The notes under the pieces: model-generated
Told to the model about the DNA's origin: nothing
Seen by the model: only the letters and a program-made list of their open reading frames with translations
Databases searched by the model: none
Shown here: positions 1 through 32,000 of the stretch, in pieces
How positions within the stretch are numbered: position 1 is the first letter of the stretch
How the letters are laid out: every line of letters starts with the position of its first letter
Source of the DNA: Candidatus Pelagibacter sp. HTCC7211
Lineage (GTDB): Bacteria; Pseudomonadota; Alphaproteobacteria; Pelagibacterales; Pelagibacteraceae
NCBI RefSeq assembly: GCF_000155895.1
Contig: NZ_DS995298.1
Coordinates: 1,290,001 to 1,322,000, forward strand
Length of the DNA stretch: 32,000 bases
Direction: 5' to 3'
Position numbers and translations under genes: made by a program

Positions 1-300
1 CATCCAATAGTAAGAACACATCCTGAAACAGGTAAGAAAATTTTATATGTTAACTGGACCTACACAAAACAGATTATAGGTTTAGAAAAAGAGGAAAGTG
101 ATCAAGTTTTAAAGGAAATATTTGAACATCAAGCTAGATTGGATCTAACCTGTCGATTTAGTTGGACAGAAGACACTGTTGCTATTTGGGATAATAGAAG
201 TGTAATTCATTATGCAATAGCAGATTTTTTTCCTGGAAGAGGTCTTGGATACGAGAGAATAATGGATCGAATTGCAATTGAGGGTGACCATCCTCAATAA
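1..300 (+). CDS. tauD: TauD/TfdA-family Fe(II)/2-oxoglutarate dioxygenase, C-terminal fragment (5' end outside window)
   Basis: Frame 1 is open from base 1 to TAA at 298-300. The translation HPIVRTHPETGKKILYVN...VAIWDNRSVIHYAIADF...IAIEGDHPQ aligns by eye with the C-terminal third of E. coli taurine dioxygenase as I recall it. The substrate cannot be determined from sequence. Confidence 0.8.
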   Translation, partial: HPIVRTHPETGKKILYVNWTYTKQIIGLEKEESDQVLKEIFEHQARLDLTCRFSWTEDTVAIWDNRSVIHYAIADFFPGRGLGYERIMDRIAIEGDHPQ

Positions 301-308
301 GTAAGATT

Positions 309-340
309 TAAATTCTTAATAAATTAATATAAATTCTTAA
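309..340. repeat. Two exact 11-bp direct repeats TAAATTCTTAA, 21 bp apart, between the tauD-like stop and the GMC oxidoreductase start
   Basis: 309-319 and 330-340 are identical. The start-to-start spacing is 21 bp, about two helical turns. Confidence 0.5.
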
Positions 341-345
341 AAATT

Positions 346-1929
346 ATGAAATTTGATTATTTAGTTATTGGTGCAGGTACAGCAGGATGCGTATTGGCAA
401 ATAGGTTGTCGGAGAATTCACAAAATAATGTTGCGATTTTTGAAGCAGGAAAAAATAGTGATATTTGGAAAGTAAACATGCCACTTGCAATTTTGTATAC
501 GATGCATGATCCAAAATATAATTATAAATATTATTCAGAACCTGAACCTCACTTAAATAATAGAAAACTTTTTTGTCCAAGAGGAAAGATGATTGGCGGC
601 TGCTCTGCTCATAATGGAATGGTTTATGTAAGAGGAAATAAAAATGATTATGAAAGATGGGCTTCGTTTGGACTAAGAGATTGGTCATATGAAAAAGTTT
701 TACCTTTCTTTAAAAAAATTGAAACTTGGTCTGAAGGTGAGAACGAGTATAGAGGTGGAAGCGGCATACTTCCGATTAATCAATCTAAAAATAAAAACCC
801 ATTATTTAGTGCTTTTTTAAACTCAGCTAAAGAAGCAGGTCATAAAATTAATAATGATATGAATGGAGAAGATCAGGAAGGCTTTGGAATGTATGATGTT
901 ACCATTCATAAAGGTGAAAGAGCTAGTGCTTCCAAATATTATTTAAATCCAGCCAGAAAAAGAAATAATTTAAAAGTATTTACAGAAACATTTGTTGAGA
1001 AAATTATTTTTGATGGAAAAAAAGCAATAGGAATTGAAGTTAAAATTAAAAATAAAGTTGAAAAAATATATGCAAATAAAGAAATAATACTTAGTGGTGG
1101 ATCAATAAATTCACCCCAATTACTTATGCTTTCAGGTGTTGGACCAGCAGATCACTTAAAGGATAAAGGAATTGAAGTAATTCATGAACTTAAAGGGGTT
1201 GGTAAAAATCTACAAGATCATTTAGAAACCTATATTCAACAAGAATGTAAAACTCCAGATACTTTATATTCATATGTCAACAAATTGAATATGGTTAGAA
1301 TTGGAATTCAGTGGTTTCTAAATAAAAGTGGTCCCTGCTCTACATCATTTTTAGAAGCTGGAGGATTTTGCAAATCATCAGCAGATAAAGAGTATCCAAA
1401 TATTCAGTTCCACTTCTTTCCTGCATTTGTAATAGATCACGGCACGGTGGATCCTGACCGACATGGATTTCAATTACATGCAAGTTTAAATCAACCAAAA
1501 AGTAGAGGACAAATTACATTGAATAGTTCAAATCCTTATGATTATCCAAAAATTCAATTCAATTACTTAGAAGATGATTATGATCTTAAAGAGACAATTA
1601 AGTGTATTCACGTAGCAAGAAAAATACTTAGTCAAAACTCTATGAAGCCTTATACGGGAAAAGAAGTTGGTCCAGGCGAAAGTGCTCAAACAGACAGTCA
1701 AATCGAGGAATATATTAGATCAAAAGCAGAAACTGCTTATCATCCTTCTTGCACTCTTAAAATGGGTGTAGATGATATGGCTGTAGTTGATGAAAAACTT
1801 AAAATACATGGATTACAAAATATAAGGGTTGCCGATGCTTCTATAATGCCTGAAATAACAAGTGGTAATTTAAATGCACCTACCCTAATGATTGGAGAAA
1901 GAGCATCTGACTTTATTATGAATTCATGA
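346..1929 (+). CDS. GMC-family FAD oxidoreductase (choline-dehydrogenase-like)
   Basis: 527-aa ORF. It has an N-terminal FAD Rossmann motif DYLVIGAGTAGCVLANRLSE, the GMC signature GGCSAHNGMVYVRGN, and the C-terminal HPSCTLKMG...RVADASIMP...GNLNAPTLMIGERASD. Its stop overlaps the next start (ATGA 1926-1929). Confidence 0.9.
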   Translation: MKFDYLVIGAGTAGCVLANRLSENSQNNVAIFEAGKNSDIWKVNMPLAILYTMHDPKYNYKYYSEPEPHLNNRKLFCPRGKMIGGCSAHNGMVYVRGNKNDYERWASFGLRDWSYEKVLPFFKKIETWSEGENEYRGGSGILPINQSKNKNPLFSAFLNSAKEAGHKINNDMNGEDQEGFGMYDVTIHKGERASASKYYLNPARKRNNLKVFTETFVEKIIFDGKKAIGIEVKIKNKVEKIYANKEIILSGGSINSPQLLMLSGVGPADHLKDKGIEVIHELKGVGKNLQDHLETYIQQECKTPDTLYSYVNKLNMVRIGIQWFLNKSGPCSTSFLEAGGFCKSSADKEYPNIQFHFFPAFVIDHGTVDPDRHGFQLHASLNQPKSRGQITLNSSNPYDYPKIQFNYLEDDYDLKETIKCIHVARKILSQNSMKPYTGKEVGPGESAQTDSQIEEYIRSKAETAYHPSCTLKMGVDDMAVVDEKLKIHGLQNIRVADASIMPEITSGNLNAPTLMIGERASDFIMNS

Positions 1930-2876
1930 CAACAGCACAAAACAATACCAAGGGTATTCTTTTTATTCTTGTTGGAATGGTTGTGTTTTCAATTCAGGAT
2001 GCATTAATTAAATTCATATACGAAGACTCTGCGTTGTATGAATTATATCTAGGAAGAACCCTATCAGCTGCATTTTTTTTATTTTGTTATATGAAATTTA
2101 CAAAACAAAAAATTATTTTTAAAACTCACTACCCATTTTTAACTACTTTGAGAATTATATGTTTTTTCTTTGGTTTTAGTTTTTTTTATATTTCACTAAC
2201 ATATATGTCACTTGCAATGGCAAATGCTTTATTTTTTTCTAGTCCATTTTTTGTTTCAATTTTAGCAGTATTATTCTTAAATGAAAAAGTTGGGATTAGA
2301 AGATGGCTTGCAATTTTATCAGGATTTATTGGGGTATTTATCGTTTTAAATCCAGATTTTAGTGATTTTGAATATAAGAAACTAGCACCAATTGCATGTG
2401 CTTTATGCTACTCGATATCAATGACAATTACCAAATATACTTCTGACAAAGATAATTCTTACACTCAGATGACCCATTTGTATATTGGAGCAACCATTAT
2501 AAGTATTTTATTTTTTATTTTTACAGGTAAAGGTCAATTTAATAATTTTAGTGATCCTACATTTCAATTTATTTTTAGAGAATGGTTTATAAACCCAACT
2601 TATGCTTGGCCAATTATAATCTTAATGGGATTTATTGGAGCTTTAGCATTTTTTTGTATATTTAATGCGTACAGCATTGCATCTCCGTCAGTAGTTTCTT
2701 TATATGAATATTCTTTAATTATTTGGTCAATTATGATTGGCTATATAATATTTGATAATGTGCCAACATTAAGAACTTTTATCGGTATTTCAATTATTAT
2801 AGGAGCGGGGATATATATATATTTAAGAGAAAAAGTAAAAGATCAAATGATTGTAACAGATACTCCTAATAGATGA
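1926..2876 (+). CDS. EamA/DMT-superfamily transporter (paralog 1)
   Basis: 316-aa, highly hydrophobic ORF with about 10 helices and a two-EamA-half architecture. ATGA overlaps occur at both ends. Confidence 0.85.
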   Translation: MTTAQNNTKGILFILVGMVVFSIQDALIKFIYEDSALYELYLGRTLSAAFFLFCYMKFTKQKIIFKTHYPFLTTLRIICFFFGFSFFYISLTYMSLAMANALFFSSPFFVSILAVLFLNEKVGIRRWLAILSGFIGVFIVLNPDFSDFEYKKLAPIACALCYSISMTITKYTSDKDNSYTQMTHLYIGATIISILFFIFTGKGQFNNFSDPTFQFIFREWFINPTYAWPIIILMGFIGALAFFCIFNAYSIASPSVVSLYEYSLIIWSIMIGYIIFDNVPTLRTFIGISIIIGAGIYIYLREKVKDQMIVTDTPNR

Positions 2877-3829
2877 GAGCTAAAGATAATAATTCAAAAG
2901 GTATCCTGCTTATAATTATTGCAATGACATTGTTTGCAATGCAAGACTCTTTAATCAAATTTATTTTTGAAAAATCTGCTCTTTATGAAATTTTCTTTGG
3001 AAGATACTTTGTTGCTGCAGTTTTGCTTTTTTTTTATATCAAATTTAAAAAACAAAAAGTTAATTTAAAAACACATTACCCTGTCCTTACTTTTGTAAGA
3101 GTCATTTTACATTTTCTAGCTTTTTCTGCTTTTTTTATATCCTTAACTTATATGCCTTTAGCAACAGCTAATGCACTTTTTTTTTCTTGTCCTTTTTTTG
3201 TATCAATTTTTGCAAAATTTTTTTTAAAAGAATATATTGGGATTAGAAGATGGTCAGCAATTGCTTTTGGATTTTTAGGAGTATTTATAGTGCTTAATCC
3301 AAATTTTTCAGAATTTGAGTATAAAAGTTTACTTCCAGTAGGATGTGCATTTTTTTATGCTGCATCTATGACTATAACAAAATACACATCCGATAAAGAT
3401 GATGTAAATACTCAACTATTTTACTTTTATTTAATTGCTATAGCTCTATGCGGTTTGATTTATATTTATATGGGTAATGGTCAATTTAATAATGCAAACT
3501 ATGACTCAACTACCCAATTTATTTTTAGAGAATGGTTTTCAAACATAGAATATACGTGGAAATTTATATTATTTTTTGGTGTAGCTGCATCTATTGCTTT
3601 TGTTTGTATTTTTTCTGCTTATATTATTGCTTCACCTTCTGTAGTTTCGTTATTTGAGTATTCTTTAATTATAATGTCTATGATACCTGGATATTTTTTA
3701 TTTAATGAGATTCCATCTACCAGAACTTTTATAGGTGTTGCTTGTATAATATCAGCTGGAATATATATTTATTCAAGAGAAAAAGTTAGAGAACAGTATA
3801 TTGCTACTGAGACACCTGTTAGAAGATGA
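2873..3829 (+). CDS. EamA/DMT-superfamily transporter (paralog 2, tandem duplicate of the preceding gene)
   Basis: 318-aa ORF that is colinear with the upstream gene. By hand count about 110 of the first ~166 aligned residues are identical (e.g. LTYM.LA.ANALFFS.PFFVSI, GIRRW, GVFIVLNP.FS.FEYK, SMTITKYTSDKD). Confidence 0.85.
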   Translation: MRAKDNNSKGILLIIIAMTLFAMQDSLIKFIFEKSALYEIFFGRYFVAAVLLFFYIKFKKQKVNLKTHYPVLTFVRVILHFLAFSAFFISLTYMPLATANALFFSCPFFVSIFAKFFLKEYIGIRRWSAIAFGFLGVFIVLNPNFSEFEYKSLLPVGCAFFYAASMTITKYTSDKDDVNTQLFYFYLIAIALCGLIYIYMGNGQFNNANYDSTTQFIFREWFSNIEYTWKFILFFGVAASIAFVCIFSAYIIASPSVVSLFEYSLIIMSMIPGYFLFNEIPSTRTFIGVACIISAGIYIYSREKVREQYIATETPVRR

Positions 3830-4797
3830 CCAAAAATTATATACCAACTATAAACATATCCTCACTAATTAGAGATGAATTTAAAACTCAAAATGCATTA
3901 AAAATAATCAAAAAAATTGAAAAGGCTTGCGTTGAGGTAGGTTTTTTTCAAGTTACTGGCCATGGAATAGATATTAAAAAGATAAATAATATCTGCAAAA
4001 TTGGAAATAGATTTTTTAATTCTTCAGAAATAAATAAAAACAAATTGGCTCCAAAAAAATGGAATAATAAAAATAAAAACTTATATCGAGGTTACTTTCC
4101 AAATACTGTAAATGGTAAAGAAGGATTAGATTTAGGAGATCTTAAAATAACATTAAAACATGTAAGAAAATATAAGTCTAAATATATTGAATATTTAGAT
4201 CTTAAAAAATCCTTGGATAAAACATCTATAAAAAGTTTATCAAATTATTTTGATGAAATTTTTTCTTTAAGTGAGATATTATTTAAAAGCATAATAAGAC
4301 TTTACAATAAAGATGAAAATATTAGCAGAAAAGCTTTTTCAAGAATAAAAACTTTAAGTACCTTAAGATTTAATTACTATCCAAATCAAAATAAGCCAGT
4401 AGAAATTTCAAAACAGGATGGGGTTGCTCTTGGTTGTGAAACACATGTTGATAGTGGGATATTTACTGTACTATACCAAGATAAAAAAGGTGGGTTACAA
4501 TTTCAAAATAGAAGAAATAAAAAATGGTATGATGTTCCATTTAATAAAAATGCACTAATCGTTAATACTGGTTTAGCGTTAGAATATTTAAGTATGGGTA
4601 AATTTAAAGCAACTAATCACAGAGTTTTATGGAATAAAACTAAGAGAATGTCTATTCCTTTCTTTTTTGAGCCATCATATGATTTTAAAATGTCTCCTTC
4701 ATTTTTAAATGGGAATTCGTATAATAAAAATAAAGGTATAATTTTTGAGAAATTTTTAAAAAAATCTTTAGAAAAATTTATTGAATACCAAAGATAA
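3826..4797 (+). CDS. 2OG-Fe(II) oxygenase (isopenicillin-N-synthase-like / DIOX_N + 2OG-FeII_Oxy)
   Basis: 323 aa with a DIOX_N-like N-terminus (IPTINISSL...GFFQVTGHGI). The catalytic set is complete: H-x-D in CETHVDSG, distal His in ATNHRV, and R-x-S in KRMSIPFF. Confidence 0.85.
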   Translation: MTKNYIPTINISSLIRDEFKTQNALKIIKKIEKACVEVGFFQVTGHGIDIKKINNICKIGNRFFNSSEINKNKLAPKKWNNKNKNLYRGYFPNTVNGKEGLDLGDLKITLKHVRKYKSKYIEYLDLKKSLDKTSIKSLSNYFDEIFSLSEILFKSIIRLYNKDENISRKAFSRIKTLSTLRFNYYPNQNKPVEISKQDGVALGCETHVDSGIFTVLYQDKKGGLQFQNRRNKKWYDVPFNKNALIVNTGLALEYLSMGKFKATNHRVLWNKTKRMSIPFFFEPSYDFKMSPSFLNGNSYNKNKGIIFEKFLKKSLEKFIEYQR

Positions 4798-4825
4798 AAT
4801 TAAAACATATAGATATGTTTAAATA

Positions 4826-5566
4826 ATGATTTACCTTCATAAAATCCTCCCTCTAATTTTTAGTCCATTAATGCTGATAATGGTATTAATTATTTTTGGA
4901 GTAATTATTAATTCAAAAAAAATAAGCATAATTGGCATATTTATTTTAATCGTTTGCTCTTTACCTATTGTTTCTGACAAATTAGTTGCTTACCTTGAAT
5001 CTGATTATCAATTAAGCAAACCCTCTAATATTGAGCCTGCTGACTCAATAGTTGTTTTGAGTGGTATGATTAGAACTATAAACTCTAAAGATGGTTTAGA
5101 TTATGAATTCGGTGAAGCATCTGATCGAATTTTTGCAGGAATAAACTTATTTAAAGAAAAAAAGGCCCCTAAACTAATTCTTACTCGAGGAAAATTACCA
5201 TGGTCTGTTGGAATTCCAGAAGGTGAATATTTGAAAGAAATTGCAATCAATAATGGAATATCAGAAAATAATATTCTTTTAACTGAAAATGTAGAAAATA
5301 CTGACCAAGAAGCAAAAGCTATTAAAAAGTTACTTTCTGAAGATAAGTCTAAGGTTTTACTGGTTACTTCTGCATTTCATATGCCAAGAGCTCAAAAAGT
5401 CTTTGAAGCTGCCGGTATAAATGTGGTCCCTTTTCCTGTTGATTTTCAAAAAGGATTATCAAAAATTACTTTTATGAGTTTCATACCTTCTGCAAATGCG
5501 CTAAGTGGGACAAGTTTTTTTGTAAGAGAAATGATAGGTAGAATTTATTACAATTTAAAGTATTAA
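4826..5566 (+). CDS. YdcF/DUF218 (ElyC-like) family membrane-anchored protein
   Basis: 246 aa. Two N-terminal hydrophobic helices are followed by a DUF218 core containing VTSAFHMPRA. Confidence 0.75.
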   Translation: MIYLHKILPLIFSPLMLIMVLIIFGVIINSKKISIIGIFILIVCSLPIVSDKLVAYLESDYQLSKPSNIEPADSIVVLSGMIRTINSKDGLDYEFGEASDRIFAGINLFKEKKAPKLILTRGKLPWSVGIPEGEYLKEIAINNGISENNILLTENVENTDQEAKAIKKLLSEDKSKVLLVTSAFHMPRAQKVFEAAGINVVPFPVDFQKGLSKITFMSFIPSANALSGTSFFVREMIGRIYYNLKY

Positions 5567-5716
5567 CTTTAAATAGAAGTAATTTCCATATTCCCTAGAA
5601 CTTAAAATTGTGCTAAGATTTATATTGTAAAGAGCGATACATAACTCATCGTTATATCCAATACGAAAGTGGGATCGGTCGTCTTTTTTTAAATTAGAAA
5701 GTTTAAAGGAGGAAGC

Positions 5717-6886
5717 ATGAATTTTGGATACTTTTGCAATACTACTAACTGGACACACAAGCCTTACCACGAACTATTAGATGAAACTAGAGAAATTACA
5801 GAATATTGTGATCAAAATAAATGGGATTCTATTTGGTATACCGAACATCACTTTAATCACGAAGGAATGGAGTCTTGTACTAACCCTTTAATGATGGGTG
5901 TAGATGCGGCTGCAAGAACTAATCAAATTAGAATAGGCCAAGCCTGTAATGTAATTACGTTTCATAATCCCATACAAATGGCTGAGGATGTAGCTCTTTT
6001 AGATCAATTATCAAAAGGCAGAGTCGAAGTTGGCATTGGCCGGGGTATTTATGGTAGGGAAGCAGTTAATCTAAATATCGAAGCTGACATGAAAGATCAG
6101 GCTAAAAATTTTAGATTGTTTGAAGAAACTTTAACAATTTTAAAAAAAGCTTGGAAAGAAAAATTTTTTGATCACAAAGGTGAATTTTACACGTACCCAT
6201 CACCTGATTATGTGTGGCAACATGATATGAGTAAACCTAGTGAAGAATTTATGGATATGAAAACTAATGTAATGAAAAAGATTAGTGTTCTGCCTCAACC
6301 ATATCAAAAACCTTATCCACCAATTCATCAAGTTGTAGATGGCATTAGATCAATTGAATGGGCTGCGCAACAAGGATTAAATATTATTATGTGGATACCA
6401 ACAGTCAAAGCTTTAAAAATTAAATTTGAAGCATTTAAAAATGCAAAATCTGAAGCTGAAAAAAGAAACGTTCCAATGGGTGAAGGAATTTCATTAGTTA
6501 GAGATATGTTTGTTGCCGACACTATGGAAGAAGCAAAAGAAAAAGCTGGTGAACATATGGTAAATTATATGCGATGGGTATGTCACTGGAGAGGGCTTGG
6601 AAATCATATGGATCCAGGCGAAGAATTGCCTGAAACTAAAGGTAAATTAGATTTATTAAATTACGAATTTTTACATAAAAGAAACATGTTATTTGGTACA
6701 CCTGAATATGTTACAGACAAAATTCATGAGTTAAAATCTGAATTAAACTTACAGAATTTACAAGTTTGGTCCAATTTTCCTGGAGTAAAACATAAAGACT
6801 GCATGAAAAGCATAAAACTTTTTACTGAAAAAGTTATGCCTAACTTCAAAAATGATATTGATACTGAAATAAAAAAAGTTTCGTGA
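5717..6886 (+). CDS. LLM-class (luciferase-like) flavin-dependent monooxygenase/oxidoreductase
   Basis: 389 aa with typical LLM blocks (WDSIWYTEHHF, RIGQACNV, LDQLSKGRVEVGIGRG). A strong SD (AAGGAGGAAGC) lies directly upstream of the ATG. This is the first gene of a tightly coupled six-gene run. Confidence 0.85.
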   Translation: MNFGYFCNTTNWTHKPYHELLDETREITEYCDQNKWDSIWYTEHHFNHEGMESCTNPLMMGVDAAARTNQIRIGQACNVITFHNPIQMAEDVALLDQLSKGRVEVGIGRGIYGREAVNLNIEADMKDQAKNFRLFEETLTILKKAWKEKFFDHKGEFYTYPSPDYVWQHDMSKPSEEFMDMKTNVMKKISVLPQPYQKPYPPIHQVVDGIRSIEWAAQQGLNIIMWIPTVKALKIKFEAFKNAKSEAEKRNVPMGEGISLVRDMFVADTMEEAKEKAGEHMVNYMRWVCHWRGLGNHMDPGEELPETKGKLDLLNYEFLHKRNMLFGTPEYVTDKIHELKSELNLQNLQVWSNFPGVKHKDCMKSIKLFTEKVMPNFKNDIDTEIKKVS

Positions 6887-6900
6887 TCAAATCACGAAAC
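6878..6900 (+). promoter_or_regulatory. Perfect 10-bp stem / 3-nt loop hairpin spanning the LLM stop codon, just upstream of the ThDP-enzyme ATG
   Basis: GTTTCGTGAT-CAA-ATCACGAAAC. The arms are exact reverse complements. The TGA stop (6884-6886) and the candidate GTG start (6883) lie inside the 5' arm, and ATG 6904 follows 3 nt after the 3' arm. Confidence 0.5.
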
Positions 6901-8583
6901 AAAATGTCTGGTGGTCAAGCTGCCGTTAAGTCTTTAAAAAAAGAGAACGTTGAACATGTCTTTGGTCTCATTGGTTCTGCAACAATGGAAATGTTTGATG
7001 CTCTTTATCATGAAAAAAAGATAAAATTTATTGGTGTACGAGATGAGAGAACTGGCACTCACATGGCCGATGGTTATGCCAGAGCATCTAATAAACCGGG
7101 TGTTATTTTAGCTGGACAAAATGGCCCAGGAGCTACCAATTTGGTAACAGGAGTCGCTCAAGCAAAAGCTGCTTTCTCTCCAGTAGTTGCAATTGCAGGA
7201 TCATATTCAACTAAAGATAAAGTTGAAGATGCATTTCAAGGTCTTGATCAGCAATCTTTATTTAAACCCATTACAAAAAAAACTTGGACTGTAAAAAAAT
7301 CTAAAATTATTCCTCAAGTAATTAGTGATGCTTTTGGACTAGCAATGAAGCCTAGAAGAGGACCAGTTTGCATTAATTTACCTAGAAATATTTTAGCAGC
7401 AACAGAGAACTATAATATAAATGTAAAAAAACCTTCATTTGATAGCGAAAGTTACCTTAAAGGAAACAAAGAAAAAATTACAAGAGCAGCAAAGATAATA
7501 AGTCATGCAAAACAATTTGTGATAATTGCTGGTGGTGGGATTAAATATACTTCTAAATATTTAGAAGTGATTAAGCTTGCAGAATTATTAAATACGCCAA
7601 TAGTTACCGCTGCAGGTCATGGGGATGCCATACCATTTAACCATAAACTTAACGCAGGCCAAATGGGACCTCGTGGAAACCCTGTTGCATCACGGCTTGT
7701 GAAAGAAGCAGATGTTATTTTGGCGATTGGAACCAGGTTAGGTTTTAATTCTACTTTTTATAGCTACGATAATATCAATAAAAAAGCAAAAATTATTCAA
7801 ATTGAAATTGAAAAAAAAATGCTGGGCAAATATTTTCCTGTTGTTCTAGGTATCAATGCTGACGCAGCCACAGTCACTAATCAAATATATAATGAAATCA
7901 AAAAACAAAAAATTAAACTAGATATAAAAAATTGGACAAATGAATTTTTAAAACAAAGAAAAGATTATTTAACTGATAGAGAAACTAATAATCTAGGTAA
8001 AAATTTTCCTATTCAACCAAAAGGTTTGTTTAAACAATTAAGAAAAGCGTTACCAAAGGATACAGCTATTACTTTAGATGCAGGAACTTTATGTTTACAA
8101 GCAACAGATGCTCTCAAATATTATAATCCTCCTTCTTTATTCACACCTTTAGATTTTGGTTTGGTAGGTTTTTCGTTTGCCTGCGGTCTAGGAGTTAAGG
8201 TTGCAAAACCAAAAAAAACTGTTGTTAGTTTAATGGGCGATGGTGGATTTGGTATGACAATTTCTGAATTAAGCACAGCAGTAGAATATAGAATTAACAC
8301 AACAACCATAGTAATGAATAATCAAAGTTGGGGAGCAGAAAAAGCCTACCAAAAAGATTTTTTTGGGAAACGATACCTTGGTGCAGACATCCGTAGCCCT
8401 TCATTTGATAAAGTTGCAGAATTATATGGTGCAAAAGGCTTTAAAGTAAAAAAAATTTCTGAAATAAGTGAGGCAGTTAGAGCTGCAGTGAAATCAAATA
8501 AACCTGCAGTGGTTGATGTTGATGTTGACCCAAGTGCATTATATAGTTTTAGAAGAGATAGTTTTAAACATAGGCAAAAATAA
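6883..8583 (+). CDS. Thiamine-diphosphate-dependent enzyme (acetolactate-synthase-like / sulfoacetaldehyde-acetyltransferase-like superfamily)
   Basis: 566 aa with the three-domain ThDP layout. The PYR domain carries AGQNGPGATNLVTG and the ThDP/Mg motif is GDGGFGMTISELSTAVEYRINTTTIVMNNQSWGAEK. The track start is GTG 6883 (GTGA overlap), but ATG 6904 (MSGGQAAV...) is at least as likely. Confidence 0.85.
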   Translation: MIKSRNKMSGGQAAVKSLKKENVEHVFGLIGSATMEMFDALYHEKKIKFIGVRDERTGTHMADGYARASNKPGVILAGQNGPGATNLVTGVAQAKAAFSPVVAIAGSYSTKDKVEDAFQGLDQQSLFKPITKKTWTVKKSKIIPQVISDAFGLAMKPRRGPVCINLPRNILAATENYNINVKKPSFDSESYLKGNKEKITRAAKIISHAKQFVIIAGGGIKYTSKYLEVIKLAELLNTPIVTAAGHGDAIPFNHKLNAGQMGPRGNPVASRLVKEADVILAIGTRLGFNSTFYSYDNINKKAKIIQIEIEKKMLGKYFPVVLGINADAATVTNQIYNEIKKQKIKLDIKNWTNEFLKQRKDYLTDRETNNLGKNFPIQPKGLFKQLRKALPKDTAITLDAGTLCLQATDALKYYNPPSLFTPLDFGLVGFSFACGLGVKVAKPKKTVVSLMGDGGFGMTISELSTAVEYRINTTTIVMNNQSWGAEKAYQKDFFGKRYLGADIRSPSFDKVAELYGAKGFKVKKISEISEAVRAAVKSNKPAVVDVDVDPSALYSFRRDSFKHRQK

Positions 8584-9213
8584 ATGTCACAAAAAGATAT
8601 TGGTAATAAAATCCCAATTTATAAATTAAAGGCAGGTAAAGAAGTTGAGGATTACTATGACGAGTGGACAGTTGAAAATAAATACGACAAAGATATGGTT
8701 GATTGGAAATATTCTGGACCTCAAGAAACTGTTACCCTTTTTAAAAAACATAATTCAAAAAAAGAAATTAAAATTTTAGATGCGGGTTGTGGAACTGGCT
8801 TGGTAGGTGTTGAGCTAAAAAAGAATGGCTATCTAAACTTAGATGGTGCTGATTTTTCTCAAAAAATGCTAGATTTAGTTCCAAAAAATATTTATGAGAA
8901 TTTATTTAAAATTGATCTTAATCAAAAAGTAAATATTGCAGATGATACTTATGAAGGAATAACTTGTGTTGGAACTTTTACTTTTGGCCATGTAAATCCA
9001 CCAGCACTAGATGAAATGGTTAGAATCTGTAAAAATGAGTCTTTGATTTGTTTTACAATAAATTTAGGAATTTACGAAGAATATGGGTTTGACAAAAAGA
9101 TTAAAGAGTTAGAAGATAATAACTCTTGGAAAATAATTGAATTTATTAAATCAGATTATATTGCAAGCAAAGGAGTAAATGCCTGGCTAGTTTTGGCTCA
9201 GGTAACTAAATAA
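8584..9213 (+). CDS. Class I SAM-dependent methyltransferase
   Basis: 209 aa with motif I ILDAGCGTGLVG and an acidic post-I residue (LDGADFS). The ATG directly abuts the upstream TAA. Confidence 0.8.
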   Translation: MSQKDIGNKIPIYKLKAGKEVEDYYDEWTVENKYDKDMVDWKYSGPQETVTLFKKHNSKKEIKILDAGCGTGLVGVELKKNGYLNLDGADFSQKMLDLVPKNIYENLFKIDLNQKVNIADDTYEGITCVGTFTFGHVNPPALDEMVRICKNESLICFTINLGIYEEYGFDKKIKELEDNNSWKIIEFIKSDYIASKGVNAWLVLAQVTK

Positions 9214-9216
9214 AAA

Positions 9217-9804
9217 ATGGAAATTAATTTAAGAAAATTTACAAAATTTGTTGATAAAACTTTTATCGAAGGTGGTAAGGAAGCTAAAGAACCGGTCTTA
9301 TTAGTTTCAGTTGCAGCCGTTTTTAAAAATCCCTGGCATGGACAAGGTTTTGTTGAAAATTTAAGACCTACTATTTTAGACTTAGCTCCAAAGTTAGGTG
9401 ATTTATTGGTACCCGAGCTTATTAAAGAAATTGGATCTCCTGAAAAAATATTAGCTTATGGAAAAGCAGGTGTAGTAGGATTAAATGGAGAGATAGAACA
9501 TGCGTCTGCTTTTATTCATACATTAAGATTTGGTAATAAATTTAGGGATGCAGTTGGTGGGACTTCTTATTTAAGTTTTACAAATACTAGAAGTCCAGCT
9601 GGATCTAAAATTTCAATACCCATGATGCACAAAACAGACTCGGGTTTAAGACCTTATTATTTAACTCATGAATTTACTATTCATGATGCTCCATTTGATG
9701 ACGAAATAGTAATAGCTATAGGTGGTGCTTCAAGTGGAAGAGCTCATGCAAGAACTGGTGACAGATATCAAGATATGAAAGAAATGGGTATTGAACCCAA
9801 ATAA
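9217..9804 (+). CDS. 'Amino acid synthesis' family protein (PF06684/DUF1185), function unknown
   Basis: 195 aa. The blocks VAAVFKNPWHGQGFVENLRP, YGKAGVVGLNGEIEHASAFIHTLRFGN, YLSFTNTRS and IPMMHK match my recollection of this family's conserved blocks. Confidence 0.8.
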   Translation: MEINLRKFTKFVDKTFIEGGKEAKEPVLLVSVAAVFKNPWHGQGFVENLRPTILDLAPKLGDLLVPELIKEIGSPEKILAYGKAGVVGLNGEIEHASAFIHTLRFGNKFRDAVGGTSYLSFTNTRSPAGSKISIPMMHKTDSGLRPYYLTHEFTIHDAPFDDEIVIAIGGASSGRAHARTGDRYQDMKEMGIEPK

Positions 9805-9810
9805 TTCTAG

Positions 9811-10593
9811 ATGACAACAGGAACATCGGCATCTGGTACTTTTTATGTTTTAAATCAAAAAGAACAATCAATACCAATAGTCTTTATACATGGTGTTGGC
9901 CTTACTTATGAAATTTGGCAACCACAATTAGATTTTTTTACAAACTATAGTACTCTTGCATATGATATTTTGGGACATGGCAAATCTTCTTTAAAAAAAC
10001 AAAATATAAGTTTTGATGATTTTTCTGATCAACTAATCAAATTAATTGATGAGCTTAATTTTCAGAAAATTCATCTAGTTGGTTTTTCAATTGGCTCTTT
10101 AATTGCTAGAAATTTTGCAACTAAGTTTAATGATCGGTTACAATCATTGGTTCTTTTAGGTTCAATTTACAAAAGAACGGAGCAACAACAAAAAATAGTT
10201 AATCAAAGGTTTGAACAAGCAAAACAAGAATTAAAACTATCAAAACTAGCTCTTAAAAGATGGTTTACTGATAAATATCTAGAAAAAAATCCAGAAATTT
10301 ATGAAAAAATAAGTTCAATTTTGTCAGCTAATAACATGAACAATTTTTTAAAAGTTTATGAGCTATTTGTTAACCATAAAAATGATGAGGATTTTAATAA
10401 AATTACAGCTAGTACACTGGTTATGACGGGTGAATATGATATTGGCTCAACAGTAAAAATGTCTCAAGAATTAAATATTTTAATCTCTAAAAGTCAATTA
10501 AAGATCATTAAAGATGGAAAACATCTTTGTGGTATTGAGTGTGCTGATGATGTAAATTTAGCAATCAAAAATTTTATTAGATCTAATGACTAA
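9811..10593 (+). CDS. Alpha/beta-fold hydrolase
   Basis: 260 aa with the oxyanion region IVFIHGVG, the nucleophile elbow GFSIGS (G-x-S-x-G) and a C-terminal GKHLCGIE His region. Its 3' end overlaps the next gene by 8 nt. Confidence 0.85.
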   Translation: MTTGTSASGTFYVLNQKEQSIPIVFIHGVGLTYEIWQPQLDFFTNYSTLAYDILGHGKSSLKKQNISFDDFSDQLIKLIDELNFQKIHLVGFSIGSLIARNFATKFNDRLQSLVLLGSIYKRTEQQQKIVNQRFEQAKQELKLSKLALKRWFTDKYLEKNPEIYEKISSILSANNMNNFLKVYELFVNHKNDEDFNKITASTLVMTGEYDIGSTVKMSQELNILISKSQLKIIKDGKHLCGIECADDVNLAIKNFIRSND

Positions 10594-12067
10594 ACTAAAA
10601 CAATATAAAATGTTTATTAATGGTGAATGGGTTGATTCTGAAAGTAAAAAAACATTTGAAACTCTTAATCCAGAACACAATGAACCTTGGGCAATTGTAC
10701 CAGAAGCAAGTTCTAAAGATGTTGATAATGCAGTCAAAGCTGCTCAAAAAGCATTCGAGGGTGAATGGCCTAAGTTACTTCCAAGAGAAAGAGCTAAATT
10801 TTTAAGAGCTATTGGAAATCAACTTAGGGAAAATGCAGAAATGCTAGGTGAAATAGAAACAATTGACACTGGTAAACTATATAGAGAAACAAAAAAACAA
10901 GCAGTTTATATTGCAGAATACTACGATTACTACGCTGGCTTAGCAGACAAAGTCGAAGGAACAGTTTTGCCAATAGATAAACCAAATGTTCAAGCAATTA
11001 CAACAAGAATACCTATAGGAGTTATAGCTGCAATAATTCCTTGGAATTCACAAATGTTTTTAACTGCAACTAAATTAGCGCCAGCACTTGCGATGGGAAA
11101 TACAGTTGTAATTAAATCCTCAGAACTTGCTCCTGCTGTCCTATTTGAATTTGCAAAATTAATTGAAAAAACTGGTATCCCTAAAGGAGTAGTGAATGTA
11201 ATTACAGGATTTGGTGATCCTTGTGGTAAAAGTTTAACTACTCACAACTTAGTTGAAAAAGTTGCATTCACCGGAGGTCCTGAAACAGCAAGACATATAA
11301 TTAGAAACTCTGCAGAAAATTTATCAGAAGTAAGTTTGGAACTAGGTGGAAAAAGTCCAGTTGCAGTATTTGATGATGCAGAACAAGAAAATGCAATAAA
11401 TGGAATTACAGCTGGAATATTTGGTGCAAGTGGACAGAGCTGTATAGCAGGCTCAAGACTTTATTTACAAAAAGGAATTTATGATGAATTCTTAGATAAA
11501 CTTTCAAAACGAGCGTCAAAAATAAAAATCGGAGCACCAATGGATCCAGAGACAGAGATGGGCCCTTTAAGTAATTTTAAACAACTAGAGGTAATAGAAA
11601 AAAATATTAAAGATACAATTAATCAAGGTGGAAAAATTAAATGTGGTGGTGAAAGACATTCTTTTTCTAACAAAGGATATTACTTTCCTCCAACAATTAT
11701 AGAATGTGATAATCACAATCTGCCTGTAGCAGAAAACGAGTTATTTGGACCTGTATTATCAGTAATGAAATTTGATACAGAAGAAGAAGTAATTTCAAAA
11801 ATGAACGATAATCAATATGGATTATCCTCTGGGGTTTACACAAACAATTTATCCAAAGGAATGAGAGTCTCAAAAGCTATTAGGGCAGGAATAACTTTCG
11901 TTAACACCTATAGATTAATTTCACCATCTGCCCCTTTTGGAGGTATCAAGGATAGTGGTTATGGAAAAGAGGCAGGAATTGAGTCTATTAAAGATTACAC
12001 CAGAGTTAAAACTACTTGGTTTTATACGTCAGATGAGCCTTCTCTGGATCCTTTCTCAATAAGATAA
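10586..12067 (+). CDS. NAD(P)+-dependent aldehyde dehydrogenase
   Basis: 493 aa with the catalytic Glu motif LELGGKSP, catalytic Cys GQSCIAGSR, the cofactor region FTGGPETA, and EELFGPV. Confidence 0.92.
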   Translation: MTKLKQYKMFINGEWVDSESKKTFETLNPEHNEPWAIVPEASSKDVDNAVKAAQKAFEGEWPKLLPRERAKFLRAIGNQLRENAEMLGEIETIDTGKLYRETKKQAVYIAEYYDYYAGLADKVEGTVLPIDKPNVQAITTRIPIGVIAAIIPWNSQMFLTATKLAPALAMGNTVVIKSSELAPAVLFEFAKLIEKTGIPKGVVNVITGFGDPCGKSLTTHNLVEKVAFTGGPETARHIIRNSAENLSEVSLELGGKSPVAVFDDAEQENAINGITAGIFGASGQSCIAGSRLYLQKGIYDEFLDKLSKRASKIKIGAPMDPETEMGPLSNFKQLEVIEKNIKDTINQGGKIKCGGERHSFSNKGYYFPPTIIECDNHNLPVAENELFGPVLSVMKFDTEEEVISKMNDNQYGLSSGVYTNNLSKGMRVSKAIRAGITFVNTYRLISPSAPFGGIKDSGYGKEAGIESIKDYTRVKTTWFYTSDEPSLDPFSIR

Positions 12068-12174
12068 TCAGCATTAATTAACCTGTTTAAATTAGGATAA
12101 TTTTGTCATTGAATATTGGTTTTATTCATACTTAAATTGGTTTTTATAAATTGTTAACAATAAAGAGGAAGATA

Positions 12175-13365
12175 ATGAGAAAACTATTTATCGCCGTATT
12201 TATGTTTGTATCAAGCTTTGGTTCAAATGTAATGGCAGACGGACATTCGATTAAAATGGGGATTATTTTAGGATTTACGGGTCCTATTGAATCTCTAACT
12301 CCTGCTATGGCTGCATCTGCAGAGCTTGCTTTTAAAGAGGCCTCTGATTCAGGTTCGCTATTAGGTGGAAAAAAAATTGAGCCAGTAAGAGCAGACTCAA
12401 CTTGTGTAGACTCAGCGGCAGCAACTTCAGCAGCTGAAGGACTAATTTCAGGTGGTGTAGCTGCAATTATGGGGGCAGATTGTTCAGGTGTAACTGGTGC
12501 AATAGCATCAAATGTTGCTGTACCAAATGGTGTAGTGATGATTTCACCATCAGCAACTTCTCCAGGTTTAACAACTTTAGATGATAATGGGTATTTCTTT
12601 AGAACTGCACCATCAGATGCTAGAGGTGGTCAAATCTTAGCTGATATAACAAAAGACAGAAAAGTTAAAAGTGTAGCAATAACTTACACAAATAATGACT
12701 ATGGAAAAGGTTTAGCTGATGTATATGAAGCAGCAGTTAAAGCTCACGGTATTAAAGTTACAACAGTAACTGCTCACGAAGATGGAAAAGCTGATTATTC
12801 ATCTGAGGTAGCAACACTTGCTTCAGCAGGTGGTGATGCAGTAGCAGTAATTGGTTACCTTGATCAAGGAGGAAAAGGAATTATTCAAGCCTCTTTAGAC
12901 TCAGGTGCATTTGATAGATTTATTTTATCAGATGGAATGATCGGTCAATCTTTGGTTGATGCATTTGGAAAAGATTTAAGCAAATCTTTTGGTTCTATGC
13001 CTGGTTCAACTGGAAAAGGTGCTGGTGTGTTTGCTGAAGTAGCTAAAGCTGGTGGAATAGATTCATCTGGTCCTTACACTGGAGAATCATATGATGCTGC
13101 TGCTTTAATAGTTTTAGCGATGCAAGCTGGTAATTCAGCAGATAGAGCATCTATTGCAAAAAATGTAATGGATGTTGCTAATGAGCCTGGAACTAAAATT
13201 TATCCAGGTCAACTAAAAAAAGGTTTAGACTTACTTGCCAAAGGTAAAAAGATTAACTACGAGGGAGCAACTGGTGTTACATTTACTAGTGTTGGTGAAG
13301 CCGAAGGTTCTTTCTTAGAGCAAGAAGTAAAAGGTGGAAAGTTTAAAACTAAAAAACAAAGATAA
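12175..13365 (+). CDS. ABC-transporter substrate-binding protein, Leu/Ile/Val-binding (LivK/Peripla_BP_6) family; orphan
   Basis: The track ORF starts at TTG 12151, but ATG 12175 preceded by AAAGAGGAAG is the likelier start. A signal peptide MRKLFIAVFMFVSSFGSNVMA is followed by a type-I PBP fold (GADCSGVT, ISPSATSP, FFRTAPSD, NDYGKG). The protein is Ala/Gly-rich and visibly higher in GC than its neighbours. Confidence 0.9.
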   Translation: MRKLFIAVFMFVSSFGSNVMADGHSIKMGIILGFTGPIESLTPAMAASAELAFKEASDSGSLLGGKKIEPVRADSTCVDSAAATSAAEGLISGGVAAIMGADCSGVTGAIASNVAVPNGVVMISPSATSPGLTTLDDNGYFFRTAPSDARGGQILADITKDRKVKSVAITYTNNDYGKGLADVYEAAVKAHGIKVTTVTAHEDGKADYSSEVATLASAGGDAVAVIGYLDQGGKGIIQASLDSGAFDRFILSDGMIGQSLVDAFGKDLSKSFGSMPGSTGKGAGVFAEVAKAGGIDSSGPYTGESYDAAALIVLAMQAGNSADRASIAKNVMDVANEPGTKIYPGQLKKGLDLLAKGKKINYEGATGVTFTSVGEAEGSFLEQEVKGGKFKTKKQR

Positions 13366-13378
13366 TTAATATCAAATT

Positions 13379-13415
13379 AAAAACCCCGGTAATTGTAAAT
13401 TGCTGGGGTTTTTTT
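13379..13415. terminator. Bidirectional rho-independent terminator between convergent genes
   Basis: AAAAA-CCCCGGTAATT-gta-AATTGCTGGGG-TTTTTTT. The stem is 11 bp (two G-U pairs). It is followed by a T7 run on the + strand and preceded by an A5 run that reads as a T-run on the - strand. It lies 14 nt after the SBP stop and 5 nt from the TauE stop. Confidence 0.85.
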
Positions 13416-13419
13416 ATGT

Positions 13420-13983
13420 TTAAATACTTCCTGTAATTCTTAAAATACCAAAAATTGATATTATTATTAAAAAATTAAACACTACTTTTCTATAAAGAGC
13501 TTCTTTGCTTTTAACAAAAAATTTATCTCCAATATAAACTCCAATTGGTAAAATTATTATCAATGGAAGAGTTCTATAAATTGTTATCATATCTACAATC
13601 CCTCCCAAAAAGCTTAAAACAAAAGCATATACATCTGTTAAAAAAAATAGTGCTGCTAAAGACCCTCTAATTACGGCTGGTTGTATACTGGTAACCAATA
13701 AAAATAGTGCAACAGGCATTCCACCTAATGTTGTTAATCCATTTAAGGTTCCAGAAATTATTCCTGTAAAAATTTTTGAGCCATCATTATTAATTTTTTG
13801 ATTTGAGTAGCCTTTCATTAATAATAAAGAAAAAAATATAATTATTACACATACATACAAATGAGTTGTTTGTGGTGATAAGTATTTTAATAAATATAAT
13901 CCAATTGGTGAACCAATTGTAATCCCTATCAATAGTTTAAAAAAAAAGTTCCAGTCTATTTTGTTCCAAATATAAGGTGCCAT
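13420..13983 (-). CDS. TauE/SafE (DUF81) sulfite-exporter-family permease, C-terminal ~3/4 as an intact ORF
   Basis: 187-aa hydrophobic ORF with TauE-like helices (GTLNGLTTLGGMPVALFLL). It is short for the family. Homologous coding sequence continues upstream (see next feature). Confidence 0.75.
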   Translation of the reverse strand: MAPYIWNKIDWNFFFKLLIGITIGSPIGLYLLKYLSPQTTHLYVCVIIIFFSLLLMKGYSNQKINNDGSKIFTGIISGTLNGLTTLGGMPVALFLLVTSIQPAVIRGSLAALFFLTDVYAFVLSFLGGIVDMITIYRTLPLIIILPIGVYIGDKFFVKSKEALYRKVVFNFLIIISIFGILRITGSI

Positions 13984-14181
13984 AAAAATACTTATGAAAA
14001 TCTCGAGAATTAATATAATCGGTACTACCTCTAATGCAGGAAGAATAAAAGAAAATCCAGAAATACAAGTTGCTGAAAATCCAAATCCATTAAACCCCCT
14101 TATTATCGAAGCTATAAAAACAGTAAAACTTATTAATAAAAATTCAGATAAATCTAAATTAAAGTATCACAAAAAATCCAT
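13984..14181 (-). pseudogene. 5' portion of the same TauE/SafE reading frame, cut off by an in-frame TGA at codon 5
   Basis: In the same frame as 13420-13983 the sequence reads ATG(14181-14179) GAT TTT TTG TGA(14169-14167). It then continues for 61 stop-free codons: YFNLDLSEFLLISFTVFIASIIRGFNGFGFSATCISGFSFILPALEVVPIILILEIFISIF. This is TauE-type TM1-TM2 with a Gly-rich motif, and it runs straight into Met 13983. No ATG/GTG/TTG lies between the TGA and 13983. Confidence 0.55.
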
Positions 14182-15345
14182 TTAAATTCTTTGTTTTAAA
14201 TCTGCTCTAAAAGTGGAAATAACAATAATTATTAAAAAAATAATACAAACTAAATTCATTGTTTTCCAACTAGTTAGGCTAATAAATATGCCAGCTGATA
14301 AACTTGCTATTGCTTGAACTGTGTAAACAATAAGATCATTAAAGCCTTGAGCTTTAAACTTTTCTTCTTCTTTGTAAGATAAAACTAATAAACTTGTTCC
14401 TGATATAAATAAAAAATTCCAACCAAATCCTAAAAAGATTAATGCTATTAAATAATTTTTAAAATTTTGCTCAAATAAACTTGTCAAAATTGTTATTAAA
14501 AACAAAAGAACACCTAAATACATTATTTTGCTATGTCCAAATTTTTTGATCAAATTTCCTGTGATTAATGAAGGTAAAAACATTGCCGCAATATGTAGCT
14601 GAATAACTAATCCAGTTTTTGCCAAACTAATTTTTTCCATTACATGCATGCTTATGGGTGTAGCTGTCATCAAAAATGACATCACCGCATAAGCAAAAGA
14701 TGATGCTATTAATGCTTGTAAAAATCTTGGTTGTGTAATTAATTCAAAATAACTTCGTGTATTTTTTTTAATTAAATTATTTGGTCTATGATTATCCTCA
14801 TAAAATAATAAAAAAATTGTTGAAGATAATGTCAATATTGCAAGTGCAACATATGAACCTGCATACAAATGATCTAAGATAATCTCTTTTGAAATATTTG
14901 CTAAATTTGGACCTATAAAAGCTGAACCAATCCCTGCTAATAATATTATTGATATAGCTTTTGGGGCCATATCTTTATCTACAGTTTCAACTGCAGCAAA
15001 ACGATATTGATGACTAAAAGCTACTCCTGCTCCAAGTAAGAAACATCCTAAATTAAATAATAAAAAACTTTCAATAATTATTGAGTATGATGCCATTAAT
15101 GATGCTAGAGAACTTCCAACTGAAGCAAGAATAAAACCTGCTCTTCTTCCAATAATACTCATAATCTTTGCGGCAAAAAATGCAAAGATCGCAATACCTA
15201 CAATCGATAATGCCATTGGCAAAGTTGCTAAAGATTTAATAGGACTGAATTGAGATCCAATAATTCCACTTAAAAATACTGTGACTGGTGCAGCGGTAAA
15301 AGCAAAAATCTGACTTAAAATCAGCAGCCAAAGATTTTTATTCAT
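14182..15345 (-). CDS. MFS transporter
   Basis: About 12 hydrophobic helices. The track start 15381 is a TTG giving MGHVHGRQVYVL. ATG 15345 (MNKNLWLLILSQIF) is preferred. The TAA stop (14184-14182) directly abuts the ATG of the TauE frame. Confidence 0.85.
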   Translation of the reverse strand: MNKNLWLLILSQIFAFTAAPVTVFLSGIIGSQFSPIKSLATLPMALSIVGIAIFAFFAAKIMSIIGRRAGFILASVGSSLASLMASYSIIIESFLLFNLGCFLLGAGVAFSHQYRFAAVETVDKDMAPKAISIILLAGIGSAFIGPNLANISKEIILDHLYAGSYVALAILTLSSTIFLLFYEDNHRPNNLIKKNTRSYFELITQPRFLQALIASSFAYAVMSFLMTATPISMHVMEKISLAKTGLVIQLHIAAMFLPSLITGNLIKKFGHSKIMYLGVLLFLITILTSLFEQNFKNYLIALIFLGFGWNFLFISGTSLLVLSYKEEEKFKAQGFNDLIVYTVQAIASLSAGIFISLTSWKTMNLVCIIFLIIIVISTFRADLKQRI

Positions 15346-15413
15346 TAAAACATATACTTGTCTGCCATGTACATGGCCCAAGCAATTGCAGCACCCAATA
15401 TAATATATTTCAT
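15345..15413 (-). CDS. Candidate 22-aa hydrophobic small protein (MKYIILGAAIAWAMYMADKYMF)
   Basis: An ATG at 15413 lies 6 nt after the LivM-like stop. The ORF has 22 sense codons and its TAA overlaps the MFS ATG (TAATG at 15347-15343). The segment is clearly more GC-rich than true spacers in this window. Confidence 0.35.
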   Translation of the reverse strand: MKYIILGAAIAWAMYMADKYMF

Positions 15414-15419
15414 ATTAAA

Positions 15420-16790
15420 TTATTTTATTTCTATTTTTTCAGGAAGTATACCTTTTGGTCGATACCTCATAATTAATAATAATCCAAGGCCCATCATTAA
15501 GAATCTAAAGTAAGGCACGCTTTCAATTAAATGAGCTTTAAGAGCGTTTGTTTCTGAAATACCTGCTGTAAAAAAATTAATTAAGAATAATGCAATTGGA
15601 GCAGCTTCAATCCATAAGAACCAAACTACAAAACCTCCTAAAATAGCACCAAAATTGTTCCCGCTTCCACCAACAATTACCATTACCCATATAAGAAATG
15701 TATATCTCATAGGTCTATAACTTCCAGGAGTAAACAAGCCATCCTGAGTAACTAACATCGCGCCAGCAATTCCAACTATTGCAGATCCTAAAATAAAAAT
15801 TAATAAATGTTGTTTAACTACATTTTTTCCCATAGCGTTTGCTGCTTCCTCATTATCTCTTATTGCTCTCATCATTCTTCCCCAAGGAGAATAAAGTGCT
15901 TTCTGAGTTAAAATTAAAAGAATTATAACCACTGTTAAGAATAAACCTGAGTAACATAATTTTACAAATACTGATGAGCCTTCGATAACAAGCTGATTTA
16001 ATGCTGATTGCCGATCTGATAAATTGGAAATTATTTCTAATTTTCCAGAATTAAATTTTTCAACTAAATTTATAAACCAATCTGTCGTTTGTAGATTAAC
16101 TTCATATGGAGCCGGCCTTTTTAAACCAATTACATTTTTAACGCCTCTTGTAAGCCAATCTTCGTGTTTAATTATAGCGATTACAATTTCTGAAATAAGA
16201 AGTGTAGCAATTGCCAAGTAATCAGCTCTAAGACCCAACGCTACTTTCCCAACAATAAAAGCTAATCCTCCAGCAAAGAATGCTCCAACAATCCAAGAAA
16301 ATAAAATAGGTAATCCAAATCCACCTAAAAAACCTGTTTTAGCAGGATCAACAGCTTCAATAGCTTCAATGCCTGGTTCTGCAGAAAATCTAATAAGCAA
16401 TATACCCGAAATTATTATTGCCGCGATGCTATAAGTTCTCACTTTAGATTTTTCAAATCTTTTTAAAATAAATCTGACAACTAAGACCATAACTACTATT
16501 AGCCATAAGCTCATTAAAATATCAAAACCACCAGCGCTCCATGCCTCTTGTACAGGATCGACAGATATTAATACTGCTGCAAGACCGCCTAATGCTGTAT
16601 ATCCCATAATTCCAAAGTTAATTAGTCCTGCATAACCCCATTGAATATTAGCTCCCATTGTCATTACTGCAGAAATTAAGCAAAGATTAAAAATAGATAA
16701 TGCAATATTCCAAGATTGAAATAATCCCACTAAGATAATTAAGCCCATCATAATACTGTAAGCCGCAATTACGTTTAAATTTTTTCTCAC
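15420..16790 (-). CDS. HAAT-family ABC transporter permease (LivM-like, long form)
   Basis: 456 aa, multi-TM, with the conserved RAIRDNEEAANAMG block. There is a ~70-aa hydrophilic insertion (HEDWLTRGVKNV...SALNQLVIEG). The GTG start overlaps the upstream stop (GTGA). Confidence 0.88.
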   Translation of the reverse strand: MRKNLNVIAAYSIMMGLIILVGLFQSWNIALSIFNLCLISAVMTMGANIQWGYAGLINFGIMGYTALGGLAAVLISVDPVQEAWSAGGFDILMSLWLIVVMVLVVRFILKRFEKSKVRTYSIAAIIISGILLIRFSAEPGIEAIEAVDPAKTGFLGGFGLPILFSWIVGAFFAGGLAFIVGKVALGLRADYLAIATLLISEIVIAIIKHEDWLTRGVKNVIGLKRPAPYEVNLQTTDWFINLVEKFNSGKLEIISNLSDRQSALNQLVIEGSSVFVKLCYSGLFLTVVIILLILTQKALYSPWGRMMRAIRDNEEAANAMGKNVVKQHLLIFILGSAIVGIAGAMLVTQDGLFTPGSYRPMRYTFLIWVMVIVGGSGNNFGAILGGFVVWFLWIEAAPIALFLINFFTAGISETNALKAHLIESVPYFRFLMMGLGLLLIMRYRPKGILPEKIEIK

Positions 16791-17797
16791 AATACTTTCC
16801 CTTTAAATATTCCAGAGGGTCTATAGAGTAGAACAATAACAAGTATCGAAAATGATACTGCAAACTTATAGTCTGTTGATAAAAGTTGAACTAAACTTTC
16901 AGGCTCCATACTCTCTGGCAACATATACATAAAAAATTTTTTGTAAGCGTAAGTTAAAAATATTTCTGAAAAAGCAATAACATATCCTCCCAAAAATGCT
17001 CCAAAAGGGTTTCCAATACCTCCAACGATTGCAGCAGCAAAAATAGGAAGCATATTGTTAAAGTATGTAAATGGTTTAAAACTTTTATCTAAACCATATA
17101 AAGCACCACCAATAGTTGCTAAAATTCCAGCAATTATCCACGTAATCATAACAATTTTCTTTGGATCTATGCCTGAAAGAAGTGCCAAATCTTCATTATC
17201 AGAATATGCCTTCATGCTTTTTCCTGTCTTCGTTTTGTTTAAAAACCAAAATAACAAAGAAACTAATACTATTGTAACAAATATTGTTAGCACTTGAGTT
17301 GATTTTAATGCAAGACCTTCGTTTAAACCTGTCATCTCTTTAAACTCACGTGCTTTAATAATAAATTTTTCTCCATCAAAAAATCTTCTATCTGATGGAC
17401 CAATAATAATTCTTACAACTGCTTGAGTGACAAACATAACCCCAATACTTACCATTGCCAGTTGAACAGGTGGACTTTTGTTTGTTCGATAATATTTAAA
17501 CACAAATTTATCAATACTGAACATGTATAAAATCATGAAAATAATCGCAAAAGGAATGGCTAATAGTGCTGTAGGTAGAATACCAAGTGAAATTCCTAAA
17601 GATTGGAAATACCATGTAAACAAAATAGTAATCATTGTACCAAATGACATCATGTCTCCAGTAGCAAAATTAGCAAATCTTAAGATACCATAAATTAATG
17701 TTACAAAAATTGCACCAAGGGCTAATTGAGATCCATAGGTTAGGGCTGGAATAAAAATATAATTAAGTAAAAGTATTATTGCGTTTAATATATCCAT
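16787..17797 (-). CDS. HAAT-family ABC transporter permease (LivH-like, long form)
   Basis: 336 aa with the blocks FANFATGDMMSFG and KAYSDNEDLALLSGI, plus an insertion (PSDRRFFDGEKFIIKAREFKEMTG). Confidence 0.88.
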   Translation of the reverse strand: MDILNAIILLLNYIFIPALTYGSQLALGAIFVTLIYGILRFANFATGDMMSFGTMITILFTWYFQSLGISLGILPTALLAIPFAIIFMILYMFSIDKFVFKYYRTNKSPPVQLAMVSIGVMFVTQAVVRIIIGPSDRRFFDGEKFIIKAREFKEMTGLNEGLALKSTQVLTIFVTIVLVSLLFWFLNKTKTGKSMKAYSDNEDLALLSGIDPKKIVMITWIIAGILATIGGALYGLDKSFKPFTYFNNMLPIFAAAIVGGIGNPFGAFLGGYVIAFSEIFLTYAYKKFFMYMLPESMEPESLVQLLSTDYKFAVSFSILVIVLLYRPSGIFKGKVL

Positions 17798-17798
17798 A

Positions 17799-18506
17799 CT
17801 ACCCGCCTAAGAATGAGCTTCTAACTCTTGGATCGTTTAATAATTCATTTCCTGTTCCTGAATATCGATTTTCTCCAGTTACTAAAACATAACCTCTATC
17901 AGAAATATTTAATGCTTGTTTTGCATTTTGCTCAACCATTAAGATTGCAACATTGGTTCTTTTTACTTTAATAATATGGTCAAACAATTCATCCATTACT
18001 ATTGGGGAAACACCTGCCGTAGGTTCATCTAACATTAAAACAGTTGGTTTAATCATTAAAGCTCTTCCAAGAGCAACTTGTTGTCTCTGACCACCTGACA
18101 ATTCTCCAACAAACTGATTTCTTTTTTCTTTTAAAACCGGAAATAGCTCATAAATTTCCTCAATAATATTTTTTACGTCATCATTAACTAGGAATGCACC
18201 CATTTCTAAATTTTCTTCAACTGTCATACCAGCAAATACATTTTTTGTTTGAGGAACGAATGAAATACCCTCTTTAACTCTATCTTGTGGAGATAATTTT
18301 GAAATATCTTTTCCGTCAATTTTTACTGATCCAGATTTTAAATTAAGTAAACCAAGCATAGCTTTCATAGCTGTAGATTTTCCAGCTCCATTTGGACCTA
18401 GTATAGAAACTATTTCACCTTTATTTACGTCTACTGAACATGAATTAATGATATCAGGTCCATTTCCATAACCACCTGTCATTTCAATTCCTTCAAAATA
18501 TGCCAT
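17799..18506 (-). CDS. ABC transporter ATP-binding protein (LivF-like)
   Basis: 235 aa with Walker A GPNGAGKST, signature LSGGQRQ, and Walker B LMLDEP. Confidence 0.92.
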   Translation of the reverse strand: MAYFEGIEMTGGYGNGPDIINSCSVDVNKGEIVSILGPNGAGKSTAMKAMLGLLNLKSGSVKIDGKDISKLSPQDRVKEGISFVPQTKNVFAGMTVEENLEMGAFLVNDDVKNIIEEIYELFPVLKEKRNQFVGELSGGQRQQVALGRALMIKPTVLMLDEPTAGVSPIVMDELFDHIIKVKRTNVAILMVEQNAKQALNISDRGYVLVTGENRYSGTGNELLNDPRVRSSFLGG

Positions 18507-19294
18507 TACTTTGTATCCTTAAGTTTGGAGCCTCTTCCAAGATAACTTTCAATTACCTTTTCATCCTTTTTTGCTTCTTCAACTGATCCTTCAAATAAAA
18601 CTGATCCTTCAGCCATTACTATTACTGGATCACACAATCTACCAATAAAATCCATATCATGCTCAATCATACAAAAAGTATAGCCCTTCTCCCTATTTAG
18701 CTTTTCAATCGCAGTACCAAGATCTTTTAATAAAGTTCTATTTACTCCAGCACCAACCTCATCAAGTAGCACAAGTTTTGCATCTACCATCATCGTTCTT
18801 CCAAGTTCTAACAATTTTTTCTGTCCGCCAGATAGATTTCCAGCTAATTCATTTGATAAATGTCCTAAATTCAAAAAATTGACTACTTCTTTTGCTTTGT
18901 CTTTAATCACAGCTTCTTCTTGAGCTACCAGGCCAGGTTTAAACAATGCTGTCATTATTTTTTCTCCTGATTGATTTCCAGGAACCATCATCAGATTTTC
19001 TAAAACAGATAAATTGGTAAATTCGTGAGCAATTTGAAAAGTTCTTAAAAGTCCTTTTGAAAATAATTCATATGATGGAACATCAGTTATATTTTCTTCG
19101 TCAAAAGTAACATATCCATTTGAAGATTTTAAATTTCCAGCAATTAAATTAAATAATGTCGTCTTACCTGATCCGTTAGGTCCAATTATTCCTGTAATAC
19201 TTCCTCGTTTAACATTTAAAGAACAATCAGATACAGCAGCAATACCTCCAAAATATTTCGACAAATTACTAATCTCTAAAATATTTTCAGACAT
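18506..19294 (-). CDS. ABC transporter ATP-binding protein (LivG-like)
   Basis: 262 aa with Walker A GPNGSGKTT, signature LSGGQKK, Walker B VLLDEV, and a LivG-type C-terminal extension. Confidence 0.92.
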   Translation of the reverse strand: MSENILEISNLSKYFGGIAAVSDCSLNVKRGSITGIIGPNGSGKTTLFNLIAGNLKSSNGYVTFDEENITDVPSYELFSKGLLRTFQIAHEFTNLSVLENLMMVPGNQSGEKIMTALFKPGLVAQEEAVIKDKAKEVVNFLNLGHLSNELAGNLSGGQKKLLELGRTMMVDAKLVLLDEVGAGVNRTLLKDLGTAIEKLNREKGYTFCMIEHDMDFIGRLCDPVIVMAEGSVLFEGSVEEAKKDEKVIESYLGRGSKLKDTK

Positions 19295-19299
19295 CTAAT

Positions 19300-20067
19300 T
19301 TATTTATTTAATCTTCGATGAATACTGTCTAAAGTTTTTTCAAGGGATTTATAAAAACCTGCTTTAGTTAATTCCTTCACACCTTGTTCATTCAATCCTT
19401 TTGGCGTTTGAGAATCTTTAACTAAATTTTTTAAGTTTTTTTTTGAATTTACCACAGCATCTTCAGATAATGCTAAAAACAGAGAGGTAATATATTTTTG
19501 AGCATTACTTCTTTTTACTCCTCTTTTTACTAGCCAATCAGTCATAACTCTCAACACCTCATAAAAAGGTGCCATCATTCCAGAAGTTGACCAAAAATTT
19601 ATTGAAGATTTTTCATTTTTAATTTCGACTGTTGTTCCAAGCTTATTAAAAAATGCTTTTACTTTTGGATTAGGAGGGCAAATAGGTACCGGACCTTTCT
19701 TTAATGCAATTGGAGGAAGAGGTATTGCTCTAACAATTGATACTTTTTTGTTAATTGCTTTTTTTAATTGAGACAAAGTTATAGTTGAAATAAAGCTAAC
19801 AACAGTTTGTTTGGATTTAAATTTTAAATCTTTTATAATTTTTTCACCAACAATTGGTGTAACAGATAAAAATACCCAATTAGACTGATCTACAATTTGT
19901 TGGTTATCTTTAGCGATAACTATTTTTTTAAACTTTCTTTTTAAACCTTGTGCTATTTTTTTATTTCTTAGTGAAATAATTATTTTTTTGAAAGAAATAT
20001 TTGATTTACATATTCCAGTAATCACTGAAGCAGCAATTTTTCCTGTACCAATAAAACCTAAAATCAT
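19300..20067 (-). CDS. Pyrroline-5-carboxylate-reductase-family (ProC-like) NAD(P)H oxidoreductase, divergent
   Basis: 255 aa with an N-terminal dinucleotide-binding motif ILGFIGTGKIA, followed by a P5CR-type dimerisation region. The usual SPGGTT motif is degenerate here (TPKGLNEQ). Confidence 0.65.
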   Translation of the reverse strand: MILGFIGTGKIAASVITGICKSNISFKKIIISLRNKKIAQGLKRKFKKIVIAKDNQQIVDQSNWVFLSVTPIVGEKIIKDLKFKSKQTVVSFISTITLSQLKKAINKKVSIVRAIPLPPIALKKGPVPICPPNPKVKAFFNKLGTTVEIKNEKSSINFWSTSGMMAPFYEVLRVMTDWLVKRGVKRSNAQKYITSLFLALSEDAVVNSKKNLKNLVKDSQTPKGLNEQGVKELTKAGFYKSLEKTLDSIHRRLNK

Positions 20068-20099
20068 AATTTTGGTTACTTTATATTGATTATATTGAA

Positions 20100-21011
20100 T
20101 TAATTAACAAAAAAAGAACCTCTAATTCTTAGTAATTCTCTACTTAATTCCTTATTTTCTTTGAAAGGTTTTCTACCATGAAGCCAGAAATAATTATTTG
20201 CGATCACAGAGTAACCAACAGGTAATTTTGTAATTATTTTATTTTTACTCTCCTCTAATCCATCAGATAATCTCTGCAAAAAATTTCCTTGTTCCATATT
20301 TTGTGGTTCAGGAAATTGATCTATGTATGAAATTGTTGGTCTTCCCTCTCCATCTGACGAAAAAACTGGGTGTTCAACTTTATAATCAATATTTTTACTT
20401 TTTGGTGATCCCCAAACAAACTTTTGTTTTCCTATGGGATCATTATATAAATCGAAACAATGTTCCCAGTCATCAAGGTGTAACATTGCAGTCTCTCCAC
20501 CTTCTACATTTTGTTCATCAATTTTAGTCATAATTAACCAATCAGTAACATCTTTGACATATGTTCCATCTGTGTGAAGATCCATATTTCTATAAGCTTT
20601 TCTCAAATATGAGTCGCTAGTATCTTCATGTTTTACGTGAAAACGAGCGTAATATTTTCCAGTCATGGCATCATGATTTGGCACACCTATAAGATGAGCG
20701 ATTGCAGTTGACAACTTAACTAAAAATGTATCATTAATTTTTGTAGTTATGTTTTTTGGTCCTATGATAAAACAACCTGTCGATCTATCTCTAATGATTG
20801 AATTCATCAAATCACTTAATTTATTGTTTGTTAAATCATCTAAACTTTTAGCTAAAGTAAATCTTGTAAATGGTTTGAGTTCTAATGCTGTTAAATCAAA
20901 TTTATTAAAAGGAAAAATTAATTTATCTATAATATCATTTTCTAAACTAATCTTAACGATCCTATTTGAATGATCATGCTCTTGAATATCTATACCCGTA
21001 ATTTTTTGCAT
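20100..21011 (-). CDS. csiD: CsiD-like Fe(II)/2-oxoglutarate dioxygenase (glutarate 2-hydroxylase family)
   Basis: 303 aa. Long colinear matches to E. coli CsiD as I recall it: LSTAIAHLIGVPNHDAMTGKYYARF, DSYLR, MDLHTDGTYV (H-x-D), IMTKIDEQNVEGGE, LHLDDWEH, YIDQF, and FWLHGR (distal His). Physiological substrate is unverified. Confidence 0.75.
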   Translation of the reverse strand: MQKITGIDIQEHDHSNRIVKISLENDIIDKLIFPFNKFDLTALELKPFTRFTLAKSLDDLTNNKLSDLMNSIIRDRSTGCFIIGPKNITTKINDTFLVKLSTAIAHLIGVPNHDAMTGKYYARFHVKHEDTSDSYLRKAYRNMDLHTDGTYVKDVTDWLIMTKIDEQNVEGGETAMLHLDDWEHCFDLYNDPIGKQKFVWGSPKSKNIDYKVEHPVFSSDGEGRPTISYIDQFPEPQNMEQGNFLQRLSDGLEESKNKIITKLPVGYSVIANNYFWLHGRKPFKENKELSRELLRIRGSFFVN

Positions 21012-21051
21012 TCTAAATTTTATTTTACCTTAGTTTATAAATCAATTTTAA

Positions 21052-21387
21052 TTAGATATAATTATTAATAATAGCCATACAAAAAGCAGAGAAAATTGTA
21101 GGATAAACAAAGTTTTTCTTTGAAATGAAAAAAACAAACAAAGATAACAATACAACAAGTAATCTACTGGAATAACTTGCATCTATTAAAATACCAGCAG
21201 GAAAAATTATAGTTCTTGCTATTAATGCTGCCAAGGTTGCGTAGGCTAAACAATTAAACCATTTAAAAAGTTTTGAGGTTTCTTTTATGCCCTCAGATGT
21301 AATAGCACCCAAAAATCTAGATAAAAATGTTGCTAAAGAAGTTACCAGGATTGCATATACTATATTAGCTGACACTGTGCTCTCCAA
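21052..21387 (-). CDS. azlD: AzlD-family branched-chain amino-acid transport protein
   Basis: 111 aa with 3-4 helices. It overlaps the upstream AzlC-like gene by 23 nt, the canonical azlCD arrangement. Confidence 0.75.
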   Translation of the reverse strand: MESTVSANIVYAILVTSLATFLSRFLGAITSEGIKETSKLFKWFNCLAYATLAALIARTIIFPAGILIDASYSSRLLVVLLSLFVFFISKKNFVYPTIFSAFCMAIINNYI

Positions 21388-22069
21388 CTAGGTAAGCTAT
21401 AGTTCCACCAATCACACCTGCCAATAAAATTGACCACTCGGGTGAAAATAAATATATAATTGGTCCTAATATAATTCCAAGCAAAACTGATAGAGTTATT
21501 GGTATATTTTTTGATGCCCCAACCATCATGCATAAAAAATAAACTGGATTAAGAATTGCTAATCCCATCATCATATCTTTATTCAAATACTCTGATAAAG
21601 AAAAACCCAAAAATGTGCCAATAACTGATACACTTACTGTTGCACTTCCAATGCCAATCCAGTAATCAATTCTGTATTTTTTTGGAATTTGTTTGTAATT
21701 ACTTTTCATGATCAGCCAAGCAGAAACAGCAATAAAATGACAAGAAAAGTAGTATTTCCACTTAGGTTGACTTTTGTGCATCATTAAAGGAAATAAAGAT
21801 ACAGCCATAGGGTAAAGTCTTGCATTAACAAACCAAACCGCTAAAAAAATATTTAATAAGGATGCTCCAATTAACATGGACTCAGCCATAACTAATGAGC
21901 CAGGCAAAGCATAAGTTAAAACAGTTGAAAAAATACTCTCCTGAATGTTAAAACCTAAATTTTTAAAAAGAGCTCCAATAGCTACAAAACAACAAGTGAG
22001 AGCTATTGCTGGACTGTCATGAGTAAATATTGAGCTATATCCTTTTAAGAAAAAACTTTTCTTAATCAT
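21365..22069 (-). CDS. azlC: AzlC-family branched-chain amino-acid exporter subunit
   Basis: 234 aa, multi-TM, with AzlC-like blocks (ALPGSLVMAE, NARLYPM). The ATG overlaps the LivF-like stop by 1 nt (TAATG). Confidence 0.78.
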   Translation of the reverse strand: MIKKSFFLKGYSSIFTHDSPAIALTCCFVAIGALFKNLGFNIQESIFSTVLTYALPGSLVMAESMLIGASLLNIFLAVWFVNARLYPMAVSLFPLMMHKSQPKWKYYFSCHFIAVSAWLIMKSNYKQIPKKYRIDYWIGIGSATVSVSVIGTFLGFSLSEYLNKDMMMGLAILNPVYFLCMMVGASKNIPITLSVLLGIILGPIIYLFSPEWSILLAGVIGGTIAYLVGEHSVS

Positions 22070-22854
22070 TATCCACCAAGGAACAATCTACCAACGTCAG
22101 GATTTTTAAGTAAATCATCTCCCTTTCCTGCAATTGCAGTTTGTCCCGACACCAAAACATATCCTATATCTGCAAACTCAAGACCTTTTTTAGCATTTTG
22201 CTCTACTAGAATAATAGTTTTTTTTTCATTTTCTTGAAGATCTCTTAAAATTTCAAAAACCATATCTATGTATCTTGGTTCCAAACCAATCGATGGTTCA
22301 TCTACTAACAATACTGATGGCTTCATAACTAACGCTCTAGATATTTCTAGCAATCTTCTTTCACCACCTGATAAAACTTTTGCTGGCTGGTTTCTTCTAT
22401 TTCTTAATCTTTCATATTTTTGAAAAATTCTTTCAGCTTCTTGATATGACTCATCCGTTTTTTCTTTAATATATCCTCCCATTAACAAGTTTTCTTCGAC
22501 AGTCATGTCAGGAAATACTGAATTATCTTGAAGTATATAAGCTATACCAACTGACTTTAATTTTTCAGCAGGAGTAAGATTTGTAATCTCTTTTCCTTCT
22601 ATTTCAATCTGACCAGAAAAAATATTTGTAAATCCATAGATTGAATGAAGTATAGTTGACTTACCTGCTCCGTTTGGACCAATCAAACATAAAGACTGAG
22701 CTTTATTTACAAATAAATCAAAATTATGCAAAATTTCCATTTTTCCATAACCAGCATTTAAATTATTTATAGTTAAGTGAATTTCTTCAGGCGATAATTT
22801 TTTTAAATCCTCTGGTGTTGGAGCTTTTCCTAATACTTCATATTGATTTGCCAT
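22069..22854 (-). CDS. ABC transporter ATP-binding protein (LivF-like, with ~25-aa N-terminal extension)
   Basis: 261 aa with Walker A GPNGAGKST, signature LSGGERR, and Walker B LLVDEP. Confidence 0.92.
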   Translation of the reverse strand: MANQYEVLGKAPTPEDLKKLSPEEIHLTINNLNAGYGKMEILHNFDLFVNKAQSLCLIGPNGAGKSTILHSIYGFTNIFSGQIEIEGKEITNLTPAEKLKSVGIAYILQDNSVFPDMTVEENLLMGGYIKEKTDESYQEAERIFQKYERLRNRRNQPAKVLSGGERRLLEISRALVMKPSVLLVDEPSIGLEPRYIDMVFEILRDLQENEKKTIILVEQNAKKGLEFADIGYVLVSGQTAIAGKGDDLLKNPDVGRLFLGG

Positions 22855-23594
22855 TATTGAGCTCCTAAATACGCGTCTATAACACGTTTATCATTTTTAA
22901 TTTCATTTGGAGAACCATTAGCTAACATTTTACCATGAGCTAAGCAAAAAATGTCTTCTGCTAACTGCATTATTACTCTCATATTATGCTCGATCACTAA
23001 AAGTGTTATTCCAAAATCTTGATTTACCTTAATTAATCTATCGATTATTCCATTTATCAATGTCGGATTAATTCCCGCTGTTGGCTCATCCAATAATAAC
23101 ATTTCAGGCTCATTCATTAATGCCATTGCAAGTTCTAATAACTTTTGTTGACCAAATGAGAGGTCCCCTGCTCTAAGTTTTCTTTTTTGAAATAACCCTA
23201 CGAAATTTAATAAGTTTTCAGCTTTATCTGTTAATTCTTGTGGAATTTTAGAAAATATTTTCATTAAGTCTGCGTCACTACCTTTGTGACTAATAAGCAT
23301 ATTTTCTATGCAGTTAAGCTTTCCATAAATTCTAGTCTGTTGAAATGTCCTTAATAATCCTAGCTTTGCAATTACGGGGACTGGCAACTCTGAGACTTCT
23401 TTGCCATTAAATTTTATTGATCCATTATCTATAGGATAAGTTCCTACAATCGAATTAAATAATGTGGTTTTGCCTGAGCCATTTGGCCCAATTAATCCAA
23501 CTATCTTACCTTTTTCAACATTCATTGAGATGTCAACATTAGCTTTAACACCACCAAATGATTTACTTACATTACTTACTTCTAAAATACTCAC
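22854..23594 (-). CDS. ABC transporter ATP-binding protein (LivG-like)
   Basis: 246 aa with Walker A GPNGSGKTT, signature LSFGQQK, and Walker B LLLDEP. Confidence 0.92.
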   Translation of the reverse strand: MSILEVSNVSKSFGGVKANVDISMNVEKGKIVGLIGPNGSGKTTLFNSIVGTYPIDNGSIKFNGKEVSELPVPVIAKLGLLRTFQQTRIYGKLNCIENMLISHKGSDADLMKIFSKIPQELTDKAENLLNFVGLFQKRKLRAGDLSFGQQKLLELAMALMNEPEMLLLDEPTAGINPTLINGIIDRLIKVNQDFGITLLVIEHNMRVIMQLAEDIFCLAHGKMLANGSPNEIKNDKRVIDAYLGAQ

Positions 23595-24640
23595 TTAAGT
23601 TCTACCTGTGCTTTACGATCTTTTTCATCAACTACTTCACCAAATCTCTCTGGATATTTTTCTCTTAACCATCCCATAATTCCCTCAGGGAAATAAATTA
23701 CAATCACAACAATCAAGACTCCTAAAGCTACATACTGCCAACCTAAAAAGAATGTCCAAAAGCCTTCTTTAAATATATGAAAAACAGTTGCACCAATAAT
23801 TGGACCCCAAAGTGTTCCTTTGCCACCAAGTATTGCCATCAATACCATGAATACTCCCATCTCTCTTCCATCGAACGCAACATCAGTAGAGTCGATATAT
23901 CCAACTAAGCCGCCCATTATTCCACCTGCTAATCCACAAAAGAATGCTGAGATCATCCAGCCAATAATTTTGTATTTCATTGTTTCAATACCCATTGCTT
24001 CAGCTTTGTCCTCATTATCTCTGATAGCGTTAAGTATTAATTTAAATCTTGTAGGATATATTGAACGAACAGCAATGAATGTAAGTACCAATGTAAAGAA
24101 GCTTAAGAAATAAAAAAATTCACCTCTTGATTCTAAACTTCCTACATCAGGAAATGGTGGAGTAGTGAAGCCTTGTCCAGCTCCAATGATCTCAATTCCT
24201 CCAGAAATTTCACCTGCTGCAACTCCTAATCCTAATGTACAAATTGCAAAATAATGTCCTCTAAGTCCTAAAATAGAGTATCCAATTAAACCTGCTACAA
24301 TAGTTGGTACAACTGCAGCTACTATCAATCCAACAGCCATTCCTTGAAAAAACTGAGTTGGAGTATGAACAAATGTTTTTTCACCCCCACTTTCTGTCCA
24401 CTCTGCTAATGGAAAAAACATTCCAACTTGTACAGAAGCACATAGATACATGCCAAGACCATAAAAGAGAATATTTCCAAATGAATTATAGCCCATTTCA
24501 CCACCCTGAATATTCCAGGTTGTAGCAAGAATAATTAATACACAAAGTATTGATAACTGAACTTTAAAAGCTGGAAATATAAATGGAGCGGCTATACCAA
24601 AAATTAAAATTCCAATATATAAAATTAAATTATTTTTCAT
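23591..24640 (-). CDS. HAAT-family ABC transporter permease (LivM-like)
   Basis: 349 aa, multi-TM, with the conserved NAIRDNEDKAEAMG block. A 4-nt overlap joins it to the downstream gene. Confidence 0.9.
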   Translation of the reverse strand: MKNNLILYIGILIFGIAAPFIFPAFKVQLSILCVLIILATTWNIQGGEMGYNSFGNILFYGLGMYLCASVQVGMFFPLAEWTESGGEKTFVHTPTQFFQGMAVGLIVAAVVPTIVAGLIGYSILGLRGHYFAICTLGLGVAAGEISGGIEIIGAGQGFTTPPFPDVGSLESRGEFFYFLSFFTLVLTFIAVRSIYPTRFKLILNAIRDNEDKAEAMGIETMKYKIIGWMISAFFCGLAGGIMGGLVGYIDSTDVAFDGREMGVFMVLMAILGGKGTLWGPIIGATVFHIFKEGFWTFFLGWQYVALGVLIVVIVIYFPEGIMGWLREKYPERFGEVVDEKDRKAQVELK

Positions 24641-25533
24641 TATTTTAAGTATTCTCTTTTCCTTGATAATTTAAATCTTCTGTAAACAAGTATTAAAACT
24701 AGAAGTAAAAATACAGATCCTATTCTAAATTCTGTTCCTAAAATATAATCAGCGAATTCTTCAAAAACACCTAATCCCATACCTGACATTGCAACACCCG
24801 GTAAATTTCCTAATCCAGCAATAATGACAATCATAAATGATCTTATTGTGTATGGTAAACCCATATAAGGATGGATAGTAAATGTTATGGATATTAATGC
24901 ACCAGCGACACCACAAAGGGCTGCATTGATACCAAAAGTAGCTGCATAAACTTTTTCTGTATCTACGCCTAAAATCTTTGCTGCTCTTGCATTTTGTGCT
25001 GTAGCTCTAATTGCACGACCAAGCTTCGATTTTTTCATATAAATTACTAAACAAATTGCGAATAAAACACTTATAAAAGCTGAAAATATTTTTGAATTTG
25101 GCAATACAACATTATTATTAAATAACATAGTTGTTCCATAATCTGAATTTGCGAGAACAACATCAGCTCCAAATGCAAAGTTCATTAATTGCATGAAAAG
25201 AATACTTATTCCAAAAGTAGCTAAAATAGAGATAAATAAATCCCTATCTACTACTTTATTAATTACAAGTTTGTAAATTGCTATACCTACAAAGAACATT
25301 ATTATTGGAGATACAATTACTCCCCAAGCTGGATGAATTCCATATAGATACATGAAGTAAGCAATGTATCCACCTAATATAACAAGATCTCCTTGAGCAA
25401 TATTAATTATATTCATTACCCCCCATTGAAGCGCCATACCATATGCAATCAATGCAAATAAAATTCCAAGTAAAACTCCATCCAAACATGCTTGAACAGA
25501 AATCATTGGATATTGAAAAACCATGAAATCCAT
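24640..25533 (-). CDS. HAAT-family ABC transporter permease (LivH-like)
   Basis: 297 aa with NIINIAQGDLVILGGY and RATAQNARAAKILGV blocks. A 1-nt overlap joins it to the downstream gene. Confidence 0.9.
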   Translation of the reverse strand: MDFMVFQYPMISVQACLDGVLLGILFALIAYGMALQWGVMNIINIAQGDLVILGGYIAYFMYLYGIHPAWGVIVSPIIMFFVGIAIYKLVINKVVDRDLFISILATFGISILFMQLMNFAFGADVVLANSDYGTTMLFNNNVVLPNSKIFSAFISVLFAICLVIYMKKSKLGRAIRATAQNARAAKILGVDTEKVYAATFGINAALCGVAGALISITFTIHPYMGLPYTIRSFMIVIIAGLGNLPGVAMSGMGLGVFEEFADYILGTEFRIGSVFLLLVLILVYRRFKLSRKREYLK

Positions 25534-25543
25534 AATGAACCTT

Positions 25544-25582
25544 TAAAAAAATACCCCCTATATATAATATATTAGGGGGTAT
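25544..25582 (-). terminator. Intercistronic hairpin + U-run (partial terminator/attenuator) between the binding-protein gene and the permease genes
   Basis: ATACCCCCTA (25551-25560) and TAGGGGGTAT (25573-25582) are exact reverse complements around a 12-nt AT loop. On the - strand the hairpin is followed by T7 (25550-25544), then AAAGG and the ATG at 25533. Confidence 0.75.
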
Positions 25583-25596
25583 TTATAGATTTGTTT

Positions 25597-26835
25597 TTAT
25601 CTTTTAGACCACGAAGGAATTGGGTGAATTAACTTAGCTGACGCCCATTTAGTTGGAGCAACAACTTTGTTTTCACATTTTCCTGCATCATCACACATCA
25701 CTTGGAAAAGTACCATTGGCTTATCAACATTTTGACCACCTTCTGCAAATTTTATATTTCCATAAAAAGTTTGCATATTAGTAGCTGCAAGAGCGTCTCT
25801 AACTTTCTTTTGATCAAAAGAATCTGCTCTCTCAAATGCATCTTTAAATACCAATAGGGCAGCTGATGACTCTGCTGCTTGATATGGAGGTGCATAACCA
25901 AACTCTTTAGTAAAGTCTGCATCATAAGTCATACCATCTTTAAAGAAATCATCTTTATAAGTTAATGTTTTGTGCCACTGAGAAGCGCATAAGGCATACT
26001 GTGAGTTTTTACCATGTTGCTTTGATAATTTAGCTGCATCGCAGTGTGTCATAGCTAACATTGGAACATCTACCTTCATCTCAGATATTTGTCTGATAGC
26101 AGTTAGAGCACCTTTTGTGTGACCAGAAACAACTAAAACATCTGGTTTCATTTGTTTCACTTTTACTAAAGTCGCAGCCATATCATTTAGCTCTTTTGGT
26201 AATTTATCATCAATTACTTTTTTAGAGCCAGTTCTCTTAATTGCATCTAAAACACCAAGTCTTACGTCTTGAGAAAATGCATCTTGTTCAAACGCCATTG
26301 CAACAGTAACTCCTTTTCCATTATTCTTTTCAACCGCTAGATCTATAGCAACATCAAGATATAAATTAGCAGGAGCTAATACGGCGAATAGATATTTGTA
26401 ACCTTTTGTGAACAAAGATCTAGAAGCACCATTTGCTTCAACCATTGGAACACCGTATTTTTCAGTTACAGGCGCAATCGCTTTTGTTAAACCAGAACTG
26501 TAAGGGCCAAGCATAAACTCAACACCGTCTTGTGATATTAATCTTTCTGCAAGCTGTGCAGCTCTTTTTGGGTTTGACTCATCATCATAATAGATAATGT
26601 CAAACTTATAAGTCTTTCCACCAACTTTAACACCACCCATGCTATTAATTCTGTCAACGGCCATGTTATAACCGTTTTGAGTATGAACACCATTAGATGA
26701 ATATTTACCAGTTAATGAAATTGCAGCACCTAAAATAATTTTGTCACCAACAACTTTTGCAAAAGATGCAACTGAAGTTGAGAATAAAATCACTAATGCA
26801 GAAACAAAACTTAAAATTATTTTATTTAATCTCAT
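25597..26835 (-). CDS. ABC-transporter substrate-binding protein (LivK/Peripla_BP_6 family)
   Basis: 412 aa. A signal peptide MRLNKIILSFVSALVILFSTSVASFA is followed by a type-I PBP fold (LGAAISLTGKYSSNG, MLGPYSSG). The RBS AAAGAGGAAATAAA lies upstream. It is the first gene of an SBP-H-M-G-F operon. Confidence 0.9.
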   Translation of the reverse strand: MRLNKIILSFVSALVILFSTSVASFAKVVGDKIILGAAISLTGKYSSNGVHTQNGYNMAVDRINSMGGVKVGGKTYKFDIIYYDDESNPKRAAQLAERLISQDGVEFMLGPYSSGLTKAIAPVTEKYGVPMVEANGASRSLFTKGYKYLFAVLAPANLYLDVAIDLAVEKNNGKGVTVAMAFEQDAFSQDVRLGVLDAIKRTGSKKVIDDKLPKELNDMAATLVKVKQMKPDVLVVSGHTKGALTAIRQISEMKVDVPMLAMTHCDAAKLSKQHGKNSQYALCASQWHKTLTYKDDFFKDGMTYDADFTKEFGYAPPYQAAESSAALLVFKDAFERADSFDQKKVRDALAATNMQTFYGNIKFAEGGQNVDKPMVLFQVMCDDAGKCENKVVAPTKWASAKLIHPIPSWSKR

Positions 26836-26924
26836 TTTATTTCCTCTTTAATTAATTAATTATTTTCTTATTAAATAAACAAATTTAATTTTATGCAAGA
26901 GGCATTAAGCATCACTAATTAGTG

Positions 26925-27539
26925 TTAATATTGTTGAATTACAGCAATAATAATTGCAATGATAATTAAAACACTCGCAGAAATTGTATTAATTACTTTT
27001 GGATTTGCTTTTATCCAAACAATTAATTTTCTAGCAAGCATAGCATAAGCAACTAAAGATAAAAAATCTAAAACTACATAAGTTGTGATTAAAATAAAGA
27101 ATTGAACAACATAATTTGAATTAAAATCAATAAACTGTGGAAAAATTAATGGAAAAAACATCCAAGCCTTAGGACTTGTGCCTGCAACTAAAAAACCATC
27201 TCTAAAAAAAGAAAAAAAACTTTTTGATGAAATATTATTTGAACTTATATCTTTTGGTTTTGAGTTATAAAGATCATAAGCAAGATATAATAAATAAATT
27301 ATTCCTATCCATTTAAAAATATTTAAAAAATTTGGATTATCTAAAAAAAATGAGCCAATGACAAAGATGACAAGAGTTGCCTGAATAAAGTTTGCACTTA
27401 TATCTCCTAATGCAGTCCAAATACATTTTTGAACACCATAATTCATAGAATAAGAAATTATGACAATTCTTGGTGTACCTGGTGTAATAAATAAAAATAA
27501 GATTATTTGTAAAAATAGAAAATAGTTTATGGGGAACAT
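26925..27539 (-). CDS. LysE/RhtB-family amino-acid exporter
   Basis: 204 aa with about 6 helices. The N-terminal motif FITPGTPRI corresponds to the family's PGP(N) block. Confidence 0.8.
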   Translation of the reverse strand: MFPINYFLFLQIILFLFITPGTPRIVIISYSMNYGVQKCIWTALGDISANFIQATLVIFVIGSFFLDNPNFLNIFKWIGIIYLLYLAYDLYNSKPKDISSNNISSKSFFSFFRDGFLVAGTSPKAWMFFPLIFPQFIDFNSNYVVQFFILITTYVVLDFLSLVAYAMLARKLIVWIKANPKVINTISASVLIIIAIIIAVIQQY

Positions 27540-27553
27540 TTTAAGTATGCGTG

Positions 27554-27600
27554 GATAGTCCTTAAAAACCGGGAGCTAAAGATGGCTAAGAAGGACTATC
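27554..27600. promoter_or_regulatory. GC-rich structured element (10-bp perfect stem enclosing 27 nt) in the LysE/DUF2805 divergent spacer; class unknown
   Basis: GATAGTCCTT (27554-27563) and AAGGACTATC (27591-27600) are exact reverse complements. The interior AAAAACCGGGAGCTAAAGATGGCTAAG can form a second small stem (AGCT/GGCT). The element stands out against otherwise A/T-only spacer DNA. Confidence 0.4.
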
Positions 27601-27663
27601 AAATACATAATATCACTCTCTAAAAAAAATGCATTAAACATTTTTTTCAAATATAAAGGATTT

Positions 27664-27960
27664 ATGAAAAAAAAAGGTCACACCCCTATTACCAGGGTCA
27701 AAAATCCAGAGCCAGATGTAAATGACCCAGATTGGGTTATTTGGGCAGCTTGGGCTGACCGGATCACTTTTGAAGATATTGAAAAGAAGACTGGGAAAAC
27801 AGAGTCTGAGGTAATTAAAATTATGAGACGATCTATTAAGCCTGCCTCATTCAGGTTGTGGCGAAAACGAGTTAATCAAAAAAGTATTAAACACCGAAAA
27901 AAATTTGAATACTCAAGAAAACAAATTACTAGTAAAATTAAAAAGAATGATTATTTATAA
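27664..27960 (+). CDS. DUF2805 / TIGR03643-family small protein
   Basis: 98 aa. The block WVIWAAWADRITFEDIEKKTGKTESEVIKIMRRSIKPASFRLWRKRV matches the conserved core of this family as I recall it. Confidence 0.75.
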   Translation: MKKKGHTPITRVKNPEPDVNDPDWVIWAAWADRITFEDIEKKTGKTESEVIKIMRRSIKPASFRLWRKRVNQKSIKHRKKFEYSRKQITSKIKKNDYL

Positions 27961-27963
27961 TTC

Positions 27964-28218
27964 ATGAAATTAGTAACTATTTATACAGGTCCTCTTTGCA
28001 ATTACTGTGATGCTGCTAAAAGATTATTAGCTAGAAATAATGTAGAATATAAAGAAATTAACATTGCAACAGTTGAAGGTGCTATGGAAGAAATGATTAA
28101 AAAAGCAAATGGTAAGAGAACAATTCCACAAATCTTTTTTGATGACCAGCACATTGGTGGTTATGATGAAACCAGAGCTTTGGAAAAAGAGAATAAATTA
28201 TTAGAATTACTGAAATAA
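27964..28218 (+). CDS. grxC: Glutaredoxin (GrxC-type) with a C-N-Y-C active site
   Basis: 84 aa. It is colinear with E. coli Grx3 (IYTxxxCxYCxxAKxLL, TIPQIFFDDQHIGGYDE). The active site reads CNYC rather than the usual CPYC. Confidence 0.88.
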   Translation: MKLVTIYTGPLCNYCDAAKRLLARNNVEYKEINIATVEGAMEEMIKKANGKRTIPQIFFDDQHIGGYDETRALEKENKLLELLK

Positions 28219-28241
28219 AAAAAGTTTAAAATTAATTCAAA

Positions 28242-29213
28242 CTACCTAGCAATTAAATCAAAATCGAAATAAGCACTATCAAAATATCCAATCATATTTG
28301 TAGTGCTAGTCATACTTTTTGTTATACCTCTGGTATTATTGTATTTGATTTGAAGACCAGTAGTTTGAGGGGTAATTTTCATTGTTGTTGCAAGTGGCAT
28401 TACACCAATTATTCTTGCAATATCGTGATCTGCACCGCCAGTACAACCTGCTATACCATTTTTAATTTGGTCTGTGTCTGTAGCTCCAACTCCATCAAGA
28501 AGTGTCAAATCTGACTCTACTAAATAAGCATCGATATTAACACTCGTACCTTGAAAAGTTACTGCATGATAGCAATCATCATCACTATCCATTGTTAATG
28601 TATTAACTCCAATTGTTGTCTCGGCAGCAGTTGCGCCTGAAGTACAGTCTACATTTGATTTTGCAGCAGTATTAATTCTGTTTTCAAAACCGTATATTGT
28701 TCCAAGAGATGATACTTTTGTTACACAAGTTGTCGAAGTATTTGATCTGTCACTCATCGTAGCATCAAAAAGTTGGCTTGTCGTGAATTTAAATGTAGAA
28801 CCCATAGTGACAATTGCGAAAGTATAATTTCCATAAGGTAAAGCAGTATAATCTGCAGCAGTTCCTATTTGAGTACCTGTTCCTTTTACAACTGTTGTCT
28901 CAGACCCACTATCATTCTTGAAAAATGTAGAACAATTAGTTCTTACTACTTGTGCAGATGTTGTTGGACCAGTTGGTCGAGAAGTACATAGATCTAATCT
29001 ATAAAAAGTTATCTTTTGAGCATCAGGAGTAAATTCACATCTATTGTTTGCAGCAGCAGGAGTTATAGTTCCTCCATTACCGTTGCATTCTGGATCATTT
29101 CTACTTACCGTAGTTCCAGGCTGTGCATTTGTAGCTGTTGAATAGAATGTTATACTAATCAAACTTAAAAATAATATTATAAAAAATATTCTAATATTTA
29201 AATCAGCTTTCAT
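28242..29213 (-). CDS. Secreted Thr/Gly/Ser-rich, 8-Cys protein of unknown family
   Basis: 323 aa. It has a Sec-type signal peptide (MKADLNIR-IFFIILFLSLISITFY-STATNA|QPG). The mature part is poor in Lys/Ile relative to the rest of the window, beta-strand-like, and has 8 Cys. It starts 3 nt after the barrel gene stop. Confidence 0.6.
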   Translation of the reverse strand: MKADLNIRIFFIILFLSLISITFYSTATNAQPGTTVSRNDPECNGNGGTITPAAANNRCEFTPDAQKITFYRLDLCTSRPTGPTTSAQVVRTNCSTFFKNDSGSETTVVKGTGTQIGTAADYTALPYGNYTFAIVTMGSTFKFTTSQLFDATMSDRSNTSTTCVTKVSSLGTIYGFENRINTAAKSNVDCTSGATAAETTIGVNTLTMDSDDDCYHAVTFQGTSVNIDAYLVESDLTLLDGVGATDTDQIKNGIAGCTGGADHDIARIIGVMPLATTMKITPQTTGLQIKYNNTRGITKSMTSTTNMIGYFDSAYFDFDLIAR

Positions 29214-29216
29214 AAA

Positions 29217-30059
29217 TTAAAATCCTATTACTGTTAAATCCATTTCTTTTTGTTTTACAATTAAGTTTTGTCTTCTAACTTTTGCAAATTTTTGATCTGA
29301 AACTGAAGTTAAATTATAGGCGGTGTCACTTATTCCAATTTCGTTATTTGAATTATTACAACAAGTATAAGTTATTTTTAAAAATTCCTCATCTTCAGTA
29401 ACTCCATCATTACTTCTTTTTCCAATTTCAATATTAAAATTTGTAAGTTTTGCTTCTAGTGATATCTCATCTCCTTCTAGATCTGCTGCACCACTAGCAC
29501 CTTCCCAGTTAAATGATCTATAGTATAAATTTGTCCATGGCAGATAAGGTAATGGCATACCTAATTCTACGTCGCTACCATTTAATGCTTTCTCATTTAT
29601 ATTATTTAATCCTGATTTCCAGCCAGAAAGACCGTAATATTGATTAGCTCTTAACGATCCAACACTTGATATTGCTTCAATACCAATACTTGCTCTTTGG
29701 TGATCATAATCTAATTCATGATCATAGAATAAATTATAACCAACTAATAATGTATCATCATTAATCAATTTTCTATTACCAAAACCTAAATTGATAGTTT
29801 CTCTGCTATCGTCTGATAAAAATAAACTTGCTTGAGTGAAGATAATATTTTCATTATCACTTGGATCACTTATAGGTTTTACTACTAAAACACTTCCCGT
29901 AACTTCATTTGTTACACCTGTACTTAAACCAATTTCAGCAGTTGGGAATTTATCACTAAAATAACTATTCAAGTTATTCATAAACTTATTGGTTAGGTCT
30001 ATAGCATTAGCACTTAAGCTATATAATAAAATTATGAAAGTTAATTTAACTATTTTCAT
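29217..30059 (-). CDS. Stand-alone inverse-autotransporter (intimin/invasin-type, IAT_beta) outer-membrane beta-barrel protein
   Basis: 280 aa with signal peptide MKIVKLTFIILLYSLSANA|ID. Several blocks are colinear with the intimin beta-domain as I recall it:
- IIFTQASLFLSDDSRETINLGFGNRKL
- LVGYNLFYDHELDYDHQRASIGIEA
- LRANQYYGLSGW
- EKALNGSDVELGMPLPYLPW
- LYYRSFNWEG
The C-terminus ends in ...VIGF, an aromatic OMP beta-signal. Confidence 0.75.
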   Translation of the reverse strand: MKIVKLTFIILLYSLSANAIDLTNKFMNNLNSYFSDKFPTAEIGLSTGVTNEVTGSVLVVKPISDPSDNENIIFTQASLFLSDDSRETINLGFGNRKLINDDTLLVGYNLFYDHELDYDHQRASIGIEAISSVGSLRANQYYGLSGWKSGLNNINEKALNGSDVELGMPLPYLPWTNLYYRSFNWEGASGAADLEGDEISLEAKLTNFNIEIGKRSNDGVTEDEEFLKITYTCCNNSNNEIGISDTAYNLTSVSDQKFAKVRRQNLIVKQKEMDLTVIGF

Positions 30060-30066
30060 TCACTAA

Positions 30067-30095
30067 ATTTTATTAGATTTAATTAAAATTTACAA
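30067..30095 (-). promoter_or_regulatory. Sigma70-like promoter candidate for the barrel gene (TTGTAA-N17-TAAAAT)
   Basis: On the - strand: TTGTAA (30095-30090), a 17-nt spacer, then TAAAAT (30072-30067), then 7 nt to the ATG at 30059. This would give a nearly leaderless mRNA. Such matches are common by chance in AT-rich DNA. Confidence 0.25.
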
Positions 30096-30102
30096 ATTAT
30101 AT

Positions 30103-30121
30103 TAAACCTAATTTAGGTTTA
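30103..30121 (-). terminator. Weak terminator-like palindrome after msrB
   Basis: AAACCTAA-t-TTAGGTTT (30104-30120) begins 5 nt after the MsrB stop on the - strand. It is followed by an AT-rich tract but no clean U-run. Confidence 0.3.
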
Positions 30122-30125
30122 TGAT

Positions 30126-30500
30126 TTATTCCTTTGGTTTAAAAACCAAACAAACGCCGTTATTACAGTATCTTTTACCAGAAGGATTTGGACCATCGTC
30201 AAAGATGTGACCATGATGACCACCACATTTTTTACAATGATATTCAGTTCTAGCATAACCAAGTAGGTGATCTGTTTTAGTTTCAAATACATCAGGTAAA
30301 GACTCGTAAAAAGATGGCCAGCCTGAGCCACTTTCGTACTTTGTGATTGAATCAAATAATTTTTCACCACAATTTACACAATGAAAACTTCCTTCTCTTT
30401 TTTCATTATTTAATTCAGAGGAATTTGGCATTTCAGTGCCCTCTTCAAATAAAACTAATTTTTGCTCAGAAGTTAAATCTTTATTAATTTTCTTTGTCAT
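30126..30500 (-). CDS. msrB: Peptide-methionine (R)-S-oxide reductase MsrB
   Basis: 124 aa with two CxxC zinc pairs (CVNCGEKLF, CKKCGGHHGHIFDDGP) and the catalytic RYCNNG motif. Confidence 0.95.
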   Translation of the reverse strand: MTKKINKDLTSEQKLVLFEEGTEMPNSSELNNEKREGSFHCVNCGEKLFDSITKYESGSGWPSFYESLPDVFETKTDHLLGYARTEYHCKKCGGHHGHIFDDGPNPSGKRYCNNGVCLVFKPKE

Positions 30501-30503
30501 AAT

Positions 30504-31397
30504 TTAAATTAATTTAGCACAAGATTGATGTAATAAAGAATGTAATTCTACCAATTTATTAAAGTCTTTATTATATCCTCCACCTAGAACACCACAAATA
30601 GGTATTTTTTTTGAAGAAAAACTTTCAATTACTAGCTCATCTCTGAGTCTTATGCCTTCATCTGAAATTTTTAATTTACCTAATCGGTCATTAAAATGAA
30701 TATCGACACCAGCTATATAAAAAACAAAATCAAAGTTTTCATTATTTAACTCATTTAAATAAAATTTAAGTGTCTTTATATATACATCATCTTCAAGATT
30801 GTCTTCAAGCTCAACATCTAAATCACTAATTGATTTTTTTGCGGGATAATTAGTTTTTGAATGCATGCTAAAAGTAAAGACATGTCTATTGTATTTAAAA
30901 ATTTCTGAGTTACCATTTCCTTGATGAACATCTAGATCTACTATTAAAATTCTATTTGCAAATCCTTTATCCAATAAATAATGTGCAGCAACAGCTACAT
31001 CATTAAAAACACAATAACCAGCACCACTATCATAATTTGCATGATGACTTCCGCCTGCAGTGTTGCAAGCAATCCCATAGTTTAAAGCAAGTTTTGATGC
31101 TAAAACAGTTCCCCCAGTTGCTACTAAGGACCTTTGAACCACGCTATCAACCAATGGAAAACCAATTTTTTTAATTTTATTTTTATCTAAGGTTTTGTTT
31201 TTAATATCATGTATATAATCTTCTGAATGAGCTCTATTTAAAGTTTCAAAAGAGCAAGCAACAGGGTTAAAAAAATTTTTTACTACTTTTTGTTCTATTA
31301 AATATTTAGCAAGTTCACCAAATTTATTAATTGGAAACTTATGATCATCTCCAATTTTAGCAACATAATCTTTATGATTAACTACAGGTAGCTCCAT
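30504..31397 (-). CDS. Histone-deacetylase-superfamily protein (AcuC/APAH-like deacetylase)
   Basis: 297 aa with GGSHHA, GYCVFNDVAVAA and DLDVHQGNG metal and active-site blocks. The ATG overlaps the upstream stop by 1 nt. Confidence 0.88.
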   Translation of the reverse strand: MELPVVNHKDYVAKIGDDHKFPINKFGELAKYLIEQKVVKNFFNPVACSFETLNRAHSEDYIHDIKNKTLDKNKIKKIGFPLVDSVVQRSLVATGGTVLASKLALNYGIACNTAGGSHHANYDSGAGYCVFNDVAVAAHYLLDKGFANRILIVDLDVHQGNGNSEIFKYNRHVFTFSMHSKTNYPAKKSISDLDVELEDNLEDDVYIKTLKFYLNELNNENFDFVFYIAGVDIHFNDRLGKLKISDEGIRLRDELVIESFSSKKIPICGVLGGGYNKDFNKLVELHSLLHQSCAKLI

Positions 31398-32000
31398 TAT
31401 TTTTCAATAACACGAATAGGTTTACCATTTACACAAGCTTCAAGATCTTCAATCATTTGAGTATAATAGATGCTATAATTTTCAGCTGTCACATAACCAA
31501 TGTGAGGTGTTAATAATACATTGGGTAAAAATCTTAGCTTATTAGCCTCAGGCAGAGGTTCTTTTTCATAAACATCAATTCCAGCACCCATAATAACATT
31601 AGTAGATAAAGCAATAATCAAATCATCTTCATTAACTATTGGGCCACGCGCAGTATTAATTAAAAAAGCAGTTTTTTTCATTTGATCAAACTCTTTAATT
31701 GTGATGCAATCTTTGTAACGCTCTCCACCTTGTACGTGAATTGAAATATAATCTGACGTTTTAATTAAATCCTCTTTACTACAAGGCAGAACGTTTAATT
31801 CTTTACATTTATCTAAATCTAAATTTTCACTCCAAGCCATTACTTGCATACCAAATGCATTAGCAATTTTTGCAACTTGTGAACCTACTTTTCCAAGACC
31901 AATTAAACCAATAATTTTTCCTTTAAGCTCAAAACCAACTGTTGTTTGCCAATAACCTTGGTACATATTATCAATTTCTGTTTTTAAATTTCTTGATAAC
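31397..32000 (-). CDS. D-isomer-specific 2-hydroxyacid dehydrogenase (NAD-binding and C-terminal part; 5' end outside window)
   Basis: It carries the NAD-binding motif GLIGLGKVGSQVA, ARGPIV, and PHIGYVT (catalytic His). The frame stays open upstream of the track's Met (...LSRNLKTEIDN-MYQGYW) to base 32000, so the gene is truncated by the window edge. Confidence 0.88.
   Translation of the reverse strand, partial: LSRNLKTEIDNMYQGYWQTTVGFELKGKIIGLIGLGKVGSQVAKIANAFGMQVMAWSENLDLDKCKELNVLPCSKEDLIKTSDYISIHVQGGERYKDCITIKEFDQMKKTAFLINTARGPIVNEDDLIIALSTNVIMGAGIDVYEKEPLPEANKLRFLPNVLLTPHIGYVTAENYSIYYTQMIEDLEACVNGKPIRVIEK

Follow-up and report, generated by a model that had tools for sequence, protein, structure and literature searches.

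Which pathway is encoded by the tightly packed operon found on the plus strand at positions 5717–12067 of the DNA analysed here, a 32,000-nucleotide stretch of the Candidatus Pelagibacter sp. HTCC7211 genome (the window)? An initial inspection of the letters alone (the sequence-only reading) had described six coupled enzyme genes that matched no pathway that could be named, and had proposed them as a genomic context for assigning a function to the PF06684 family. SAR11 is the most abundant heterotroph of the surface ocean, and once the substrate is identified, the list of dissolved organic nitrogen and carbon compounds consumed by this group would gain a defined route.

Structure and conservation of the operon

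The six open reading frames were all recovered head to tail, and Pfam returned the family assignments already proposed. The first gene (5717–6886) encodes an LLM flavin-dependent monooxygenase of 389 aa (WP_008544375.1; PF00296, 144.9 bits). It is followed by a ThDP-dependent enzyme of the ALS/Xsc superfamily (6883–8583; WP_008545204.1) with three ThDP domains (PF02776/PF00205/PF02775), a METTL27-like class I SAM methyltransferase (8584–9213; 209 aa), a PF06684 (DUF1185, AA_synth) protein (9217–9804; 195 aa), an alpha/beta-fold hydrolase (9811–10593; 260 aa) and an NAD(P)-dependent aldehyde dehydrogenase, ALDH (10586–12067; 493 aa; PF00171). All six proteins scored below the curated cut-offs of the named NCBIfam equivalogs.

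The junctions measured, in order, −4 (a GTGA overlap), 0 (TAAATG), 3, 6 and −8 nt, in agreement with the spacing of −8 to +6 nt given before. The first of them becomes +17 nt if ATG 6904, the choice of most gene callers, is taken as the start of the ThDP enzyme, which then has 559 aa (WP_008545204.1) and not the 566 aa counted from the GTG. At this junction the palindrome GTTTCGTGATCAAATCACGAAAC (6878–6900, plus strand; detected as a minus-strand hairpin) spans the LLM stop codon and lies at the left edge of the ThDP insertion. The 150-nt spacer before the first gene was indeed the longest between plus-strand genes, and the strong Shine-Dalgarno site reported upstream of this gene, AAAGGAGG, was present.

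A terminator-like hairpin of 16 pairs with a T run (13379–13413, plus strand) ends the unit. It was the sole strong hairpin of this kind, with none between the ALDH gene and the binding-protein gene that follows; hence, the transcription unit probably extends through positions 12151–13365. This plus-strand gene (likely start, ATG 12175) encodes a LIV-type periplasmic binding protein (Peripla_BP_6), is probably co-transcribed and, in the majority of SAR11 loci, comes directly after that for the ALDH.

The same order of core genes was met in 80 SAR11 genomes at species level and again in many contigs from metagenomes; clustered at 90% identity, the operon proteins had thousands of metagenomic members. 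The arrangement is far beyond chance, and the locus is a genuine tightly packed operon, widespread (at least 80 species-level genomes) although SAR11 keeps very few genes. Nevertheless, the conserved unit was not the six-gene set originally described but one of four genes, those for the LLM, the PF06684 protein, the hydrolase and the ALDH. Among 69 SAR11 species genomes, 24 carried these four only, 35 the core and the ThDP gene, and eight the core with both the ThDP and the methyltransferase genes; in two others (loci L027 and L039) an unrelated 346-aa secreted-protein gene occupied the methyltransferase slot. The ThDP gene was present in 45 of the 69 genomes in total and missing from 24 (35%). 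Natural variants with four, five and six genes occur among isolates (HTCC8051, HIMB and nBUS strains) and HTCC7211 is cultured, so that the substrate question is directly testable.

Comparison with the tgn trigonelline cluster

The gene set resembled that of the published tgn trigonelline cluster of Acinetobacter baylyi ADP1 (TgnA–F, TgnP and TgnR; Perchat et al., PNAS 2018), in which the LLM oxygenase TgnB occurs together with a hydrolase of the alpha/beta fold, an ALDH and TgnF, a member of PF06684. By the published accounts, the trigonelline ring is opened by TgnA/TgnB, of which TgnB is the LLM, and TgnF stimulates an ALDH step. As far as gene content is concerned, the statement that the operon matched no nameable pathway did not hold, although it stands in that the pathway is experimentally undescribed in SAR11; no relevant report linking SAR11 or HTCC7211 to trigonelline or to these genes was found in the literature. 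As for PF06684, for which the operon had been offered as a context, TgnF in the published cluster means that one member of the family had already been studied and that its genomic setting was already known to recur.

The tgn clusters examined were those of Ruegeria (L220) and Chimaeribacter (L002), together with a divergent variant in Mesorhizobium (L001), and the LLM, PF06684, hydrolase and ALDH families co-occurred in all three. The TgnC and TgnF positions in these comparators were assigned by synteny, secondary citations and automatic names. Like these clusters, the SAR11 operon brings the four families together beside a transporter gene, and two of its products, the PF06684 protein and the TgnC-type ALDH, were of orthologue grade (53–57% and 49–51%, respectively).

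The PF06684 protein matched its Pfam family over its full length (212 bits against a gathering score of 27) and was assigned to the TgnF clade, being 53–58% identical (216–236 bits) to the TgnF-position proteins and reaching only 72–91 bits with crystallised family members. When the PF06684 and ThDP proteins served as homology queries, the matches were saturated by SAR11 variants and included no outside relatives, and a representative search for PF06684 gave mostly fragments. The ALDH was 49–51% identical (504–517 bits) to the TgnC-position ALDH, found 3′ of TgnB in Chimaeribacter and Ruegeria, against 33% for the TgnE-position (second) ALDH; in its 90% cluster, one protein bears the JGI name MFMB dehydrogenase (TgnC), and the best solved ALDH structure scored 401 bits.

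The other two core proteins, however, fell short of orthologue grade. The LLM, which has no NCBIfam equivalog, was 24–27% identical to TgnB-type LLMs and is not a TgnB orthologue; the TgnB-position LLMs of Ruegeria and Chimaeribacter were 70% identical across classes. In favour of the tgn link, JGI applies the name trigonelline monooxygenase to a close relative of the module LLM. Plasmid matches of the LLM, at about 30% or less and in part better than those to TgnB-type LLMs, were discarded as functional guides, their contexts (LLM with lactonase and RibB) being unrelated. The hydrolase, which adjoins the PF06684 gene, belongs to the fold family of the TgnD-position hydrolases but shared only 23–30% identity with them.

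Further differences were observed in gene content and order. The SAR11 operon lacks the TgnA reductase, the second ALDH TgnE (succinate-semialdehyde dehydrogenase) and the GntR regulator. No tblastn match to a flavin reductase (TgnA) gene was obtained with two module reductases in the window and 93 SAR11 loci (up to 20 kb), so that no such gene lies within 10 kb in these loci, and no regulator gene was seen in the window neighbourhood. A LIV-type ABC binding protein replaces the BCCT/NCS1 betaine permease, a conserved RNA-like leader stands where tgn has a protein regulator, the ThDP enzyme has no tgn counterpart, and the gene order is B-(ThDP)-(MT)-F-D-C in SAR11 and F-D-A-B-C in tgn.

Judged by these sequence comparisons, the four-gene core appears as a divergent relative of the tgn cluster, and its substrate is therefore probably a small N-containing ring compound. 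The locus as a whole is read as a SAR11 variant of a tgn-type oxidative catabolic module, with a probability of about one half. Such modules may constitute a family in which the PF06684 protein and the TgnC-type ALDH form a conserved pair, combined with exchangeable oxygenases and hydrolases, a pattern that would narrow the likely role of PF06684.

Under this tgn-type reading, a small N-containing ring compound or betaine (trigonelline or a relative) would be taken up, probably via the LIV-type binding protein and a convergent ABC transporter. Genes for two LIV-type permeases and two ATPases, lacking a binding-protein gene of their own, lie on the minus strand at 15420–19294, and the same convergent arrangement was found in loci L003, L007 and L010; they are candidate partners of the binding protein. 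Within the cell, the LLM would open or oxygenate the compound, for which a reductase encoded at another locus would supply reduced flavin. The TgnC-type ALDH would oxidise the aldehyde formed, and the hydrolase, with the TgnF-like PF06684 helper, would split the product into small acids and amines, which would then feed central metabolism. Osmolyte and quaternary-amine genes (GBBH-like, BKACE and GMC oxidoreductase) were also found nearby.

Alternative pathways and the accessory genes

A different oxygenative route had been suggested from the enzyme families, with a Baeyer-Villiger step, ester or lactone hydrolysis, ThDP-dependent cleavage and aldehyde oxidation. Spelled out, a cyclic or acyclic ketone would be oxidised by the LLM, acting as a Baeyer-Villiger monooxygenase of type II; the hydrolase would open the lactone or ester, the ThDP enzyme would cleave a 1,2-dicarbonyl or acyloin, and the ALDH would oxidise the semialdehyde formed. 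The nearest characterised relatives of the LLM were luciferase alpha, RslO/MsnO8-type enzymes and 3,6-diketocamphane 1,6-monooxygenase (the nearest solved structures being luciferase alpha, RslO-type LLMs and 3,6-diketocamphane monooxygenase), the hydrolase best resembled 3-oxoadipate enol-lactonases and esterases, and the superfamily matches of the ThDP enzyme included cyclohexane-1,2-dione hydrolase and benzaldehyde lyase. All these matches were nevertheless distant and fell below family cut-offs. With the ThDP gene lacking in 35% of the operons and the orthologue-grade tgn link of the PF06684 protein and ALDH left unexplained, this route is considered unlikely.

It was also considered that the four-gene core carries unrelated passengers at permissive junctions, the ThDP enzyme and the methyltransferase borrowing its promoter and serving other substrates. 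The three architectures, the unrelated 346-aa gene in the methyltransferase slot and the location of the operon in a hot spot of island insertion are in accordance with such a mosaic. Furthermore, the nearest ThDP homologue outside SAR11 (40%) sits in a different operon type, as the last gene of a methylated-amine-type operon of R. pomeroyi; a literature search on SPOA genes of this species gave nothing relevant. On the other hand, the ThDP gene was kept with a 3-nt junction in 35 of the 69 species genomes and was 74–98% conserved, which suggests selection in this operon. The hydrolase, the fastest-evolving member, showed 43–87% identity among SAR11 genomes. A mosaic origin of both accessory genes is hence regarded as doubtful. 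For the rare methyltransferase taken alone the explanation is likely, and this gene is probably a passenger; its plasmid homologues (about 31%) were of no use as a guide, their contexts being uninformative. The ThDP enzyme would be an add-on in about two-thirds of the lineages, probably for an additional C–C cleavage or decarboxylation.

An organosulfonate route, with the LLM desulfonating an alkanesulfonate like SsuD, an Xsc-like ThDP enzyme acting on sulfoacetaldehyde and a TauE-family neighbour exporting sulfite, is very improbable, as it failed the family tests for Xsc, SsuD and SfnG, all of which scored under their NCBIfam cut-offs. Among NCBIfam models the ThDP enzyme did score highest with those for Xsc, but at 403.7 (TIGR03457) and 419.5 bits (NF005713) against 676.4 and 620, hardly above the acetolactate synthase model TIGR00118 (397 bits against 538), and annotated Xsc proteins were about 31% identical to it. 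The SsuD and SfnG models gave 31 and 48 bits, respectively, with the LLM against cut-offs of 518 and 382–383. The TauE/SafE-family gene near the operon in the window and several relatives was, in the window, a short 187-aa ORF on the opposite strand and was absent from locus L007, and the ThDP gene is itself absent from 24 of the 69 operons. The ThDP enzyme shares with Xsc and ALS the three-domain architecture and a full-length alignment, but it remained below all curated cut-offs, and a genuine ilvB-ilvH pair was located elsewhere, in L007. No ACT-domain small subunit was found beside the ThDP gene among the window ORFs, and the best PDB match was BbmA (233 bits).

Two further systems resemble in part the tgn-type route proposed for the operon. 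In the Rut pyrimidine pathway of E. coli (RutA–G), the logic is similar in that an LLM opens an N-heterocycle, followed by the alpha/beta hydrolase RutD and the small helper RutC. However, the RutA model reached 21 bits (cut-off 498) and the RutD model 70 bits (cut-off 238), RutB, RutE and RutF have no counterparts in the operon, and PF06684 is not the RutC family. The homarine operon homABCDER, also present in SAR11, catabolises an N-methylpyridinium carboxylate and includes an oxygenase pair likened to TgnAB and an ALDH-like enzyme (PMC13236597). It consists, however, of an FAD-binding HomA, HomB and a peptidase-like HomC, lacks an LLM, a PF06684 protein and an alpha/beta hydrolase (PMC13236597), and was rejected as the identity of the locus on account of these different protein families.

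The leader upstream of the LLM gene

A conserved leader, a candidate cis-regulatory RNA that also serves as an integration (att) site for genomic islands, was located at 5630–5690 on the plus strand with the organisation AAGAGCGAU-ACAUAACUC-(variable hairpin)-CGAAAGUGGGAU-CGGUCGUCUUU. Every SAR11 locus had a single copy on the coding strand, 5′ of the LLM gene, independently of the upstream gene, and the invariant blocks were spaced by 14–40 nt of variable sequence. Partial covariation was observed in its hairpin. The RNAalifold consensus was weak, the hairpin was no more stable than shuffles, and the P1a helix (CGAU:AUCG) contained many broken pairs.

Further downstream, a hairpin was predicted at 5680–5712 (plus strand) in which a U-rich tract (5683–5696) pairs with the Shine-Dalgarno region GGAGG (5708–5712). 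The leader of the window had a minimum free energy of −19.6 kcal/mol (z −2.37), and the predicted pairing probability of the Shine-Dalgarno core was 0.80 against 0.66 in controls; of 31 distinct platforms, 29 had the higher value. Pairing of the anti-SD tract in an alternative helix was judged by eye only. Expression of the operon would thus probably be set at translation initiation, by sequestration of the Shine-Dalgarno sequence in the conserved leader.

A tRNA or tmRNA origin of the leader was rejected, as was an origin from rRNA or another known RNA: a covariance-model search of Rfam 15 (E up to 10) gave no relevant match for the leader and none for the integrase-type copies. The motif was absent from viral contigs. 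Simple models that derive it by partial duplication from a longer RNA gene were at odds with the order of the copies in L148 and L213.

More speculatively, and with low confidence, positions 5630–5712 (about 60–90 nt) might form a new riboswitch-like RNA that senses the substrate or product of the pathway and frees the Shine-Dalgarno sequence, ahead of an operon that would degrade an abundant marine N-heterocycle by a tgn-like route with a non-orthologous oxygenase and a ThDP enzyme. Because it is so conserved, this leader could have been adopted by SAR11 integrative elements as their attachment site, as tRNA genes are by other elements, their own functional copy restoring it after insertion. 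Apart from the pathway, the leader offers a lead of its own, as a regulatory RNA that may be new and as an integration hot spot other than a tRNA gene that would explain the local hypervariability.

Its use as an integration site was indicated by copies of the same leader element adjoining integrases and flanking genomic islands.

Operon organization and conservation

Six head-to-tail ORFs with tight junctions were confirmed by ORF and Pfam analysis on the plus strand at 5717-12067, encoding a luciferase-like flavin monooxygenase (LLM, 5717-6886), a ThDP-dependent enzyme (6883-8583), a class I SAM methyltransferase (MT, 8584-9213), a PF06684 protein (9217-9804), an alpha/beta hydrolase (9811-10593) and an aldehyde dehydrogenase (ALDH, 10586-12067). 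The junctions, in this order, were -4 (GTGA), 0 (TAAATG), 3, 6 and -8 nt, and the LLM gene was preceded by a spacer of 150 nt with the Shine-Dalgarno (SD) sequence AAAGGAGG. In most public gene calls the ThDP gene starts at ATG 6904 (559 aa), leaving a 17-nt gap after the LLM gene, and a palindrome (6878-6900) runs across the LLM stop codon into this gap. Pfam agreed with the sequence-only reading on the family of all six proteins, and none of the six reached the curated cut-off of a named NCBIfam equivalog. The operon described in that reading was confirmed, and its interpretation was partly supported. A look-up of the exact sequence assigned the window to Candidatus Pelagibacter sp. HTCC7211, a SAR11 strain in culture, with which the SAR11-specific rhtB RNA of the window is consistent.

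Scanning of the species-representative genomes with a PF06684 alignment yielded 80 loci, all from Pelagibacterales, 69 of which contained the whole stretch between the LLM and PF06684 genes and were used to count architectures. The PF06684 gene followed the LLM gene directly, with a gap of 3-7 nt, in 24 of the 69 genomes; the order LLM-ThDP-PF06684 was present in 35, and that of the window, LLM-ThDP-MT-PF06684, in 8. In the remaining 2, the MT slot after the ThDP gene was occupied by an unrelated secreted protein. The same variants were found in metagenome contigs. The six genes had been taken as one unit; they do form an operon in the window, but the conserved unit comprises four genes. The junction between the ThDP and PF06684 genes accepts passenger genes, probably the MT gene in the window and, in the SAR11 loci L027 (4232-5314) and L039 (8918-10000), the gene of a 346-aa protein with a signal peptide and no Pfam match.

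Relationship to the trigonelline cluster

The gene set had been considered to match no textbook pathway. It does resemble the trigonelline (tgn) catabolic clusters: the SAR11 locus has the architecture of such a cluster and two orthologue-grade members, the PF06684 protein and the ALDH. The operon does provide a genomic context for PF06684, as had been proposed, although the family did not lack one: in a paper on coumarin degradation, the PF06684 protein TgnF is described as stimulating the TgnE-dependent step of trigonelline degradation in Acinetobacter baylyi ADP1, the oxidation of succinic semialdehyde.

Among plasmid and genome loci, tgn-like modules were found in Chimaeribacter (L002; GntR / PF06684 - alpha/beta hydrolase - flavin reductase - LLM - ALDH - permease) and Ruegeria (L220; GntR / PF06684 - hydrolase - flavin reductase - LLM - ALDH - BCCT - ALDH), and JGI names one relative of the module LLM, at 70% identity, trigonelline monooxygenase oxygenase component. 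Furthermore, in Mesorhizobium ciceri pMESCI01 (L001, 188582-196184) a PF06684 gene is oriented divergently to genes for a flavin reductase, an ALDH, an LLM, an alpha/beta hydrolase and a carboxymuconolactone-decarboxylase-family protein. The LLM of this divergent tgn-like module shares just 39% identity with TgnB-type LLMs, which suggests that related modules for different substrates form a family.

The SAR11 PF06684 protein was 53-58% identical to proteins at the TgnF position (64.5% among the counterparts themselves), and the ALDH was 49-51% identical to those at the TgnC position and 33% to those at the TgnE position (66% among the counterparts). The identities were lower for the alpha/beta hydrolase (23-30% versus 46% among the counterparts) and the LLM (24-27% versus 70%). 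One member of the 90% cluster of the SAR11 ALDH bears the JGI name of TgnC. Among solved structures, the best ALDH scored only 401 bits, and crystallised PF06684 proteins scored 72-91 bits against the SAR11 protein. Unlike the tgn cluster, the SAR11 locus has a different oxygenase and hydrolase, another type of transporter and an additional ThDP enzyme, and it lacks the reductase, TgnE and the regulator; neither the window nor 93 SAR11 loci, examined out to 10 kb, contained a TgnA-like reductase. Going by these comparisons, the locus appears to be a variant of the tgn-type catabolic modules in a cultured and globally abundant organism.

From the observed gene content, synteny and similarity levels, we infer with a probability of about one half a tgn-like oxidative route for the catabolism of a small N-heterocycle or betaine. 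The substrate would enter through a LIV-type system and be oxygenated or ring-opened by the LLM, whose flavin would be reduced elsewhere; the resulting aldehyde would be oxidised by the TgnC-type ALDH, and the alpha/beta hydrolase would perform a hydrolysis with the TgnF-like protein as a helper. Cleavage or decarboxylation by the ThDP enzyme would be an optional step. A Baeyer-Villiger/lactone route remains as a less likely alternative, to which the nearest characterised relatives of the LLM and the hydrolase point.

The operon could also be a mosaic of unrelated passenger genes, which is likely for the MT and less so for the ThDP enzyme. The MT, which resembles human METTL27, is a probable passenger because it is rare and because other genomes have an unrelated gene in its slot. 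The ThDP enzyme is a member of the ALS/Xsc superfamily and has no close characterised relative (ALS HMM, 397 bits versus a cut-off of 538; best PDB match BbmA, 233 bits). Its nearest non-SAR11 homologue (40%) is encoded by the last gene of an operon on the megaplasmid of Ruegeria pomeroyi DSS-3 (L016, 339974-349294), together with an MttB-family methyltransferase, a class III aminotransferase and two large (~800-aa) FAD oxidoreductases. This operon, for which a literature search found no function, looks like a putative system that would demethylate and deaminate a methylated amine step by step and end with a ThDP-dependent reaction. For the SAR11 enzyme this context suggests nothing firmer than a possible part in a final C-C cleavage step of amine breakdown. 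The organosulfonate route previously proposed is disfavoured, as the ThDP enzyme failed the family tests: the Xsc HMMs gave it 404-419 bits, with cut-offs at 620-676, and its identity to true Xsc proteins is ~31%.

The conserved leader

A conserved leader (5630-5712, plus strand) precedes the LLM start in every SAR11 operon copy, regardless of the architecture or the upstream gene. Its pattern, AAGCGAU-ACAUAACUC-RUCG-(variable, 10-36 nt)-CGAAAGYGGGAU-CRRUCGUCUUU with a tail that contains the SD, was found a single time in each locus, without exception on the coding strand, and was absent from the non-SAR11 tgn loci. The blocks ACAUAACUC, CG, CGAAAG and GGGAU were invariant in 39 distinct sequences. 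Where the variable segment takes its long form (37-40 nt; L068, L083, L084, L091 and many metagenome copies), a conserved centre, GGUUUAAANGGUAC, has short direct repeats (UACU...) at its sides, which vary in concert from one variant to another.

The leader is a candidate for a new cis-regulatory RNA. In a MAFFT alignment the proposed hairpin was 86.5% paired, versus 30-43% in slid controls; several of its pairs change between UA, AU and GC, and none of 500 shuffles reached the observed covariation. The leader of the window had a predicted fold of -19.6 kcal/mol (z = -2.37) with the U-tract paired with the SD, and predicted SD pairing exceeded the controls in 29 of 31 platform variants. Other results speak against calling it an RNA with confidence: the RNAalifold consensus was weak, the isolated hairpin was no more stable than shuffles, no firm closing helix emerged and an Rfam search gave no match.

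The leader also appears to be a chromosomal attachment site for SAR11 genomic islands, with the elements bringing their own copy, because the motif adjoins intact or remnant genes of tyrosine recombinases and borders inserted blocks in an attL-island-attR pattern. A metagenome scan detected it in at least 120 contigs; 71 of 95 evaluable copies preceded the LLM gene and 24 other DNA, most of the latter being followed by a pyrimidine-rich segment, a tyrosine-recombinase gene or remnants, and genes for TPR proteins. In L148, a complete glycerol-uptake/glp gene block lies between two leader copies immediately upstream of the LLM gene, and in L213 three copies occur in tandem, with the SD and the LLM gene after the last. 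The motif was also located between replication-type genes and an integrase (L215, 6056-7638), and beside tyrosine-recombinase genes or remnants or flanking inserted blocks in L190 (211-2043), L151 and L163. Such a role would account for the differences among genomes in the genes that immediately precede the LLM gene (DUF218 in the window, FecR-like genes in L008-L010, none in L003, L007 and L011). No tRNA or tmRNA is involved at the integration site, and the motif was absent from IMG/VR viral contigs. The motif was also considered as a tRNA or tmRNA itself and rejected, as it is neither.

Transport genes and neighbourhood

In most loci a LIV-type binding-protein gene comes after the ALDH gene. 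In the window these two genes have no terminator between them, and a hairpin resembling a strong terminator is located at 13379-13413. Convergent LIV-type permease and ATPase genes lacking their own binding-protein gene (15420-19294, minus strand) form part of a minus-strand unit (15420-21011) encoding a CsiD-like 2OG dioxygenase (456 bits), a P5C-reductase-like protein, two ABC ATPases and two LIV-type permeases. This whole unit contains no binding-protein gene, and the orphan binding protein (12151-13365, plus strand) may serve it; if so, two catabolic units would be linked.

Genes for the catabolism of carnitine, betaine and osmolytes are plentiful upstream of the operon in relatives: those in L003 (379-5388) and L011 (127-2156) include GBBH-like/TauD dioxygenases, a BKACE enzyme, 4HBT thioesterases, an arginase-family protein and a class II aldolase. 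The TauE/SafE-family ORF of the window (13420-13983, minus strand) has only 187 aa, covering profile positions 59-235, and may be truncated or have a mis-called start; its relatives in L003, L008 and L010 have 252-253 aa. An ORF of 323 aa (28242-29213, minus strand) had no Pfam match at E <= 1e-5. Additionally, the rhtB sRNA, a known SAR11-specific RNA motif (Rfam RF01814), was detected with 88 bits at 27536-27618 (minus strand), immediately ahead of the gene for a LysE/RhtB-family exporter (26925-27539, minus strand).

Follow-up and report, generated by a model that had tools for sequence, protein, structure and literature searches.

A CsiD-like dioxygenase and a ProC-like reductase within what is most likely a published SAR11 dicarboxylate transporter operon

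The CsiD-like dioxygenase gene of Candidatus Pelagibacter sp. HTCC7211 (SAR11) and its ProC-like neighbour are probably explained, taken together, as members of the SAR11 dicarboxylate/glutarate operon that is already in the literature, with an ordinary proline-forming ProC-like enzyme standing beside CsiD. The DNA analysed here (the window) is a 32,000 nt stretch, positions 1,290,001-1,322,000 of the forward strand of NZ_DS995298.1. SAR11 is the most abundant heterotroph of the surface ocean, and its carbon-uptake operons therefore count in marine carbon cycle models. The operon itself is known: a 2024 study characterised its dicarboxylate-binding protein and glutarate hydroxylase, and a cadaverine/lysine route via glutarate was proposed in 2021. 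What the present analysis adds is modest, namely the same architecture in a second major SAR11 lineage, a variable csiD slot, and a reductase of a P5CR subfamily of its own that can occur apart from csiD.

The gene string and its HTCC1062 counterpart

An ORF map and profile searches place genes for AzlC, AzlD, the CsiD-like protein and the ProC-like protein on the minus strand between two HAAT-type ABC systems. The features of the locus, with their positional counterparts in strain HTCC1062 where these are discussed below, are as follows:

27536-27618, minus strand: rhtB RNA motif (Rfam RF01814); this hairpin with a bulge lies upstream of the LysE/RhtB gene, in contact with its start codon
26925-27539, minus strand: LysE/RhtB-type exporter (PF01810, E = 1.8e-20)
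25597-26835, minus strand: HAAT-family substrate-binding protein (Peripla_BP_6, E = 1.6e-47); positional counterpart of SAR11_1361
24640-25533 and 23591-24640, minus strand: two permeases of the first HAAT ABC importer (BPD_transp_2)
22854-23594 and 22069-22854, minus strand: two ATPases of the first HAAT ABC importer (ABC_tran/BCA_ABC_TP_C)
21365-22069, minus strand: AzlC-family membrane protein (PF03591, E = 2.7e-20)
21052-21387, minus strand: AzlD-family membrane protein (PF05437, E = 5.5e-13)
20100-21011, minus strand: CsiD-like dioxygenase, 303 aa (PF08943); positional counterpart of SAR11_1354
19300-20067, minus strand: ProC-like (P5C-reductase-family) protein, 255 aa (PF03807 + PF14748); positional counterpart of SAR11_1353
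18506-19294 and 17799-18506, minus strand: ATPases of the second HAAT ABC system
16787-17797 and 15420-16790, minus strand: permeases of the second HAAT ABC system
14182-15381, minus strand: MFS transporter, the last gene of the string (profile match)
12151-13365, plus strand: HAAT-type substrate-binding protein, convergent with the string (LivJ-type subfamily match); positional counterpart of SAR11_1346
10586-12067, strand opposite to that of the string: aldehyde dehydrogenase

These family matches are far above chance. Profile matches confirm the earlier note's description of a complete HAAT importer upstream (binding protein 25597-26835, two permeases and two ATPases), then azlCD, with the ATPases of a second importer downstream, and its gene placement and its 32-nt and 5-nt gaps agree with the ORF map and the sequence, from which the intergenic distances are read as 40 nt (AzlD to CsiD), 32 nt (CsiD to ProC-like) and 5 nt (ProC-like to the next ATPase). 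The azlC start and the end of the preceding ATPase ORF have base 22069 in common, and gene callers set the AzlD start further in, giving a protein of 107 aa. The rhtB RNA motif is a full-length match of 88 bits (gathering score 55, E = 1e-16), and the LysE/RhtB gene behind it is the head of the co-directional string; its product falls under the cutoff for both the RhtB and the LeuE equivalogs. We infer that the string from 27618 to 14182 is co-transcribed as an operon.

Most likely this string is a SAR11 transporter operon that has already been published. The HTCC1062 locus SAR11_1346-SAR11_1361, in which csiD is SAR11_1354, comprises 16 locus tags over 14,635 bp (Clifton et al. 2024, Nature; PMC11485210, Extended Data Fig. 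9), and the window has 16 ORFs in the 14,685 bp between the start positions of its two binding proteins, 12151 and 26835. Although the strain is a different one, the HTCC1062 locus has the same order of 16 genes, an rhtB motif and rhtB gene upstream, csiD flanked by azlCD and the gene of a small oxidoreductase, and two HAAT ABC systems, with a binding-protein gene at either end; profile and synteny comparison shows that the first-importer gene set sits as in HTCC1062 relative to rhtB and azlCD. Meyer et al. 2009 (PMC2704228) described an rhtB motif from HTCC1062, and proC, livM and livK have been reported downstream of rhtB in that strain. Window genes were matched to SAR11_1353, 1354 and 1361 by position, gene count and region length rather than by sequence alignment, and we take them to be probable orthologs.

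Ligand binding and glutarate hydroxylation are taken here from the literature on the HTCC1062 locus. SAR11_1361 binds C4/C5 dicarboxylates including glutarate, and not amino acids; SAR11_1346 is a broad amino-acid binder; and SAR11_1354 converts glutarate and 2-oxoglutarate to 2-hydroxyglutarate and succinate in vitro, as followed by 1H-NMR (PMC11485210). The last was an end-point NMR assay with 1 mM substrates and 16 h of incubation, which gave neither kinetics nor a substrate comparison (PMC11485210), and with such an assay the enzyme may have a physiological substrate better than glutarate. Noell et al. 2021 placed cadaverine use in HTCC1062 and HTCC7211 in the lysine degradation pathway, and their pathway figure includes a glutarate 2-hydroxylase step. 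Since the HTCC1062 locus matches the window and its binding and hydroxylation data are published, import-coupled glutarate hydroxylation is already known; the coupling of a hydroxylase to an importer, suggested in the earlier note, has the support of both the locus layout and the HTCC1062 data (PMC11485210).

The CsiD-like dioxygenase

The protein encoded at 20100-21011 is predicted from its sequence to be, most likely, a normal glutarate 2-hydroxylase. It scores 456.3 bits against Pfam PF08943 (cutoff 27, E = 5e-137) and passes the NCBIfam GlaH equivalog NF002814 with 453.5 bits (cutoff 333). Aligned with the structures of E. coli CsiD, it shows no gaps over 295 residues and 43.4% identity (E = 6e-81), and it shares the Pfam and NCBIfam family and the metal triad of E. 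coli/P. putida CsiD (GlaH; PDB 6GPE, 1JR7; PMC6265302, PMC5974017), to which it is 43% identical. The Fe(II) ligands H160, D162 and H292 of the E. coli enzyme are present as H146, D148 and H278; Arg309, which forms the salt bridge to 2-oxoglutarate, is R295; and the contacts to the distal carboxylate of glutarate, Arg311 and the Gly163 backbone, are R297 and G149. All six E. coli CsiD contact residues for iron, 2-oxoglutarate and glutarate are thus present. The GlaH cutoff and this alignment bear out the clear CsiD homology and intact H-x-D...H triad first noticed from the DNA, and the comparison with the E. coli active site that had been proposed as a check finds every ligand contact kept. 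A role on something other than glutarate, which the same author favoured, is not supported, given these contacts, glutarate hydroxylation by SAR11_1354 and the binding of C4/C5 dicarboxylates by SAR11_1361 (PMC11485210). That view was to be given up if the enzyme had normal glutarate hydroxylase kinetics and a co-regulated lhgO/gabD locus existed elsewhere; the part of this on record is glutarate turnover by the HTCC1062 counterpart.

The surroundings of the gene differ from those in E. coli, where the context is csiD-lhgO-gabDTP under CsiR; in the window csiD lies inside a transporter string beside a dicarboxylate ABC importer. LhgO/YgaF, an FAD-containing, quinone-linked L-2-hydroxyglutarate dehydrogenase, would carry out the step after CsiD, and the ProC-like neighbour differs from it in fold and cofactor. 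The search for partners covered ORFs of at least 80 aa, at 346-12067 by Pfam and at 10586-30059 by Pfam and/or NCBIfam, and among these window ORFs there was no lhgO (DAO family), gabT or other aminotransferase, or csiR (GntR) homologue, which agrees with the earlier statement that the canonical csiD partners are missing at the locus. For the three ORFs past 30100, identical copies in locus L001 are annotated SelR and Hist_deacetyl.

The ProC-like reductase and its separability from csiD

Family and predicted fold indicate that the ProC-like protein is most likely the proline-forming P5C reductase of SAR11. Its domains match PF03807 (46.2 bits) and PF14748 (40.6 bits, cutoff 25), and over its full length (1-255) it scores 334.3 bits against NCBIfam NF005063 (PRK06476; cutoff 254), a subfamily that NCBI names P5C reductase; against the classical proC equivalog TIGR00112 it stays under the cutoff (98.7 bits vs 196.75). 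To our knowledge no member of NF005063 has an experimental report of its activity. When an AF2 model of the protein (pLDDT 96, pTM 0.90) was compared with the PDB by Foldseek, the top 50 matches were all P5C reductases, with query-length TM values of ~0.80-0.87 (0.85 to 2ahr and PYCR1). Canonical ProC (TIGR00112; PDB 2AHR, PYCR1 5UAU) and the ProC-like protein have in common the Rossmann and P5CR dimerisation domains (TM 0.85 for the predicted fold), the G-x-x-G-x-G nucleotide-binding motif, whose G4, G7 and G9 are invariant across NF005063, and a C-terminal Arg, but they are only 19-23% identical, belong to separate families and differ in their substrate loops (SPGGTT(I/L)AG vs TPKGLNEQ). The canonical SPGGTT, which binds the P5C/proline carboxylate in PYCR1, aligns to TPKGLN, and the Thr-Thr is missing. 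The loop was described as degenerate in the earlier note, and it does depart from SPGGTT, but it is not peculiar to this protein and is instead the signature of NF005063: the consensus there, TPGGLNEQ, is nearly invariant, N226 without exception and T221, G224, E227 and Q228 with a conservation of 90% or more. A published survey scores all SAR11 as having proline synthesis (PMC6018831), and the listed SAR11 core includes a P5C reductase cluster.

Wherever a fetched marine SAR11 locus covers both the CsiD and the ProC-like gene (79 loci, 73 of the 80 GTDB species loci among them), the two adjoin, at a distance of 18-32 nt as measured in the window and in L094. A second major SAR11 lineage shares the architecture of the window, as does each of the 80 GTDB species loci whose length suffices to reveal it. 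In two loci from one SAR11 clade, L095 and L096, the ProC-like gene is in place and the CsiD slot is filled by an unrelated 212-aa secreted protein; the permeases and ATPases of the first importer still have 88-94% identity in L094 and L095, divergent as these SAR11 loci are. In freshwater Ca. Fonsibacter (L093) the ProC-like gene stands alone among housekeeping genes, without CsiD. CsiD was a neighbour in none of eight non-SAR11 NF005063 loci: four have Pro_racemase and/or DHDPS genes beside the reductase (L089, L090, L092, L098), two have dapD-dapE with proS nearby, and two have PNPOx. What occupies the csiD position varies, and the ProC-like gene is separable from csiD. Conservation of the pair across genomes, put forward earlier as a check, thus holds in 79 of 79 marine SAR11 loci and breaks in L095/L096, Fonsibacter and the eight other bacteria; adjacency that fails outside this genome, which would have counted against the joint module discussed below, was found only beyond marine SAR11. 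The constant adjacency in marine SAR11, together with the missing lhgO at the locus, may leave room for a functional link.

It is unlikely, in our estimate, that the NF005063 branch is something other than a P5C reductase, either converting L-2-hydroxyglutarate to 2-oxoglutarate in an NAD(P)-linked reaction or reducing another imine such as pyrroline-2-carboxylate; if it were, the P5CR fold would gain a new activity, and the step for which lhgO is missing would be filled. A specific form of the imine proposal, which we consider quite unlikely, has the ProC-like protein reducing another cyclic imine (delta1-pyrroline-2-carboxylate or delta1-piperideine-6-carboxylate) to proline or pipecolate in the service of the adjacent amino-acid importer and not of CsiD. 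The altered loop, the 5 nt that separate the gene from the first ATPase of the second ABC system, and the Pro_racemase and/or DHDPS neighbours in four of the eight non-SAR11 loci, which are typical of hydroxyproline pathways yielding pyrroline-2-carboxylate, are consistent with it, but Pro_racemase, DAO and DHDPS genes were not found among the scanned window ORFs, the known pyrroline-2-carboxylate reductases, LhpH and LhpK, are of other families (PMC5144071), and in Fonsibacter, L091 and L097 the gene has a housekeeping context, which suits plain proline synthesis.

We give only a slim chance to the proposal that the ProC-like protein completes glutarate use as an NAD(P)-linked L-2-hydroxyglutarate/2-oxoglutarate oxidoreductase in place of the FAD enzyme LhgO. 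Thermodynamics disfavour an NAD-linked oxidation of L-2-hydroxyglutarate, and we know of no 2-hydroxyacid dehydrogenase with the P5CR fold. The close spacing of the gene behind CsiD (18-32 nt in the loci measured) throughout the 79 marine SAR11 loci, the window's want of lhgO and a substrate loop unlike that of canonical P5C reductases all speak for such a role, as does its proposal by Clifton et al. for SAR11_1353 as the second step after CsiD (PMC11485210), but the SAR11_1353 protein was insoluble in that study and the role there is a proposal (PMC11485210); moreover, the ProC-like gene stays where CsiD is missing (L095, L096), stands alone in Fonsibacter, and elsewhere NF005063 genes lie beside proline, hydroxyproline or dap genes and never beside CsiD. 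The same authors term SAR11_1353 an "FAD-dependent oxidoreductase" (PMC11485210), which conflicts with the Rossmann NAD(P)H P5CR fold of the window protein, so that either the description is loose or the gene in HTCC1062 is a different one.

The model first drawn from this DNA, a joint module in which CsiD and then the ProC-like protein act by hydroxylation and imine reduction on an acid that is imported, cyclic or derived from an amino acid, and not on glutarate, is largely refuted and very improbable: the genes are adjacent and co-directional with importers on both sides, and csiR, lhgO and gabDT are absent from the locus, but the HTCC1062 enzyme uses glutarate, glutarate is also among the dicarboxylates that the binding protein of that locus takes, every glutarate and 2-oxoglutarate contact residue is kept, C2 hydroxylation of a dicarboxylate yields, on chemical reasoning, no imine, and the two genes are found apart (in L095/L096 and Fonsibacter, with CsiD beside none of the eight non-SAR11 subfamily members).

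Proposed working of the operon

In the reading we prefer, that of a dicarboxylate/glutarate operon that also carries a proline-forming reductase, the first HAAT ABC system and binding protein 25597-26835 would import C4/C5 dicarboxylates including glutarate. With Fe(II), O2 and 2-oxoglutarate, CsiD would then convert glutarate to L-2-hydroxyglutarate, succinate and CO2, a route that would feed external glutarate, and glutarate from cadaverine or lysine breakdown, into central metabolism, and the L-2-hydroxyglutarate would be oxidised to 2-oxoglutarate by some enzyme other than those recognised in the window. The ProC-like gene would simply be housed in a very compact operon, without a mechanistic tie to CsiD.

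The second ABC system and the convergent binding protein at 12151-13365 would import amino acids. A profile search of ORFs found no binding-protein gene within the second system's own string (15420-19294), and the convergent protein is probably its partner. The ATPases of the second system are ~40% identical to those of the first, as seen in cross-matches. Behind the convergent gene there is a strong hairpin terminator at 13379-13413 (a 16-pair stem, then a T run). The MFS transporter gene that ends the string is its most variable member, with 61-80% identity where its neighbours show 93-95%.

Gene string and its HTCC1062 counterpart

The ORF map of the window, which is marine SAR11 DNA with a G+C content of ~30%, contains a single co-directional string of minus-strand genes that extends from 27539 down to 14182 and whose Pfam scores all lie far over the curated cutoffs; these genes are listed below together with the binding-protein gene that is convergent to them.

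Table. Genes of the string (families assigned by Pfam) and the convergent gene
26925-27539, minus: LysE/RhtB
25597-26835, minus: HAAT-type binding protein
24640-25533 and 23591-24640, minus: permeases, first ABC system
22854-23594 and 22069-22854, minus: ATPases, first ABC system
21365-22069, minus: AzlC
21052-21387, minus: AzlD
20100-21011, minus: CsiD-family protein
19300-20067, minus: P5C-reductase-family (ProC-like) protein
18506-19294 and 17799-18506, minus: ATPases, second ABC system
16787-17797 and 15420-16790, minus: permeases, second ABC system
14182-15381, minus: MFS transporter
12151-13365, convergent to the string: second HAAT binding protein, followed by a 16-pair hairpin terminator

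The earlier note had placed csiD and the ProC-like gene in such a string, between two HAAT-type importers and apart from the usual csiD partners, and this arrangement is borne out in every detail, since the gene map, the Pfam assignments, the intergenic gaps (40 nt from azlD to csiD, 32 nt from csiD to the ProC-like gene and 5 nt from there to the ATPase gene) and the lack of lhgO, gabT and csiR homologues among the window ORFs scanned all agree with it. SAR11 genomes are extremely compact, and short gaps and shared orientation are for this reason weak evidence of a common pathway. No convincing terminator was found inside the string (minus strand, 27500-14200), which is compatible with co-transcription without proving it. 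The best sigma-70-like candidate for an internal csiD promoter, TTGGCA-17-TATAAT at 21234-21206, lies inside azlD ~195 nt upstream of csiD; because such matches are rarer here than in shuffled sequence (59 found, 80 expected), it was not counted as promoter evidence. At the head of the transporter string, the Rfam rhtB RNA motif (RF01814; 27536-27618, minus strand) is a full-length match (88 bits, E = 1e-16) that ends on the LysE/RhtB start codon. The same motif is known from HTCC1062, where Meyer et al. 2009 (PMC2704228) placed proC, livM and livK further downstream of rhtB; as alternative roles for the motif they suggested termination or regulation.

The binding proteins of Ca. P. ubique HTCC1062 were profiled by Clifton et al. 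2024 (Nature, PMC11485210), whose Extended Data Fig. 9 shows SAR11_1346 and SAR11_1361 in a genome context of 14,635 bp; the window has 16 ORFs in the 14,685 bp from one binding-protein start to the other. When locus tags are counted from SAR11_1346, csiD falls at SAR11_1354 and the ProC-like gene at SAR11_1353, and we treat the window genes as orthologues of their SAR11_13xx counterparts by position. SAR11_1361 had Kd values below 10 nM for C4 and C5 dicarboxylates and bound glutarate as well, and SAR11_1346 was a broad amino-acid binder; the csiD homologue SAR11_1354 converted glutarate and 2-oxoglutarate completely to 2-hydroxyglutarate and succinate in an NMR end-point assay (PMC11485210). 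Noell et al. [quoted passage not shown] The literature already covers this locus, the specificity of its importer and the activity of its hydroxylase, and the automatic annotation (GlaH, P5C reductase) is in agreement.

The CsiD protein and its substrate

The window's CsiD scores 453.5 bits against the NCBI GlaH equivalog (cutoff 333), and near-identical proteins carry the name "glutarate dioxygenase GlaH [Candidatus Pelagibacter sp.]". Its gap-free alignment with E. coli CsiD spans residues 20-314 of the latter and has 128 identities in 295 positions. In the E. coli enzyme the iron ligands are His160, Asp162 and His292, Arg309 contacts 2-oxoglutarate, and Arg311 and Gly163 contact glutarate (Knorr et al. 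2018, PMC6265302); all six residues are kept in the window protein, as H146, D148, H278, R295, R297 and G149. The suggestion in the earlier note that the substrate is something other than glutarate is not supported by this active-site comparison, and nothing in the sequence suggests an altered substrate. The window csiD differs from that of E. coli in context only, having a dicarboxylate importer as neighbor instead of lhgO-gabDTP. In the reading that we prefer, the first ABC system would import dicarboxylates, glutarate included, CsiD would hydroxylate glutarate to L-2-hydroxyglutarate, and a further enzyme would return this product to 2-oxoglutarate; its import and hydroxylation steps are well supported and very probably correct.

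The ProC-like protein and its gene contexts

Both P5CR domains are present in the ProC-like protein by Pfam, and its AlphaFold model (pLDDT 96, pTM 0.90) has P5C reductases as all 50 of its best PDB matches (TM ~0.85). It falls below the classical proC model TIGR00112 (98.7 bits, cutoff 196.75) and above NF005063 (PRK06476), "pyrroline-5-carboxylate reductase" (334 bits, cutoff 254). The canonical SPGGTT loop reads TPKGLN here, and the observation that this substrate loop is altered was therefore real; however, an alignment of 25 NF005063 members, found by searching 1.8 billion cluster representatives, has the loop consensus T-P-G-G-L-N-E-Q, with N226 invariant and conservation of ≥90% at T221, G224, E227 and Q228, so the loop marks a subfamily and not a decayed or singular protein. 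Our literature search found no experimental report on the NF005063 subfamily.

The pair was compared across GTDB species representatives, namely the best 80 relatives, whose CsiD proteins are 84-96% identical to the window's. Both genes are present in 73 of these loci and the other seven stop at a contig end; the whole string has the same order in every sufficiently long locus. The pair is also present in a more distant single-cell genome (L094; CsiD 73%, ProC-like 67% identical), where a 168-aa pentapeptide-repeat gene (8264-8770) lies between azlD and csiD. In two loci from another SAR11 clade (L095 and L096; ProC-like 58%), the string is kept with the ProC-like gene in place and csiD is replaced by a gene whose 212-aa product carries a signal peptide and matches no Pfam family (9277-9915 and 3191-3829, respectively); the L095 ORF was rejected as a truncated CsiD remnant (BLASTP E = 0.14 to CsiD, no Pfam match). 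Across SAR11, the content of the csiD slot varies. In freshwater Ca. Fonsibacter (L093; ProC-like 39%) the gene has gcvTHP, terC and aroC around it but neither CsiD nor ABC genes, and none of eight ProC-like members from other bacteria has a CsiD within 6-7 kb. The adjacency is therefore universal in the compared marine SAR11 loci that span both genes, but it comes apart in L095 and L096, in Fonsibacter and in the eight other bacteria.

Four of those eight loci (L089, L090, L092 and L098, from unrelated bacteria or metagenome contigs, with the ProC-like gene at 7001-7800 or 6001-6807) are hydroxyproline-type clusters: the gene is next to Pro_racemase-family and/or DHDPS-family members, with both families represented in L089, L092 and L098, and in some loci it is accompanied by DAO, Aldedh or GntR genes. 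Two more (L091 and L097) have the ProC-like gene after dapD-dapE with proS nearby, and the last two (L087 and L088) have a PNPOx-like neighbor. Such contexts suggest that the gene serves proline or related amino-acid metabolism and that its role does not depend on glutarate.

Two oddities were seen among the loci. A 2.8-kb "Flavobacteriaceae bacterium" MAG contig (L024, VMCO01000080.1) carries azlCD-csiD 94-95% identical to the SAR11 genes and is probably a binning contaminant; and L093:11661-20768 has two tandem copies of pdxH-like / aroC / rhomboid / dxs, the pdxH of the first being truncated, which probably reflects misassembly or recent duplication.

Proline synthesis is scored as present throughout SAR11 (PMC6018831), and according to the literature a P5C reductase cluster belongs to the SAR11 core. 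From the fold, the NCBIfam equivalog, the gene contexts and this literature we lean towards the ProC-like protein being a P5C reductase. It would be SAR11's proline-forming reductase, placed between two importers by operon compaction, and the preferred reading as a whole, glutarate import and hydroxylation beside a separate proline-forming reductase, is likely. A novel activity of the reductase, which would be of moderate interest if true, seems unlikely. That it reduces another cyclic imine, such as pyrroline-2-carboxylate, is quite unlikely: the Pro_racemase and DHDPS neighbors elsewhere favor it, and the NF005063 members in the four hydroxyproline-type clusters might do so, but the enzymes known for this reduction belong to other families, on which ground P5CR-family enzymes were rejected as pyrroline-2-carboxylate reductases (PMC5144071).

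Clifton et al. proposed that SAR11_1353, which was insoluble in their hands, oxidizes L-2-hydroxyglutarate (PMC11485210). The ProC-like protein would then be the missing oxidoreductase, and both its adjacency to csiD, universal in marine SAR11, and the absence of lhgO from the window ORFs scanned fit this; however, the gene persists without csiD, and thermodynamics also argues against the proposal, which we consider improbable. They term SAR11_1353 an "FAD-dependent oxidoreductase", whereas the gene adjoining csiD in the window encodes an NAD(P)H-type Rossmann protein, and an NAD(P)H Rossmann/P5CR-fold protein occupies this position in every examined SAR11 locus with csiD. The module of the earlier note, CsiD hydroxylation followed by imine reduction by the ProC-like protein, is hardly credible, since the two genes are separable, the published substrate is glutarate (PMC11485210) and C2-hydroxylation of a dicarboxylate yields no imine.

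Variable end of the string and other features of the window

Conservation within the string is lowest for the MFS gene (61-80% identity versus 93-95% for its neighbors), whose position is taken by a second LysE gene in L094 and by a thioredoxin gene in L095. A 187-aa TauE/SafE ORF (within 13420-15381, minus strand) covers only profile positions 59-235 of 237 and looks N-terminally truncated; it occurs in only a few SAR11 loci (L001, L002, L069, L074 and L080). Gene content at the MFS/TauE end of the string is variable.

An uncharacterized co-directional enzyme cluster occupies 346-12067 on the plus strand. It encodes a GMC oxidoreductase, two EamA transporters, a 2OG-Fe(II) oxygenase (DIOX_N type) and a DUF218 protein, and it also includes a luciferase-like monooxygenase, a TPP enzyme, a methyltransferase, an AA_synth (PF06684) protein, an alpha/beta hydrolase and an aldehyde dehydrogenase that falls under every NCBIfam equivalog cutoff. 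The L094 locus is also adjoined by the TPP-enzyme-to-aldehyde-dehydrogenase genes, minus the methyltransferase. The gene at 29217-30059 (minus strand) encodes 280 aa that include an inverse-autotransporter beta-domain (PF11924, E = 8e-35); next comes a 323-aa ORF (28242-29213) that matches nothing in Pfam. An outer-membrane feature such as the PF11924 protein is unusual in a streamlined SAR11 genome.

What the first reader, a model, noticed from the sequence alone, without database searches (positions are those of the whole stretch)
27540..27663. GC-rich stem-loop with embedded SD + 13-codon sORF in the divergent LysE / DUF2805-grx spacer: candidate unclassified cis-regulatory RNA
Spacers in this window are almost pure A/T, yet this 124-bp divergent region contains GCGTGGATAGTCCTTAAAAACCGGGAGCTAAAGATGGCTAAGAAGGACTATC.

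A perfect 10-bp stem (27554-27563 with 27591-27600) encloses 27 nt that include a small inner hairpin. It also contains a strong SD-like GGGAG 6 nt upstream of an ATG (27582), which opens a 13-codon ORF (MAKKDYQIHNITL, stop 27621-27623). The 3' arm of the stem is made of codons 4-7 of that ORF, so translation and folding would be mutually exclusive. That is the logic of a leader-peptide or riboswitch-type control element.

Read on the minus strand, the same hairpin ends 14 nt before the LysE start and could occlude its initiation region. I could not match the element to any riboswitch class I know (glycine, SAM-II/V, TPP, guanidine, fluoride, glutamine, preQ1).
Basis: seen in the sequence. Interest (0 to 1): 0.6.

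Follow-up and report, generated by a model that had tools for sequence, protein, structure and literature searches.

The report
Known rhtB hairpin with antisense target
Its loop is an exact mirror of the ribosome-binding site of a tiny lysine-rich protein gene elsewhere in the genome, so it is probably a small antisense regulator.

Summary
In detail: a perfect 10-bp stem (27554-27563 with 27591-27600), an SD-like GGGAG, an ATG at 27582 and a 13-codon frame.

The element is not unclassified. Rfam RF01814 ('rhtB', Meyer et al. 2009) matches 27536-27618 on the minus strand at 88 bits (gathering score 55). The plus strand scores only 25.6 bits.

Across 122 loci from the window's genus:
- A TGnTAnnnT extended -10 box ends 6-8 nt before the stem on the rhtB-sense strand.
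- Every one-sided stem change gives G·U on that strand.
- Pairs 9 and 10 covary.
- The plus-strand sORF is cut to 3 codons in a third of loci.

The leader-peptide reading therefore fails.

New here: the 13-nt apical loop is the exact complement of SD-to-AUG (GGGAGCUAAAGAUG) of an unannotated 17-35-aa Lys/Arg/Ala peptide gene 1.16 Mb away. All 77 genus genomes sampled carry this 17-mer, nearly all exactly twice. None of 73 genomes from other genera carries it, although three of them have the peptide gene with a different spacer. The hairpin persists in 13 loci that lack rhtB. No Hfq or ProQ was found.

Best reading (about 0.55): a 5'-leader or small RNA that occludes the peptide's start site, like IhtA-HctA. 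Other agents of this scan reached the same link starting from the peptide gene. No transcript data exist.

The parts
27536..27618 (-). Full match to Rfam RF01814 (rhtB motif)
   Evidence: 88 bits against a gathering score of 55, E 1e-16, model positions 1-83 of 83. It is the only copy in the genome.
27554..27600 (-). 47-nt bulged hairpin. Lower stem is 27600-27591 with 27563-27554; inner helix AGCC/GGUU is 27587-27584 with 27570-27567.
   Evidence: On 21 distinct variants, 97.9% of cells are paired, pairs 9 and 10 show changes on both sides, and the covariation score exceeds all 500 shuffles.
27571..27583 (-). 13-nt apical loop AUCUUUAGCUCCC, the proposed antisense seed
   Evidence: Invariant in nearly all loci. 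It is the exact complement of SD-to-AU(G) of the polybasic peptide gene at G000:C1:160084-160100.
27566..27592 (-). Extended region complementary to the peptide mRNA in this genome (25 of 27 positions)
   Evidence: Alignment A2. RNAduplex gives -36.3 kcal/mol, the best non-self site in the whole genome.
27607..27615 (-). Extended -10 promoter TGaTATTAT for the hairpin/rhtB transcript. The predicted start is at or 1-2 nt before the stem base (about 27600-27602).
   Evidence: TGnTAnnnT is present in 104 of 107 distinct loci, with the hexamer ending 6-8 nt before the stem (alignment). This is inferred from conservation; no TSS data were available.
27630..27637 (.). Near-invariant box TTAATGCA (contains the palindrome AATGCATT) between the two divergent promoters
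   Evidence: Columns at 90-100% identity in the 67-sequence spacer alignment. Function not tested.
26925..27539 (-). LysE/RhtB-family exporter gene, 14 nt downstream of the hairpin
   Evidence: Pfam LysE PF01810, E 1.8e-20. NCBIfam matches to RhtB and LeuE fall below their cut-offs.
27664..27960 (+). Divergent DUF2805 (TIGR03643) gene, followed by glutaredoxin at 27964-28218
   Evidence: PF10985, E 6.9e-25. It lies divergent to the element in 68 of 70 and 47 of 48 loci.
27582..27623 (+). It is not a conserved gene; it is the by-product of the mirrored start site.
   Evidence: Lengths of 3-21 aa, with 36 of 107 loci stopping after 3 codons.

Best explanation
**What it is.** The element is the rhtB RNA motif (RF01814), made on the minus strand.

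**How it is made (inferred).** An extended -10 promoter (27607-27615) starts transcription at the base of a 47-nt hairpin. The hairpin is therefore the extreme 5' end of the transcript that runs on into the LysE/RhtB exporter gene.

**What it does (inferred).**
- The 13-nt apical loop and its flanks act as an antisense seed. They are complementary to the Shine-Dalgarno sequence, the spacer and the AUG of an unannotated 35-aa Lys/Arg/Ala peptide gene 1.16 Mb away.
- Pairing would block 30S binding and lower synthesis of that polycation.
- The long perfect match fits a cell in which no Hfq or ProQ was found.
- In roughly 40% of relatives a U-run follows the stem, so a short stand-alone RNA of about 55 nt may also be released.

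**What is shown.** Family membership, strand, structure, conservation, complementarity and co-distribution.

**What is inferred.** The transcription start, actual pairing in the cell, the direction of control, and any effect on rhtB.
For: - **Family and strand:** RF01814 scores 88 bits on the minus strand and 25.6 on the plus strand.
- **Structure:** the stem is supported by two covarying pairs. Six independent one-sided changes all give G·U on the rhtB-sense strand.
- **Promoter:** TGnTAnnnT ends 6-8 nt before the stem in 104 of 107 loci.
- **Second locus:** scanning for the loop 15-mer found a second locus in many Pelagibacteraceae genomes. In this genome it is SD GGGAG + CTAAAG + ATG of a 35-aa polybasic ORF. 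That ORF has its own TTGACA-N17-TAAAAT promoter, a 5' hairpin and a terminator.
- **Co-distribution:** the 17-mer GGGAGCTAAAGATGSCT (at most 1 mismatch) occurs in 77 of 77 genus genomes, nearly always exactly twice. It occurs in 0 of 73 genomes of other genera, and the reversed-pattern control gave 0.
- **Constraint on the target:** SD-to-ATG is invariant in 55 distinct target loci apart from the first G, while flanks vary. In genera without the hairpin the syntenic peptide gene has other spacers.
- **Same-genome pairs:** in 37 genomes the perfect complementarity is 14-21 nt. Duplex energy is -32 to -42 kcal/mol, against -15.5 to -17.3 for the hairpin itself.
- **Specificity:** genome-wide, this is the best non-self duplex site. 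It scores -36.3 against -31.4 for the next site, with a background mean of -11.3 and sd 4.3.
- **Accessibility:** the target start region is predicted to be unstructured.
- **Independence from rhtB:** the hairpin is intact in 13 loci where LysE is gone.
- **Chaperones:** no Hfq or ProQ was found in a 99.9%-complete genome.
Against: - No transcript, 5'-end or 3'-end data could be retrieved. The HTCC7211 table of Hou 2016 is cut off in the held copy.
- No convincing compensatory change between loop and target was seen, only joint invariance. In the MPKK lineages, this genome included, a C·C mismatch at +4 is uncompensated.
- The one joint change (CCC to CC in the loop with GGGAG to AGGAG in the target) is in the unpublished genome G109.
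- A 14-21-bp duplex inside a loop closed by a 10-bp stem needs partial stem melting.
- RNAduplex ignores the cost of opening each RNA's own structure.
- About 60% of loci, this one included, have no U-run after the stem, so a discrete small RNA is not assured.
- Why the seed sits on the rhtB leader is unexplained.
- All loci come from one genus and are not independent.
Confidence: 0.55

Rival explanations
1. The hairpin is a purely cis-acting control element of rhtB, such as a small riboswitch, a protein-binding site or a translational blocker. It is opened or stabilised by an unknown ligand or protein. Its likeness to the peptide start site is only a relic of how it arose.
For: - The hairpin ends 4-14 nt before the LysE ATG and no SD lies in the linker.
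- The only SD-like bases (AAGGA, UAGGA or UUGGA) are in the 3' arm.
- The whole 27-nt interior is conserved, including G31 and G32, which do not pair with the target in all lineages.
- Meyer 2009 raised a regulatory role.
Against: - The hairpin is kept unchanged in 13 loci that have lost LysE and often the whole Liv operon.
- The distance from the SD-like bases to the ATG varies from 9 to 19 nt.
- This reading does not explain why the peptide gene's SD-ATG spacer is frozen only in the genus that has the hairpin.
- There is no multi-helix or pseudoknot core.
Confidence: 0.2
2. The hairpin is a generic 5'-terminal stabiliser or a partial intrinsic terminator, with no sequence-specific partner.
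For: - The predicted start is at the stem base, the layout of 5' stabiliser hairpins (my own knowledge of the ompA leader).
- 41 of 107 loci have at least 6 U in the 9 nt after the stem.
- Meyer 2009 noted terminator-like U-runs.
Against: - A stabiliser or terminator needs a stem, not an invariant 27-nt interior.
- This window has no U-run after the stem.
- Only 2 of 13 rhtB-less loci have a strong U-run, read from the flanks printed.
Confidence: 0.1
3. The element works at the DNA level. The inverted repeat, or the GGGAGCTAAAGATG box shared by the two loci, is an operator for a DNA-binding protein, perhaps the divergent DUF2805 product.
For: - Meyer 2009 noted the inverted repeat.
- A double-stranded DNA site reads the same in either orientation, so a shared box at two loci is compatible with this.
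- The element is linked more tightly to DUF2805 (115 of 118 loci) than to LysE.
Against: - All six one-sided stem changes are G·U on one strand, and pairs 9 and 10 covary. DNA recognition does not require that.
- Half-sites are not enriched (17 seen, about 20 expected), and there is no second inverted repeat in the genome.
- The arms are 27 bp apart.
- The shared box coincides exactly with SD-to-AUG.
- The element persists in three loci without DUF2805 (L046, L048, L141).
Confidence: 0.07
4. One reading: a plus-strand leader RNA of DUF2805-grx in which translation of a 13-codon sORF competes with the hairpin.
For: A strong SD-like GGGAG and an ATG lie inside the loop, and the 3' arm is made of codons 4-7.
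Against: - The sORF is not conserved; 36 of 107 loci stop after 3 codons.
- The plus strand scores 25.6 bits against 88 for the minus strand.
- The G·U pairs become A·C on the plus strand.
- The linker upstream on the plus strand varies in length and sequence, so there is no fixed promoter.
- Candidate DUF2805 promoter boxes lie downstream of the element.
Confidence: 0.03

Closest known systems
Rfam RF01814, 'rhtB associated element' (Meyer et al. 2009, BMC Genomics 10:268, PMC2704228)
   Same: It is this family. The match covers the full model length at 88 bits. It is the same bulged hairpin, in the same place between a hypothetical gene and rhtB, and is restricted to Pelagibacter.
   Different: Nothing differs in the element. 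The paper assigned no function or target; the antisense match to the polybasic peptide gene is not in it.
IhtA sRNA and hctA mRNA of Chlamydia (PMC3469542, PMC4355289)
   Same: A small RNA stem-loop occludes the start codon of the mRNA for a lysine-rich, histone-H1-like protein. Stem-loop integrity matters (abstracts).
   Different: - The IhtA contact is only 6-7 nt around the AUG and does not cover the SD. Here 14-21 nt cover both the SD and the AUG.
- The sequences are unrelated.
- The target here is a 17-35-aa peptide, not a full histone-like protein.
- The RNA here heads an exporter mRNA.
- Nothing has been tested at the bench.
MicF-ompF and the trans-encoded type I antitoxin RNAs (IstR-1/tisB, OhsC/shoB). 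Comparison from my own knowledge, not tested here.
   Same: An RNA made from a separate locus pairs with roughly 20 nt of a target start region and blocks translation. Such an RNA can arise by copying part of its target.
   Different: MicF depends on Hfq and pairs imperfectly. Type I toxins are hydrophobic membrane peptides, whereas this target is a conserved, syntenic polycation with a strong promoter.
5'-leader or riboswitch RNAs that also act in trans (SreA of Listeria). Comparison from my own knowledge.
   Same: The 5' part of an mRNA doubles as a base-pairing regulator of a distant gene.
   Different: No ligand-binding aptamer is evident here, and premature termination is plausible only in the roughly 40% of loci with a U-run.

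Membership tests
Rfam RF01814 (rhtB motif) | Covariance-model score at or above the gathering score of 55 bits | tested here: met
   88 bits on the minus strand, full model length.
Rfam RF01814 (rhtB motif) | Single bulged hairpin with a conserved loop and bulge, and covariation or compatible changes in the stem | tested here: met
   97.9% of cells paired, 2 pairs with changes on both sides, 3 pairs with G·U changes.
Rfam RF01814 (rhtB motif) | Lies between a hypothetical gene and rhtB in Pelagibacter; sometimes before proC or other genes | tested here: met
   LysE lies downstream in 63 of 70 and 37 of 43 loci; otherwise proC, AzlCD or an OMP gene follows. One copy in 75 of 77 genus genomes (73 above the gathering score), and none in 73 genomes of other genera.
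Trans-acting base-pairing sRNA | Extended complementarity to a target's translation start region, specific within the genome | tested here: met
   14 nt perfect (25 of 27) in this genome, and the best non-self site genome-wide.
Trans-acting base-pairing sRNA | Complementarity conserved across species | tested here: met
   14-21 nt in 37 same-genome pairs; two copies of the 17-mer in nearly all of 77 genomes.
Trans-acting base-pairing sRNA | Compensatory changes between seed and target | tested here: inconclusive
   Both sides are almost invariant. There is one G·U-compatible change (G011), one joint change (the unpublished G109), and uncompensated mismatches (G148, and +4 in the MPKK lineages).
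Trans-acting base-pairing sRNA | Own transcript with defined ends, and a measured effect on the target | not testable with these tools
   The promoter is inferred from conservation only. No RNA-seq or TSS table was available.
Leader-peptide attenuator | Conserved short ORF whose translation controls alternative structures | tested here: not met
   The plus-strand sORF is 3-21 codons and stops at codon 4 in 36 of 107 loci. On the minus strand, 50 of 107 loci have no uORF start, and frames differ among the rest.
Riboswitch | Match to a known aptamer class, or a conserved multi-helix or pseudoknot ligand pocket with an expression platform | tested here: not met
   No Rfam riboswitch family matches even at E up to 10. 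The structure is a single hairpin. Ligand binding itself cannot be tested here.
Intrinsic terminator | GC-rich stem with a short loop, directly followed by a U-run | tested here: not met
   No U-run follows the stem in this window. The terminator scan finds nothing here. The loop is 27 nt. Only 41 of 107 relatives have a U-rich tail.

The most novel reading that the evidence does not exclude
The rhtB leader hairpin and the polybasic peptide mRNA may form a reciprocal mRNA-mRNA switch. The hairpin loop would shut off the Lys/Arg-rich polycation, a likely nucleoid or ribosome coat. Pairing would also melt the stem, freeing the AAGGA in its 3' arm and turning on the LysE-type exporter and the amino-acid uptake operon behind it. 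That would give SAR11, which has few protein regulators and in which no Hfq was found here, an RNA-only link between its basic amino-acid economy and a chromatin-like protein.
Probability: 0.15. Interest if true: 0.75.

Novelty: new member of a known kind. Interest (0 to 1): 0.5.

Why it matters
The RNA motif has been catalogued since 2009, so the hairpin as an object is already known. It has stayed an orphan with no function. SAR11 is the most abundant marine bacterium and is known for having very few protein regulators.

A specific, conserved, genome-unique antisense match to the start site of a hidden polycationic mini-protein turns the orphan into a directly testable regulator-target pair. 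It also draws attention to a gene that annotation pipelines miss. If confirmed, it would be a chaperone-independent small-RNA circuit controlling a histone-tail-like peptide in a free-living oligotroph.

Tried and rejected
- **Plus-strand sORF / leader peptide:** rejected because the frame is not conserved.
Its ATG is part of the -10 box, 50 of 107 loci have no ATG, and frames differ among the rest.
- **Known riboswitch or other Rfam family:** nothing besides RF01814, even at E up to 10.
- **Operator for a regulon:** half-sites are at chance frequency and there is no second inverted repeat.
- **Simple sigma-70 and terminator consensus scan:** uninformative. It needs a -35 box and found nothing at the element.
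- **TSS evidence from the Red Sea mdRNA-seq paper, which used HTCC7211 as reference:** the relevant table is cut off in the held copy and the text does not mention the locus. I also could not verify that this genome is that strain.
- **Naming the polybasic peptide:**
  - no Pfam or NCBIfam hit;
  - the exact sequence is not in the protein collection;
  - the 35-aa query is too short for the homologue search;
  - a 50-aa relative gave no scored hits, probably because of low complexity.
- **Second-best duplex sites in the rRNA operon (about 46.3 kb):** judged to be chance, since they need large internal loops.

Full report
**1. Observation**

The sequence is as described.
- GATAGTCCTT (27554-27563) and AAGGACTATC (27591-27600) form a perfect 10-bp inverted repeat around 27 nt.
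- GGGAG (27571-27575) precedes an ATG at 27582 by 6 nt.
- The frame reads MAKKDYQIHNITL and stops at 27621-27623.
- On the minus strand the stem ends 14 nt before the LysE ATG.

The neighbours are a LysE-family exporter (26925-27539, minus strand; PF01810) and a divergent DUF2805/TIGR03643 gene (27664-27960) followed by glutaredoxin.

Folding is better than shuffled controls, and clearly more so on the minus strand: z is -5.2 there against -2.5 on the plus strand. The minus-strand leader alone gives z -3.5.

**2. Identity**

The element is not unclassified. Rfam RF01814 ('rhtB') matches 27536-27618 on the minus strand over the whole model at 88 bits, against a gathering score of 55. The plus strand reaches only 25.6 bits, and no other family matches even at E up to 10.

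The family comes from Meyer et al. 2009 (PMC2704228). They described a 'single bulged hairpin' between a hypothetical gene and rhtB in 'Cand. P. ubique' and in about 1250 metagenomic copies. They assigned no function, and they mentioned both terminator-like U-runs and an inverted repeat as open possibilities.

The genome has one copy. In a sample of 151 Pelagibacterales genomes:
- 75 of 77 genomes of the window's genus have a match, 73 of them above the gathering score.
- None of 13 genomes from four other genera of the family has one.
- None of 60 genomes of the other family has one.

**3. Strand, promoter and structure**

I collected 122 loci, giving 107 distinct elements with flanks and 21 distinct 47-nt hairpins.
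- **Promoter.** On the rhtB-sense strand, a TGnTAnnnT extended -10 box is present in 104 of 107 loci. Its hexamer ends 6-8 nt before the first stem base. The bases between box and stem are not conserved. This places the predicted transcription start at the foot of the hairpin. It is an inference from conservation, not a measurement.
- **Stem.** On the 21 variants, 97.9% of cells are paired, and pairs 9 and 10 switch between U-A and A-U. The covariation score exceeds all 500 shuffles and all slid controls.
- **Strand of the pairing.** Six independent one-sided changes at pairs 2, 3, 6 and 10 all give G·U on this strand. They would be A·C on the plus strand. If transitions fell at random, the chance of six out of six is about 0.016.
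- **Plus-strand sORF.** It is not conserved. Lengths run from 3 to 21 codons, and 36 of 107 loci read MAR* or MAK*.

The leader-peptide logic therefore fails on both strands.

**4. Context**

- LysE follows the hairpin in 63 of 70 loci and in 37 of 43 loci. The linker is 4-14 nt and has no SD.
- DUF2805 is divergent upstream in 68 of 70 and 47 of 48 loci.
- In 13 loci LysE is absent, often with the whole Liv operon behind it. The intact hairpin is then followed by proC, by an outer-membrane beta-barrel gene plus proC, or by AzlC/AzlD. The AzlC/AzlD case is in the unpublished genome G109.
- Three loci lack DUF2805 (L046, L048, L141).

The element therefore survives without either neighbour. That argues for a role that is not purely cis.

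**5. A distant partner**

An exact-match scan for the loop 15-mer returned many chance hits in unrelated phyla. It also returned a consistent second locus in Pelagibacteraceae.

In this genome that locus lies at G000:C1:160084-160100, 1.16 Mb from the hairpin. Read on its own sense strand it contains, in order:
- a TTGACA-N17-TAAAAT promoter;
- a 9-bp 5' hairpin;
- an unstructured stretch carrying GGGAG-CTAAAG-ATG;
- a 35-codon ORF, MPKKRKKAAKKTKKK...RRKR;
- a terminator.

The ORF is conserved as a 17-35-aa Lys/Arg/Ala peptide in 57 loci. It has no Pfam or NCBIfam hit and is not in the protein collection.

The hairpin's 13-nt apical loop, AUCUUUAGCUCCC, is the exact complement of GGGAGCUAAAGAU. 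With the flanks, 25 of 27 positions match in this genome.

**6. Specificity and conservation of the match**

- **Co-distribution.** The 17-mer GGGAGCTAAAGATGSCT (at most 1 mismatch) is present in 77 of 77 genus genomes, almost always exactly twice: once in the hairpin and once at the peptide start. It is present in 0 of 73 genomes of other genera. The reversed-pattern control gave 0 everywhere.
- **Target invariance.** Across 55 distinct target loci, SD-to-ATG is invariant apart from the first G, while the bases on both sides vary.
- **Other genera.** The peptide gene sits at the same synteny, after an acyl-CoA synthetase, in three other genera. Their SD-ATG stretches differ: AGGAGAGCAAAGATG, GGGAGGAACGGAGATG and GGGAGAAAAAAATG. 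The start region is thus frozen only where the hairpin exists.
- **Same-genome pairs.** In 37 genomes the longest perfect complementarity is 14-21 nt. RNAduplex energy is -32 to -42 kcal/mol, against -15.5 to -17.3 for the hairpin's own fold.
- **Genome-wide rank.** In this genome the peptide start is the best non-self site at -36.3 kcal/mol. The next site scores -31.4 and needs large loops. The background mean is -11.3 with sd 4.3.
- **Origin.** The shared ATGGCTAA, which is also found in the other genera, suggests the hairpin arose from an inverted copy of the peptide gene's start region.

**7. Most likely mechanism**

- *Shown:* a conserved RNA hairpin on the rhtB-sense strand whose open loop mirrors the SD and AUG of one other gene, with co-distribution and joint invariance of the two.
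- *Inferred:* the hairpin is the 5' end of the rhtB transcript. In the roughly 40% of relatives with a U-run after the stem, it may also be released as an RNA of about 55 nt. Its loop pairs with the peptide mRNA and blocks initiation.

No Hfq or ProQ was found in a 99.9%-complete genome. That fits long, perfect loop-to-linear pairing rather than short chaperoned seeds.

Full pairing would have to open the top of the stem. This could in turn expose the AAGGA in the 3' arm, and so a reciprocal effect on rhtB is possible but untested.

*Weak points:*
- There are no transcript data.
- There is no real compensatory covariation, and in this genome's lineage a C·C mismatch at +4 is uncompensated.
- The sampled genomes are related, so they are not independent.
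- The reason for the link to an exporter gene is unknown.

**8. Rivals**

- A cis-only switch (0.2) fits the short SD-less linker. It does not explain retention without rhtB or the frozen target spacer.
- A plain stabiliser or terminator (0.1) does not need an invariant 27-nt interior, and this window has no U-run.
- A DNA operator (0.07) is disfavoured by the G·U pattern, the covariation and the lack of other sites.
- The plus-strand sORF model (0.03) is refuted as set out above.

**9. Comparison with known systems**

By membership the element is RF01814. By mechanism the nearest tested system is IhtA-hctA in Chlamydia. There an sRNA loop occludes the start codon of a lysine-rich histone-like protein's mRNA. 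That contact is only 6-7 nt and spares the SD. MicF-ompF, the trans-encoded type I antitoxin RNAs and leader-derived sRNAs such as SreA are looser analogues, cited from my own knowledge.

**10. Earlier notes of this scan**

I found the second locus from the hairpin side before looking at earlier notes. Several follow-up agents had reached the same hairpin-to-start-site link from the peptide-gene side on other genomes. Three first readers had flagged the hairpin elsewhere. These are AI notes, not independent evidence. They supplied the IhtA/HctA comparison, which I checked in the papers' abstracts. Some of them state that loop and target 'co-vary'; my sample supports joint invariance only.

**11. 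Claims resting on the unpublished genome G109**

- the most divergent hairpin (51.6 bits);
- the AzlCD context;
- the single joint change of loop and target.

No conclusion depends on these.

**12. Verdict**

The element nonetheless gains a specific, testable partner that I did not find in the literature.

Noticed in passing
window 27629-27638: A near-invariant box TTAATGCA, containing the 8-bp palindrome AATGCATT, sits between the two divergent promoters. It is about 17 nt upstream of the extended -10 box of the hairpin transcript. It may be a shared operator or an unusual -35 element.
   Followed up: partly
window 27650-27666: A conserved TATAAA lies 6 nt before the DUF2805 ATG, so the DUF2805-grx mRNA could be leaderless. 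An AAGGA 4 nt before the ATG is also present, so a short-leader mRNA is equally possible.
   Followed up: no
G000:C1:159982-160175 (L191:1982-2175, minus strand): An unannotated 35-aa Lys/Arg/Ala peptide gene with a strong promoter, a conserved 5' UTR hairpin (CGAAUCA..UGAUUCG, with a variable loop) and a terminator. It lies between an acyl-CoA synthetase gene and a CarD-like gene. The peptide is 17-35 aa in genus relatives and up to about 50 aa in other genera.
   Followed up: partly
L207 (G085:C1:11291-12307): The polybasic gene reads through to 85 aa in another frame (MPKKRKKLLKKLRKK...). This is either a frameshift in an A-run or an assembly error.
   Followed up: no
L031:1600-2617 (G109, unpublished genome): The hairpin is followed by AzlC and AzlD, a different amino-acid exporter, instead of LysE. 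In five other loci (L034, L041, L048, L057, L069) it is followed after 200-450 nt by a gene of about 220-240 aa, which in L034 has an outer-membrane beta-barrel domain, and then by a proC-like gene. In L025 a proC-like gene follows directly. These look like deletions of the LysE-Liv block that stop at the hairpin.
   Followed up: partly
G000:C1:46296-46460 (rRNA operon): The second and seventh best predicted duplex sites for the hairpin loop fall in what looks like the 23S rRNA GTPase-associated-centre region (GGCUUAGAAGCAGCCAUCC...). They need large internal loops, so I judged them chance matches.
   Followed up: no

Follow-up and report, generated by a model that had tools for sequence, protein, structure and literature searches.

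Organisation of the locus

The window, the whole stretch of 32,000 nucleotides from Candidatus Pelagibacter sp. HTCC7211 that was analysed, carries on its minus strand two adjacent genes, with the coordinates and the common reading frame given in the original prediction. The first (29217..30059, stop codon included) was recognised as an open reading frame with a match to Pfam PF11924. It encodes a passenger-less inverse autotransporter (IAT) β-domain of 280 residues, referred to here as the barrel, and ends with the codons for DLTVIGF followed by TAA. The second gene (28242..29213, minus strand) encodes a secreted, Thr-rich protein of 323 residues with eight Cys, 100% identical to HTCC7211 PB7211_1156 and referred to here as the partner. 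Three nucleotides, TTT (29214..29216, minus strand), lie between the stop codon of the barrel gene and the start codon (ATG) of the partner. A Shine-Dalgarno-like AGGA for the partner is located inside the Ile278-Gly279 codons of the barrel gene (29223..29226, minus strand), and its position within the last barrel codons, together with the 3-nt spacer, is consistent with translational coupling of the partner.

Both products begin with a signal peptide by inspection, as had been expected. That of the barrel, MKIVKLTFIILLYSLSANA (30003..30059, minus strand), has a predicted cleavage site between ANA and ID and is kept in homologues; that of the partner, MKADLNIRIFFIILFLSLISITFYSTATNA (residues 1–30; 29124..29213, minus strand), would be cleaved between TNA and QP. 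Two other features of the original prediction, a promoter belonging to the pair and a terminator-like palindrome upstream of it, fared less well. A pair of promoter-like hexamers, TTGTAA-17-TAAAAT, is present upstream of the barrel gene (30067..30095, minus strand) but does not rise above chance, such sites being rarer here (9 found) than in shuffled sequence (15.6 expected). The palindrome TAAACCTAAATTAGGTTTA, which follows msrB (30103..30121, minus strand), folds into a weak hairpin whose energy of −6.6 kcal/mol is not significant (z=−1.36).

A complete β-domain without a passenger

The match between the barrel protein and the Pfam IAT_beta profile (PF11924) is significant and near full-length (E=8.1e-35; score 121 bits, cut-off 22.3), with residues 23–265 (29265..29993, minus strand) aligned to positions 31–279 of the 279 in the profile. 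A profile of nine diverse passenger-less barrels in turn aligns to chain residues 4–241 of 245 in invasin (4e1t; E=7.6e-32) and to residues 4–238 of 242 in intimin (4e1s). The AF2 model of the barrel is of moderate confidence (pLDDT 58.7) and has 13 strand segments, the last of which falls in a low-confidence region; its best Foldseek matches are 4e1t, 5g26 and 4e1s (E~1e-8, TM 0.51–0.59). Model, Foldseek matches and profile alignment all support an invasin/intimin-like 12-strand fold.

No domain beyond IAT_beta is found by Pfam in the barrel protein, the remainder of which is a 15-residue linker plus tail, and in five independent barrel groups the Pfam model stops 15–18 residues before the stop codon. 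We conclude that the first gene encodes a complete type Ve β-domain, consisting of a signal peptide, a 12-strand barrel, a periplasmic turn, a linker and a strand at the barrel mouth. The absence of a passenger, which had been claimed at the outset, is borne out, the chain ending nine residues past the terminal strand of the linker.

The linker and the C-terminal tail

Profile alignment to 4e1s and 4e1t shows that the segment KFAKVRRQNLIVKQK (29247..29291, minus strand) is equivalent to intimin R434–Y448, comprising the part of the linker that crosses the lumen and, at the barrel mouth, a short strand. Within it VRRQNLIVK aligns to VQRNNNIIL of intimin, giving the motif V-x-R-x-N-x-I-V-K, in which V261, R263, N265, I267 and K269 are invariant across nine diverse barrels. 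Equally invariant in these barrels is R122, which aligns to intimin R288, a lumen residue that contacts the linker (intimin residue identities are those of PMC13078405). As both R122/R288 and the linker motif are conserved, the linker of the barrel is probably threaded through the lumen.

Beyond the linker lie a connector, EMD, and the tail strand LTVIGF (29220..29246, minus strand), in the position occupied in intimin by K449–N457, the connector and first strand of domain D00. The intimin sequences compared, R434-YDLVQRNNNII-(LEYK449) in 4e1s and the start of D00, KQDILSLNIP, in 6tqd, agree with the numbering in PMC13078405. When KFAKVRRQNLIVKQK-EMD-LTVIGF is aligned to intimin, LTVIGF coincides with the first strand of D00. 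The terminal VIGF had been taken for the C-terminus of an outer-membrane protein barrel; it sits instead past the lumen-crossing linker, at the place of the first passenger strand.

The partner protein and its family

The partner is Thr-rich and Lys-poor, as described in the original prediction, with 17.7% Thr in the mature chain, compared with 4.8 ± 1.1% in the other ORFs of the window, and 3.4% Lys, compared with 7.9%. Its eight Cys are residues 43, 59, 76, 94, 163, 190, 214 and 257. The family to which it belongs comprises 192 clusters at 50% identity; its members always have their own signal peptide and share six near-invariant Cys. The partner has a C-terminal strand, DSAYFDFDLIAR (28245..28280, minus strand), and the consensus of the family in this region, G-P-F-x-h-x-h-x-h (h = hydrophobic), resembles the tail of the anchors described below.

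Searches of Pfam, NCBIfam and PDB sequences, with the single sequence and with a 102-sequence profile, returned no relatives of the partner, in agreement with the earlier failure to recognise a family, and no consistent Pfam match was seen in any of the 102 family members. Homologues found with a diverse partner profile are mostly SAR11 sequences, and two distant partners gave no tblastn match among plasmids. The AF2 model of the partner (24-sequence alignment) is unusable, with a pLDDT of 31.6. Literature searches on these locus tags, on IATs in Pelagibacter and on 'passenger-less' IATs found nothing specific, and the family appears to be undescribed.

Among the best 150 of the 192 clusters the only long members are P0390 and P0284, neither of which contains IAT_beta. 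In P0390, whose gene itself lies downstream of an IAT, the partner domain is fused to three cadherin-like domains, and in P0284 to BNR/sortilin repeats. These fusions, and the outlier composition of the partner, hint that it may be extracellular.

Linkage of the two genes

The linkage survey started from the partner and is therefore unbiased toward barrels; metagenomes were scanned for partner loci with an alignment of a five-sequence partner subgroup. A barrel gene lies directly upstream of 53 of the 59 distinct partner genes, on contigs of 31–62% GC, and all 53 barrels are passenger-less IATs. The pair is present in 9/9 SAR11 genome loci. A single partner gene, L074, lacks an anchor upstream, and no third gene family recurs beside the pair across lineages.

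Since the two ORFs of the window are in the same frame with only TAA TTT between them, the split might be thought an artefact or a recent accident, either a normal fused IAT interrupted by a strain-specific nonsense mutation or by an error of sequencing, or unrelated genes that have become neighbours by chance. Comparative data refute such a reading, which we regard as extremely improbable. The best 120 barrel homologues are all 256–290 residues long, the partner always brings its own signal peptide, and the pairing recurs in the 53 loci over the whole range of base composition given above. The spacing between the genes varies (−4, −1, 0, 1, 2, 3 and 15 nt); the reading frame is therefore not conserved and a read-through fusion of barrel and partner is excluded. 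No fused barrel-partner protein occurs among the best 150 of the 192 partner clusters. The pair is thus real, as had been proposed, rather than the product of a strain-specific stop codon.

Some SAR11 genomes have two tandem modules, with different partners and with tails that read DLTVIGF in one and F[ST]VKAGGF in the other. This arrangement would speak for cognate specificity between tail and partner, and we count it in favour of the model of docking on the tail that is developed below.

Anchors other than the passenger-less barrel

Where the gene upstream of the partner does not encode a barrel, it encodes a tiny lipoprotein (in three lineages), a 204-residue lipoprotein or a 351-residue secreted protein. 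The tiny lipoproteins read ..LSAAGC/..FTGTFAGY-stop (L012–14), ..LVAC/GGGADPLTVTVKGF-stop (L020) and ..LSLASC/..GFSVGVQGF-stop (L075). The 204-residue lipoprotein (L076) ends in FAAGVQGI, the 351-residue protein (L019) in FSVGVSGF, and a coiled-coil IAT of 690 residues (L018) in FSVTASAI. The tail motif h-x-h-x-h-x-G-F/Y is found by script in 54 of the 59 upstream anchors, and in 57 after manual correction, compared with 1 of 563 background ORFs; the ending G[FY]-stop is seen in 24 of these 59 anchors and in 0/563 of the background. A tail common to such different anchors appears to be undescribed.

The Gly codon of the tail often doubles as the Shine-Dalgarno sequence. The notion that the terminal Gly-Phe is purely a by-product of this embedded signal is partly rejected, as ..SGF is retained in L024 and L030 even though the Shine-Dalgarno sequence (AAGGAG) there lies in the 15-nt spacer. 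In the barrels themselves, IAT architecture alone could account for the tail.

An additional outer-membrane protein in HTCC8051 (L010, 2144–3460) was considered as a surface lipoprotein assembly modulator (Slam). Slam proteins are DUF560 barrels with an N-terminal TPR domain; the HTCC8051 protein matches DUF2860 (E=3e-6), not DUF560, and this identity was rejected.

A model for the module

We propose, with a probability of about 0.45, that the two genes together form a split inverse autotransporter, an obligate module in which the partner is docked on the tail and the barrel serves as its surface anchor. The partner is exported on its own by the Sec pathway, probably acquiring its disulfides in the periplasm, and would then dock non-covalently on the tail strand by β-strand addition or complementation. 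Docking at this site is suggested because the tail is common to barrels and other anchors and lies at the position of the first D00 strand. Held by the barrel in a ratio of ~1:1, the partner would take the place of a covalent passenger on the cell surface. The tail, rather than the barrel, would be the element that the partner needs; in other lineages a lipid-anchored peptide or a different secreted protein carries it. More tentatively, this could represent a widespread form of tethering by a 'strand-tag', in which a tail of ~8 residues, borne on an IAT barrel or a lipid anchor, captures a cognate disulfide-bonded partner of ~290 residues by strand complementation. Candidate routes for the partner across the outer membrane are the pore formed by a nascent barrel with BAM, or type II secretion followed by capture on the exposed strand. 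To our knowledge there is no outer-membrane route for a separately exported protein with 6–8 Cys, and this counts against the model.

A different possibility is that the partner is a periplasmic protein tethered beneath the outer membrane by the C-terminal strand of its anchor, and in SAR11 perhaps also by disulfides to the barrel rim. Position +2 is Gly, Ser or Asn in the four lipoproteins among the non-IAT anchors. The default orientation of a proteobacterial lipoprotein anchor is toward the periplasm, and a partner that keeps to one compartment in all variants would then be periplasmic. The partner carries a Sec signal of its own, no translocator is obvious in the module, and the near-invariance of six Cys points to periplasmic folding. 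The barrel carries a vicinal pair, Cys233-Cys234 (29358..29363, minus strand), which by alignment to intimin is at the periplasmic end of strand β12; the pair is accompanied by two additional Cys in the partner (10/10, compared with 0/22) and is confined to the SAR11 pair-1 clade, and these residues hint at a contact between the two proteins on the periplasmic side. We nevertheless consider a wholly periplasmic partner unlikely. The linker motif and R122, equivalent to intimin R288, are conserved, and in intimin everything past the linker is outside the cell. The composition of the partner is unlike that of the periplasmic binding protein encoded in the window (Thr 17.7% compared with 4.9%, Lys 3.4% compared with 10%), and both the fusion of partner domains to cadherin-like and BNR domains and the Ser/Thr-rich linker seen in one anchor are typical of extracellular proteins.

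If docking on the tail strand is correct, display by type V systems need not be covalent, and the tag would be movable between a barrel and a lipid anchor, with consequences for our understanding of the secretion mechanism and for the engineering of surface display. The module would then be a natural, split-domain version of type Ve display, present in SAR11 and many other lineages. The partner would also be one of few candidate cell-surface proteins of SAR11, the most abundant bacterium in the ocean and one in which the cell surface controls how nutrients are captured, phages attach and grazers feed.

Comparison with known systems

The barrel shares with the canonical type Ve autotransporters, intimin (EaeA; 4e1s) and invasin (InvA; 4e1t), a signal peptide, a homologous 12-strand barrel of full length, the V-x-R-x-N-x-I-I/V linker and the lumen Arg. 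It differs in having neither LysM nor any other periplasmic domain, and no covalent passenger; where intimin has D00 strand A there is one strand only, and the chain ends nine residues past the linker strand. What would be the rest of the passenger is encoded separately, carries a signal peptide of its own and shows no Big or IgSF sequence signature.

The original prediction that no system of this type had been described does not stand. Barrel-only Int/Inv proteins of α-proteobacteria, with 'non-covalent passenger domains' proposed to be encoded downstream (Yfr4, Ahy1), were reported by Tsai et al. 2010 (PMC3008723), and the name 'two-partner inverse autotransporters' (ZirT/ZirS) was given by Heinz et al. 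2016 (PMC4943183), who also mention an 'invasin_beta-only' architecture. The concept of a split passenger is thus not new; what appears undescribed is the partner family and the common tail. The window protein is an α-proteobacterial example of the 'invasin_beta-only' barrels known from α-proteobacteria, cyanobacteria and chlorobi, and has the same architecture. The function of passenger-less barrels was given in these two papers as 'completely unknown', with gene context uninformative for the short sequences. Here, in contrast to those earlier examples, a conserved partner is identified, so that passenger-less intimin/invasin-type barrels, known since 2010, now have both a partner and a testable docking element.

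The two-partner IATs (the ZirT/ZirS/ZirU, SinH/SinI, Yfr4 and Ahy1 operons) similarly combine an IAT gene with following genes for separately Sec-exported proteins, for which a role as non-covalent passengers or substrates has been proposed. Most of these IATs, however, keep C-terminal Big or Fn3 domains, to which substrate binding has been attributed (Ahy1 being described as a barrel-domain protein), whereas the window barrel has none, and the partners in those operons can be recognised as Ig-like or Rat-like, whereas ours belongs to an unrecognised family. For those systems we found no description of a C-terminal tail common to barrels, lipopeptides and other anchors. The precedent of ZirTS and the model put forward by Heinz et al. 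2016 (PMC4943183), the proposal of Tsai et al. 2010 that barrel-only Int/Inv proteins translocate non-covalent passengers, and the conserved operon arrangement would nonetheless allow the barrel to act as a translocator, from which the partner is released or by which it is loosely retained, the linker and tail being a displaceable plug or dock. This seems distinctly unlikely. With the conserved linker already in its lumen, a 12-strand barrel could not accommodate a second chain, and the Cys of the partner would oxidise before transport. The tightness of the translational coupling points to a stoichiometric complex rather than a catalytic pore, and the barrel lacks the substrate-binding Big domains of ZirT. 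Nor would translocation by the barrel explain its replacement, elsewhere, by lipopeptides and a soluble protein with the same tail.

Docking of the partner on the tail strand, the reading that we prefer, has a mechanistic parallel in donor-strand complementation. In chaperone-usher pili and the type V pili of Bacteroidota, a terminal β-strand of one chain completes or extends the fold of another, and the anchor can be a lipoprotein. The module described here has in common with these systems the idea of a short terminal strand, lipoprotein anchors, and an anchor tail that resembles the C-terminal strand of the partner itself. It differs in that no usher, chaperone or processing protease genes are linked to it and no sequence relationship to these systems was detected, strand exchange being a proposal here. 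The adjacency of a gene for an outer-membrane barrel and one for a separately exported protein also recalls classical two-partner secretion (type Vb, FhaC/FHA), from which the module is distinguished by a barrel that is IAT_beta, not Omp85 with POTRA domains, and by a partner that is devoid of the TPS domain.

Gene pair and conservation

The two minus-strand ORFs of the original prediction are both present as described: the barrel gene at 29217-30059 (280 aa, ending ...KVRRQNLIVKQKEMDLTVIGF-TAA) and, after a TTT spacer, the ATG of the partner gene at 28242-29213 (323 aa; 100% identical to PB7211_1156 of Candidatus Pelagibacter sp. HTCC7211). By eye, both N-termini carry typical Sec signal peptides (barrel ANA/ID, partner TNA/QP), and the partner is thus predicted to be exported separately by Sec. 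An AGGA within the final barrel codons, 9-12 nt ahead of the partner ATG, fits translational coupling of partner to barrel. The pair lies among unrelated housekeeping genes, which encode MsrB, a protein of the histone-deacetylase family, glutaredoxin, DUF2805, LysE and a periplasmic binding protein. The promoter-like hexamers and upstream palindrome once proposed as signals do not rise above chance in this AT-rich DNA (GC 31%).

The upstream DNA could be read for 59 distinct partner genes, which came from context look-ups and a metagenome scan, both seeded with partner sequences only. A passenger-less inverse-autotransporter (IAT) barrel lies upstream of 53 of these, at a spacing of -4 to +15 nt; in three of the 53 (L015, L029 and L040) the assignment was made manually, on remnants of the IAT linker and tail beside a contig edge or frameshift. 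In SAR11 genomes the barrel is directly ahead of the partner at 9/9 loci with upstream sequence, and three of the nine genomes have a second, divergent pair in tandem (identity ∼36-39% for the barrel, ∼27-36% for the partner). The best 120 barrel homologues are each 256-290 aa long with PF11924 as sole domain, and in four further barrel groups (Pfam E 1e-32 to 1e-38) the model ends 15-18 residues short of the stop. GC content at the loci runs from 31% to 62%, their neighbourhoods are unrelated, and no third gene was common to the partner loci compared. The variable spacing means that the frame is not conserved and excludes fusion by read-through, and no IAT_beta domain is fused to a partner domain among the best 150 of the 192 family clusters (50% identity). 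Such conserved pairing makes an artefact or chance adjacency extremely improbable, and we conclude that the two genes form an obligate, translationally coupled module.

The barrel and its C-terminus

The assignment to IAT_beta is borne out by PF11924, which is matched through its last position (E=8.1e-35). In NCBIfam, many IAT adhesin models are matched in part, each far under cut-off because the passenger is missing. The AF2 model, of moderate confidence (pLDDT 58.7), is a β-barrel whose closest structures are the invasin and intimin β-domains (4e1t, 5g26, 4e1s; E∼1e-8). Nearly the full length of the crystallised β-domains is aligned by a profile of nine diverse barrels that lack a passenger, which covers 4-241 of 245 residues of the invasin chain (E=7.6e-32) and 4-238 of 242 in intimin; the intimin sequence in this alignment, R434-Y-D-L437-V438-Q439-R-N441-N-N443-I-I, agrees in numbering with PMC13078405.

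Leo and colleagues describe in intimin a periplasmic α-helical turn (residues 412-430), a linker passing through the barrel lumen, a short strand with E447 and Y448 paired to extracellular loops 4 and 5, and then four extended residues before the first Ig-like passenger domain, D00 (PMC13078405); the D00-D0 structure (PDB 6tqd) begins KQDILSLNIP. By alignment, barrel residues K257-L266 are equivalent to the linker, I267-K271 (IVKQK) to the linker-terminal strand, E272-D274 to the connector and L275-F280 (LTVIGF) to the first D00 strand. The alignment thus gives a complete β-domain plus exactly one would-be passenger strand. The passenger is absent, as predicted, but ...VIGF, which had been read as an OMP-type C-terminus, aligns past the linker at the passenger position and is therefore no conventional β-signal of the last barrel strand. 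Barrel R122, which aligns with the conserved lumen residue R288 that contacts the linker in intimin, is invariant in the nine barrels, and this suggests that the linker passes through the lumen as it does in intimin, with the tail outside.

The partner family

The mature partner is a strong compositional outlier, with 17.7% Thr (4.8 ± 1.1% in the remaining window ORFs) and 3.4% Lys (7.9%). Searches of Pfam, NCBIfam and the PDB with single partner sequences and a 102-member profile gave no match, in keeping with the earlier view that it belongs to no recognised family, and source annotation is 'hypothetical protein' throughout; the AF2 model, from a shallow alignment, has a pLDDT of 31.6. Almost all members stand alone at 260-345 aa, with a signal peptide, six near-invariant Cys, an N-terminal motif C..C..QPD.Y..T.Y...LC..P.AP and a C-terminal strand G-P-F-x-h-x-h-x-h. 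In two fusions the partner domain follows three cadherin-like domains (P0390) or precedes BNR/sortilin repeats (P0284), domains usually found in extracellular proteins. A basic extension past the final strand, K[RT]xR[RG][AGS]WR-stop, occurs in P0244, P0245, P0249, P0251, P0252, P0260 and P0295, and in the partner at L010 6001-6999.

Anchors with a common tail

The constant element upstream of the partner is not the barrel but the short C-terminal tail. Lipoprotein-like ORFs take the place of the barrel at L012-14 (48 aa, ending ...LSAAGC/GSKTTTAPVSKAPFTGTFAGY-stop), L020 (42 aa, ...GLVAC/GGGADPLTVTVKGF-stop) and L075 (cut by the contig edge, ...LSLASC/GGGSSSSGGGSSGFSVGVQGF-stop). A 204-aa lipoprotein with two repeated β-rich domains (L076/77) ends ...ATFAAGVQGI-stop, a 351-aa secreted non-IAT protein with a Ser/Thr-rich linker (L019/21/22) ends ...PPTFSVGVSGF-stop, and a 690-aa IAT with a ∼400-aa coiled-coil N-terminus (L018) ends ...KFSVTASAI-stop. 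The non-IAT anchors at L019 1839-2894 and L076 305-919 have a repeated β-rich domain in common (..Y.I.V.....G..C.V.NG......V.NV.V.C), for which Pfam gave no match. Barrel tails follow the same pattern (EMDLTVIGF, F[ST]VKAGGF, GF[IT]AKAVGV, KFSATASGF, KLGVTVSGY, GFAVTVSGY). The motif [FLIVMAY]x[AVILFTG]x[AVILFT]x[GA][FYVI]-stop was matched by 54/59 anchors by script, or 57/59 once mis-picked ORFs were corrected, against 1/563 background ORFs of ≥100 aa; for G[FY]-stop the counts are 24/59 and 0/563. Anchors are thus exchangeable, with the tail in common. The tail Gly codon is frequently also part of the partner's Shine-Dalgarno sequence; the L024/L030 group retains ...SGF although AAGGAG sits in its 15-nt spacer, so that a constraint on the protein itself accounts for the pattern at least in part.

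The anchor tail (G-F-x-h-x-h-x-G-h) resembles the partner C-terminal strand, for example GAGFTAKAVGV and GSGPFSTFMTVE, a likeness seen in all pairs (e.g. L023, L015, L075, L012), and strand exchange or head-to-tail assembly is a possibility. The sole partner gene without an upstream anchor ORF, L074 148-1131 (P0275), encodes an N-terminus, ...VLIGMAC/EVSG, that might itself be lipid-modified.

Proposed attachment of the partner

Our preferred but tentative reading, with a probability of about 0.45, is that the partner would dock non-covalently on the tail strand by strand addition or complementation, the upstream protein serving as its membrane anchor and the IAT version displaying it on the cell surface. 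The partner might instead stay in the periplasm, the main alternative, which we consider unlikely; lipoproteins among the anchors and the want of an export route speak for it, as does a vicinal Cys-Cys in the barrel (C233-C234; 29358-29363), placed by alignment at the periplasmic end of strand β12. This pair co-occurs with two extra partner Cys, C214 and C257 (10/10 against 0/22), only in the SAR11 clade that includes the window's pair, probably through a single evolutionary event; a barrel-partner disulfide is possible and would favour periplasmic contact. Less likely again is a ZirTS-like relation, with the barrel as translocator and the partner as substrate, since a lumen already filled by the conserved linker and the barrel-free variants are hard to reconcile with it.

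A separate passenger has precedents, of which the original prediction was not aware. Tsai et al. (2010) found α-proteobacterial Int/Inv proteins to be barrel only, with a role 'completely unknown', took the Yfr4 and Ahy1 operons as possible sources of non-covalent passengers and saw nothing informative in the context of the remaining short sequences (PMC3008723); Heinz et al. (2016) recognised an 'invasin_beta-only' group and, from ZirT/ZirS, put forward the idea of 'two-partner inverse autotransporters' (PMC4943183). The window's pair is of the same kind as these type Ve or two-partner systems, a variant with a specific docking hypothesis. Our literature search found no description of the partner family or of its coupling, almost without exception, to barrels that lack a passenger; nor did it find one of a split that falls one strand into the passenger, or of the tail common to barrels, lipopeptides and other anchors. 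We conclude that the pair is real, conserved and widespread, and that the literature anticipates only part of it. Type V proteins are not foreign to SAR11: according to a study from 2025, coastal members of the clade have large autotransporter adhesins of the classical type.

Further modules

In SAR11 single-cell genomes (L002 1646-3370, L006 3334-5079, L008 2-1648) a divergent second module, with tail F[ST]VKAGGF and a 6-Cys partner, lies between msrB and the window-type pair; its absence from HTCC7211 marks the site as a hotspot for insertion or deletion of modules of this kind. In Ca. P. ubique HTCC8051 (NZ_KI421440.1) the same site of the chromosome is occupied by a larger cluster (L010 1-5032) upstream of the pair at 5125-6999, comprising two more partner paralogues (21-920 and 1040-2113), a FecR-domain protein, a 335-aa secreted protein and a 438-aa predicted outer-membrane protein; the last matches DUF2860 (E=3e-6), and its identification as Slam was rejected. 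Directly ahead of the paralogue at 1040 is only a 13-codon ORF, MKNLAYFLSIGGF-stop (...SIGGF). The coiled-coil IAT and cadherin-like partner P0390 at L018 1759-13008 are flanked by integrase-like and resolvase genes, which suggests carriage on a mobile element.
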